Source: Geosiphon pyriformis uo1 (taxonomy: Eukaryota; Fungi; Glomeromycota). Taken from it: a DNA stretch of 64,000 bases. Of this stretch, positions 1 to 64,000 are shown piece by piece. The stretch's first letter is position 1. Each line of letters starts with the position of its first letter. The stretch is from NCBI GenBank assembly GCA_016748015.1, contig JAAOMT010000430.1, forward strand, positions 90,232 through 154,231. The letters are read 5' to 3'. The position numbers and the translations under genes are program-made. The notes below the pieces were generated by a model. The model worked only from the letters and a program-made list of their open reading frames with translations, ran no database searches and was not told the origin of the DNA.

Positions 1-3000
1 AAACATCGAAACATATAATATCGAAGATTTTTGTCTGTCTTTCTGAAGTTGTTTTTCAAAAGCTTTATATCTTCTATATTTTATTAAATCTTTTATATGT
101 TTGAATTGTATTTTATATAACAAGTTTTGTCTAAAAACAAAACTTTTTTTATAAATTTTTTATATTAGAAAAAAGAAATATTTTAGCAATTATGTATTTA
201 AATATTTTTTTTATTTTATTGCCAATTTTCTATTTTTCATAATAGTTTTCATGGATTGATAATAAAATATACTTTAATTTCATCTTTTATTATTATTTAT
301 TTTCGACATTTTAAATAATTTTTTATTTAATATTTATAAAGTGTTAAAAATATATCTATATGTTTTAATTAAAAAATATTTATTCATGTTGAATAAAAAT
401 ATGTTTGTTTTGGAATTGAGATAACTTTATTTATAATCGGTTTAATGCTTTACTAATTAATATTATAAATATTACAATGATTAATAACCAATTAAGTTTT
501 TTATAATAGTTTATATTAATTTTACAAGATAAAAAATTTATTATTCAATATTTTGTTGATTATAAATAGTTTTTTCTAATAAATTGAAAGTTTATTACCA
601 AAAGCATTGTCTTAATATAATTAATATTCAAAACTAAGTTATTAATACTAAAAAAAGTGTTTTATATGTTTTTTTTTCTTGAGTTTTTTTTAAAATAGGT
701 TTTTTTCATAAGCAATTATTTATGCTTTTACTAGAAAGTTTAGAATTGTTTTAAGTTTTTATTGCAAAAATTTTTTGTAGTTAAGTTTTATTAATTTTTT
801 GAATAATATTGTTTTAATATTAGTTTTAATAGGTAATATTGTTATACATTTATAAAGTATATAAAAATTTTATAAGCAATTATATTTAATTTATTATTTA
901 ATAAACAAAAAATGCTAAAAGTAAAACTTTAATCTATATGTTAGTATTTTACAGAATGTTTGATTAAAATATTTTATTAATTTATTTGTTTAATAATAAT
1001 AATAGAAAGAAAATTTGTAATATACTCTAAGTTTTTTTAAAAGTTTTTCTATTAATAAGTTAAAAAAGCTCTTTTTTTTATTTAAAAATAATTCTTAGAA
1101 ATATTTATGTATATATATAATTTTTTGTATATAAAATTGGCAATTAAAATAGTTGTTTATTTTGGTATTGTTCTGGCTTTTACTTATTTTATTAAGTAGT
1201 TTATTGTTATTATTATTTATTCTAATTTTATCAAAAAGTTAATTAACAGAAATCAAATAAATATTTTTTTTAATTGGATTTTTTTCGCTAATAAATATGA
1301 CAAATTTTTATGGATTTTATTATGGATTTTTTAAGATTAGTTAATAATATTTTGTTAATATATTTTAAAATATTCTTTTATAAAATTAATATATATTTTA
1401 ATATTATAATTTCTTTTTTTTTTATTAAATAACTCTTTGGAATTAGATAAGATCTTTTTGGTTTCTTTAATATAATTGGTTCAATAAATCAAATAAAAAT
1501 TTAATTGTTTTTGCAAATGTTCTTCTTATTATTAAATTATATTTTAATAAATATTGTTTCTTATCCAAAAATTTTGCTAAGTACTAAATAATTTTTTAAG
1601 TTGATTATTATGTTTGATTTTATTAATATTTAATTTAATTAGTTAATATTAATATGTTTTTCTTATTAAATAACCAATTAAAATAAAGTGTTTATATTTT
1701 GATTGCTTATTTTTTTATAATATTTGATTTTATAATTATATTTATTTAAATATATAATTTATTCAAAAATATTTTTGTAGTCCAGTTTCTTTTTACTTTT
1801 TAATTAAAAAAAGTTTAATAATTAATATAAATAATAAATTGCTTTCAAAGAAATATTTATATTAGTAAACAGTAAACTATACTATAATTAAGCAATTTTT
1901 TTTCAATAATAATGTAATTTTTTAAGCTTGTTATTATATATAATAATATGGTTTTTTTATTTTTTGTAACTAAAAAGACATTAAAAATATCAGTGTAAAA
2001 AATTATTTTAATATTAATTTAGAAATAAGCTTTTACTCAAAAGTTTTAAATGTTTTTTGTTAAAAGTATATCAATAATAATAATGTTTTTTCTGAGAAAC
2101 TAATTAAGTAAATGCGTAATTTTAAAATTTTTTTTTATAAATTTTCATAATTAAAGGCTAGTACAAAAAAAAATTATAATTTTGTAATGTTTATTAATTG
2201 TCTAAGCTTTTGCACTTTTTTTTACTTTGGCTAAAATCTAAAAAGATTTCATATTTAATAATAAAATGTCTTAAAAACTAAATAAATTATTATTTAAAAA
2301 ATGATTTAATTGGGTTTACCTTAAGTTTGGCATTTCTAAAAAAGTTAAAAACTTGTTAAAAGTGATCTAAATATTTTTTATATGTTTTTGAATACTGAAA
2401 CTAACTTTTAATAAACTGATTTGAACATTTTATTTATTATTTCTAAAATGTAATTAAACATTTTTAATTTAAAAAACATTATTATAAACTTATAAGTTTT
2501 ATATTTTATAATAAAAACAGTTTTTTTTATTGGCAAGATTTATTTTTATTTATTAAAATTAAGCAATTAAATTAATTGTTGTAAAATAAACTAAGTTTTT
2601 ATTTTAGTTAGTATTTTCAAGAAACTATTAAATAATTAGTTAAACAGCTTTACCAATTGTTTTTAAGTAAACTAAGTAATAAAAAATTTTTGAAAATATC
2701 TTTCAATTATTTAGAATTTGTAATTATTATCATATTGGTTTGTGATAACAGTTTTTTTAAAGTTTTTATGCTATAATATTAAGTTCTAAAAAAAATTTTC
2801 AAACCAAAAAATTTATATTTTGGTAACCTAAAATAGTTTAAATGTTTTAAAATATCTGCTTTTGTAAAGATTATAACAGATGTTAGAATTTAGAATAAAA
2901 AGTCTAAATTATTTAAAAAAAGTTTAAAAATAGAAGCTGTTATTTTTTGTTTTTTGTTTTTAAATAAATTTTAATTATTAATAAACAGCTATTCAATTGT

Positions 3001-4400
3001 GAATTTTTTAATTTAGGACTTCGAATTCAAAAAGAAGTTATTAAAAGTAATTGAAAATATTAATTAATAAATATAATTGTTTCTTGTTTTAAATTTTTTC
3101 TTAAAATATGCTTGATCAAAAAAGTAAACAGTAAATGTTAAATAAGTTTTGGCTGAATAATTAATCAAAAACTATTAAAAAGAGTTGTTATTAAATTTTA
3201 AGAAATATTAATTTAAAACATAGAATTTTAGTAGTTGCATTATTTTTTATTTAAAGTATAAATTATTTTTCTATTTTTAGATTTCTTTAATTTTTTTTGA
3301 AAAGAATAGTAAATAAAATATCTATGAAATTAATCTTGTAGATTAAATTTAATTTACTTTATTAGTTGAATATTCTTTTAATCATATTTTTTGTTATATA
3401 ATTATTTGTTTTTTTGTATTATTTATCTGTATATTACTTTGATTCATAATTGTAGTTGTAAATTAATTAAAAAACTTTATCAAAAAACAAATATAAATTG
3501 TATAAATTATATTGTAAAAATAAATAAACTAATTAAGTACAGATGAATTAATAAAGCTTAGTACAATAAAAAAAAGTTTTTACTTATTTCTATATTAAAA
3601 TTTTTAAATATTAGCATTTTTTTTTAAAGCAGCTTAATTTAAAGTTGCTACACTTAAATAATTACCAATAGTAGAATTATTAAATTTAATTTAATAAAAG
3701 CTAGAAAAGCAAGTGATTTTTAAAATTACTAAAAAAATCTGATTTTTATCTATTTTAATGCTAATATTTTCTTTTTAAATTACAAAAAGCAATAGTTTTT
3801 TTACAATAATTTTTTGTTCATTTGTTAAAAATTAATTAAAAACTTGCTTTAAGTCATTGAAAATTTTATTGAATAATGATAAGTTTTATACTTAATAATA
3901 ACTTTTTAATAATTCGTTTTATTAGAATATTAAATCACTATACCAATAAGTAATAATGGCAACTTTTTTAGTAAACTAAATATAATGAAAATATAAAAAA
4001 CTTAATAAAGTATTAAAACCTAATTTAGATAAAATTTTTACAGAAAAAAGTAAATAATTTTTAATAGTTTTAACATTAGTTATTTTAAATTTTAAAAAAC
4101 AATTTTTTATCTTGTTTTTTTTTTAAATAATACTTTTAATTGTGCTATTATTTTATATTTTATAATAAATAAGGCTTATATCATATTTTTATTTAGCATA
4201 AATATAATTTTATATTAAACATGTTATATTTTTAAGTAACAAGTTTGCTTTAATTTATCTTAAGAATTTATTGTTGTAATGTAGTTTAAAAATACAACAA
4301 AAATTAGTTAATAAACTTGGAAATATAAACCATATTAAACCAAAGTCTTACCAAACACATTAATTGATTTTTTAACCATTTTTATTTCATGAAATAAAAT
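1..4400. other. Extremely AT-rich eroded sequence, probably an old TE relic; no decodable product
   Basis: No ORFs in the track and almost no CpG; texture matches the decodable LINE/Ty3 relics elsewhere in the window, but I could not recover a motif. Confidence 0.3.
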
Positions 4401-4409
4401 GGTTAGTTT

Positions 4410-5945
4410 GTTTGGTATTGTTGCAGCAGACCTTATTTTTATATAATTATAAAAAAATACTTTTATTAATTTAAACAAAATACAAAAGTAATCTAATTTT
4501 CTTTTTATTTTAAATTGAATTAAAATTTAAGTTAATGTAATTTATTCAGTTTATATTAATTAAATGTTGTTAATAAATTTCATTTGTTAAGTTTTGAAGT
4601 TAAACAAATAAAAATTAAAAAAAATATCTTATTATAAAAAATAACATTTAATTGTTTTTGATCGATACTGGAAAAAAATAATGTGTGATTGTCGATTTTT
4701 GAAAAATTAGTAATTTTTAAAATACATTAAGAATTTACATACATCAAAAACATTTTTTCTTAATTTTTACTTTTAGCTAATTTTTATTATAAATAATATT
4801 TCAAAAAAAAATATATATATTTATATTACTTTTAATGGGCTATTGTCAATATATATCAATAAAATATCAATTATAAATAATCTAAAGTATTATTTTCATT
4901 GAGAATCGTTGGTTTTTCTTCTTTTTAAATTATTAAAAAGTTTTATATTATTTTCAATAATTATAAATATGGGGCTACATAAAATAAATAAATAGTTAAT
5001 TTTTGGTGCGTCTTGAAAAATATTTGTGATACAAAAAAAAATAGATTTTTGGTGCTGAGAATTAAATTAAAACCAAAAGGCAAAAAAACGTAAACGTAAA
5101 CGTCTAAAGAATTTTAATGAAATTATTCGTCTTTAATTTGAATTACATTAATACAACAAAAATTATATAAATATCTTTGAAAATTTTTGGATATATTCAA
5201 ATAACCTAAAAAATTTTGATTATTTGGTTTAAGTTAGCATAATCAAAATTTTGAACATCATTTAATGATAAATATAAATTAGATTAATAGATTACATTAA
5301 TAAAATTAAAAGTATATCAAAAACTTTTCCAGAATAAAATACGTAATTTGTATTTGTGACAAAATAAATTAAGATTAATTATTTATTTTACGCATAATTT
5401 TTTAAATATTCTAATATAACAAAAAAAAAGTATTTTACTATTTGTTTAAAAATTATAAATATTTTTATTATATTAAGAATAACAATTTTACTTTAGCCTT
5501 GGTGGCTTAATATATACGTGATTGGTCAATTAGCATAAAATGTTTCACAGTCGAAATAAATTTTTTATGTATCACTTTTCCAAACGATGAGCAGCAAAAG
5601 GAAAACCGTTGAAGGCGAAGCTAGTACTTTTGCGGTAGTCGGCGCTGATTCGACTATAGAAAATAAAAGAAAGAAAATAGATGAGAACCAGGATTTTATA
5701 ATCACCGACGTTAATACATGTGATGCATCTAACCCAAGCAGAATTCCCCTGAAATCAGAACTAACTCAAGGTAAAGTAGACTTGGTACGAGTATTGTTTT
5801 TTGGAGAATCATTCATTGTCATCTATAAAAAAATAGCTTTCCTAGGCCTTGACTTTCATGTTGGTGAATCTGCCCAAGAAGTTGTGGACAAAGAGAAACT
5901 TAAGACTCCAGGTCAAAATGTTACTTCAACTACCACAAACAAAGA
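4410..5945 (+). repeat. Duplicated segment (upstream region plus 5' part of the Crinkler-like gene), copy 1; second copy at ~34105-35740
   Basis: Collinear similarity, e.g. tttggtattgttgcagcagacc (~4411) vs tttggtattattgcaacagatc (~34108); gtgattggtcaattagcataaaatgtttcacagtcgaaata occurs in both; ORFs MSSKRKTVEG vs MSSKRKTIEW. Confidence 0.9.
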
Positions 5946-7795
5946 AGTCAAGAAGTGGATTCCGCAACAAGTTATTGAGTTTCTTGAGAAAAAAAAGCTG
6001 ATCTAAGCCTTATAAAAGAAGGTCTCGATATAATCGAGACTAACAGGATTGCCGGTCAAGACTTCCTGTTGTTAACCAAAGAAGAACTTATGCGATACGG
6101 CTTAAAAGGAGGACCAGCAACGAGAATTGCTCTTTTGGTTGAAAAACTTAAAGGCGAAGAGCAAGGTAATTAGTGAGCGAATAATGCAACCATTTGTTGA
6201 ACACGTCATGCACTTTTTTTTGTATACGTTGACTAACTTGTGCTTTTGCTCCTATTGTTTCTTCATCGCTACCGAACAAGCAAAAAAATGCATTGATGGT
6301 AAGTTAGAAAGTATATTAAGAGACATATATTTTTGAATTTGCATGTCTAATTAGCTTTTTTCCAACACAGATTCTAACTTGTACTTTCAGACTAAAGAAA
6401 TGCTCAATACAAAACCACCTTATATTATAGGAAAGTCGGACTTATTTACTTGGCTACAGCGGCCACCTATGAAACCGATCCAAGTTTACCCATCGCTTTA
6501 CGAACAATTCTTTATGGGAAGACTCCCTTCGGATTATTTGAATAAAAATTTTTGTGAGCTCAGAAAATCCTTCCCTAGAAGTGTGGAACAAATTTATCCT
6601 ACACATTGCTCTTCCACCGTTTGTCGGCACCACCGATAATTCATTCATTGCATTTTGGGATGCGCTTATTGTTAAGCCATTTATTATCGGATAACGGGTG
6701 GGTAAATATAGCCGAAACGCGTCTTTACATACTTCCACCAGAAAATTACGGCCTGACCTTTCCTATTCTGTATCGGATGCTTGTCTCGTGAGAGGAGAGG
6801 AAGAGGGTCTTTATACTGAGGGTAATCCAGCGAAGAAACTAACTGAAAAGTTAATATGGACGTGACAATGTCCTTACATTTTTGGATATTATGCACGCGC
6901 CACCACAGTGACATATTCCTATTTGTATTTGGAAGGAGAACAGGTTGTGCGAAAAGATTCGTTCACTTGTGAACTGAATGAGCTAGAGGGACGCATAAAG
7001 GCTTTTATTATCGGAGTTAACATGGGTCGATTATTACCTCTACTTTGCCAAACCGTTCCACAATATTTTCAGCGAGAATTTGTCATCCTTCCCCAGTCAA
7101 ATGGCAAGGTAGTTGGATTAATGCAAAATGTCGTCGTGAAACGTTACCGCTCGACACAGTCTGTTGTATATATCTGAGCTATTTACAATGACATGTCCAA
7201 CCACAAAGTTCCTTTCATTTATCAGCTAGAGCACGTCAACGAGGATGAAACTGGAGCGCCGTTCGTAATTCTTTCACCAAAGGGTATGGTATATAAACCA
7301 GAATCAAAGAAACAACTAATCAAAGCGTTATGTTGTGTTTTAACCGCTCTTAAGGTATCCATTGCTTTCATTTGATTTATCTCAGAAACGTAGGTATTTT
7401 ATGACTAAAACATTCATTCCTAGGCTCTTCACAAAATAAAGATCATGCATCGTGATATCCGTTGGGAGAATGTGTTAAAATTGATCGATCGAGATAAGTG
7501 GCTCATAATCGACTTTGATGACGCGTTTTATACCACTTCAGCTGCTTCCGGCGCACACTTCGCTGAAGAGAACCATGCACCCGAGATTTTCCAAGACGGT
7601 TATAACGAGAGCGTCGACATATGGTCCGTCGAATACCTGATTCTGACGGCCTCTGTGCAACTTCAAGAATTTGATGAATTGAAAGTCTATGCAAGAAAGT
7701 TGTCGGCAAGAAATAAACTTGATAGACCAACAGCGGAAGAGGCTCTACAGTGGCTTTGGAGCGAATATTATGATATTCTTAGGGAGGAGTTTTAG
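5587..7795 (+). pseudogene. Crinkler (CRN)-type effector: SAM-like domain + PD-(D/E)xK REase-like domain + kinase domain; spliced and disrupted
   Basis: Reconstructed frames: SAM-like NRIAGQDFLLLTKEELMRYGLKGGPATRI (~6040-6130); REase-like SFIAFWDALI...RNASLHTSTRKLRPDL...CLVRGEE...KLIW..PYIFGYY (~6640-6900); kinase MHRDIRWENV...IIDFDD...HAPEI...VDIWS...RPTAEEAL (7445-7795). GT-AG introns at ~5771-5836, ~6166-6280, ~6299-6370, ~7355-7423. Frameshifts at ~5990 and ~6600; in-frame stops at ~6692, ~6863, ~7175. Confidence 0.85.
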
Positions 7796-8599
7796 AAGAG
7801 GAAGCATAAATTCAAAATGGGTCTAATAATCTTTCGGATGAGCATTAATCATTTACCGAGATTATATTGTAATGATTGCAAAGTAATCTTGAATATTGTC
7901 AAAGAGATGAGACGAATTCTTTTCTAAAGAGTATATTAATTGATTCACATCAAATATTCTGATCGTTGGATAATGTGTTATTGGATTTACATCAGCTTAA
8001 CATTCTTAATATATTAGTTCTAGTGATTGGTTTGTTTTAGCTAAAATAAAATTCTTAAGATTTATTATTGAAAATTTGCTTAAAACCATATTATTACAAT
8101 AACCCAATATTTAATTTTTTAGAGAGGAATTATAAAGTTAATTAAGAAAAAAATTATTTTTTATTTTATATTTTTTCCAAATGGCAAAAGTAATTTCCAA
8201 GAAAGTATGAAAATATAAAAATTTACATAATAATTTGAAAATTGATTAAATGCTATATTGAAAGTTTGCTGGAATATTTTAAAACTTTACAAAAATATTC
8301 AAAATTTATAGTATCTTAACACCTGAAATATATATATTTTTGCTTGAAAATATTAAAAACAAATATTTTTTTGAAATTTATTATATTGCATTTAATTAAT
8401 AAAAATATTTCTTAATAAAATTTGATATTTAAACCACAAAAAAGAGTCAAGTAACCAAAAAAAATTTTAGTGTTTAACAACTTTTTTATTTAAAAACTGA
8501 CAGCTGTAAACAGCTTTAATAATAATATATATAATAGCAAAATTAAAAAAGAACTAATACAAGCTTAAAAAGAGATATTTTGATGCAAAAAAACAAGAA

Positions 8600-9700
8600 A
8601 GATGATAAAACGTTAAGAGTTCTAATGACTTTGTTAATTTCTCTTGGAAAAGATTTTGGTTTTAAAAAGTAAAACATTAAAAAATATTATATTAAGAAAA
8701 CCAGTTTTAATTTAGATAATAATAATAAAATTTACATGGTTCAAAAAATAATATTCTAAAATAAATTTAAACTTAACACATAAAAATTAGAAATTTAGGC
8801 AAATTAAACTTTGAAAATAGAAATTAAAATATAGATTCTTATTAATTTTACTCAAAGTTGCTAATGTTTTTTACAAAAAAAAAAATTGAAATTACTGTTA
8901 AAAAATTCTTTACTCTGAATATTAATTTGTTAACAATAAAAAAAGTTTGTAAAAAAAATCGCAAATAGCTGAAAAATTATTTTAGCAAATAGTTTTTTTT
9001 TCAAAATTTTATGAAATTATAAAAATATTATTTATATTAGAATTTAACAAAAAAATTGACTGAAAAAATAATGTAATTACAAATACTAATCTGAAACCTG
9101 TAAATTCATACAAAGATTGAGAAATAATTGTTAAAAATGGCTATATAATTGGTTTTTTAAATTTAGTCAAGTTGTGTTAATCAAACTGTAGTTTATTGTT
9201 TTTGGCAAAAAATTGTTGTTGAGTTTATTAAAATAGGCCAAAATAAATTGGTGGCTTTTAAATAGTTTGTTTTAATTAAAAAAATACTATATATATTACT
9301 AAAATTAATATAAACAAGACTTTTTAACGAAAAAAAACAAATATTAAGTTTTGTTTATTATTTTAATCATAAACACAGGTGCTTATATTTTCTGAAAATT
9401 TTTAGAGTTAGTTAAAAAATAATTGTTTTTTAAAAAGAAATTTATTATTTATATAAGAATTAAATATGCAACTGTTTATTTTAATTCAAAAAAAAAGCTC
9501 GGAAAATGCTGTGATTAGATATTTGCTTTGAATAATATTAATACTTTATTAACTTAAATCGAACTTATTTTACTTAAATATTCAATTTGCAATTAATTTG
9601 GTTATATTTTTTTGAAATATAATTCTACTGAAAAAAAAATTTTTGGTTTTAAAAAGGTTTTACTTGATATTTTGTAATTGTTTTTTTATTGGATTTTGGA
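8600..9700 (+). mobile_element. Highly degenerate non-LTR (LINE) retrotransposon ORF1 relic
   Basis: Residual peptides KFFTLNINLLTI (~8903), SKFYEIIKILFILEF (~9001), NTNLKPVNSYKD*EIIVK (~9082) and FWQKIVVEF (~9200) follow the order of the RRM-like ORF1 of Glomeromycotina LINEs as I recall it; many stops. Confidence 0.55.
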
Positions 9701-11039
9701 TAAATAATGATAATTTGTAATTATGTAAAATAATTATATTTATTTAACCATCATAATTAGCAATTTTTATAAGTACTTGTAAATTATATTTAATAATAAT
9801 TTATTTTGTTTAAAATTGGTGAAACTCAAATTACTGAAAATTTAATTTTTTGTTTAATCTGCTTATAAATAAAAAATTACATATATTTTTACATTTAATT
9901 TTTGTTTTTTTAAATTCAATGATAAAGCATTATTAGATATTAAAAAAAACCTAATATCATAATGCGTTGTTTTAGTGCTTTGAGTTTTTTCATTGAAAAT
10001 TATATTAAATAATATTTTGATATTGAACCGTATTTATAAGAAAAACTTTAATTAAATAATAATTTTATTAATAAAATATATTTTATTTTATTATAACAAT
10101 TACTAATTTAAGAAATTTTGGGATTCTTTATTAATTTGTCATTAATAAGAAAAAACTTTCAAATTAACTAAAATAAATCTTTAAAATAAATACAATTTTA
10201 CATAATAAAGCTTTAATATTAATGAACTTATTTATTTTACATAATAAATTATTATTATTTAATTATTAATTAACAATATAATATATTATTATTAAATATT
10301 ACACATAATTTTGATATTATACAAATATTATACATGTTAAAATAAATTAATAATATAATTTGTTTTGTGTTTAAAATTATGTTAATATTATAAAGCTATT
10401 CTTAAATATAATTATGACTGAAACAAAGAATCTTAAAATTTTTAACAGCAAACTAATAACCAAGCTATTTTTTACAACTCTTTTTATATATTGTTTAAAT
10501 GGCCATAAAAACCAGAAAAAAATATTTTTTGTGTTTTTTAGAGTGCTACTTTTATTTTAAAGTCTGATTATTCTTTTGTAAGAATTATAACATTAGTTTT
10601 ATCTAGTTTTTTTGGTGTTTATATTAATTCTGTTACAATTATATCAATTGTAATACTTAATTTAAATTTAGTTATAAACAATATCTTTTTTATTTAAATA
10701 ATAATAATAATAAATAACATATCTGTTAATAATAAGTTAATTATTAAAAATTAAGACTAGTTTTATATTTTTTATATAAAATTTAATGCTTAAAAAATGT
10801 AATATCATTATTTGTTATTTTAATTATTTAAATAATTAATATTATTTTTTAGTTGATTATTTTTCTAATCTTAATTTTAATTAAATAATTAATATATTAA
10901 CCACTACTTATCTATATATAACATAACTTAAGATTTTATGACTGATACACTGAGCTATTCTACACGTTCAAGAGTAAATCTAATATAAAAGATATTTATT
11001 TTGTAATTAATCTAGCCATTTAAAAAGGTAGCATCTTAT

Positions 11040-11560
11040 TAAGGGCTCAGATTTTTTATTGCAGTAAATATTACTAATTAAATAAATATCATGTTTTTTC
11101 TTTATAAGCATATTATTCTAAATATTTTCATGCCAGTTAATTCTTGAGTTTAAGAATGCAGGATATCTTGTTTTTCCTGCCTTTCCTGTCCAATAAATGT
11201 TAATAAATTTTATATTAGTTTGTTCAAACTTGATGCAAACTATAATGTTCATGTCACAAAAATCTCCATCCACAAAACTGAATTCCTGGAATTTTTGCAT
11301 AGCATCCTCAACTGCACTTTTTGTTAATTGAACTGTTTTTGAGTCGAGATGAATCAGTGTTTTATATTTTTCTAAATACTCTATAACGATAATTTTCTAT
11401 CTTTTTTTAAGTTGATTCATTGCTAATAATTTAAGAGCTGAACCAAATTTAAAGCATTTTTTATGTGCAGCTTCAGAATATTCTTGGATAAATTTAATCA
11501 GAACCTTTTTTTGCTGATTTTCTATCTGTATTTCTGTAATTTATAGATAGTAGATGCTTA
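11040..11560 (-). pseudogene. Fungal (Crinkler-associated type) protein kinase fragment
   Basis: VLIKFIQEYSEAAHKKC...FVDGDFCDMNIIV...INIYWTGKAGKTRYPAFLNSRINWH is a decayed HGDLRxxNI / DFDWAGxxGxxRYPxxLN kinase signature. Confidence 0.65.
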
Positions 11561-11643
11561 AAAATTTTATTTGATATGTTGATATTTACTGTGATCATAC
11601 ATGGTTTTATTCAAGGTAAAAATATGTGTAAAGTGATTAGACA

Positions 11644-12081
11644 TGATGAAAGAGACACAAACAACACCAGAGATTGATATATTGGGTCCTATATTAAGTT
11701 ATATTTAAAGTTAGAGAATACTTAGAATTAATAGTAGCAGAATATATACAAACAAACCATCTAGAACCTTCATATATCTTTGCTCATTTCCAGCTTTTTT
11801 TTCATCTTTTCAGCTCTTGTTTTTCTTCTATCTATATTGCCCTTTTATGATTGTTTTTTTATATTCTGTTAATTTGCTTATTCTGCAATTCACTTAATCT
11901 ACTTGCCTTCTTACTCTCCCTAAACTTCTTCAGCTTCTTCACATACCTTTAATACTGGGCCATAACTAGCTTTAGTTGATATTTGATAACTTCAACAATA
12001 GTCATAATGTTTTGTGCATTTTTTTATGGTTTGAAAAGATATTGTATTAATATCTGCTTAGTTTGTGTCAATAACATTTCA
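11644..12081. mobile_element. Possible solo LTR or small inserted element
   Basis: Less AT-rich ~440-bp block bounded by tga...tca, with subterminal inverted gacacaaac/gtttgtgtc; no TSD found. Confidence 0.25.
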
Positions 12082-14889
12082 GATTTTTATTTATTAGTAT
12101 AAATTTATGATTTAAGTAACAAAGTTACTATTTTTAAATTATATCAATAATAGCTGGTGCTAAGAGTTTAATCTTTGTGATATGTTCTGTATAATATAAT
12201 ATAATTGTTATTTTTAATAATTATTATATTGGACAATTTTTATTATATATTATTATTAATCTTAAACAAACATTGTATAATAAAATATTTACTATATTTA
12301 ATTTAATTTTTTTGCTATTGGTTTTTTTTGGAAATGCTTTATTAAATGTTATTTATTTATTTTCTTACAATATATAAACATTTTAAAATAATGCAAATCA
12401 TGCTTTTATTAAATATAACCAATCATTTGAGCCAAATAAAACAATATTACAAAAAAACTAAATTCCGAATTCTTAATTAATCATATTTAATATTTAAGAC
12501 ACTGTATGAGCTGATTTTTTTAGACAAAAATTATATTTATTTAAAATTTTCAAGCTAATTTTGTTAATATGCTTAATTGAATTAACATATATAAAATATA
12601 TCTTTAATAATCAAACTTTTTTGTTTATATTTTATTTTAAGCTTGGCTGTAAGAATTTATAGATTACTTTTAACTTATTATTAAAAATACTTAATCCAAT
12701 TTAATTATTTTGTTAAAACACTTAACCCAATTTAATTATTTTGTTAAAATACTTAAAAATTTGAATAGTAATTTTTCATACTAATTTTTAAAAACACATT
12801 ACTTGGTTAAAATCACATATTTTTTTTTTATTTAATATATTAACATTAATTTGCATATTTTTAAATTTGAAAATTACAGATCTTGATACTATGTATTAAC
12901 AATCAAACATTATACTTTTAAAAAAATTTATAATATTATACATATTTTTATTAATAACATAATATATTAAATAGTTATATTATAAGTTGTATTATATATA
13001 TCTTATTTACAATAATAATAATAATAGTATATTATGTAAAGTTTATAATTATTTTTATAATTTATACATAATTTTAAGTTTGTATCAAATATCAAAAGTA
13101 TAACAGATTTTTTCAATTAAGCAATTCTACTATACTTATAGCTTAAATATTTTGCTTTTTATTTTGTACATTATATATATCTTAAACACAATTTTATTAT
13201 TATAAAATATAATATCTTTAAACTTTTTACAAAAATCTTTTGTTTATAAATTACTTTTTGTATGAATGTTTTTAATTGTGATAAAAGATATATATATATA
13301 CATATAAGTTTATTTAAATGATTTTAAATACTGTTTTTTTAGCATAAATTTGAACTATAATCATTTACACATGTAATGCTATTAGAATTTGAAAATGAAC
13401 TATTAATTTTTATAATAGAATCTCCATTTTTTCGAGTTAAAGATTGAGGTTGAGATAGAAGTGAGAAATTTTTGCAGACAAATTATTATCAGTTTGAGAA
13501 CCATCCAAATCTTGAGGAATATTGTTAACTTCTCTTTCTTCAATGCTATTAATTGAAACTATTTAAAAGTTTAGAAATTTTTAATCCTTTTGTACAGTCT
13601 AAAATTTAGGAAGCAAATGGCACAAGTTTTTTTTTTGCGAATTTCTTATTTACTGTGGAATTGGAATCAAAAAAATGGGTAAAAAAACCAAGACCATGTT
13701 TGTTAAGAAAACAGGAAGTGTGAAAAATTGTTGTGTAAGACAAAGTATTTTTTAGATATTATAGTACATTTTCACTAAAATGAATTAGAATATATATATA
13801 TTTTTTTAATAAGTTCTAATTTTTTTTAGAATTAAGCAATAAGTTTAATAATATTTTGTTATTATGTTTTATCTGTATTTTTTAAGACTTTGCTCTTTTT
13901 CTAATCCCAAATTATTTAGTTTGTGTTGCAATTAGATATTTTTATATGAGACTTTATTTGGTTAAAAAGATAGTAAATCGGAAAATTACTGAATTTTTAT
14001 GTTTAATTTTGAATTAAAGATTACTTTTTAGAGGGTAGTGCAAAATTGCAATAAATTTATGGTTTTTTAACTATTTATTTTGATCTTATAAATTTCGATG
14101 GGGTCAAATTTTCATTTTCCCGGTTGGGAATATATGTTTTGGAGCAAGTTGGAATTAAGACCATCTTGGAATGTGATGTAAATTTTAAAATGGGAAGTAA
14201 AATACAAATTTCACTATTTGCTATTACTAATAATTGTAAGATAAAGCACAAAATGAATTGTCATGGAAAAATCAACAAATAAAAGGAAAATTAATAATTT
14301 GAATTAATACAAATATGATATAAAACTTATCTTTATTTTATTTACAACCAGACAAAGACATCAATAAAAGTTATGTAAATTTAATAAATTACTTTAATTC
14401 CAAAACGAAAGGCCAAATAAAATTGTGCTATGACAAAAGATTTTATTATTAATTTTTAATTTTCATTACAGCTAATATAAGAGTAAAAATCAAAAATTAA
14501 AACATAGATTGCTATGTTAAAGGTAGGAGCACAAAACATTTAAAGAATGGTTAGAAAGAAAAAATTTTTATTTCAAAATGGGTCTGGATGTTTATTAATT
14601 TTTTAAGAATTTTTAAATTTAAAACAATGAGCAATGATTTGCAATAATATTTCTCATCATTATTAACAAATATTGTTTGTTTATGATCTCTTGATGAAAA
14701 AATACAGTTGTCCAAAATTGATCCTCATAATACAAAATTTGAATTATATGTTTATGTTTCACAAAGAGTTTTTTGCTTGGAAAAAAATTACAAATTAATC
14801 CCAAATATATATGATAAGTTTCTAAAGCATCTTAATCAAAATTAAATTGAAAAAAATTTCTTTTAAAACTGAAACAATTTTTGAATATC

Positions 14890-15720
14890 AGTAAAAATCG
14901 AAAAATTTAGGCTAGACAAAGAATTTCAAGTTTCCTTTAAAGGAAGATTTTTAACAATTTAGTTTACTCAAAATGAAAGATCATAAATTCTATACGACAA
15001 AAAGATTAAAGATTCAATGATTGATAAAGAATTTTACTGAGAATTCTCTGCTGGACATTCAGAATTGGAAAAAAGAGTTGACAAACATTGAAAATATAAA
15101 AGGCTTGTATTTACTAGGCATGGAGTTTTGGTGGGGGTAATAGAATTGACATTAATATTTTGCATGATGAAACATTTGAGTTTTCTGAAAAAACTCATTG
15201 GAATTTTTATAAAGTATATGCAATTTTTGCTGGATTATATTTTTAATCTTGATTTAAATGAGTCAAACAATGGAGACTAGATATCAAGGTTTATACATAC
15301 GGACAACCATGGATTGGAAATTTGATGTTTTCTCACTATGTCAACACAAAACTCCCAAGAAAAATATTTTGCATGACAAACTACAATGACTTTGTTCCAA
15401 AATATCCAAAATTGCATTTTGGCAATGAATTTTTACATCATGCCTGGGCAATAGAGCGCTATGTAATTGTCCAGGTCATTGAAGTAAACCACAGCCAAAT
15501 TTATATGAATATCCAGAATTTTTAACAACAGAAGTATATAGACTAAAATCACTGGTAGGATTTGAAAATTATTTTTTTCAGAGAAGTTGAATTGCATATT
15601 AAAAAAAAATTCTAATTTAAAGAGTTGTAATGCAAATGCTCATGGAGATATAAAACAGCTATGATGTTTCATTTGGGTTTTTATTTTGATCATTTTATGA
15701 CTGTTTGTAATATGTAAATG
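14890..15720 (+). pseudogene. Class 3 (triacylglycerol) lipase pseudogene
   Basis: VSFKG (~14929), GLVFTRHG (decayed GHSxGG elbow, ~15101), VYTYGQPWIGNLMFSHYVN (~15289), TNYNDFVPKYP..FLHH, and HLGFYF near 15670; several stops and frameshifts. Confidence 0.75.
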
Positions 15721-17229
15721 TAATGAAAAATTCAGAATCATTTGTAAATCGATATTTAATCTATAAATTACCATTTTTGAAAAATAATCCAAAACTAAAT
15801 ATTGAATAATTTTGATGCAAAACTTAGTGCCAAGATTGCATGAGATATTTGAAACATGAATTTTGCCTGTTTTCTAATACAAAACTCATTTGAAAAACTT
15901 ATAAATGCTATCGCTTTAATATTTTTTTATATCTCTATTATTGAAACAAATTTACAAACTACTTTAGACAATTTTGAATGAAACCATCTTTTGCAACCAA
16001 AAGTGATTAAATAATGAAAACCACAAAGCAATTTTAAAATAATAATTGTTATATATAATAAGTTTGTTTTATTAATTTCTACTAAAAAATTAATAAAATA
16101 AATGCGTTAAACTAAAATAAACTAATGATCAAATTTTAAAATATTAAATACTAAATGATAAATAAAAACTAATATATTACGAGTTTATAATATTAATCTC
16201 AGAATTAATACACCCCCCGAAATTTTGAATATATTTCTTTCATCAAATTTAGATGATACCAAAAATAATTTGAGTATTAAAAAAATCACTTTTGCATAAA
16301 TAAATAAAAATTCATAATTAATTGAAATGAAACTTAATTTTAAAGATTTAGATATTAGATTTTATATAACAATAAAACTTTTGTTTATTTAATCCAAAAA
16401 TTATTGCGTGTGATCAGTTTTGACAATAATATTTTAAGATATATCAATGTCACTTAAGCATCAATAACTCCCAAGAAATAAATCAAAATTTTCACATATT
16501 TACAATAAGAATGTATTGAATGACCAGACTGAACATGATTTTTAGCAAATACTTTTACTCATCATTTTTTTTCAAAAATGCTAAAGTTTTCATTCGTAGT
16601 TGATCAAATTAATATATTTCGATAGCAAGAGCAGAGGGTTTTCATTTTACATGGTGAAAAAGTATATTAAGTATGCTCAATATTGCCTAAATTTTAATAT
16701 TTAAATTTGAACTTGCATAAAAAAGGTCTCAAGAATATTTAACCAGTAGTTTAAAAATAAACTTATTATTACTTAGACTTAAGCCAATATTAGTAATTCT
16801 TAAAGTTATTACTGAACTATTATTATTTAAAAATACTTATATTAATTACAATAGTTTATTATACATTAGGTTTTTTAAATATTTTATATTGATTATTTCA
16901 AATTTTTGAATTAAATTTCAATAGACTTAAACAATAAACAGTAAATAACAAGATTTTATCAAAATTGGCAATGGGTGAACAATTTTTTTATATAAACTAG
17001 ATGGATATAGAAATAATAATTGACAAATGTGGCTATCTCTTTTTGCTCTTTACTCTTATAAGAAATCTTAAACTAAAACTACTTTCTCCTACTTTTCATT
17101 TTTGTAAGAAATCTTAAACTACTCCCTTCCCACTTTTTATTCTTGCAAAGCATAAATAACAGACTAACAATTATTAATTCCTCACCACTTAATCCTAAAA
17201 TTTAATTCAGTTATTTAATAATCAATTGT

Positions 17230-17545
17230 TCATGAATTTCTATTTCATATTCATTGGTTATTTGAATGTCGAATTGTAAATTACTGGTAAGCATGGTAAT
17301 TTAAATGTTGAGTAGCGAATTATTGGTGAGTAATGGTTATTTGAATGTTGAATTTACGCATTTTTAGTGGATGGTGATTATCAAATGTTAAGTTAAATTA
17401 TTGGTGGGTAGTAATTATATTTGAATGTTAAATTTGCGTATTTTTGATGGCCAGTGGTTATTCAAATATTAAGTTGTAAATTATTGGTGGGTGGTGGTTA
17501 TTTGACTTTTGAATTTGCAAATTATTGGTGGGCAGTAGTTATCTG
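17230..17545. repeat. Degenerate tandem repeat, ~40-bp unit (aaattattggtgggtggtggttatttgaatgttgaa-like), ~7 units
   Basis: Recurring ttattggtg...ttatttgaatgtt motif at roughly 40-nt spacing. Confidence 0.7.
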
Positions 17546-17679
17546 TTAATTGTTGATATCAAATTAGAGTCAAGCTGAATAAGATCTTTTTTTTCTGCCA
17601 ATTTTTGCCAGGCCTATTCTGTTAGCTATGGTTTCATTAAATAGTAGATAGAAATAGTTTAACTTTTAATACACATCAA

Positions 17680-17930
17680 TAATCATAAGTGGAACAGACA
17701 TATAGCTAGAATGCAGCAGCACAAAGGTTAAATAACAATTCATGTCATTGACCATAAGTGGAAGCAAACATTTAACAGAATGAGTATATACACAGAGGTA
17801 TAACAATTCATGTTATTGACCATCAGTAGAAGCAGACATTTGGCATGCACAGAGGTATAACAATTCATGTCATAAACCATAAGTGAAAACAAACATTCAG
17901 CAGAATAGTACATGTATAGTGGTTAGAAAA
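17680..17930. repeat. Degenerate tandem repeat, ~55-70-bp unit (aacaattcatgtcattgaccataagtggaagcaaacat...cacagaggtat), ~4 units
   Basis: acaattcatgt recurs at ~17734, ~17803 and ~17860; cataagtgga/cataagtgaa recurs; probably part of an LTR-element UTR. Confidence 0.7.
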
Positions 17931-20900
17931 CACCACATTTGGCAATATAAAAGAGTTGGAAACCCTATGCTTGGTTGAGTTTCTTTGGTTAAGGTTGGGG
18001 TTCTTTCCAGTAAAAGATACCCCTTTTTCTCACCCAACACTTAGAGCTAAAAAAAATATGTCAACACCCTTACCTGAATTGTTTTTGGGGATCTGGGGAC
18101 AAAAATAAATCTTTTTTAAATTTTTTAATGTTCTTTGAATTCGTAAGTTGTGAGTAGTGAGTCATTAGTCATACTGGTTATAACTGTTAAGTTTGTGAGT
18201 TAGTAGATGCTGGTAATTTATTATTGATAAAGATAAGAATAATCTCATATAGAATAAAATTTTGCTTAAAGGCAGAGAACACCTCTTTATATATGTTACT
18301 GTCTCTAAGTTGTTGATTTTGAGATCAAAAATTACATGTTTGTTTTTTATGTGAAAACGCAAAAACAAGAATACAAGAATACAAAGGTAGAGTTAACTAA
18401 TATGTAGTAATTAAAAACAAAGTGTTACTTTTTGAAACCTTGGTATTTTTGGAAATTTTTTATATTATTACATGGATCCTCATAACTAATATAATATTAA
18501 GCAGATTTTCATGACTCATTTTTTTTGACTCTGTTATTCTAAAATGGCTAAATACATTCAGTATAGAAATCAAATTCACATTTTTCTTAAAACTGTGGGT
18601 TATGGATAGATTAGTAATTAAGAATATAACATCCATATCTCATATCAAAAAAAAAATTAATATACTAGACTGAATAATATGAAAAAAATAGAAAACTACT
18701 AGGTGTAGCCAATACATGTATTTCTTGTTTTAACACAGGATCTGAAAACATAACTGTTTACTTAAAACACAGTCTCCAAACATTCAAAAAATTTTAAAAC
18801 AAGTTTAGTGTTTATCATTATCATATCTCAATCAAAATTATATTTTTAGTCTAGTTTCAACATTAGATACTAAAAAAATATAGGAATTTGGCAATGGACA
18901 ACAAATAACAAAGAATTAGAAAAGTATTAACAATTGACAAATAATTAACTATCTAATTTAAAGACTTGAATAAAATCAAACCTATTATTTTAAATAAATT
19001 CTATTTCATAGAAGCGTATCTCTGCTTTAACCCACATAATAGAAAGTTTGAATGTTAATAAATATTTACATTTTTAGAGAAGTGATTAATTTAATTCACT
19101 TAATTTAATTTACTTAAACAGGCTTGTCATTATTTGCCAAAAAACTATTTTAGATGTGATTAGTGAAAAGCATTCTGTAATAAAAAAGTATACATCTCAA
19201 AAAAAATTGGCAGATGCAAAGTAAATGAATTTTTTATGAAAAAAGAAAAGATACAAAATGCTAGCATATTATGATATGACAAGATATAAAATTCAATAAT
19301 CTCAAAACCTGGATTTTTTATAAATGGTAAGTTTTTTATTTATTATATTCAAAAAGCTTTTAATCTAAAGACCTTTATTAATGATATGAAAATTAAGAAT
19401 TGAAGGAGTAATTAATTCTTCAAAATATAATTTATTATCATATATATACTTTCATCTTTATATCTTTTTTAAGAGAAGCTTTTTGAATAAAAGTTATTAA
19501 ATATACAGTATTTGTTTATCAATTTTATTTATGTACAAACATGTTTTGAAAACTCTATTTTTTTGAAACATTATTTATATATATTTGTAATATCTACCTA
19601 AATTAACATTTCAATTGACCAAGCTTACTTAAACTTAAAATAATTTCTTTTTTTTTGGTTTAATACATTAAATGTTATATTTTACATTTTATTAATAGAT
19701 ATATTTTAATAAAATTGTAGTTTTAAAATGTATGCCAAATATTAAAAGTATACAATTAAACTTATTTTTTGATTTGTTTTTATTTTATTTTTTAATAAAA
19801 AAACACATTATATTAATATTAATATAGAAAATTTATGTATGTATTACAATAACTCTGCTTTTATTTTTAATTAATTTTTTAATAATATTATATATATGAA
19901 CTATTATAAATAAATCTTAATTTATATAAATATTAATAAATATTATTATAAGCAATAAAAATTTTTATAACTAACATATTTTAATTTATAATATTCTGGA
20001 ATATTAAAATTTTGTTACTATAATAAATAATCATTATAAATTAATTTATAATATTGAACTCTAATTGTAATAACCAATTAAAAAACTGGATTTAAATATT
20101 ACATAAATAAAATCATTAATATATTTTTGAGAAAACAATTACTTAAAAAAAATAATTGCTAATCAATTTTGTTTTTGATTATTTTTTATTTTCTTCTATT
20201 GTGATATTCATCTAACTTTTTGAAAAGCTTAAATAATTAACAAGGTAGAATGATTTTTTTAAATAATCAAGTTAACCTTAAAGATTCTGATTCTTTTTCT
20301 CAACTCCACTATATTTAATAAAAATGCCTTTAATTGCTTACTGTTCAGGTAATCAAGAGTTTTATTTTTTTTAATATATACTAGATTTTTTCTCCAAATC
20401 AGACTAAGCAAAGTTTGAAGAATGATATGATATTATAGCTTTCTAATTAACTTATAAATAAAACAAAATAGCTATATAATTTTTAATAAATTTACAATCC
20501 TTAAAATTTTACATCGTAATTTATTGGATCTTAGTTCCCTTTCAATTTTATAAATTAAGTTTTATTTATATTTTTATTTAGGAAGTATCAAATAATAAAG
20601 CTTATAACTTTTTCGATTATAACAGTTAGATCTTATTCTAATTTTGAATATTACAAGTAGAGAAAAATTAAAATCACAATGTATAGATGCTAAGAAAATC
20701 AAGTTAATTATCTTTCTAAAACGAATAGTTATTGATAAATTTTGACATTTTTTTTAATAATTAATTTTTCTAATTAATATTCTTGTTTTTCCTATTCATC
20801 CAGAATACAAATATTTCAATTGAGATTATCATTAATTTTTGGCTATATTAGACAGAACATAAAAATAAGTTTTCAGTATTAGCCCATTTTAGCTAAAAAT

Positions 20901-21865
20901 ATTTGAATATAGTTCAATTTTATTCTTTTGTAATGATAAGTAAAATTATGTTTATCTTCAGCATCGTTAAAAAATTACTTTACAACAAATAAAGTAAAAA
21001 ATATATAGAGAAATTTAAATTTAAAACTGTTTATTTTCATTTTTAAAAACTGATCTTTACAAAATATCAATAAATACTTTTTAATTTACATTTCTTATTA
21101 TATATAAACTATGACTAATCAGATATTATTATAAATAAAATTAAAATAATTTAATTGCAAAGAATCCCAAAAAAATTTGTCACTACTTTCTTTATCTAAT
21201 TAATTCTCACATTTTACAGTAGAAATTTGAGAATCCAAGTATTTTTCTCAAATAAACAGTAAATATTTTTATGTAATATAAAATGCATAAATCATTTATT
21301 TAACTAAAAAAAATGTAGTAATAAATCTTTGATGCCTTTTCTAATAGTTTGAATAAAACATATTTTTTAATAAAGGTTACAAACTTTATTTAAATAAATA
21401 TTTTTTGAAATATAATATAAGTTTACTATGTTTATTAAATTATTTTTGTTTATAACTTATACATAATACATTATTTATTTCCTGTTATTAATTTATATTT
21501 TGTGAAAAATTTGTTTAATATTATGCTAACTTTATAAAATTTTAAATTTTATAATATATATCTTTTTTTATTATATAATAAAAAAAGTTCATACTTATTC
21601 ACATATGATCAGCCACCCAAGCCAGTTATACCCACATCAAAAAACAAAATCCGAGATTAAAAACAAGCCATTAACAAAACCAAAATTCAGATTAATTTCT
21701 TTGACAAAACCAATCTTATGAATTGCTATATTATTAAGCAAAAAAGCTAAACCTCTAAAATCAAAAATTACAAAACCAGCATCATTTATTAGACTTCTTT
21801 TTTTCCACTTTGCCAGATCAAATCTCTGTGGGTCATAACCTAATCTCAAACAAGATCAATAATAT

Positions 21866-21882
21866 GCAGAGCACCAATGTCA
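21866..21882 (-). promoter_or_regulatory. Orphan LTR-end/PBS junction (tgaca|ttggtgctctgc) of a decayed LTR element
   Basis: Reverse complement of gcagagcaccaatgtca; same TGGTGCTCT PBS core as the Ty3/Gypsy element at 57232. Confidence 0.35.
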
Positions 21883-22489
21883 ACCTAACCAAATTTATAA
21901 ACAGATTCAGGAAACCAATTTGCAAATAAATTGTTTTAATTAACAATATTTTCAATAAAATTCAAGTTTTGAGAATATTTATCAGTTAAATTTGAATTAC
22001 AAAATTTATTTTTTGAAATGCAAACTGAAGTTTTGAAAAAAAGATAGTTATAAAAGAATTTTTAATTGCATTTTTTTGAATGTTAGGAAATTTAATTTTC
22101 AATAAAAATAAAAGAACAAAATTAGGTATTTCGAGTTTATTAGAGAAAAAAACTCTATTTTAACAAATACTGTATAAAAAACATCTATTTTATTTAAAAT
22201 TACTTTATTGAATATTGATTTTAGTGTATTTTTATATTACTGTCTGTAAAAAACCAAATATTATATAATATTTATCATTTTAATTAGTGAGGTGAAACAC
22301 AATCATATATTGTAACTTTATTATTTGGCATAAAGTAAACTATAGAATATTCTGCCAATGAAAATTTTCAGAATAGGACATAAATTTTTGAGAAATATAT
22401 GATTGAATTAAATAAAATTAAATTTATCTATTTTTAATATAAAAAACTTTATATTCCTTGGCAAAAAAATTCACCTGCTAATATTATAA

Positions 22490-23200
22490 GCCAAGCAATA
22501 TGACAGGCTTATAATCTGTTTTCTTAAATAACAGCACCCTGAAAAAAATTTAAATCTGTCAAAAAATAAGATATTTTTCCAAAAGAGAGTCTACAGTCTT
22601 GTTTATTATAAGGTTTATTTTCAGTAACAAAATTACTAAGTATAGTATTTTTAGCTTTGCCATCTCCAAGAGAAAAATAAAACTTTTTTCTCCATCCAAT
22701 CAATTATTTTTAGAGTCTCATAATTGTGGATTATACTTGCCAATAAACTGGTCAGCTTCTTTCATTTTAATTCTGCTTACTGTTGCTTTTTTATTATTAT
22801 ATAATTAATAAAAATCAGCTGAAATGAATCTGTCTTGACTGTATGAAGTAACAATTTAAACTTATTTCCAAGTTGATGTCCAAAAGAAATATTTTTGGCT
22901 TTTCTTTGAATCCAATTATCTAGCTGTTTTATATTATGCAATTGAAAAGACTTTGAATCAATATTTAATCATAATGGCTAAATGTTTACAGATTTTTGAT
23001 AACTACTCAATACAAGATAATAATGTTAAAAATTTTCATATAGAGTTTCAGGTAAGATTCTTGCAAACATCTTTAAACCATGCCAATAATCTATAAATAC
23101 TATCAATGAAATACAATCTGACAAGAGTTTGAACAGATATACTATCAAAATATAAGATTGTTAAAATCTTGTAAAAATTAATAAGAAACCTACTGATTAG
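22490..23200 (-). pseudogene. TLDc-domain protein (BTB/BACK-TLDc type), C-terminal pseudogene fragment
   Basis: Reconstructed RILPETLYE...KFKLLLH..SQDRF...KATVSRIKMKEADQFIGKYNPQL*DSKNN*LDGEKSFIF(S)LGDGK..ILS matches the TLDc motifs (LLYRGSRDGF, GGYNP, SFIFSL). Confidence 0.7.
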
Positions 23201-23454
23201 TATCATTATCAGTATTTATTCAATTTATGTTAAGATTTCTTTATAAATTGCTGCTACTTGATTAATTAGCAAGACACTTAGCAGTCTAAATTGATTATAA
23301 AAAATAACTTAATAATTAATTAAAAAAACCTATATATACCTTAACTTATTTATAACAAGCAATATTTCGGCTTCTATTATAATTGCACTATTAACAATGA
23401 AAGGTCCAACACTTCCTTACAACCTAGTGGTTTGTACCAGAATAAAAAAGACTC

Positions 23455-24340
23455 CCACATGGTACTTGTAAATTCCCAAGGGCAGTTCTCATAGAAGTAT
23501 TGTATATTTGGTTTTCCAATCAATTAAAGATCACGTAAAATTTTAAAGTTAATAGAGCCTAAATTGTAATTAATAAGAAAATAACAAACAAAATTATTAG
23601 AATCACTTTCCAAGCATTGACTATAAGTGATCAAAAGAGAGGTTCATATGGTTAATTCCCAAGGACAGTTTCCATAGAAGTATTGTATATTTAGTTTTTC
23701 AATTGATCAAAGATCACACAAAATTTTCAAGTTAGTGGGGCTTTAAATATAATTGATGAGAATTAAAAAACAAAATTATTAAGATCACTTTTCAAGCACT
23801 GACCATAGGTGATAAACAGAATATAGAAGTCTATATGGGTGTAGAATAACATTGAGTTATTCTAGTATTGAGCATGCCAGCATAGAAATACAGCAAGCAC
23901 TAAAACGTTCTATAAGATGCTAACAAGTCTCTTTTTAAGCATTGGCCATAGGTATTTATAGAATAAAAACTTATATAAGGATAGAATAACATTGAATTAT
24001 TCTGGTAAAGAGCACTTTAGCATAGAACACAGCAAGTGCTGAAACATTCTGTCAGATGCTAAAGAGTCTCTTTTCAAGCATCGGCTATAGATATCTATAG
24101 AATAAAAACTTATATAGAAGTAAGATAACATCAAGTTATTCTAGTAAAAAGTGTCTTAAAATGAAATATAACAAGTGTTATTAGGTACTAAGAAGTCTCT
24201 TTCCAAGCATTGGCCATAAGTATTTATAGAATAAGGACTTATATAAAGGTAAGATAACATTGAATTATTCTGGTAAAAAGTGTTTTAGCATGAAATACAG
24301 CAAACACTGAAAGTTTTATCAGGTGCTAAGGAGTATTTTT
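23455..24340. repeat. Compound tandem array: two ~186-bp units followed by about four ~130-140-bp units sharing a ttcaagcattg(g/a)c(c/t)ata core
   Basis: aattcccaagg.cagtt..catagaagtattgtatattt at ~23472 and ~23654; ataacat(t/c)(g/a)a(a/g)ttattct(g/a)gta at ~23846, ~23986, ~24126, ~24254. Confidence 0.85.
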
Positions 24341-24699
24341 TAGATTAAAAAGGTTTTACTTTCTTTAAAGAATTTGGATAATAAAAAATAATATAAGAAA
24401 AATAAAGCTAAAATAGTAAAAAATTAATTTATATAAGATATAATATTATGTAACCCCTTAAATATTATGGTCAACAGTAAGTAGATATATGAAAACTATC
24501 AGGTATAAATAGGGTTTTTTTTATCTTGTATATAAGAGTTTCGAACATATACTTGTAAAAGCTTAGAGGTTTTTTTCAAATAAAAAAATTCAAAGACTAA
24601 GAAAAAAGTCTATTATATAGTATAAATCTTGATTGAAAATAAACTATAGTCAAGGTGACTCATTTTATAACAATAAAATTGTATTATCTGTGTTATTCT

Positions 24700-27600
24700 C
24701 CTATTTTTATGTTATCATAGTTATTAGAGCATGTTAAACATTGAAGTATATCTTTTTAGGTCTTGAGTTTTTTGGTGAAACACATCATTTTAAAGACCTC
24801 CACAGTGGTTGAAAAATGTTGTACTCACAACCTTTACAATTTCATATCATTTGTTAAAAGCATGAATTAACAAATTCTTGTTATAATAAAATCATAGCCA
24901 AGAATATCTTAATGTTCAATATAACAAAGCTATTTAAGTCTATCTGTATTGGCCTAAAAAAAAGTTAGCATTTTATTACACAATAATCAATATCGTAAAG
25001 TTCGATTAATTCCTCATGCATAACTCTACAAACAAAGTTATCTGAGCAGTCTATCTGTATTGAGGCCTAAAAAAAAGTTAGCATTTTATTACACAATAAT
25101 CAGTACTCACTGCCATAAATTATTCTAACTGTTCACATTTTCTGAAAAAAAACATTTAAATCAAAAAATGGTTTTTAGATATTAAATAATAATAAATAAA
25201 GCTTTACCCATTAATTGGCTCATATATCTTGTTATATTTTAAGTAGCATCTTGTTTATCTTTAAAATTAAGTCTTTTTTCACATATAAGTTTGTTTAAGT
25301 TGTTATCATTGTGAGTAGCAATAACTTTTTATTAAAGTTTTTTTGCAGTATTATGGCAATATAGATTCTGATTCCAATTCTTTTTAATCATTTCTTGAAT
25401 ACATTAAGGTATATGCTTCTTGATTATGGAATGCTTTTTCTATTTAAATGTATATATAATTTTTAATATTATTCTATGGTCTTTTTCCTAAAATAATTTC
25501 TCAAGAAATGATAACACAACTATAAATATTACTGTATTTGGTATGAAATAACAAGATACAAACTTCAGGTACTGAGTATTGAATAATGCCAAAAATCTTA
25601 TTAGGCTGTGTAAAATAATTGGCAAGACAATAAAATTTTAAATTAGCAATGGCCATTTTTAAGAAATTTGATTTCAAAACAAGAATATTACTAGAATATA
25701 TGTTTATATGCACTAGTTCTGAATTATGCATAAAACTTTAAGCCACTAACAATTTAAAAAAGAATACAAAAAATTATTTCCCAAGTAAAGATATCTTGAT
25801 TTACTTTAAGAAAAACTCTAAAATCCTCATGTTTTACAAATAGCAAAACCATAATGAATTTATTAGTCGTGATATCTTTAGTTATTCTATAGTATTCAAA
25901 GATATATTTCAAAAGACATTTCTAAGATGCACAATAAACTATTCAATATATTGCTTGGTGTTAAAGAAAAAATGAGTATAACAAAAATCACATAGATTCT
26001 TAAAAAAAGATACCTTATTTGTATGTTTTGGTTGTCTTTAAAGCAATTTTCATAATTTTATTTCATGCATGCTTTTGATTTTTCTCATCCATCTATCTTT
26101 TTTAACAATATTAAATTCTCTTTCTCTCACCTTATTTAAAATTTGATCTGATTGAAAAGAATCTATTTTAAGCAGCTTTTGCAGCTTTTTGAGATTTTTT
26201 GTGTATTATATATATATTAATTAATATTACTATTTTCATTATTTTATGTATTCTAATTTATTAAAAATTATGAATATTCACAAAATTTACACCAAAATGA
26301 ATTTTTTAATCTGCTATAGTATTCTGAGCATTTTGACAAGTAGTTAGAGATATTATCACAAAATGGACATCTTAGCAAGTTTTTAAAGATATTGTAAATA
26401 TCTATTTTATTAAGAAATTTACTAATAATTATATCTAAGTTTCCATATTTAAGACATTTGAATTGATCTGAAAGCTGATAAAAAAAAAGCTTTAAAATTT
26501 ATACATTTTTCTTTGGAATTAACTGTTCATTTTAACTCTTGATTTTGAAATTGTAAAATCAAACATTTCAGGTCATATTAATCTTTATTCTCAAAAGTGA
26601 AGAAATTAAGGGTGTTTAAATCAGGAAAATTACTTTGATAACTTGAATTATTTGTTTCTGTTTTTAAATAAATTTCAAATGCTTTTCAAAGATTTTTTAT
26701 TGTTTTCCATCTATTTTGATAGCACTATCCAAAATTATATAATACAGTTGTATTCTCTTGTTCTACTGTTTTTTAATAGAATTCAAATGTTTTTTTCAGA
26801 TTTTTCGTAATTTTCCATTTTTTTTGATAATGCCATTCAAGATTGCTCTGTGGACTGAAATTTTTTACTTTTTCAAGATCTTTTGTTGTTTCCAATCTAT
26901 TATAAAAATGATATTGTGCAACTAAATCTTCTGTCTCTGCAGCTTTTGAATAAAGTTTAAATCCTTTTTTTTTATTTTTCATTATTCTTTTCTAGTGTTA
27001 TAACAAAGTCCAAAAGTGTATTATGCATTTGTATCTTCAACCTCTGCTGCTTTAAAATAGAGTTCAAATGCTTTTTTCTTATTTTTTGTTGTTTTTCTTC
27101 TATTAGTATAATAAAGTCTAAGAGTGTATTGTACATTTGTATCTTCTACCTCTGCTGTTTTTAAATAGAGTTCAAATGTTTTTTCCTCATTTTTCGTCAT
27201 TCCTTATCTATTATTATAACAAATTTCAAAAGTGTATTGTGTATTTATATGTTCTGCTTCTGCTGTTTTTGAATAGAATTCAAATGCTTTTTCTTATTTT
27301 CCCTCTTTTTTTTTCCCTTATAATAATATAATCCAAGAGTGTAATATGTATCTAAATATCTTGTTTTTGCCACTTTTGAATATAGCTCAAATGTTTTTCC
27401 TTGATCTTGTAAAGTACTAATTTTATAATCATAACAATGTCCTAAGAAAAATTGTTCAAAAGAATCTTTTGTATTCACTGCTTTTTGGAATTCTAAAAAT
27501 GCTTTTGTTAAATTAGAAATAGTTTCAATTTTATGTTCTAAAGAAAAGCCAAGCAAGATATAGTCTATTGAATGCTTTAAACTTTTATTATTTAAGCAAT

Positions 27601-27800
27601 CAAATAAGTCTTCATGTTTTTTTTGATTGTGCTTAAGATATATTTTTACCAAGTTAGCAATTTTTAAATATTTGCTAGCTAGAAAAATGGCCAAATTTTC
27701 TTTGATAACAATCAATGTGCCTTCAAGCCAGTCAAGGGTTGAAGTTGTATTTTAAATTTATGAAATTGAAGACATGATTTGAATATTTTGTATGAGTAAA
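24700..27800 (-). pseudogene. Sel1-like-repeat + tyrosine-kinase-like protein kinase pseudogene
   Basis: Several ~36-aa Sel1 repeats (QFFLGHCYDYKISTLQDQGKTFELYSKVAK; KLYSKAAETEDLVAQY) at ~26650-27700, followed by kinase MHNSELVHINIYSSNILV...IFGIIQYSVPEV...SNIYSCVII (25501-25731); many stops. Confidence 0.8.
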
Positions 27801-30800
27801 GAAAGATTTTTAAAGAGTTCCCACTTGCTAATAAATAAAAATTTTAATCTATAATCAAAAACTGAGCCCAACATTTTAACAATGCCTCTGAAAAAAATAT
27901 TGAAAGTCAGTGCTTGAAAGACATCTGATAGTGTTTAAAAACTTTCAAAAGTGATATGAAAATACTTTTTAGATTAATTTTTTTTTAATTTTAAGTAAAA
28001 TGTCAAACAAATATATCCTATTTTAATCCAAGATCTATACTTTTTAATAAACTCTGATATTTGTTTAATTTTATTATTGTCATGATTTAGAATATGCATT
28101 TGTTGACTATGTATACATACAAAGTATAGCTTAAAACTTTTACTTAGCCAATTATTTTTTAGAATGAATTATGCAGGATTTTTTAATTTAAAATGATTAG
28201 ATAATAGAAAAAAAATATGTAGTATTTTTTTGTTTTTTAATTTTAAAAACTAAGTATATAATTATCATTATTGAACATAAAAAAAGCATGCCAAATATGT
28301 AGAAGTCTCAGAATTCAAGCAATAATTTATCTATCTTGGAATTAGTTGTTTTAATTTTTTGCAAATATTAAGAACTTTTCTTATTTTTTCTTTGCTTAAA
28401 TTTAATTGATCCATTCTGTCTTCTTAATATTTTTTTAACATTTCTATAAAAACTCACTAATTAGAAAAAAAAAGATTAAATTAAAAAATTCAAAGACAAA
28501 AAGATCAAGAAATTTAAATAAAAGTAATAACATATTTAAATTACTTTATATTTTTTCATGTTTATAACAGAATTATGGCTGACTTTCTTATATAAATTTC
28601 TTTAACAGCATAGTTTTGTGTTCTTGTAAAGCTACTTTTCTTACCTACTTTGACAAATTTATTCAATAGTATTTTTTTATTTAATAGAAGCTTTTCAATA
28701 TTTAATACCAGTAGAAATATGTAATAATTATTTATAAGAACTTATCAGTTCTGTTTTTTTAGGAGCTCTAAAACAAGAATTCAGATTTTTTGTAGTATTT
28801 GTGTATATGTATGTATGTAAATAATTAAAAAAATCAAATTATGAATTAATATAAATTAAAAAACATTAAATTTAATTGTTTGATAATCATTCGGTTTTTT
28901 CTCTAATAAATTTTGTATTAGTTCACATGTTTGTATATTAATAATTTTATGATATTTTAGTAGTAGTTTGGGTAATAGCAAGTTGTTTTAAAGAAAAATA
29001 ACAAAAGTTCAAAGAAGAACAGTTCATTGATTAATGAGCCTTAAACAGCCTTCCTATTTAAAAATCATATGCTTTATCAGCAATAATAAACCAATTTGTA
29101 TAATATTATTAATGTGACAAATATTATCAAAATTGACAGATTTTCTAATTAAATATAATAGGCTAAAAATATGAAAATTTAAAATAATAAAGGGATAAAT
29201 AAATTGTGTTGAATTTCTTGCATGACATAATACTCAAATATTAAATTTTATTAAGCAGTAATTGATGCCTAGGATTCAAATATTTTAGGTTGGAATCTCA
29301 ACAAGGTTGTTGCACTAGTATAAAACATGAAAAATTAAAAACTTGAGGTATAATGCTACAAGATAGCTACAAAATACAAAATCTTAAAAAATTGGATCAA
29401 TAAAAAAACTTTACAATAGAAGATATTTTAATTATTGATTTGCTGGTTTAGATTTTTGGTAACAAATTAATAAAAAAAATGATAAAAAGCTTTGATTTCT
29501 AAAAAAAAATTTTCAAAGTCAGCTTTCATACTCTCAAAAATTAATCATTAAATAATAATGAATATATAAGCATAAAAGTAACCGATATACTTTTCTTTAA
29601 TTCCAAAAAATCAAAAATCAAACAAACATTTTTTTCAAATTGCTTTAACTGAACAAAATTTTAAACCAATTTGTGTTAATTTTAATTAGCAATTTTAATT
29701 AAATATTCGAATTAATATTGAAATATTACTATTTTAAAGCTCCTTGTATTTTAGCAATTATACTTTAGCAATTTTTTTATAATTTATCCAATAAATTCGT
29801 GTATTTTCTGAATAATTAAAAGTTTTCTGATGTTAGTGTTATAGTCAGCAAAATGCTCAATATGATGCTTATTCACAAATTTTTGCAACAAGATCATTAT
29901 ATTTTGCTACTGTATTCTCTAATAATTGGAAAAAAAATATTATTCTTTTTTATTAAACCTAATATTTTCTAATATTTTTGAGATAACTCAGATAAAAATT
30001 TTATTTGCTTTAAAGTATTTTGGCTATTATAAATTCATATATTTAATCTCTTATATATATATATATAAAACAAGATTTTTCTTAATGAATACAAAATATT
30101 TATTATTTTTGAATTGCTTATATATGAAGTTTTTCAAAAAATTATGAATTATTCAAGTGATTGTCATAAAATAAGCCCATAAAAACTATTGTGTTGCAAG
30201 CTTATCATATTTTTCTAAAAATATTATCTAGATTTAAGAATGTATAATAGATAAATTTTGTGCTTATTTATTTATAGTAACTAAAAAAAATAATGCTTTT
30301 TACATTAAATCTAACATTTATGAAAGATATATATTACTAATGAATAGCTATTATTTTAAAATCAAAAGTTTTAATAACAAAATTAATATACAATAAGTTT
30401 TATCATCTTTTATTATCACTATTTTTTTTAAATATAACACATTATATTTTCTGTAAATTTATCATTTTGTATATTAGTGCAAGATTGCACTGTTAATAAT
30501 TTTTTAAAACAGTATCTTCTTATTAAATGTTTTTCAAAAATGATGTAATAAAAGCTATAAACTTTCGGTTAAATAATCAGAATTGTGGAAATAATTCTAT
30601 AATCTTAATAAAAAAACTAATTTCTTAGCAATTGAATATGAACTTGATTATTTAGGCTAAAATCTGCTTTAAAACAGTGGAATATAAAAATGATAAATTT
30701 TGTTTAATTAACAATTAGCTATTTATCTACAATTTTAAGTGGAGCTAAAGCATTTTTTGCAGAAAAATACATTTGGAGTTTTTAACTGGTCATTATGTAG

Positions 30801-31080
30801 TTTAGATTTATATCTTAATGAAAATCTGTGGACAATTGTTAAATATGAAGTAGAAAACAAATGCTGCAAAATATAGACAATTCAGCAATATGCTAATCAA
30901 TTAGGCAAATTTAATTTGCAGTATTGTGAATTAGTTATCGAAACAATATTCAAGCTTAGTTTCAAAGTAAATAAAAAGAATAATGATACAAATAAACAAG
31001 TATTCAAAAAGCAAAATGAAAGTCTTTATTACAATATAATCTCAGCAAATAATTAACACTTAAAAAATTGCTTTATTTTT

Positions 31081-32980
31081 CTCTATCCAAGAGATTTTTT
31101 AACCCATCTTGATTTTATGCTTTCTATTCTAAAAAATCCTCTTCAAGAATATTTTCATATTTGCTCCAAAGCCACTGTAGTGCATCTTCTACTGTTGGTT
31201 TATCAAATTGGTTTTTTGCCTTCAACTTTCTTGCATAGATTTTTAATTCATTAAATTCTTGAAGTTACATTGAAGCTGTTAGAATCAGATATCTGATGGA
31301 CTATATGTTGATACTTTCATTATAATTGTCTTGAAAATCTTAGGTGCATGGTTTTCTTTAGCAAATTATGTGTTGAAAGCAGGTGAAGTAGTGTAACATA
31401 TATCATCAAAATCAATGATGAATCACTTGTCTCAATTAATAAATTTCAACACATTTTCCCAATGGATATTATGATGCATAATCTTTATTTTGTAAAGAGC
31501 CTGGAAATAAATGTTTTAGTCATAAAATATTCACGTTTCCAAAATAAATGAAATGAAAGCAATAGATACCTTTAGGGTGGTTAAAACACAACATAATGCT
31601 TTGATTAGTTGTTGTTTTGTTTCTGGTTTATATATAATGTCTTTTGGTAAAAGAATCACAAATGGCTTTCCTGTTTTATTCTTATTAATAGGCTTTAGCT
31701 AATCGATGAAAGAAACTTTTTAATTGTATATGTCTTGGTAAATAGCTCGGATATATATGACAGACTGTATTGAGTGGTAATGTTTCATGATGACATTTTG
31801 CATTAATTCAACTACCTTGCTATTTGACTGGAGAAAAATGAAAAATTTTTGCTGAAAATATTATGGAACAGTTTGGCGAAATAAGGGCAATAATTGACCA
31901 ATGTTAATTTTGATAATAAAAGCTTTTATGCATCTCTTTAGCTCATTCAGTTCACAAGTAAACAAATCTTTTTACACAACCTGTTCTCCTTCCAAATACA
32001 AATAAGAGTATATTACTGTGGTACATAATATCTAAAGATATAAGAACATTTTTTATACATTTATATTAACTTTTCAGTTAATTTCTTCATTAAATTACTC
32101 TTAGTATACAGTTCCTTTTCCTTTTCTTTCACAAAACAAGCATCTGATACCAAATAGAAAAAATCAGGTCATAATTTTCTGGTAAAAGTATTTAAAGATG
32201 TATTTTGGCTATATTTATCTATCCGTGATCTGATAATAAAAGATTTAACAATAAGTGTATCCCAAAATACAATGAATGAATTTTTTGTTGTGTTGATATT
32301 GGGTGGAAAAGTGATGTATATGATAAAGTTGCTCTATACTTTTCAGGAGACCTCTTCTGAGCTCACAATAATTTTATCCAAATAATCCAAAAAGAGTCTT
32401 TTCATAAAAAATTGTTCATAAAACAATAGATAAACTTGGATCGGTTTCATGAATGGCCACTAAAGCCAAGTAAATAAGTTTGATTTTTCTATAATGTAAG
32501 ATGGTTTTGCATTGAGCATTTCTTTAGTCTGAAAGTACAAGTCAGAATCTGTGTTGGAAAAAAGCTAATTAGACATGCAAATTCAAAAATATATGTCTCT
32601 TAATATACTTTCTAACTTACCATCAATGCATTTTTTTGTTTATTTGGTAGTAATAAAGAAACAAAAGAAGCAAAAGCACAAGTTAGTCAACATATACAAA
32701 AAAAAAGTGCATGACATGTTCAACAAATAGTTGTATTATTTGTTCACTAATTACCTTGCTCTTTGTTTTTAATTTTTTTAACCAAAAAAGCAATTCTCGT
32801 GGCTGGTTCTCTTTTTAAGTCCTATCGCATAAGTTCTTCTTTGATTAGTGACAGGAGTTCTTGGCCAGCAATTCTGTTAATCTCGATTATTTTGAGATCT
32901 TCTTTTATAAGGCATAGATCAGTTTTTTTTTTCTCAAGAAACTCAATGACTTGTTGCAGAATTCACTTCTTGATTTCTTA
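31081..32980 (-). pseudogene. Crinkler-like paralogue, copy 2, 3' half (SAM-REase-kinase), more decayed
   Basis: Reverse complement aligns with ~5942-7842 including introns (e.g. aaaagctaattagacatgcaaattcaaaaatatatgtctcttaatatactttctaacttaccatcaatgc at ~32560-32630); MHHNIHWENVLK for MHRDIRWENVLK. Confidence 0.9.
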
Positions 32981-34104
32981 GATAAAAAATTGAAACGTAT
33001 ATTTAGTGTTTTGGTATTTTGTTCCAAGTATAATAGCTAATAAAAAAAATGTTTCTTCATGGATAAAATATTTAAATTCAATAAATATATATGCAACCCT
33101 TCATAATTTATTAAGTATAATTAAAAATATTTATTTTTTTATTATTAAAATTATCTATTATAAAAATTTTTATCATGACAAAAATTAATAAACCCAAAAT
33201 TTTATAAAATATGCATAAAGTTTGCAGAAGCAAAATTTATTAGTAAAAAAATTTTCATATAATTGTATTGATTATTTAATATTCTAATATATATTTATAT
33301 ATAAATTGCTTTATAGTTCATAACTTTTATACTTAAAAATCTTGTTTAAAAAAGATATAAAAATAAAACTATTTATAATAGTTAATGATTATATTTTTAA
33401 CATCAATAAAAAATCATTCTTTGCTCAAATTTTTATCTGTTTTATTTAGATAAATAAAAGTGTTTTATAAAATTGCAAGTTAGAATATCTTAAAAAAACA
33501 AAAAGAATAATTAAAACAGAATTTGCAAGAAATGAATTATTTTTTATAATAACCAATATAGAATTCAGAATGTTATGCTATCTACATATTTTACTTAAAA
33601 AAACTAAAACAAAATTAAATTAATTATTTGAACAAAACTACTTGGCTATTTAGTTCGAATATTTCATTAATGCTAGATTAAAAATTGAAAAGCCACATAA
33701 AATTGTTGTAAGATTTGATCTTCAATTTTCAGAACAGCAACTTTTTCGTTTTATCATTAAAAATTTTAAATATGAATTAATTCTTAATACTTAATTTCTA
33801 TCTAACCATATATCATATGGTATTTTTTTTAATAAATAGTTTTATTTGGCAAATTTTTAGAAGAATTAATATATTATCCAATTGAAATTTGTTATTAGTA
33901 CAATAATATTATTTTATAAAGAAAAGTAAAAATTTCAAGATAATTATTTTTTAAACATAATTATTATTTTAAGTTTTAAAATGAATTAAAGATTTAATTA
34001 CTTTTATTTATATAAGATAATAGTCTTGCAATTGTTTTCGTCACATTGATTCTAATGAATCTAATAGTTCAAATTCATTTTTATTATTTAAATTTGATTC
34101 AAAA

Positions 34105-35740
34105 AAATTTGGTATTATTGCAACAGATCTTATTTTTTATAAATGTAAAAAAAACAGTTTTCATTAATTTAATTTTTTAAGTTTAAAATTTGGAATTATT
34201 TTTACTTATTAACTTAAAAATAAAATAAAAGATATTTTTAATATTTGTAATAATTATAATTTAGTTAAATTTTACAATTAAAATTCATTTCTTTAGTTTA
34301 TTAATAAGTAGTTTTAAATATAAAATGCAAAAAAAGAAATTTAATCATTGTAAATAAATTTGATTCGTTAAGTTTTGAAGTTAAAAAAATACAAATTTGT
34401 TAAAGATAAATTAATCAAACCATTTTTAAAAAAATAATTATTATAAAAATAACCATTTAATTGTTTTTGATTCATGTAGAAAAAAAATAATGTGTTATTG
34501 TGAATTTTTTAAAAATAACCAATTTTTAAAATTAGTTAAGAATTTATATAATTATACATACATCAGAAACGTTTTTCCCAATTTTTACTTTAGCTGATCT
34601 TTATTAAAATTAATATTCAAGCTATATAAATATATATTAGGTTTAATTGGCCATTGTTAAAATATATCAATAAAAATTAATCACATCAATAATATAAAGT
34701 ATTATTTTCTTTTGTATATTTAACTTTGTTAATTTAGAATCGTTTGTTTTAAATTTTAAAAAGTTTTATATTATTTTTCAACAATTATAAATAGATTGTT
34801 AATAAGATAAATAAATAGTGAATTTTTGGTACCTCTTGAAGAATATTTGTAATACAAAAAAATAGAATTTTGGTGTTGTGATTTATATTAAAACCAAAAG
34901 ACAAAAAACTGTAACATCTAAAGAATTTTAATGAAAAATTCCAAAGAATACATATATTTATTGTCATAAATTTGAATTACATTAATACAACAAAAATTCA
35001 TATAAATATCTTTGAAAATTTTTGGATAAATTCAAATAACCTAAAAGATTTTGATTATTTGGTTTAAGTTAGCTTAATGAAAATTTTGAACATCATTTAA
35101 TGTAAATATAATAATTTTAAATTAGATTAATAGATTACAATGTAATAAAATTAAAAGTACATCAAAAACATTAAATCTAATTTCCGGAATAAAATACGTA
35201 ATTTGTATTTGTGACAAAATAAATTAAAATTTAAAATATTTTAAATGTAAAATCTGATAAATAAAAATAACAATTTAGTCTTGGTGGCTTAATAAATATG
35301 TCCATGATTTCGGTTACACAATATCAACAAAGTGATTGGTCAATTAGCATAAAATGTTTCACAGTCGAAATAGATTTTTTATGTATCACTTTTCCAAACA
35401 ATGAGCAGCAAAAGGAAAACCATTGAATGGGAAGCTACTACTTCTGCAGTAGTTGGCACTGATTTGACTATAGAAAATAAAAGAAAGAAAATAGATGAGA
35501 ACCAGAATTTTATAATCACTGATGTTAATACATGTGATGCATTTAGCCCAAGCAGAATTCCCCTGAAATCAGACTTGGTATGAGTATTGTTTTTTGGAGA
35601 ATCATTCATTGTCATCTATAAAAAAATAACTTTCCTAGACCTTGACTTTCATGTTGGTGAATCTGTCCAAGAAGATATGGACAAAGAGGAATTTAAGACT
35701 TCAGATCAAGATATTGCTTCAAATACCCCAAACAAAAAAT
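34105..35740 (+). pseudogene. Crinkler-like paralogue, copy 2: upstream region and 5' exons (ATG at 35401), opposite orientation to its own 3' half
   Basis: Matches 4410-5940; a ~21-bp deletion (gaaatcaga|cttggta) removes the first splice donor; similarity ends at ~35738. Confidence 0.9.
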
Positions 35741-35799
35741 CATGAAAGAATGATTATGTAATATACTCTAAAAAGCATACAATTCTTCCTAAAAGGGAG

Positions 35800-36110
35800 T
35801 TTTAACATTAGTTGAGATCAAAAAATTCATTTTTTGGAAAATAACATTTACAGTTTGCCGCAAAAGTAACCGACGCTTCATAACTTGGTACATGGTAAAA
35901 TAAATAAATAAATTTTATTTGAAAGTGTAAAATGTTACTCTGATACTAATCAACTCAATTCCAGTCAAAGTTTTTATAATTTTTAACCTACTCCAAAGGT
36001 TTTTTTATGTTTGTCGGTTAGTAAAAAGTTTGGAAAGTGTAGCATTATACCTTCAGGTAAAAATCGTTGAATCGTGTCTACACTATTTTTCATTTCCCGT
36101 TGTATATCAG
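35800..36110 (-). pseudogene. Possible degenerate CMGC-like kinase fragment running into the assembly gap
   Basis: FLPEGIMLHFPNFLLTD followed by L*SVGYFCGKL*MLFPKNEFFDLN*C*NSLLG weakly resembles kinase subdomains VIb and IX-X. Confidence 0.25.
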
Positions 36111-36113
36111 TGG

Positions 36114-36438
36114 NNNNNNNNNNNNNNNNNNNNNNNNNNNNNNNNNNNNNNNNNNNNNNNNNNNNNNNNNNNNNNNNNNNNNNNNNNNNNNNNNNNNNNN
36201 NNNNNNNNNNNNNNNNNNNNNNNNNNNNNNNNNNNNNNNNNNNNNNNNNNNNNNNNNNNNNNNNNNNNNNNNNNNNNNNNNNNNNNNNNNNNNNNNNNNN
36301 NNNNNNNNNNNNNNNNNNNNNNNNNNNNNNNNNNNNNNNNNNNNNNNNNNNNNNNNNNNNNNNNNNNNNNNNNNNNNNNNNNNNNNNNNNNNNNNNNNNN
36401 NNNNNNNNNNNNNNNNNNNNNNNNNNNNNNNNNNNNNN
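36114..36438. other. Assembly gap (N run)
   Basis: Run of N bases. Confidence 1.
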
Positions 36439-37019
36439 TAAAAAAATAATATGGATTAAAGAAATATATATCAATCAATTATCTTTGTGTTTTAATCCCG
36501 ATTGAATCTGACTGCTGCAAAGAAAATTAGTTTCAATAAATTAAATATCCTACTCAGTATCTATTTAAATAAAATTAATGAGATTTAATGAATTATAAAA
36601 ATATGACAAAAACATATTCGTTCTTCCTTTCTATTCAATCTTAACATTTTAATATTTAACATGACAATACTTTAATATGAAAGTGGCAACTAATTCAATT
36701 AGATTATAAATACAATCTAATTTGTTATGTTTTAAAGAAATTCCTTAAATCTCAATATTTTGGAGCCATATTAGAACAAAATATTGATTATCTTATGTCT
36801 TATTTCAAAATAATTTGGTTTGTTGTTTTGAATAGAATAAATCAACCCTCAACTATCATATGATAAAGTTCACATTCATTCTTATTTATTTGATTAATGA
36901 TGAGAATATTCATAAAATCACCCATTCTCATTCCCAATCCCTATGAGTGAAAACATAATTTTATAAGTTCAATAATTATTTGAAAAATAAAATTTATAGA
37001 TTGAAGTTTACAGAAGCAA

Positions 37020-37554
37020 TGTGATGATGTCGTACTTATTGGACACCATCTCAAGGAACCCAAATATATATACCTCAAACCAGCACTTCAGATAATCGCA
37101 AATAGTCCTGAACCATATCGTGAAGATATTACATTTCAGGCTATAAAGCCAGATAAAATTCCAAAGCTGGATTCATTTTCACTGGAAAGAGGTACAGTGA
37201 CTATATTCGAGGATATATGTACCGAACCAAAGAAAATTCAAGAAAAAATTATACCTTATTTTACTGAGGGGCGTCATTCTAATGTTTCTTCGATATATGT
37301 ATCACAGAGTTACTTTGACTGTCCAAAGCTAATACAAAAAAATTTAAAATATGTTGTACTTTTCAATGGAAGTTGCTCTTCAGATGAGTAGAATACTTCG
37401 TTTATATGTTAATAACTGGCGTAGTATCTATAAACTTGTTAATAAGTATCTATGCGAACAGAAATTTATTGTTTTCGATATAAGTGTACCTCCTGAGCAT
37501 TCACACAGAGTACGAATTGGTTGGGATATGCCAATTAGTCAACTTGATGAATAG
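37020..37554 (+). pseudogene. A32-like / FtsK-HerA-family viral packaging ATPase (Polinton/NCLDV type), 5'-truncated and frameshifted
   Basis: Open frame [16 protein letters not shown]...[10 protein letters not shown] (Walker B)...[37 protein letters not shown] (GRH arginine finger, Q sensor, PKxxxxN), frameshift at ~37388, then SRILRLY...FIVFDIS..RVRIGWD. Walker A is missing; the upstream DNA is unrelated AT-rich sequence. Confidence 0.8.
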
Positions 37555-37818
37555 AGCGAGATTTCAGATATTCAAGGAATTTTTCCGCCTCTTAAATTCA
37601 CGTGATTAAATTTTGCGGGACATAATGTCTCGGAAAAATGCAAAGAAAAAATAAACATGATTGATATATTTATTGCTGAGCAATGACTCGAAGAGTCTAC
37701 ACGAAAATCTTTATTTAACCCATGATGGTTATTGATATATTTACATCTGAAAATCGATACAACTCATGATTAAAATTTATTATATAACTACGAGATAATA
37801 ATTCCAGACTAATTGTAG

Positions 37819-38212
37819 ACAACGTAGAATTGGGGGGAATAATACACCCGCACCATCTACTGGGGAAGTTGAATATGAATTAGGTCAAACATTGCCAGGT
37901 AACCGAAGAAGCCGAAGAACTTCCATTGATAGTCGAAGAAGTCGAAGAAGTCGAAGAAGTCGTAGACGGTCAGCATCTCCATCTCCACCCCGTGATGCAA
38001 TAAACACTAATACAAACAATCCTGGTGTGGAAAATCCTGAACAAAATATTGGTCATTCTGGCTCTATCGAAACATCATCTCTTTAATCACCACCACCTTA
38101 TGAGGCACAAAATAATTTTTCAGAAATGAATCAGAGCCATGTTGTTTTTAACCGCGAAGTAGCTGTCTCTGGTATCGATAAACGAAGAGGTTGGATAAAT
38201 ATTTTTTATTAA
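37819..38212 (+). pseudogene. Exon encoding an Arg/Ser-rich low-complexity protein with a PPPY motif; one premature stop
   Basis: Branch point and acceptor ctaattgtag (ends 37818); RRSRRTSIDSRRSRRSRRSRRRSASPSPPR encoded by 9-bp agtcgaaga repeats; TAA at 38084 (likely CAA>TAA), then SPPPYEAQ... to TAA 38212. Confidence 0.5.
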
Positions 38213-38240
38213 ATAAAAATAGTACAGTTATCGCCGTATA

Positions 38241-38302
38241 CATGTGAATCTACCCACTATTTTTTTGTGGGTAGCATCACGTGATTTTGGCGAACATGTT
38301 CG
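38241..38302. promoter_or_regulatory. Adjacent inverted repeat (hairpin) and perfect 14-bp palindrome
   Basis: gtgaatctacccac-tattttttt-gtgggtagcatcac hairpin, then gcgaacatgttcgc; CACGTG box overlaps the hairpin's right arm. Confidence 0.6.
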
Positions 38303-38653
38303 CTGAATTTTTGCCAAGAAAAAATAAAAATTTGTGGGATATTATATCTCGGGAATACCGATATGTCTAGTAATAAAATCGATTGCGTAATACAGATGTT
38401 CGATCAACACATCACATGTTATATCACAGAAGAAAATCGAAGGTCATGGAATTTTTCATGCTGATTGTTACTATAAATTCTAAATCTGATTGACTAACTC
38501 GTGGCATGTGCATTTTCTTTGTGAAAAGTTTTTCGCATTCCCTAAATCTACCTAAATAAAGACAAAAATGGGTGGGCGAAAGCGGTTTAAAAGGACGTTG
38601 TGGTTATTCGTCGTTTTTACTTGCGATATTGACTCAAACTATTCACGGTTAAA

Positions 38654-40412
38654 ATGTCAAACTTAGTTTCAAAAATCGAAGCTCTTTTTTTGGAAGGTTC
38701 TCTTGACGCTATATGTTCCGCTACTGTCATTTATCTAACAAGAAAAGGAACAGCTTTACAACCATTACTTCTCGTTAAAGACTTAGCGGAGCGTGCAGTG
38801 AATTCCTCATTAACAAAAATAACTGATTTCGATCGAAGAATGAGAGTGTTGGAAGTTTTATCACAGGTTGGTACATCCCATATTTGATATTTTCTATAAT
38901 TCTCATTGTGATGATTTCACAGCAAATGGTACAGAGTTTGTTTTATATACTGCTGGTTAGGGACGCCGGCCCGGAAGAGCGATGTTGTCAGGAAAATTTC
39001 CTCACGATGTCGAGGGTTTCTGCTACCCCCTAACTATGTGCAGTTCTATAGTCGAAAACAAAAATACTCTATTGTTCGTCAAAATTGATAGAATCTGAAT
39101 GTTCACGTGCAAACATATGGGGTTTTTTAATTTTGTGGCCACAAATCTAACTTATCGCATTTGCTGTAGATGAAAGTTGGATATAAAAGTGTCGTGGGGT
39201 TGGACGCGGTAAAAGGACTGAAGACGGAGCAGGAGCCTAACCTCGACCGTACAAGAGAAGAGATAGAACGGAATACAAGAACCTTAAAATCAAAGCTAGG
39301 CTCACCGATGACCGATGCAGACATATCCCTCTACAATGCCCTCAAAACCAATCTACGAAGCATCAATCTTTCCGAACTTTCGTGGCGTGATCCAGAGGCA
39401 AATATGATTATTTCCGACGATTCAACATTAGTAAAAAATTTAGGGACGAGACAGAAGCAACTTTTTTTAGAGCCCTGTGAGAATATGAAATGCGTTCTCC
39501 CCACTTCGGTTATTTCAAGATGCGATGAATTCGTAAATAATCTTAATAATATTGAAGTACCGGATGTGCCCATGAACATTGTACATAACAAAGAATGGAA
39601 AGAGAAGGATGTTAAATTGTTAGAACGAACAAATCGTATATTAAGCGTTTTGTAGGTATTTTTTATCTTTGTATTGATTTTAAGAACTTTTTAACTATTC
39701 TTAATGCAGGGAGGGGGTATGGAACAATCCAGCATTTGCAACTAGCGAAATGCGTAGTTCTCAAAGTGAAGGAACTTATATCACAGACATCGTTGTACCT
39801 TTGCTTCGGGCCGGTTTGGATGATCTCCCAAATGGTAGTATTTGTATGAGCACTGCGGAACGTCAGAGTATAGCAAGTAAGGTCCGAAAAAGTCTTGGGG
39901 TGAATGAAGAAAAGAGTTCACACTCTCCCAGAGTGCCAATAGGGAAAAAACCCGATGTTATGGTGATGGAAAAATGTGGAGGTAAGATTTTTGAACTTGG
40001 TTATGTGGAATCTTCACGGGTCGTTTGCACTAATTCAAAAAAAGAGGATGATTCTATAAAATTGTGGAGGGAAACCCTAGATGGAATAAGTCTCGTCGGT
40101 ATTGCTTGTAGACCAACAAGTAATCAATTTGGTATTGTTGGAATTCAAGTGGCTGGTGAGGATTTATGTCTTAACGTTTTAGTGAGAGATGCAAATGGGA
40201 TACCAAGATATTTCCATCTTGTCCAAGCTCAAATACCTTTTACAAAAAGTACTTCATGGCGTGTGAAGCCTCTTGTTCATCTATTACTGACTTTGAGAAA
40301 TATTACAATTGTAAACAAAAGCTTACTAATGCAGGCATTAGAGCAAGCTAATACACGTCCACCCCGAAATGCTAATCCGAGTCCCACAGTTTCTTCACCA
40401 TTATACGATTAA
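38654..40412 (+). CDS. Spliced, apparently intact ~465-aa protein with a C-terminal PD-(D/E)xK restriction-endonuclease-like domain
   Basis: Exons 38654-38866, 39170-39651 and 39710-40412 join in frame via GT-AG introns (ctaac branch point at ~39147); extra small exons inside intron 1 are possible. C-terminal motifs SEGTY..ERQSIASK..GKKPDVMV..ELGYVESSR..DDSIKLWRE..GIQVAG. Confidence 0.75.
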
Positions 40413-40925
40413 TCTTTGTAATATTTTGATCCTTTGTATTTTTATCTATATCAATAAAATTGTCATGATGGCGATTTATCTTATATATGAGTACCTGCGT
40501 GAAAATCTGACAAAAATCAAAAAATTAGATAATACAAACATAGTCACGCGTTATTTATCGGGCATATGATAGATTATTAATTATATGCTTGTAGTACATC
40601 CCGAAATAGATTCCACCCCGAAATAGATCATATACGATTATCCCAGATATAGAACGACGTATTATCGGTGCTTCATTTTGATTGGGTAATCGCCATATAT
40701 ATCTCCCTACCGATTATCAATGATTACTTACCTCTCACGCTTCTTTTTTTTCTGCGAAAGTAATACTATTCTTCTTGAGTAGGACATCGGCTCTAGGAAT
40801 TATTCCTAACGGCTCGTCGAATTGCGTTGCTTTTGTACGTTTCTGCCTATCAGCGGAGCTAGTGTCTAGACACTTATTTAATACATTAAGACCATTTTTT
40901 CTCTGCATTCGCTTTATTATAACCA

Positions 40926-43548
40926 TGAACTCAACCAACAAACGAAAAGAAGCTGTCACGTCGGAAGAAACACCACCCACGAAGAAGTTATCACGACAGG
41001 CCCGAGCACGTAGAAATAAAAAACAGAGGCGTGAACAAGAACAGATTGTGATACATCAAGAACCTGGGATTGATGCAAACTCCCTCACAAGTTCCACGGA
41101 AATGAATTCGATAATAAATACCACCGATATAATTTTTGATCCGACTCGAGAAATATTACCGTTAATTTTATAAAATGTCTTTGCGCTAGATACATTTGTG
41201 TTGATAAGGCTGTCTTAGTTATTTGCGTGGGTTTGTGGAACAGAACGGAGCCGTGACCGTCCTGCGCTTTGGCTAAGACAATTTGTTTGTTCCTCAAAAT
41301 GTAATCTTGTCGCTGAGTCATTTAGAGATAGGTTTTTTTTGCTCACCTGTTGCTAGTGGCAAAACAAAAACACTAAGAGAAATTCTCGATTCCTTAGCCA
41401 AAAATAGAGCAGATTTGCCTTGTTTAACTGGATTTCATATCGTAAAACTCTTAGCAATGAGACTAAAGCTAAAGTTGAAATATTGCAAAATTCAGGACTT
41501 CGTGTATGCCATTATCAGGAAAATGAGGGTAATTTAGCTATACGCGACTGGGATGTTATTATTGTCCAAGTTGAAAGTACCCATCGTCTTAATTTCTATG
41601 GAAGGCGTTCTTACGTAGTTATCTTAGACGAAAATAATGCTATTATGCGTCAAATGTCTAGTGGAGTTCATGCACGTGAATCTGAAAATGCTATGCGGGA
41701 TTTATTAAAATCAGCTGTTCATGTTATTTCTATGGATGCATTTGCAAACGAATCGACTTTAAACTTTTTGAGACAATATCGAGGTGGAGATATAAGAATT
41801 TTTGATAACGAATATAAGCCACGTGAAGGTGAGACTGTTAAAATTCTTTATGATCCAGATAAAGGATCAGAAGCTATACATAGGGGTCTTAAGATGCTTC
41901 AGGAAGGTAAACGAGTTGCTTTTTCAATGACCTCATGCAAAAAAGCACGAGCTTTGGCAAACCAAGCTTCCAAATCACAAAAACCAGACGGCTCGCACGT
42001 TTTATCACGAGTTTATTTTGGCCAAATGGATGGAAAGCAACGGCAGGATGACTTTGCCGATATTAATGCTACTTGGAGTGGTCTTGATTGTGTGGTTTAT
42101 ACAAGTACTGTAGAAGCTGGCATCTCTTTTGAAATTTCCAATCATTTTGATGCAGTTATAGGAATAAGTAATATTAATACAGGAGTACATGCTGAAGCTT
42201 TTGCACAAATGTTTTATCGAGTTCGCGATTGCCCATATCGTATTATTTCTCTCTATAATAGTAAAAAAACTGGCATTTTCAAAGAACCGAATCGTGATCT
42301 CATTCGTGCTGAACTTTCTGCCCTGAGACCTGGCGACTTGCCAACTGCTATAAAAGGACATCGTGAATGGAATAAAATTAACGACTGTTATACACTTCAT
42401 TCATCTCCAGCCGTAGAGACTTATATTGAGGTCGAATATGAAAGACGCTTATCGGCCAAATATTTTCCTGAGATTCTTTGTAGTCTTATTGCTAGTACTG
42501 GAGCAACTCTTGAATTAATTTTGGCAGAAGATACTGAAAAAGTTAACAGAAATGAAATTTCTCATACTATTAAGAATATTGAGAAAAATATTAAAAGCTC
42601 GGATGCAGAATCAATAGCAAATGCTCCAGATATTAGTCCCAATAAAGCTGAAATTCTTAAGCAAAATCCTATATGCTCTTTTGCTGATAACATGACTTTA
42701 CAACGTCATTATTTATGGAGAACATATGCTTCAGGTGATATTGGTGGCAAGGATGATATTCGAAACTGGGGTATGAATAATGATAATTGGATTAAGCTTT
42801 GTAATATAGATTTCGTAAAAAAATTCAATAATCCTGAACCTTTACAACATTTTAGAAAGCTGGCATATTTCAGAAGACAAGGTTCCAATGCGACAAAAGC
42901 TATAGAAAATCTAAAAATCAAAGAAAAAATGCAATGGGAAGATTCACATGAATCTATGGATCCATCTTCAGTCGATTTGCATAAATTTTATTCAGCAAAA
43001 CAATGGGAAGCGGTACATAATCTTGTCCAATCAATAGGTTTAGAGATATAGATGATATGAATATTCTTTCTGGTGATGATGTGGCTAAGACTTTCGAGCA
43101 ATTACGGGAAAAAATCGTTAAAATTCGAGAAAATGCATTGTTACTCCTTGGTTTTAAGACCAGAGCTAAAGGATTGCTCGATCTCAATGCTACAATAAAA
43201 TTTATTAATGCGGTAATGGGTAGTTGGTACGGTTATACTATCAAGAGTGGTGCAACTTGTGTAGGTTCTAAAGAACATCAAGTATGGAAAAAAACGTATT
43301 GGATTGATCGCAACCCATATTGTGGAGCTGGCTTTAATAATCAAGAAGTAATAGCTAGGAAGTTAGAATATTGTCCTATAGCTCCAGTTCTTCCATCATA
43401 TAAGTCAAAGGTAATTGACGAAATTCAGGATCTTTTCGATTCAATACCCATTACTACTGATATCGCCATTTCAAAATTCAGTAATGAGGTTTGTGAAAAG
43501 AGTTCTTGCAATAACATAGTTGAAAAATCCGTAACAGATTTGCCATAA
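40926..43548 (+). pseudogene. Herpesvirus UL9-like replication origin-binding protein / SF2 helicase (Herpes_ori_bp type), frameshifted
   Basis: Motif I SPVASGKT (~41343), Ia ISYRKTLS, IVQVESTHRL, II VILDE, III ISMDAF, V YTSTVEAGISF, VI QMFYRVR. Single-base frameshifts at ~41423 and ~43042. Basic NLS-like N-terminus (KRK..KKLSRQARARRNKK) from ATG 40926, separated by an interruption at ~41160-41330. Confidence 0.85.
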
Positions 43549-43730
43549 TTGCCCATTTTCATGTTTGATTGCAAGTATATAAGCGTCGCTTGTAGAGTGG
43601 TTGTAGTGCGTCGACTTTCGAACTTAGGCTAACACCCTTTAAAAACGATTTTCTGCGCAGACAACCGTTTGCTTTACTTGAGCACTCTTATCTTATACTT
43701 GCCAACAAAAACCCTAACCTTTTATCAAAT

Positions 43731-46303
43731 ATGTCTCAATCTACTTCTCAACCTACTATTTCTTCTAATGACATGGACATTGATGTCCCCCTAATGAACA
43801 TTAGGGAATCCGTCGCTGTCCAAAAGCTCACTGACCAGCTTGTGCTCAAGATCGGTTCTTCCGGTCTTGATAATATGTCGTTCCCTCAAATTCCATAGCA
43901 AAAAAATTATGTTCTTTTTCTATTTCATAAGATAGATGATCTGAAACGTAAAATTGTTGCTAATTCAAACCGTGACCCAAAATCTTTTCTACCCACTCCT
44001 CTTTATGATCCTTCTCAATTTCTTTCCGATGACTTACTCATGATTGATAATACGCTTGGTGAAGTTTGTGTGGCTTTAAAGCATTCTCGTGAAAATCTGC
44101 TATTGGCAAAAATTGCCGAGTATGATGCTTTCATCGATAAGTCTCCCTCAAAAGTTCATTCGGATGTCGCCAATTTAATCAGTAAAGTTCATACTGATGA
44201 CTTGGTTTCCGATGAAGCTAAGAGTGGTTTACTGGGAATTCTTGATAAAGAAATTAAGGAGTTTGAAACGTTCATTAAAACTCGTCCAGCTTTAAAGGAC
44301 TTGGTCATTGGTTCCGCTGTGGTTAGTTCCACTCCACACAAGCCTGTTTTGAAAAAATATTTTTCTAATAAGGTTGTTTCTGTAGGTTCTGGTATCGAAA
44401 CCTCCCCCAAAACGCAAGGTTCAGCCATCTCCGGCCAAGAAGAACCTCCCAAACAAAAAAGTGAAAAATGCAAAACAAGGCGATCAAAAGGGAAAAAAAA
44501 GGTCTCAAAAACAACGGTTAAACAACCGCTCGAAGCCGAAAAATCAACGAAGGTATTGGTTCACAATATTTCTTCTGTGATTATTTCCTCTTTCGTTATG
44601 GATTTCTTGAAGTTAGGTTCGAACTTTCAACTTACTTCGAAACCCTCTCTTGTTAAGACCTATCAAACGTGGTCAGGCGTCAGGAAACAAATTCTCGAAG
44701 CCTATAGTAAAATCCCTGAAAGGAAAAGAGAAAGCCTCTTAATTTTCAATCAGCGTTTACTCTTTGCATCCGACTACATTTTAAATAATTTCAATGTCCT
44801 TAAAGATCGTAGAAATAGTATTTTTAATATCTCTGGATGTGTTAATAATGTTTTATTATTTTTAATAGATCACGACTTCATTGTCGTTCCATTAGATAAA
44901 AACATGGGTCTCACTATTTGTGATTATTCTCATTATAACACTGAAATGCTTAAGCTACTTTCTGACACTTCGGTTTTTAAGCTTTGTGATGCGCCTGACG
45001 TTTCGCACTGCTCTAAATTGCTCTCGGATCATATATCTGATTTTTATATGAGCACTGACTTAAGAGAACGTAAAAATACTCATGAATACTTGCGAAAAAT
45101 ATTTTTTCCTTTACGTAATTCTGAATTACGTTTCCCTGAAATTTATGGATTATGGAAATTACACAAAAACCCTTGTGTTCTTCGTCCCATTACTCCTAAT
45201 CATTCTTGGATTATGTCCGCTGCTTCGCGTTGGTTAGCCAAACGTTGGCAACCCTACATTAAAAAATGTCCGACAGTCCTCGATAATTCTATGAGTTTTA
45301 TTTCGAATCATTATCATGGCTATGTTACTGTTGCTACATTTGACATCAAGAATATGTATACCAATATTGAAATTCGTACGCTTTATCAGCGCATTTGGGC
45401 TTGGCTGAAATTTCTTTCACCTGATCGCTCAAATTTTGAGAATCTTTGGTTGACCTTTGAAGTTAAACTTATGAGGCTTATTCTTGAGAATAGCTTTGTT
45501 CTTTATGAAGATTCGTTCTATCACCAGCACAAAAGACTGGCGATGGGTACTTCAGCTGCTCCTGTTATCACGAATTTATTCTGTGCTTCTATTAAACACA
45601 AAATTGTCGCGACTATGGGTAATACTTTTGGGTCCACTATTGTTCGTCGTTATTTGGATGATATTATCGTTATTTATGATCCTCATAAATTCGATATTAA
45701 TGCCTGGGTACGGTATTACCACTCCCTTGCTGTTCCTTCCACGTTTATTTTGGAACGCACCGATAATGACGACTATAATGCCGTATTTTTGGATTTGAAT
45801 ATTTCGGTTTTCTGGTCTGATAATCTTACCAAATTTTCAGTCCAATCTTATGACAAAACCATGTAATCCTCATATATATACTGATCCTCGGACTTTTTAT
45901 CCCAGGAAATATGTTATGAACTGGATTCAGGGCGAAAATATTCGTCATATTCGAAATAATTCGGATTTTTCCAGTTACTGGGTTCATATTAAGAAATTTA
46001 AAGCTTGACTGCTGGCTAGGGGCTATCCCCTGTTTGTGGTTGACTTTCAACTTAACAAAATACTTGCCTTGGCTTCTTGGTTCTCATGGAAAAAGAGATT
46101 TTTCTAGTACCATTGTTAAGATTCCTAATCTACCGGAAAGGCCTCTCATATGTAAAGTCATTCATGATGTCATTTTCCCTTCATTTTCGGGTCATGCCAA
46201 CTCCCTGGTACCTATAGTTACCCGTGGTAGTAGTGTTTTCAACGTTGTTAATAGAGCCAGAAGGACTTTAATCGCCCAAAAACTGGCTGAACCTACTTTT
46301 TAG
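43731..46303 (+). pseudogene. Penelope-like reverse transcriptase ORF (~856 aa reconstructed)
   Basis: ATG 43731 is in frame with ORF 44040 (TAG at 43896). Motifs IVVPLDKNMG, PEIYGLWKLHKNPCVLRPI, ATFDIKNMYTNI, LAMGTSAAPVITNLF, RYLDD, FLDLNI; thumb YDKPCNPHIYT...GENIRHIRNNS...LLARGYP after a +1 A at ~45858; TGA at 46006; +1 A at ~46058; ends ...VTRGSSVFNVVNRARR..PTF. Confidence 0.9.
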
Positions 46304-46445
46304 TGTTCGCCGGTGTTGGATCCCGATTGGTTTGCATGATCTGGCTTGACTTGGTGACGGCCGGCTAAATTATTTTATCCTTGGTCCAGCCATGTGATTG
46401 GCCATTGTCACGGGCTCTAGCACATGATTAGTTTTGTTCTATGAT

Positions 46446-46500
46446 GCTAACCCAATCCTTTACACCTGATCTTAACCCTAACCTTGACCCTAACCCTAAT
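46446..46500 (+). repeat. Degenerate telomeric repeats (CCCTAA)n, about 9 hexamers
   Basis: ctaacccaatcctttacacctgatcttaaccctaaccttgaccctaaccctaat. Confidence 0.8.
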
Positions 46501-46599
46501 ACTTATTTATAATTTTAAATTGGCTAAACAAAAAGTTAATCATATCCAAATTGGTAATTTGATTATAAATAAAATTTTTAATATTAATGTAAAGCTTAT

Positions 46600-47700
46600 T
46601 TAATTAAGTAAAAAATTAACTTAAAAAATTGAAGAATTTTTTGTTAAAAATTTAAAAACATATTAGTTTTTACAATATTAAAAAAATAACAGCAGTCTAT
46701 AGTATTAATAATATTATTATTATTAAAAATAAAAACAATCATAGAAACAAAATTTTTATAACTATTACTATTGTTAAAAATTAGAATATATTGTCAGAAA
46801 TTAGAACATATTATTAGAAACTACTAAAAAAAATATTTAATTAATATTAACAAAATTAATATTAAGTATAATTAAAATATATATAATTAATGAGATATTA
46901 ATATTTATTTTCTTAGTATTAACAACTCTAATACTTATTTTGATTATTACAAAATTATTATTAATATTTTTAAATAATAGTATAATCTTAATTTTAGTAT
47001 TAAACTTTTCAATTTATTAATTCAAAATCCTAAGTTATTAATTATAATTAAGAATAAAAAAACAACAAAAAAAATCAATTTTAATTTATATTTATATTAT
47101 TATAGAGTATAAGTTACAGTAATTTACTACTTTAAGCACTATTAAATAGATATTTTAACCAAATTGCTTATCTTGGTTTTTACAAAATTCAGAATTTTAA
47201 TATTATACTTTTAAAAAAAAAGCCATAATTAAGTTCACCAATTTTTTTTTTCCTAACAATAATCAAATTACTTTTAATATAATTTCTTTAACTATAATTA
47301 CTGAAGATAAAATACTTGCTATTATTTTTTTATTTAATAAAAAAAATTTAAATATTTTTAATTTTTTTAGTAAAGCTGTTTTAATTAAAATAAACTAATA
47401 ATAATAATATATATTAATGCCAAAACAAAATAAATAAATATTAAATTAATACTTATTAGTAAATTAACTGACAAAATAATTATAAAACAACTTATAAATT
47501 AATTAAGTTACTAAGTTAATTAATATTATTAGTTGAAATTTAAGATATTAATTAATATAAAATTATTCTTATAATTTTTACTATTAATTAGTATATATTA
47601 TTATTTCAAATTATCATTGATTATTTTATTAAATTATTCAAATTATTATTTAATTAATAATTTAATTTATATAAAACACAAATATAATTAAATTATAATG
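46600..47700 (+). mobile_element. Extremely eroded Ty3/Gypsy gag-protease relic
   Basis: NIISLTIITEDKILAIIF (~47276) and the following protease-like frame parallel the better-preserved NIPLVTIMKNELLTAIFPF...TIKLII region at ~59520-59700. Confidence 0.55.
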
Positions 47701-48149
47701 ATCAAATTATATAATACACTAAACTATATAATATTAAAAATTTCCCAAAATATTTAGTAATTTAACAAAATATTTAACAGTTTACCAAAATAATTTATAA
47801 TTTGCAGAAATAACTTGTAATTTAATAAAATATATCTTTAGTTTACCAAAATATTAAGAAAAAAAAATGCTAGATTATAGAATAGTATTATAATAAGTTG
47901 TATAAAAGAAAAGCATTTTTTAAAACAATATATCTTAGTTAAAATTAATTTTTATTAAATATCTTTTTTATAAATTAATTTTAATAAAAACTTATCTTAA
48001 AAACATAAAAATTCTTAAATATTTTTTTATTAAGATTTAATGAACAAAATCCAACTACTGTTTAGAAATTAGAAACAAACTAAAAATTTTAGTGTTAAAC
48101 ATAGTTTATATGCTTTTTACATATAATTAGCTACTTAAGCCAGTTTAAA

Positions 48150-50250
48150 CTATACTATATTAATATAACAAAAGAAAACGTATCTAAAGACAACATCTTT
48201 TGAATAATATTAAACAAGATAACACTACAAACAACCAATCCAACTAATTATTTGACTGTTTTTAAGGAGTTAGTTTTAATGCTAATAGACTTATACTTTC
48301 AAAAAAAAATTAAGTTAGAAAATATATTATTATTAATATTAACTGAATGTTTTAAATTATTAAACATATTAATATTTTCTATGCAGTACTTTTTTTTAAA
48401 AAAAACTACTTTTCTTCTCAACTTATTAATAATCTTGTTAAAAAAATTCAAATAAATTATAAGTTCATTAATCTTGAAGCTAAAAACACTGTTTAATGTA
48501 AAATTATACTTAATAAAGTATTTAAATACAATAATTAATGTATTAATAGGCTTAATAATAAACTCAACCAAAATTAACAACTTAATTAAATTGAATTTCA
48601 AAAATATTAGCTAAAAAAAAATCAAAAAATTACTAATAACCATAAAAAAAAAATAAAAACCACTAAAAAAAAAAACTTAAAAGAATCTAAAAAAGCAAAA
48701 GCTTTAACATAAGAAATATTATTCACAAAATATGATTTAAATATTTTATAGTTCACAATCAGATAATCTATTTTTTGACATTTAAAACAATATTAATAAC
48801 TAGAAGTTTTTATCAAATATGTCACTTTCTTAGTACATTAGTTTTGACAACTGCAAAGTTTAAGTCAATTTAAAATTTAAATATAATCAGAACAAATCAA
48901 AAATAATGACCAGAATTTAAAAAACAAAAAATAAAATACATTTGGCTATCAACTTAGAGAATCATATTATTAATCTCAAAAACAATGCAATCAAAAAAAA
49001 AATTAACCAACTTGGTTTTAAATCTATCTTAAAACAAAATTGTCTTCTTTTAATTTACAAAAAAAAAAATCCAAACATTATTTTTGCTCACTAAAACTAA
49101 CTAGTAATTGAAAACAAATGCAGCAGCACAAAATTTTTTAAAATAAACAATTATGTATTGTCAAATATCAACAGACTTTAGCACAACATAGAAAACAATA
49201 CCAAAAACACGAAAAGCTGTCTTAATATTAGCAGTAGACATACTTAATAACACATTACACAATACAATAGCAGCAAAAAAAGAACCAAATTAAGAAACTA
49301 CCAAAAACTTGGCAATTTTAAGAGTGATCAAACAAATAAAGCTTGTAAGTTTAATTAAAAACATAGTATTCAGAAAACTTTAAAAAGCAAATACTGTATA
49401 GAAAAGCTTTATATTGTTTTTAAAAACAAATTTCACATTCAAAAAACCATGTATAGAATGAAAAACAGCCTTAATATGAACCAATTTGATATTAAAAATA
49501 GTATTAGATATCAAAATAAAGGTTATTTACTCAGTAAATCTTTGATAACTAATAATGATTTCTTAAGTATTACTAGTAATAATACCAAAAACCAAAAAAG
49601 ATAATAATGATTCAGTTTTTATTTAATTAACTCAGTTCTCAAAAACAAGTGACTTAACAGAAAACTATTGTTTTGTTTTTAAAATTGGCAAAAATCTATT
49701 AGAGACTTTATATTTGACAACATAATTAGTAATTAATTTTGGTCTATCTTAAATGATAGACTAATTGATACAACAGAGATTTTATCTAAAATTTTATTAG
49801 AAATTACAAAGAAGTTTGTGTAACAATAATAGAAGCAAGTAATTGTCTCACTTTTTTGAATCTTTAATTTTTTTAATTATTTTATTAAAAGAGATAATAT
49901 TAGCAATACTAAATATAAAAACTATAAAAAAAAAGATTTGCTTGTTAACTAGTCTATTATTAAAAAATTTTGGGTTCTTAAAGAAAATAAAAACAACACT
50001 AAAACTAATTCAAATATGTTTTTTTAAAGAAATTTTAATTGGTAAAGAACTAATTAAAGATGAAAAAAATATTCAGCAGTCACTAAAGGCAGCTTTTTAT
50101 TAATATCTTTAAAAAATATGACCAAAACATTATGTTTAGCTGTATTAATAAAAAAAAATTCTTTTATGTTAAAATTTTATTAGTTATTATAAAAAAAGTA
50201 ACATTTGTAGCTTTTTTACTTTTTGTTCTGATCATGATTATAAAATTAAA
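48150..50250 (-). mobile_element. Degenerate LINE ORF1 relic
   Basis: Minus-strand peptides TLKIAKFLVVS..AAIVLCNVLLSMSTANIKTAFRVFGIV..LKSVDI*QYIIVYF..RFKTKLVN..CIVFEINNMI resemble the RRM-type LINE ORF1 of these fungi (from recall). Confidence 0.6.
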
Positions 50251-50699
50251 AAAACAAAGAGTTTTTGATTTTTTCTTAAATATTTTTGTTTCAATTTTAT
50301 ATTAATATTTTAAAATTAATTAATTACTAATTTTAGAAATTATTAATAACTTTTAAGTCTGAATTTAAAATGACTTTTTTGATATATATATATATTTTTT
50401 TTTTGTTTATTTTTTTTTATATTATTAAGTAGTTATAGTTAAAATTTTTTATAAAAGAGTTAATTTTTACAATAAAATAACTATATAAATTTTAAAGAAT
50501 TTACAGATAAAATTTTTTTGTAAAAGAGTTAATTTTTACTGCAAAGTAATTATACAAATAATTAATACAAAATTATTTTCTTATAAGCTTAACAGCATAA
50601 ATAGTTTAAAATATAAATATTTTGAAAAAAAAATTAACTTATTGGAAGTTTATTAAGTTCTATTAACAATATTTAAAAAAAAATAGAAAAATTTCTAAT

Positions 50700-52620
50700 A
50701 ATATTTGATGTTTTTTTAAAAATAATACAGCAATAATTAAATTAATAATTATTTTTTTGGAAACAACAATATCACAAAAATTAAAAAAAAATCTTTTTGA
50801 AAACTTAATTTATTATTTAAACAAAGATCTAAAAGTTATTAATACTAATACTTATACTATTTATTTTAAAAAACTTAATTACAATATTATCAAGTTTTGT
50901 AAAAAAAGATATTTTGTTGATTTACAATTTGTTTTTAAACTTAAATTTGAATTTAAAACTAACAACAAAGACAAAAAAAACATTTAACCAGTTTATACAA
51001 CTTTTATTATATTAAAAACAAATTTTTTAATATTTATAAATACTTAAATAAAAAATCAATTTTAAATTACCATTTTTAATTACATTTTTCTTAGCTTTGT
51101 TTGCTTAAGTACAAATATTTAATTCATCTTTTAACTAATTTTTAAGACCAGAAAACTTTATTGAAAATTTAATCTAACAGTCAAAATTAGTTTTAAACTA
51201 GTACTAATTTTTTTAATTATTTAATAGAAAACCAAAGTAAATATTTAGAAACATTAACTTATAAAAAAGACATTTCTGAATCTATTGAAAAAAAAAATAA
51301 AACAAAAAAAAAATTATAGACAACAAAAAAAATAAAAAAATAACTACTTATATTGCAAAAATTTTTAAATTTTCTAAAAAAAACATTAAAACCAGTTCTT
51401 AAGAGTGGTTTAACCAAGTTATTAAAGCAAAAAACACAAATAAATAAAATATAATAAGAATATTAAGAGCAATTTTCTATTTTTTTAAAAATTTTTTGGC
51501 AAATAATTCAAAAATTTGGCTGTTTCTTTTACAGAATATTCAATTTTTAAAACTGCTTTTTTTAAACAGTTTATAAACAACAATACTTTAATTATTCTTC
51601 AAAACCACTTTTAAAACATTAAATAAAAATTATTAAAATCTATTATAACTTATATTAAAAAGTTTAACAAATTTTTTAAAAGAATTTATTAACTTAAAAC
51701 AAATACTTACTACTCTAATTTTTAAAATTTGGATTAATCTATCACTAATTTAAAAGATAAATTAATCAGAAAAGTTTATTTATATGCTCTAACAAATTTA
51801 AATACTACTATTTAACATATTAAAAACTATAAAATAATTATGGAAAAAACAAATTGCATTAAATTTGTTAATCTTGTAATTAAAAAAACCAGTTTAATAG
51901 CTAAAAAAAAAATCAATTAACTTGTTAAGAAAGTTAAAATATACTTTGTTAACCAATAACAAAAATACTAATTATTACAATAATAAAACAAAAAAAATTT
52001 ATTGTTTAGTAATTTGTCTTAACAATCAAACAATTATTATTATGAAATTTTCAAACACTAAAAATACAATTGCCAAAAAATACAAAAAAATTAATAAAAA
52101 CAAAATAATAAACATTATTTTTTTCAATAACAACAATTTTATAATTTATTATTATTTATTTACTATTTTTTAAAATCTCAGTCTACTTATTATCAGTTTA
52201 TTTTACAATAACTACAATAATATTATCAATTATTTTTAATTTAAAATTATTAATCACTAGCAAAAAAATTAGTTCAACTTAACCAATTTACTTTTCAAAA
52301 TTGTTTTCAAATTAATAATAACAGATTTAATTTTAATAATCAATTGGTATTTTGTAATAATAATTAACAGCTATTTAAATATTTTTACATTCAATAAGCT
52401 ATTTTACAATACCAAAAAATCAAAATTTTTATCATATTGTACTTTTAAAAAGTAGAACTATAGTATAACTACAAAATTTTTTTTTAACTACACAATAATT
52501 TTACTAACAAAAATAGCCAAAAATGCCAATATTTTAGATATATTTTTATTTGAATTTAAAGCAAATAAATTATTATTCTTATTTAGCAATATAACAACTT
52601 CTTAAAAAAAGTTATTACAA
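50700..52620 (+). mobile_element. Eroded Ty3/Gypsy gag relic
   Basis: YIAKIFKFSKKNIKTSS*EWFNQVIKA..RILRAIFYFLK (~51350), FKTAFFKQFINNNTLIILQNHF, and DIFLFEFKAN (~52540), homologous to the gag at 58260. Confidence 0.65.
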
Positions 52621-52759
52621 TAATATATTGTTACAAATTAGAATAACAAGTTAACAAATAAAAAGATAGAACAAAATTATAGGATAATAGAAATAATTAA
52701 AAAAAAAATTACAATAAAAAAACAAATTAAATAAGTAAAAATTCAATATATAATAATGT

Positions 52760-55700
52760 ATTGTTTTATTTGTCTTGTTGTTTTGGTCTGACAAATCTTT
52801 TTAATATACAAGGTCTGCAGTAATATTTGGTGATGATTGGCCATTTTTCATTGTTTCTGATATATATGCTCATAGAAAATAACTTTTTCTCACAGTTAAC
52901 ACAAATTAATTTTGGGATTTGATATTATTGATTTCCTTGATTTGGAGTAAGATAGCCTACAGGTGCCAATTGTAGTTTTTCTTCTGCTTTTCTCTTGCTT
53001 TTTTCTTCTCAAGTTGGTAATAAAGGTAACTCTGCTCAGTAATTGTCAGCCCAAAAAACTTAATAGGTCTCTATTATTGGTAGTAGTATTGAGTCTTCAA
53101 ATTTAATCAACAGTTTTTCTGGGCTTTGAGCTTTGAAGTATCTACACATAGCCAGAACTCATACATGCTGTCTGTTAAAGATAATCTGTAATTCTTGCAT
53201 ATTCTAGTTGATGGTAACATTAACTTTGATTAACCAATTATTTTCTACAAGAGCTTAATATTGAGTGGCCTCCATAATAAGCACTTTGATGGGGATTTGA
53301 ATTTCATCAATTTCAAAGAGAAAATTGTCAATTTTTTCTATCAGGATTTTAGTATTTCCATCTGTAATTATGATTTGGGCAGTAGCTGCACAGTCTACTT
53401 GGTGATCTAGTTGATCTATGAGTTGCTTTATGATTATACTACTTGCTAATCTACTATCAAGAATTAATTTGATGTCCATGTTTTTAACTTTAGTGTTAAT
53501 ATACAAAACAGTTATTAGTTTATCTTGATTAATAGTGGCTCTACTGAAAAAACTATTGTTATTTAGATGGTCAATGTCAAAGAAAAAGATAGTGACAAGA
53601 GTAGTGTCTTCAGTAATAGTAATGAGTAGAATAGTATTATTGGTTTAATTTTGACTCAAAGAGTTGAGTATTTTTCTTATATCCTTCCTTTTTAAAGATG
53701 TAGAGCTAAAAAAACCTGGCTTTTAGTGAGACCAAGATATGAAACTTGATTTGGGTATTTGGTTGGTACTAGTTGAGATGAAGCATTATTCCAATTGAGA
53801 GGTTACAATAATTCACTGTTAATTTGCATTTAATTGTTGCTGAAGTTCTTTTATCCTTGGTTATAGTCAATTGTACGAGGTCTAAATAGATTATAGATAG
53901 AGTTTTGATACTGTGGTGCTACTTGAATTATTGACTGCAATGACTAATAGTAGTTCTGAGGCAGTTGTTAAGTATATGTAATTGGTTGTATGTATTAGGA
54001 CAGTAAATACTAGAACATAGGGTATTGGAGTTCTATTGCTTGGAGATATCTTAAGTGTTGATATTGAGTTCCTCAATTTTGGTCTGCTAATTTCTGTCGG
54101 CAATCCTAAACAATATGTTCAGGTTTTTGGTAATAATAACAATTGCAAGAATCAGATCTCCAAGGTTGTTGTTGTTGCTAACATTCCTGTTGTTGGTAAT
54201 ATTTACTGCTGTTATTGTTTCTTTGTTGGGGTAACTGATAAGTTTTCGTGGTACTGGTTAAGAATCCCTCAATTTTTTGAGTTAATTTTTCACTTAATTG
54301 AGTTATTTTTGCATCAATGTTTATGGTTTTATTGATAGCTAAATTAACAGCTTGGATATGATTGGTTTCTTGTTTTGCTAACTTAAAATTACAAGCAAGG
54401 GTAACAGCATCTGGTAAATTTGTTGGATGTTGGAGTCTCATAGATTTTAGGAGGCTGTTCCTTAATTTCTTGACAAATTAATTAAAAACTTGCATCTTAG
54501 TGTAATAGTCTTTTTCAATTGCCAATATTTGACAAAGAACTTGGTTGAATTGTCCAAGATAAATAGTCACTGCTTTGTGGTATTTTTGTTTTATTATACT
54601 AAATTGATTCTGTAATCTGATAAGAGTATTAGGATTGCAAAAGTATTTTAGAAAGACAAGTTTAAAAGTAGTGAAGTTGGTTGGTTTTTCTGTTAGGCTT
54701 TGATATCATAAGTTTGTAATTTCTGTTAAAAAAAAAGGTAGAGCTTGAATGGTCTTAGTATTATCCCAGTTGTTAGTAATAATATCTTAGTAAGCCATAA
54801 TCTGGTGGGTAAGTGGAGTTTTACTAGTTAATGCTAAGGGATTTAGTGTTTGCATGCTAGGAGATTCTTCTGGTGCTAAGGCTGGTTGTTTTTTTTGTTC
54901 TTGAAATTGCTCAATTGTTTGATGAATGTTTTCTCTATTAATGTGGTTGTTAATTCTGTTAGAGTTTGTGCTCTCAGTGGTTTCCAAGTTGATGTATCTT
55001 CTCCTGTTTTACTAGCTGTAAGGATTAGATTTCTAAACAATGATCCGTATTTTCCTAAGAATCTGGTCTAATTGTTGTAATCTTATAGGTGTTAATTTCC
55101 AGAAGTTTGTGGTGTTCTTGCCTAAATTTTCATGGTTGGATTAAATATAATTCTACTTTCTGGTATCTAATGATATAGTGAAGTTGTTGAAGAAAGGAAT
55201 CTTGGTATCTTGTTGATTGTGGAGTGAACTTGTTTTTGTGCAGCTGCTGTGCTATCAGATTTGGACTTGCATTTTTCAGGATTAGGCCTTGCTGATTGTT
55301 TTACTTAAAAGTAATGTTTTTCTGTATAATACTCAATGTCTTTATTGAGTATACAAAGAGTTTTGGCTATGGCTCAAGTAGTAGTATTCATTGAGTTGGC
55401 TAATAATTTTTGATGAATTTGTTCTTTAAGTTTTCCAATGTCTGTTATTTGGCCTAGAAAGCAGTTAATTTTTGCATGCAAATAGTCACAAAATTGGTTT
55501 TTTGTGATAATAGTTTCTGTGAGTATTTTTAAGTCTTTTTGAAAGTATTAAAATAATGCTTTTCTATACAGAGTGTGATCTTTTTCTACTGTTTCAATAG
55601 TTGTCACTTTTGTAAATTTTCGAAGTGCTCTGTTTTTGTAGATTTTATAATCTTACAAAAAGCACTAAATGTTACAAATAAACTTAGTGAAATAGAAAAA

Positions 55701-56050
55701 TAGTAACATTTGGTGCTCTCAATTATCAGTAATGTATGTTTCACATAATTTTATTGATTTAGTCTTGATTATCAATTTCTGAAAGTCTTATTTACTGGTT
55801 GTGAATTTATCTGTTAAGTTTTTTGGTTATAAGACATAGAGGTTTGGCTTTCATTGATTGCAACTTCTTATAAATATAAGCTATCTTCTCTGAGCTAATA
55901 AGCATAATTATTAGAGTCTGGTATTGTCTTTTCACTTTTCTGGTAAGCTACCAAAATAATATTAATATTCAAAACTTAGAAAGAGCTTCCTTTTTTTATT
56001 AGGCTATCATGAAGTTTATTCCCAAATAGTTGATTTTATTATGTTGTTGT
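52760..56050 (-). mobile_element. 3'-truncated Ty3/Gypsy LTR retrotransposon (5' LTR ~55670-56050, PBS, gag, protease)
   Basis: Minus-strand junction tgtaaca|tttagtgctttttgtaag at ~55670; gag NNWDNTKTIQALPFFL...RLQHPTNLPDAVTLA; protease IKLILDSRLASSII...IPIKVLIMEATQY (53255-53506); ends in the Cys-rich region CVNCEKK..YYCRPC. The LTR's outer boundary is approximate. Confidence 0.85.
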
Positions 56051-56054
56051 TCCA

Positions 56055-56118
56055 TAAAAAAAAAAATAAAAAAATAAAAAAATAAAAAAAATAAAAAACA
56101 AAAAAAAACAAAAAAAAA
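56055..56118 (+). repeat. A-rich simple repeat (A7-8 T/C)n
   Basis: aaaaaataaaaaaataaaaaaataaaaaaaataaaaaacaaaaaaaaac. Confidence 0.85.
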
Positions 56119-56431
56119 TGAATTAGTATCATTAATTGCCATAATCAAGAGCAATTAGTCCAAATTGTTAATGGTTCAAGATAATTATGCTAAGAGCATT
56201 TGTCCTGGAACAAAGATATAAACCAATAATTTATTTACATGAAGTTCACAAAGTTTGAAAACATAAATTCATGATTCTAATTTCTTAATAATTAATTTAT
56301 TTTAAAAGATGAATATAAAATAAAATAAATGATAGAAAGTGTAAGGATATTTGATTTTTGTCTAGTGATTTGTATCTTTTATTACTCATAGAATATAGGA
56401 AATATATTAGCACATAAATTAGCCAATTAGA

Positions 56432-56836
56432 TGTAACCATAGTAAATGTAGAATTCCAGAATTTTTCTCAAAAGAATTGCAAGATTCCAGGAATTTCAGA
56501 ATTTTCATATAAGGAATTGCAAGATTCCAAAATTCTAGGATTCTTTTCAAAGGAATTGCAAGATTCCAGGAATTCCAGAATTCCTGAGGTGAAGAATTGA
56601 GGAATTGAGGAATCTCAATTATGTATATATAGTGGTAGTATTAGAAGTAAAAAAGACAGACCTTTTAGTTTAGATTTAATCTAAGCAATCTTCCAATTCA
56701 CAAATATCAATAAATAATTATTCTCTATCTTTAATTCACTCTCCACTATCAACACTTCATGTTGATAGTGATCAATACTTAACCACACTGGAACAATAGC
56801 TCTTGATCATGACTATTGATGGGATACTAACTTACA
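56432..56836 (+). mobile_element. Probable solo LTR of another family, with internal ~41-bp tandem repeats
   Basis: tgtaa...ttaca termini, tatatata box at ~56624, aataaa at ~56709, gaattgcaagattcca recurring three times (~56474-56570); no exact TSD. Confidence 0.6.
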
Positions 56837-56940
56837 ATTGCTTTTACTCATTTTTTTATCTTCTTTTATTTTTTTCTATTTTCTTTTTGTTATTTCTTTG
56901 GTTTTACTAATTGATTAAGGATTAAGTGCTAAAGTACAGA

Positions 56941-57231
56941 TGTCATAAAAACTGGTAAAAAACCTGTAAAACAAAAGTAGAACACTTATAGATTTGAGAA
57001 TAGCTTATCAAGAAAATTACCAGCCATCATACTAAAAAAAAAATTTGACGGAATTGTGATTCCAAAAGGCTACTGAAAACAATACTTGAATCTTTGTCTA
57101 TTATACAAAGAACTCAACAAAAATCTTCAGATACAAACAACCTTTAGATAATATTAACACCAGAATATTAATCAAGCACCAAGTTACAGGTTTGTTATTT
57201 GATTTGAGATCCCAAATAATCATCTGTAACA
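56941..57231 (+). repeat. 5' LTR of the Ty3/Gypsy element (5' boundary tentative)
   Basis: tgtca...gtaaca termini immediately followed by the PBS. Confidence 0.6.
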
Positions 57232-57233
57232 TT

Positions 57234-57250
57234 TGGTGCTCTCTGTGAGG
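57234..57250 (+). promoter_or_regulatory. Primer-binding site tggtgctctctgtgagg
   Basis: TGG-initiated, 2 nt after the LTR end; complementary to a tRNA-like 3' end (..CCUCAC..GAGCACCA, Ile(UAU)/Met-like; identity uncertain). Confidence 0.8.
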
Positions 57251-58259
57251 TATAATCTTACAAAAAACCAGCACCAACTACACCCATCCAAAAGTGACAG
57301 AATCAGAATCAATAGAAGCAAACTATTTAAGATTTGCAAAATCCTTATTTTAACACTACTGTTAATATTTGGGATTAAACCACAATCACATATTAGCGAA
57401 ATTAGCCTTCAATTTTTATGTTAATAAGAGAATTGTTTATCTGTTAGGAACACTAGTAAATACCAAGTCAGCAAGAGAAACCTTTTACAATAAATTAATT
57501 CAAAATACTAGCCTACCAACAAATCACAATTTTGCATTTATTATCACAGAAATCAATAAAGAAATTGAATATTACACCCAACAAAGATACCTAATTATAT
57601 ATGCCAGTAAAGGAAAAAGAAAACTGCAAACACTGACAATAACACCCCAAAGGATACAACCACCTACTTGGAAGAAAACCAGAGTTGAGTCACCAAGCAA
57701 CCCATCCTACTACTATATACTTGGAAATGTTATCAACATAACATCAGTAGGCATATTCACATCAAATACAACATTAACATTTAGACAACTCCCATTTTAA
57801 AGTAAACAAAAAAAAGCAGAATTACTAGAAATCTATGGCAATTATTTTAAAGAATTTAAATCGTGATCACCAACACCATCAAAATTCCAATCACCATCAC
57901 CTCAACCAGATTTTGGAAACACAAGTCTTTGGGAGATAATGGAATCAGAAGAGGAGGAAGAAAAAGAAGCTGAAGATCAAGAATTTATCTACCAGAACCC
58001 AATTCCGAAAAACTCAAACATTGAAACCTCAAACTTTCAGACTTAGCAAAATCCAAATTTAGAAAATCCAAAAGTTAAAACTCCAAATTTTCAAACTCAG
58101 CAAAATCAGAACAATTAAAATCTTGACATTAATAATTAACAATACTTAACTCCAGTAATTATTATCAACCCACCACCAATTGCTCCACAACAACAACCAC
58201 TGTCATAACCCCAAATTCAATTACTACTTCAATCACCATAGCAAATAAACTTGAATCAA

Positions 58260-59040
58260 ATGGCTTACATTTCAATAGCAAAACTCAAAAAGTTTACCAG
58301 TAAAGAAGATGACACCCAAGTATGACTGAATAATGTGAAAAAAGCCATTACAGTCAATGAATGGGATGATGCCAGAGCCATGCAAACCATCTTCTATTTT
58401 CTCCAGAATACCGCCAATTCATGATACCAAAGCTTGGTTAACAAATCCCAAGATTTTAATGCATTTAAGCTTGTATTCCTATAATATTTTAGTAATAATA
58501 ACAGTATTAATCACCTAGTCAATACTTTTACCACCATTAAACAAAGAGAAACTGAAGCAGTCACCACTTATTTGGGACATTTTCATAGAAACTTGTGCCA
58601 AATTTAAGCAATTCAAGCTGACTACTTTACAGTGCCACTGATTCTAAACCAGTTTATTTGTGAACTACACAATAGCATCTTCTAACGTGTACACCTAATG
58701 TATTCAGCAGACCTTTAAGCTGCAGTTACAAACACCAGAGATTTTGAAGCAGCTAAACTTGAAGCTAACTATGCCCAAGCCATAAATTTAGTAATGAACA
58801 GATTATCTGAATTGAATTCTAAGTTGAAACAATTCAGTAATTTTATCAACCAGAAATTAGAAGGATACTTAACTAACAATCAAGCAGTTTATCAACCTTT
58901 ATAATAACACAATAATCAAGGAAACACAAATCATTTCCAAAATCAATTGCATCTATTATCTTCCACCAATCAACAGTGGCAACAGGAGATGTATGTTTGC
59001 CACTACTGTGGTAAACAAGGACATTTGAGAATTGACTGCA
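58260..59040 (+). pseudogene. gag: Gag capsid domain and CCHC zinc knuckle
   Basis: MAYISIAKLKKFTSKEDDTQV*LNNV..NEWDDARAMQTIFYFLQ..; CHYCGKQGHLRIDC at 58998-59039. Confidence 0.9.
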
Positions 59041-59639
59041 GTTAAGGATAGAAAACCAATAATCAGAAAATCAATATCAAAATCCTGATTGCTGGTTTTA
59101 AACTTTAAGTTATCAATCCAACCCAGTACCATATTAACCAAATTACCTACCTATAATGCAGCAGCCAATTTATCAACCACCAGTATATCAAGCTCTACTC
59201 TATCAACCAGCAGCACCAGTTATTTATCAACTGCAGCCACAAGTAATATATTAACAACCACCAATTCCAACACTGCCATCAAACTCAGCTCAGATAACAT
59301 CTGGAAATTTCAGATCAAGAGTCATTCAAAACTGGAAATCAGCAATAGTTGTTCACCAACCAATTCCCAGTTCATCCAACCAGCCATTAGAATTATGGCA
59401 GTGGAGTTCAGAAACTGGGTATACTCAAAACCCAAGTTCCCAAAACTATTTAAGTTTCTTGGTTATCCCAGAAAACACTTTATCCAACAACTTAGAAACA
59501 AACCAGAAATCACTTACCAGCAACATACCACTAGTTACCATCATGAAAAACGAGTTACTTACAGCTATATTCCCCTTCGAAATTGAAGAACCATTAGCAA
59601 CTCCATTGTTCAATGGGGCTGTACTCAAGAAAAAACCAA

Positions 59640-59960
59640 TTACCACCATATACATTAACACCAAAGTAAATGGCCATACTATCAAACTTATCATTAATAG
59701 TGAGTCAACAGACAACATTATCACATGACAACTTATGAACCAATTAGGTTGCCAAGTTGATTATGCTGCTAGTGCCAAGATAATAATGGCTGATGGAGTG
59801 ACTAAAACTTCTATTGATGAGATTAATAATTTTCTCTTTAAAGTGAATAGTATTATTACTCTAATCAAAGTTTTGGTAATAGAGACTATGCAGTATCAAG
59901 CACTAGTTGGTAATGACTGGCTAGTTAAAACAAATGCCATGCTTGACTGGAACATGTAGA
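59640..59960 (+). pseudogene. Retropepsin aspartic protease (decayed)
   Basis: VNGHTIKLIINSES (from ILDSGS)...ADGVTK...QALVGNDWL. Confidence 0.85.
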
Positions 59961-61224
59961 AACTACAGCTTAGTCAGAATGGTCAACACATATGTGTACT
60001 TGCCACATGTGGACACTTCAAACCCATCACCACACCATCAGCTCCACTTATTGAATTCAAGGAAAAAAAAGAGAAACCTATCTGGAAAGCCTATTAAGTG
60101 TCTTGGGCTGACAAAGATCACAACAAGCTACTACCAATACTCTCTTGAGATAACAATAGAAAAGGAAAATAAAAAAAAGAACTTACCTAATATGCTGACC
60201 AAGCCTGGAAAACCGACAATGATTAAAACAAATTAACAACAACTTGGAAGTAAAAAGAAGACAATTATGAGGGAAAAGGAAAAAAGAAAGAAAAAGATCT
60301 AACACCAACCACCACTTACCAATCATATACTTACACTTAACCACAATCATCTAATTATCATTGACCAAAATTAAAGTGTGTCAATTGTGACAAGAAACTG
60401 TTGTCAATGGGTGCATGCTGTGGCAACAATGAGGAATACCAAATAACAACTAAGTTCTATTGCCACCCATGCCTTATTGAATGCTTTAAAAAACCAAAAT
60501 GAGTAGAAAAATGAGATAATAAGCCATATTTGGCTTGTGGAGAAACTCTTTTTAATAAAGAAATATGGAACGACATTCCTGGAAAAGGAAGAACATATGA
60601 CAAATTGTGTCAATACATGATTCTCATAAGCAACTGAATAAGAAAAAGAATGCCCATAGATGCTGCTTAGAGATGAGCAGTCAAATGCTTGAATGGTTGT
60701 TCACATAATAATAACAAAATTTGGCAAATGGCTCTTACCAAAATTGAAGAAACATTACCAGAAGAAATAAAGACAATCAAAAATAACCTACCAAAACCCA
60801 TAGAACTTGATTGGAACTCAGAACCAGTCATAAATCTTTTAGACCCAGAACAATTCTATGAACACTACCAAGAGCTAGCACTTACAAGAGAAGAGCAGAA
60901 GCAATGCTTGAAAAAAATCAACACTCGATTATGTAACCACTGTTTGATCCCATGTAACTTTTAATATTGTAATGAGTGTAACCTCATTTACAATTTACCA
61001 ACATGCATGATCTACATGATCCTAAAAGAAAAAGAACCAATCAGCAGCTGTACATTAGAATTGAAATCAAATTTCAATCCTAATTCAAACTTTGACAATG
61101 ATGATGATAAAAACAATGATTTCAGTTCTGCCCAATATGGCAACAAAATTAATAATGATTTAAACTCCAATACAAATTCTGAAACATATATTGCACTTCT
61201 TGAACTTTTCAAAAAGCAGAAACT

Positions 61225-61655
61225 CAGATGGTTCAGTGATAATAATAAAGGTATTATACCAGAACATGTGCATGATACCAATACAGAGTTTGATCTAAGA
61301 TATTCAGGAAAAAATTCCATCAAATTGGAACCTTATTCATGTACTTGCATTGATCTTAAAATAGCACTGGAAATTTCAGCAACAACAATAGTTTATTTAG
61401 TATCTAAGAGTAACTTAGCCAAAAAAAGAATCAACATCAGAGGAGGAATAATTAACACAGGATACATAGGAAATATTATTGCTATGCTACAAAATAACTC
61501 AGAAAAAACATATATTATAGATCCAAACAAAAAAATAGCACAGGCAATATTTCTGCCTCTAGTTAAAATAGCTCAATTAATATTAGTGAAAAACAGGGAA
61601 GAATTAGAAATTACAGCTAGAGCGATACAGAGATTCAGATCAATGGGTAGAATAG
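61225..61655 (+). pseudogene. Retroelement-encoded dUTPase (decayed)
   Basis: PEHVHDTNTEFDL (motif 1), SKSNLAKK (motif 2), GGIINTGYIGNI (motif 3), KIAQAIF (motif 4), RAIQRFRSMG (motif 5, from RGxxGFGSTG). Confidence 0.9.
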
Positions 61656-62159
61656 ATGTACCAGTTAACATGACAGAGGAAAAAATTGTTAACAAGAAAG
61701 AAATTATTTCCACCTGTTAATTAATTTCTATTTCACCATATAATTAGTACATGGTAGTCATAGAGAGAAAAGTAAGGGATCAGATTCAAATTTTTGAGGC
61801 AGAAACAACACTTTGCAAATTAAGAGAGATTGGATTAGTTAATTTACACATACCAGCCAAGAACCACAGTCACATAAAAATTTCCATCTACAACAACACA
61901 AGAAATGTCATCAAGATACCAAAATGAACAACCATTGGATACTTAACCACTGAAATTAAAAACCAACTGCCAGACATCATTCCAGACTTTCTACAACTTT
62001 GTAGATATGTGGATATTACATTACAAACAATATATGAACAAAATAAATGTTATTTGCTCCAACCAGAACAATTGAAACAAATAAACATGAGATACTTAGA
62101 TCCATTACAATGTATACAGCTCAAAATGTTACTCAACAATTTTAATAACATTATTCAAC

Positions 62160-64000
62160 ATTAAATCAAAACTGGAGATGCATTGCCAATTAAACAGAGA
62201 GCATACAGAGTACTACTAGCTAGCCATGAGATCATTTATCAAGAAATCAATTGGATGCTTGACAATAGGCTAATTTAGCCATCAATGAATCCATAGTCAT
62301 CACCAGTAGTATTAGTCCATAAAAAGAATAGAAAAATCTGCTTTTGTGTGGATTACTGGAAACTGAATAGAGTAACAAAAAAAGACAGCTACCCAACTCC
62401 AAAGATCCAAGAATTTTTCGATGTTTTTGGAGAAAAAAAATGGTTTTCAATATTAAACTTAGACAATAGTTACTGACAAGTAGCCATAAAACCAGAAGAC
62501 AAAGAAAAAATAGTTTTTACAACTTAGAAAAGAAACTTTGAATTTGAAGTAATGTTATTTGGCTTGATAAATACTCCAGCCACTTTCCAGCAACTTATAG
62601 AAATTGTTTATACTAAACTACTATGAAAATTAGTAGTCATATACTTAGATAACACCAATGTGTTCTCAAAAACATTTGATGATTATCTGCATTATTTTTA
62701 ACAAGTGTTTAAAAGACTAAGAAGAGCTGGATTAAAGCTAAATGCAACCAAATGTTTCTTTGGAAAAACTGAACTCAAGTTTTTGGGACATATAGTGAGC
62801 CAAGATAGAATCAAAACAGATTCAGACAAGATTAAGATTGTCAAAAACTTTCTAGTACCAAATAATCTTACAGAATTGAGAACATTCTTGGGATTTGCTA
62901 GATACTACTGCTGCTTTATCAAGAATTTTTCCAAAATAGCTCAACCACTACACTAACTACAAACAAAAAACACTAAATATGAATAAACAGAAACTTAGCA
63001 AGAAGCTTTTAATACATTAAGAAAAAAACTTATTCAAGCTTTAGTACTGATCTATTCAGATCACAACAAGCCATTTATAATTACAACTGATACATTTGGT
63101 CAAGCATTGGAAGCAGTATTATTTTAGAAAAAACTGGATAGATGAGAACATCTAGTAGCTTATGCAAGTAGAAGCTTAAGTCCAGCAGAAAAAAACTATA
63201 GAACTCCAGCACTGGAATACTTAGCTATCTATTGGGCTGTTATCAAATAGAAAGAATACTTGAGTCAAAAGTTTGATGTGTACACTGATCACAAAAAATT
63301 GACTTCAATCCAGAAGCAAAAATTTGGAAACAATTGTCATGTCAGATGGAAAATAGAACTTTCACCATTTAATTATACAGTATATTATAAAAAAGGAAAA
63401 AAAAATGAAAATGCTGACAGATTGTTGCGAATAAAACAAATCTAAAAACATTTCAACCTAAAAATATAACAAAAGATGAATATACAAAAATACTAACAAC
63501 TCCAACATTATATAAATACCCAATTGTTCAAGGAGAAATTATCTCAAAAGAAATAAAAAAGCATAAAACAACAATCAAAATATTTTATCAACCATCAAAA
63601 TATACTTTATCAGAAGAACAAAAGAAATCCAAATTAACCAACCAGAGTAATTACAGAACCAGAGAAAGAGACAATATTATTCAACATGTACTCAGATCTA
63701 ACAGCAGGATATTTTCATAAAGAAGCAACCATGAAAAAAACCAGAAAAAGATATTATTAACTATCAATGTATTCAAACATCATCTAATATGTTCAAAATT
63801 GTGATGCTTGTTAGAAAAGAGGAGGAACAAAACCCAGTGAACCATTGAGACCAATCAAAGTGGGACAACCATTTGACCACATTAGAATTGACTTAGTTGG
63901 ATCATTAACAATCACCAGCAAAGACAACAAATATATTGCAGTAGTTATAAATTATTTTACAAAATGGCCAGAAGCAAAAGCCATTCAAAAAGCAGATGCA
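62160..64000 (+). pseudogene. pol: Pol: RT, RNase H and integrase N-terminus (decayed)
   Basis: P*SSPVVLVHKK..FCVDYWKLN, MLFGLINTPATFQ, VIYLDN (YxDD, ~62642), FLGHIVS; RNase H ITTDTFG..LGAVL..VAYASRSL..YTDHK; integrase YVQNCDAC, PFDHIRIDLVG, YFTKWPEA. Confidence 0.92.

Follow-up and report, generated by a model that had tools for sequence, protein, structure and literature searches.

The window analysed here, a stretch of 64,000 nucleotides (64 kb) from Geosiphon pyriformis, carries an endonuclease-less Penelope-like element (PLE) on the + strand at 43557-46499. The element lies within a block (41335-51838) that is present four times in the assembly, on contigs C635, C613, C346 and C332, and in which the PLE is accompanied by AT-rich repeats and a pair of UL9-like helicase ORFs. 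The helicase pair (41420-43548; Herpes_ori_bp match, E 3.4e-14) is co-oriented with the PLE, and 9-12 nt separate its stop codon from the PLE edge. A preliminary description of this DNA had started the element at 43549, but homology puts its edge at ~43557-43560. This left junction is spanned by contigs of two independent studies, and contigs from sequencing runs also bear out that the sequence itself exists.

The coding region of the PLE (43731-46303, + strand) is a decayed single ORF, ancestrally of ~857 codons, with an N-terminal region that includes a basic NLS-like stretch at 44451, a DKN motif, reverse transcriptase (RT) motifs and a thumb, and with no endonuclease. The RT matches RVT_1 with an E-value of 5.6e-7. 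The PLE-specific DKG/DKN motif takes the form DKNMG (44895-44909, + strand), whose D, K and G vary hardly or not at all within the family, and aligns with DKGSG of P0009, a homologue that bears GIY-YIG, and with the DKG of P0010, another such homologue; the catalytic RT motif (motif 5/C), YLDD, is placed at 45651-45662 (+ strand) by alignment to homologues. Three frame pieces of the window align end to end with P0001, an intact homologue of 871 aa, up to residue 868, with the thumb pieces covering its residues 712-760 and 797-868. Because the window pieces reach the C-terminus of P0001, nothing is left over for a GIY-YIG domain. Such a domain is encoded by no copy and no close relative of the window PLE, PF01541 is absent from the close relatives, and the open reading frames of the window include no further one between the PLE stop and the 3′ tail. 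The RVT_1 match, DKNMG, YLDD, the P0001 alignment and the lack of GIY-YIG together bear out the earlier identification of an endonuclease-less PLE RT. A LINE-type telomere-specific element is ruled out, there being no AP or REL endonuclease ORF and the RT being of PLE type.

The window copy is dead, with two in-frame stops and two frameshifts that occur in none of the other copies. The TAG at 43896 is AAG in three paralogues and AAA in a 5′ fragment of the element on contig C771, and the TGA at 46006 is TGG in the three paralogues. An extra A in an A-run at 45855-45858 causes a +1 frameshift where the three paralogues have one A fewer, and an 11-nt deletion at ~46057-46066 removes bases that the three paralogues retain, as does a further private, in-frame deletion of 9 nt after 45297. 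The thumb had been described as complete; the thumb region is indeed present, but it is broken by the +1 frameshift, by the TGA and by the 11-nt deletion. The ancestral state was a single ORF, given that only the window copy has the TAG at 43896 and that relatives have one ORF of ~870 aa. Of 215 private changes in the other three copies, 202 are C>T or G>A.

By homology, the family to which the window PLE belongs is common to Gigasporaceae and metagenomic relatives, its named members being Gigasporaceae. A profile of the family matches rotifer and other proteins annotated with DUF8422, RVT_1, GIY-YIG and HTH_animal at E 1e-60 (for example P0023 from Rotaria, with RVT_1, DUF8422, GIY-YIG and HTH_animal, at E 1.5e-60). 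GIY...YIG motifs are present in P0009 and P0010, and among the best 150 representatives one has a GIY-YIG-like motif. Structure neighbours in the Atlas are DUF8422/GIY-YIG/HTH_animal clusters (TM 0.56-0.61 by query), while the nearest feature cluster, a lead only, is mostly Basidiomycota. A search of PDB sequences with the family profile ranked a group II intron RT (E 2e-5) ahead of TERT (E ~2), an order that has no bearing on a TERT-sister placement; a single-sequence search of PDB with the window RT gave no match. A quick IQ-TREE tree, which took in no named Athena, Coprina or TERT reference, placed the window RT within a clade of 11 rows (SH-aLRT 99), with the GIY-YIG sequences outside. Its partners there are five Gigasporaceae-type and five other sequences, and the contigs of four of these five others, which were looked up, carry telomere-like tails. 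The window PLE is best described as an element of the telomere-tailed (Coprina/Athena-like) kind, a likeness by layout, the clade name being unproven. In the literature searched, the one mention of such elements in Glomeromycotina is a passing RepeatModeler class label, which agrees with the earlier remark that they are not well described there.

Upstream of the ORF, the 5′ leader (43557-43632, + strand) is common to the telomere-adjacent fragment on C771, with 81% identity to C771:610463-610813 from 43557 on, and the 5′ end of the window PLE is truncated relative to that copy. A longer 5′ end was also sought elsewhere, and the 762 nt that separate the C771 fragment from its telomere proved unique in the assembly. 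In sequencing run X3 the C771 end shows a depth of 400, which may stem either from many copies at telomeres missing from the assembly or from transcription. Relatives carry a type I hammerhead ribozyme just upstream of the ORF, which scores 52 bits in L066 (gathering score 34) and has E-values around 1e-7 in L064, L065 and L067. At the corresponding position of the window, ~43585-43632 is probably the relic of such a ribozyme. In an alignment of leaders, C771 retains CGAAAAACGATCTTAG vs. CGAAATCGATCTTAG of the Dentiscutata and Cetraspora hammerheads, and the CUGANGA hammerhead core is lost. Rfam (E<=5) found no hammerhead in window 41000-48000 or at the C771 end, and the putative relic folds no better than shuffles. 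One idea for a role of this region is that the conserved AAACCCTAAC just downstream of the hammerhead cleavage site might give the completed cDNA a terminal G-strand resembling telomere sequence, from which re-capping could start.

Telomere-like sequence flanks the ORF on both sides. Twelve nucleotides ahead of the PLE ATG stands AAACCCTAACC, read directly on the + strand at 43708-43719 as AAAACCCTAACC, or ~1.5 units of telomere C-strand. The preliminary description had reported this motif as ccctaacc near 43712; the ccctaacc lies at 43709-43719 and proves to be conserved: the C771 fragment has it, as do five relatives (L064, L066, L067, L081 and L083), and in paralogues C346 and C613 it has decayed by C>T. 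On the other side, the stop TAG (46301-46303), which aligns with the P0001 C-terminus, is followed by a 3′ untranslated region (46304-46447, + strand) that folds no better than shuffles, and then by a tail in which the sense strand reads as degenerate CCCTAA units (46448-46499, + strand, ~52 nt), which was found with TRF and read directly. TRF reports 46448-46499 as period 12 with 4.2 copies and 68% matches, and 46473-46499 as period 6 with 4.5 copies. In the final 24 nt there are three CCCTAA units without any mismatch, plus one CCTTGA, and the well-formed part of the tail begins 172 nt past the stop. The tail is therefore as real as had been claimed, but the ~9 degenerate units first counted in it are reached only by including very degenerate ones.

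Taken alone, the tail is weakly significant, with one (CCCTAA)2 match against 0.09 expected (9 of 100 shuffles have one), and (CCCTAA)2 finds no second match in the whole 64 kb window. Related loci carry the same feature. Sense-strand CCCTAA, and never TTAGGG, occurs 165-237 nt past the stop in eight of them, which are Dentiscutata sequences and contigs from metagenomes and sequencing runs and include L069 as well as L064 (173 nt), L066 (167 nt), L079 (165 nt), L083 (190 nt), L080 (207 nt) and L081 (226 nt); in a ninth related locus, L072, CCCTAA lies 615 nt past the stop. Since eight related loci share the feature at the same distance from the stop, a chance origin of the tail is ruled out. 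Its position is also identical in all four genome paralogues, so that other copies do have the tail, a point on which the preliminary reading had depended. These comparisons show that the element itself encodes the tail. The layout of the family is conserved: it has a hammerhead ribozyme, a short telomere-like motif near the 5′ end, one ORF and, at the 3′ end, a telomere tail whose distance from the stop is fixed. This layout offers annotators simple recognition marks, and with it an endonuclease-less PLE family is documented across arbuscular-mycorrhizal fungi.

Endonuclease-less PLEs are the closest mobile-element relatives of telomerase and are known from few lineages. In layout the window PLE resembles the Coprina elements, endonuclease-lacking PLEs of fungi, diatoms and a clubmoss, one of which is Coprina-1_Alen of Ascochyta lentis (PMC13159263; Craig et al. 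2021, PMC8557442). Like Coprina, it has a single long ORF with an N-terminal region and a basic NLS-like stretch, the DKN form of the motif, which is the form reported for Coprina (PMC13159263), RT motifs 1-7, a thumb and no GIY-YIG, short reverse-complement telomere repeats at its 3′ end and a fungal host. At least one fragment of the family is telomere-associated in the expected polarity, and close relatives have hammerheads. Unlike Coprina, the window copy is internal and dead, has its orientation reversed with respect to the nearest telomere and belongs to a segmental duplication, and unlike the A. lentis copies it has no host telomere tract between the PLE and the chromosome. Glomeromycotina are absent from the host lineages reported for Coprina (PMC13159263, PMC8557442). 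The Athena elements of bdelloid rotifers, and the giant Terminons built from them, likewise lack an endonuclease, carry 3′ reverse-complement telomere repeats with hammerhead motifs and form head-to-tail terminal arrays, a further likeness, and several Atlas feature neighbours of the window PLE are rotifer clusters. However, Athena elements, which are specific to rotifers, typically have two ORFs (PMC13159263, PMC8557442), whereas the window PLE has one ancestral ORF and a fungal host. With Penelope/Poseidon, Neptune and Nematis it shares a homologous RT with DKG/DKN and DUF8422, RVT_1 and HTH_animal, but unlike these canonical PLEs its ORF ends with the thumb, and the GIY-YIG sequences fall outside its clade.

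From what is known of such elements, a route for the origin of the window copy can be proposed. The transcript would encode ~50 nt of C-strand telomere repeats ~170 nt past the stop, together with the short 5′ telomere-like motif. By analogy with known elements, the RNA tail could pair with a G-rich 3′ overhang or with any microhomologous free 3′ end, and the RT would then extend the paired 3′ end with no endonuclease required, as the literature on these elements suggests. One ancestral insertion, with an ORF open at every site now broken in the window copy, would have been carried to four places by a block of at least 10.5 kb, at least two of them 15 and 85 kb from telomeres, and all four copies would have decayed after the duplication, almost only by C>T and G>A. 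The founding event may have been an addition at a terminus, a break inside the chromosome that the element healed or bridged, or a normal terminal copy that a transposon disrupted afterwards. We consider it likely, as a whole, that the window holds a dead, endonuclease-less, telomere-tailed PLE that descends from one ancestral insertion, spread within a duplicated block and now marks a relic site.

The block copies are at least 10.5 kb long and roughly 90% identical (90-95% pairwise identity over the PLE region), and the 128 Mb assembly holds only five RT loci. A comparison of 3′ junctions among copies, which had been suggested as a check, found them identical in all four. Because the four full copies arose by segmental duplication and do not differ in their junctions, they represent one event, and the window PLE is, by this comparison, not an independent insertion. 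The same duplication bears on whether the RT is one gene of a larger Terminon-like or virus-like composite that includes the UL9-like helicase and neighbouring genes. Helicase and PLE are co-oriented and adjacent across the 9-12 nt gap in all four blocks, and they share one island of 35-40% GC (37000-46500) between very AT-rich flanks. Yet the four blocks copy one arrangement, so the adjacency has been seen only once, and the likeness to Terminons is superficial. In addition, relatives of the PLE are stand-alone units of 3.5-3.8 kb, two of which assemble as tandems, the DNA upstream of the C771 fragment differs, and a helicase paralogue on C733 has no PLE beside it. A composite of this kind is very unlikely.

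Telomere-anchored contig ends show that the host telomere is TTAGGG-based, as the preliminary description had supposed. Contig C635, which contains the window, ends in (TTAGGG)n at 222,124, and its PLE (133,780-136,731) lies on the same strand, 85 kb from that telomere. C346 also ends in (TTAGGG)n, 15 kb from its PLE (5,310-8,279, plus strand), and contigs C613 and C332 are without telomere at their ends. On both C635 and C346 it is the 3′ tail, not the 5′ end, that faces the telomere, the wrong polarity for an element added at a chromosome end. Placement at a chromosome end with the 5′ end distal was found for the C771 fragment only, which has the correct polarity and a true telomere 0.75 kb away, and is suggested for the relative L083, which has (CCCTAA)n upstream and its tail downstream. 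As a family the element is telomere-associated, as the C771 fragment shows and L083 suggests; the C635 and C346 copies have the distances given above and the reverse polarity.

These positions bear directly on the proposal of the preliminary description, which took 46500 for a former chromosome end, or for a break extended by telomerase, to which the element was added and which was later internalised. The addition would have been by telomere-primed reverse transcription, and the internalisation by further distal additions. The biology of the family favours free ends, as the C771 fragment and L083 illustrate, and homology to a further contig, C399, starts at the junction, as would be expected if the right-hand DNA had been there already and the PLE had become attached at its end. 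However, the ~52-nt tail is no longer than the tails encoded by relatives, no host telomere tract follows it, and the window contains no other (CCCTAA)2. The PLE 5′ edge is without telomere repeats and has the helicase stop codon 9-12 nt away. The supposed chromosome body would, moreover, be an acentric stretch of 85 kb (C635) or 15 kb (C346) before the telomere, and all four copies count as one event. With a dispersed repeat abutting the tail and the polarity reversed, the proposal lacks support in this form, and we regard it as improbable. A telomere-like tract deep in a contig need not be an old chromosome end and may be part of an element that was moved by segmental duplication.

The repeat that abuts the tail is a dispersed AT-rich element, R1, whose left terminus and body occupy 46497-47605. 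It is a high-copy repeat with a sharp terminus at 46497-46500, and at least 29 other R1 loci begin their match exactly at window position 46497; TAA (46497-46499) belongs to both the tail and R1. A second, diverged R1 copy lies within the window at 53397-54394 on the - strand. The possibility that R1 itself is telomere-tailed was dropped, as no other R1 copy is preceded by CCCTAA within three mismatches. The original target junction appears on this evidence to be an AT-rich repeat terminus, not a telomere tract. Given a junction at the R1 terminus and the wrong polarity with respect to present telomeres, the reading that fits best is that of a relic site within a block that is duplicated and loosely subtelomeric, where "subtelomeric" derives from two contigs.

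On the right-hand side of the junction, AT-rich repeats lie nested in window 46500-52300, where GC is 12-22%, and a fifth paralogue (C399:47710-60075) matches window 46497-52300 in the same order, its homology starting exactly at the junction. C399 has neither the PLE, nor the helicase, nor the window's left flank, and since the left flank is also absent it is not a simple empty site. Its identity to the window is 84-94%, the same level as that of the duplicated blocks, while other R1 copies are at 71-78%. Two accounts of the founding event turn on these observations. The downstream junction may have been erased by R1, or a larger transposon, inserting later into a TAA in either the tail or a telomere tract, in which case the present junction would be uninformative on the target. 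R1 is a high-copy repeat with a sharp terminus, CCCTAA supplies a TAA every 6 nt, the DNA beyond is a nest of repeats, and C399 could be a second copy of a composite transposon beginning with R1. Against this, no telomere-like remnant is found at the far end of R1 (~47605) or elsewhere in the window, the tail is not shorter than those of relatives, and the block-level identity of C399 suggests paralogy over transposition. We give such a secondary insertion a modest chance.

Alternatively, the tail may have been primed within an internal double-strand break, on the 3′ end of an R1 terminus via TAA, with the far end of the cDNA joined beside the helicase. A full-length tail ends exactly where R1 copies start, with TAA common to both; the 5′ end is truncated relative to C771 and joined without repeats to non-telomeric DNA; either polarity would be allowed, so the observed one fits; and C399 keeps the right side only. 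On the other hand, C399 lacks the helicase on its left and so cannot serve as a simple empty site, R1 could have produced the TAA as a target-site duplication, with no microhomology involved, and break capture by endonuclease-less PLEs was not found described in the literature consulted. Overall, capture at a break has a modest chance of being correct. It is somewhat more doubtful that the junction at 46497-46500 specifically records priming by the PLE at the repeat terminus via TAA, healing or bridging an internal break, with the right-hand DNA preserved on C399. Endonuclease-independent LINE-1 insertion at breaks and dysfunctional telomeres offers an analogy for break capture only: there the cDNA is primed on a free 3′ end and is often 5′-truncated, without target-site duplications, but the RT is of a different class and the templated telomere tail is absent. 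The sharp paralogy breakpoint at the tail provides a checkable case of whether endonuclease-less PLEs can also patch internal breaks.

A retroelement relic occupies window positions 43557-46499 on the plus strand; its 5′ edge, placed at 43549 in the preliminary description, lies by homology at about 43557-43560. Its single ORF runs from an ATG at 43731 to a TAG at 46301-46303 and is interrupted by four lesions: an in-frame TAG stop at 43896, a one-base frameshift in an A-run at 45855-45858, an in-frame TGA stop at 46006, and an 11-nt deletion near 46057-46066. The longest open piece contains a Pfam RVT_1 match (E 5.6e-7), a DKNMG motif (44895-44909), and the catalytic YLDD (45651-45662). Three frame pieces are collinear with the intact 871-aa homologue P0001 as far as its residue 868; the protein thus stops with the thumb, leaving no space for an endonuclease, and the reading of the ORF as a Penelope-like element (PLE) reverse transcriptase (RT) lacking GIY-YIG is borne out. 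A complete thumb had also been described; the thumb is there, but it is broken. A 144-nt 3′ untranslated region separates the stop from the tail (46448-46499; TRF period 12, 4.2 copies, 68% matches), whose final 24 nt read CCCTAA CCTTGA CCCTAA CCCTAA, in agreement with the CCCTAA tail reported about 140 nt after the ORF. The additional telomere-like motif proposed before the ATG was likewise found, as AAAACCCTAACC 12 nt upstream.

Several lines of evidence assign the element to the PLEs. Its DKN motif lines up with DKG in the more distant homologues P0009 and P0010, in which GIY...YIG endonuclease motifs are visible. The family profile matches a rotifer protein annotated RVT_1 + DUF8422 + GIY-YIG + HTH_animal (E 1.5e-60), and the structural neighbours of P0001 in the Atlas are DUF8422/GIY-YIG/HTH_animal clusters. 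A full HMM search of the family returned 62,641 representatives at E ≤ 0.001, and only one among the best 150 of these carries a GIY-YIG-like motif. In a quick IQ-TREE tree, the window RT fell inside an 11-row clade (SH-aLRT 99) with five Gigasporaceae-type sequences and five without a name, and the GIY-YIG sequences were placed outside it; four of the five unnamed members were looked up, and the contigs of those four carry tails. Compared by description only, the element resembles Coprina in its single ancestral ORF, DKN form, NLS-like basic stretch, and fungal host (PMC13159263; PMC8557442). Telomere-tailed endonuclease-less PLEs are well known from rotifers, Dikarya fungi, diatoms, and a clubmoss. 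In the literature searched, the sole mention of PLEs in arbuscular-mycorrhizal fungi is a class label given in the repeat annotation of a Gigaspora (PMC13443276), in keeping with the earlier remark that such elements are little described in Glomeromycotina; this is therefore an already known kind of element in a new host lineage. One homologue, P0007 (on L071), is labelled as belonging to a Turicibacter metagenome-assembled genome and is actually a eukaryotic endonuclease-less PLE, so that bin probably holds a misplaced contig.

Taken alone, the tail is weak: there is one (CCCTAA)2 match vs. 0.09 expected, and 9 of 100 shuffles give one too. Comparison with relatives decides the question. Their contigs, which code for homologues sharing 24-35% identity at the protein level, come from Dentiscutata erythropus (L066), JGI and ENA metagenomes (L064, L065, L069, L072, L080, L083), and public sequencing-run assemblies (L079, L081). 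Sense-strand CCCTAA-type repeats lie 3′ of the stop codon in nine relative loci, and TTAGGG lies there in none of these nine. The tail follows the stop by 172 nt in the window, and by 165 nt (L079), 167 nt (L066), 173 nt (L064), 190 nt (L083), 207 nt (L080), 226 nt (L081), 237 nt (L069), and 615 nt (L072) in relatives; the tails of close relatives are about 50 nt long and imperfect to a like degree. The tail is thus templated, belonging to the element's own transcript, and is not a fragment of host telomere. It matches the host repeat, which is TTAGGG-based, as had been presumed: 30-base CCCTAA arrays number 1019 genome-wide, among the matches listed mostly at contig starts (forward sense) and contig ends (reverse sense), and contigs C635 (which contains the window), C346, and C771 end in TTAGGG-type telomere arrays. 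These telomeres are composite: outer TTAGGG units are succeeded inwards by ATAGGG units and a 12-base repeat (C-strand CCCTATCACTAT) at the ends of C771 (L054 9700-10000) and C635 (L074 1220-1500). In two relatives, a GAAA-tetraloop hairpin stands immediately 5′ of the telomere tail (L064 3180-3205; L066 2895-2920), with compensatory changes between the two (CCCCUC/GAGGGG vs. CCCACCCC/GGAGUGGG); the window lacks a counterpart of this hairpin.

Type I hammerhead ribozymes are a hallmark of PLEs (PMC4209133). They are found 60-120 nt upstream of the ATG in Dentiscutata, Cetraspora, and soil-metagenome relatives (L064 295-361; L065 79-145; L066 6-48; L067 3702-3770, each upstream of the PLE ORF), and that of L066 scores 52 bits, exceeding the Rfam gathering score. 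In relatives, TAACCCTAACCC comes within about 20 nt after the predicted cleavage site, and the RNA, once processed, would thus start with a telomere-like motif. Only a partial relic of the ribozyme 3′ half is present in the window and in a fragment on C771, and an Rfam hammerhead search of both found nothing.

Only five RT-related loci occur in the 128-Mb assembly. Four are full-length copies, on C635 (the window), C613, C346, and C332, and homology among them extends past the element, from window 41335 to about 51838, taking in UL9-like helicase ORFs on the upstream side together with roughly 5 kb of AT-rich repeats. The helicase-element junction and, on comparison of the 3′ junctions, the tail-repeat junction are identical in all four copies, which are thus segmental duplicates of one insertion and not four retrotransposition events. 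C613, C346, and C332 share a further stretch of about 3.3 kb at 94% identity (C613:31156-34561; C346:1-3130; C332:21112-24409), in place of which the window has 139 nt of other sequence (41196-41335). The window's disabling lesions are all private to it, so at the time of the block's duplication the ORF was still open at each of these positions. When window 43540-46520 is aligned with the other three blocks, 202 of their 215 private changes are C>T or G>A (C346 99/104; C613 39/42; C332 64/69), and the window copy, the least decayed of the four, retains the G/C state; in this early-diverging fungus, the pattern is a signature of the RIP-like kind or of methyl-cytosine deamination. The fifth locus (C654:789323-790568; L005) is an older relic from this RT family, strongly AT-decayed, internally deleted, and tail-less, with 60% identity at the protein level. 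Contigs assembled from sequencing runs of the source sample span the whole stretch, and contigs of two studies bridge the helicase-element junction; the differences among these contigs, again C>T and G>A for the most part, originate from paralogues. A GC island of 35-40% (window 37000-46500) consists of a virus-like gene module and the PLE, with flanks of only 12-22% GC; on the right it stops at the PLE tail.

Whereas the family is solidly described, the claim that 46500 marks a former chromosome end is not solid, and most of the evidence is contrary to its simple version. No telomeric sequence lies 3′ of the tail, nor is there another (CCCTAA)2 within the 64-kb window, and the base 3′ of the tail is the terminus of R1, a dispersed AT-rich repeat. 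The R1 match begins exactly at window 46497 in at least 29 other loci, none of them preceded by CCCTAA. Telomere repeats are also absent from the element's 5′ edge, which lies 9-12 nt downstream of the helicase stop codon. Real telomeres terminate both C635 (at 222,124) and C346, and on both contigs the tail faces the telomere (85 kb and 15 kb away, respectively), the opposite of what terminal addition predicts; taken literally, terminal addition would make the "chromosome body" a short acentric stretch. One observation is consistent with priming on a free end: window 46497-52300 has a collinear counterpart at C399:47710-60075 (84-94% identity) that lacks the element, the helicase, and the window's left flank, its homology starting exactly at the tail/R1 junction. 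The right-hand DNA could have come first, the element having joined a break at the R1 terminus with three bases (TAA) in common; equally, a composite transposon beginning with R1 could have inserted into the tail. R1 has two inverted copies in the window (46497-47605, and 53397-54394 on the minus strand; 68-71% identity), and an R1-containing query gave about 200 first-look candidates in the genome.

For the family, a link to chromosome ends is real, as judged from the polarity of a sixth genomic piece, the flanks of one relative, and tandem units in two others. The sixth piece (C771:610463-610813), separated by 0.75 kb from the true telomere that ends C771, comprises the 5′ leader and first 57 codons (81% identity), with its 5′ end towards the telomere, the polarity expected for telomere-primed addition. 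In L083, a perfect (CCCTAA)n tract is followed by the element and then the tail. The contigs L064 (3913 nt) and L069 (3576 nt) have overlapping ends (123 and 55 nt, respectively) and so assemble into units, tandem or circular, of 3790 bp and 3521 bp. By analogy with the Athena/Coprina literature, the RNA tail would anneal to a G-rich 3′ overhang or other free 3′ end, which the RT would extend. More speculatively, the 5′ AAACCCTAAC motif would provide the end of the new DNA with a telomere-like G-strand, aiding capping, and the founding event here might, again speculatively, have captured or healed an internal break. The perfect tract of L083, a metagenome relative, comprises about 18 CCCTAA units (4-127), and its downstream tail is complex (3991-4112), telomere repeats alternating with a repeated 20-nt spacer. 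On C771, where the fragment and the DNA before it together occupy C771:610463-611575 (L054 8593-9705, minus strand), the 762 nt before the fragment are unique in the assembly and reach the telomere directly. A C771-type contig has a word depth of 400 in run X3 vs. 4-17 for window-copy contigs; many copies at ends missing from the assembly, or strong transcription, could account for this.
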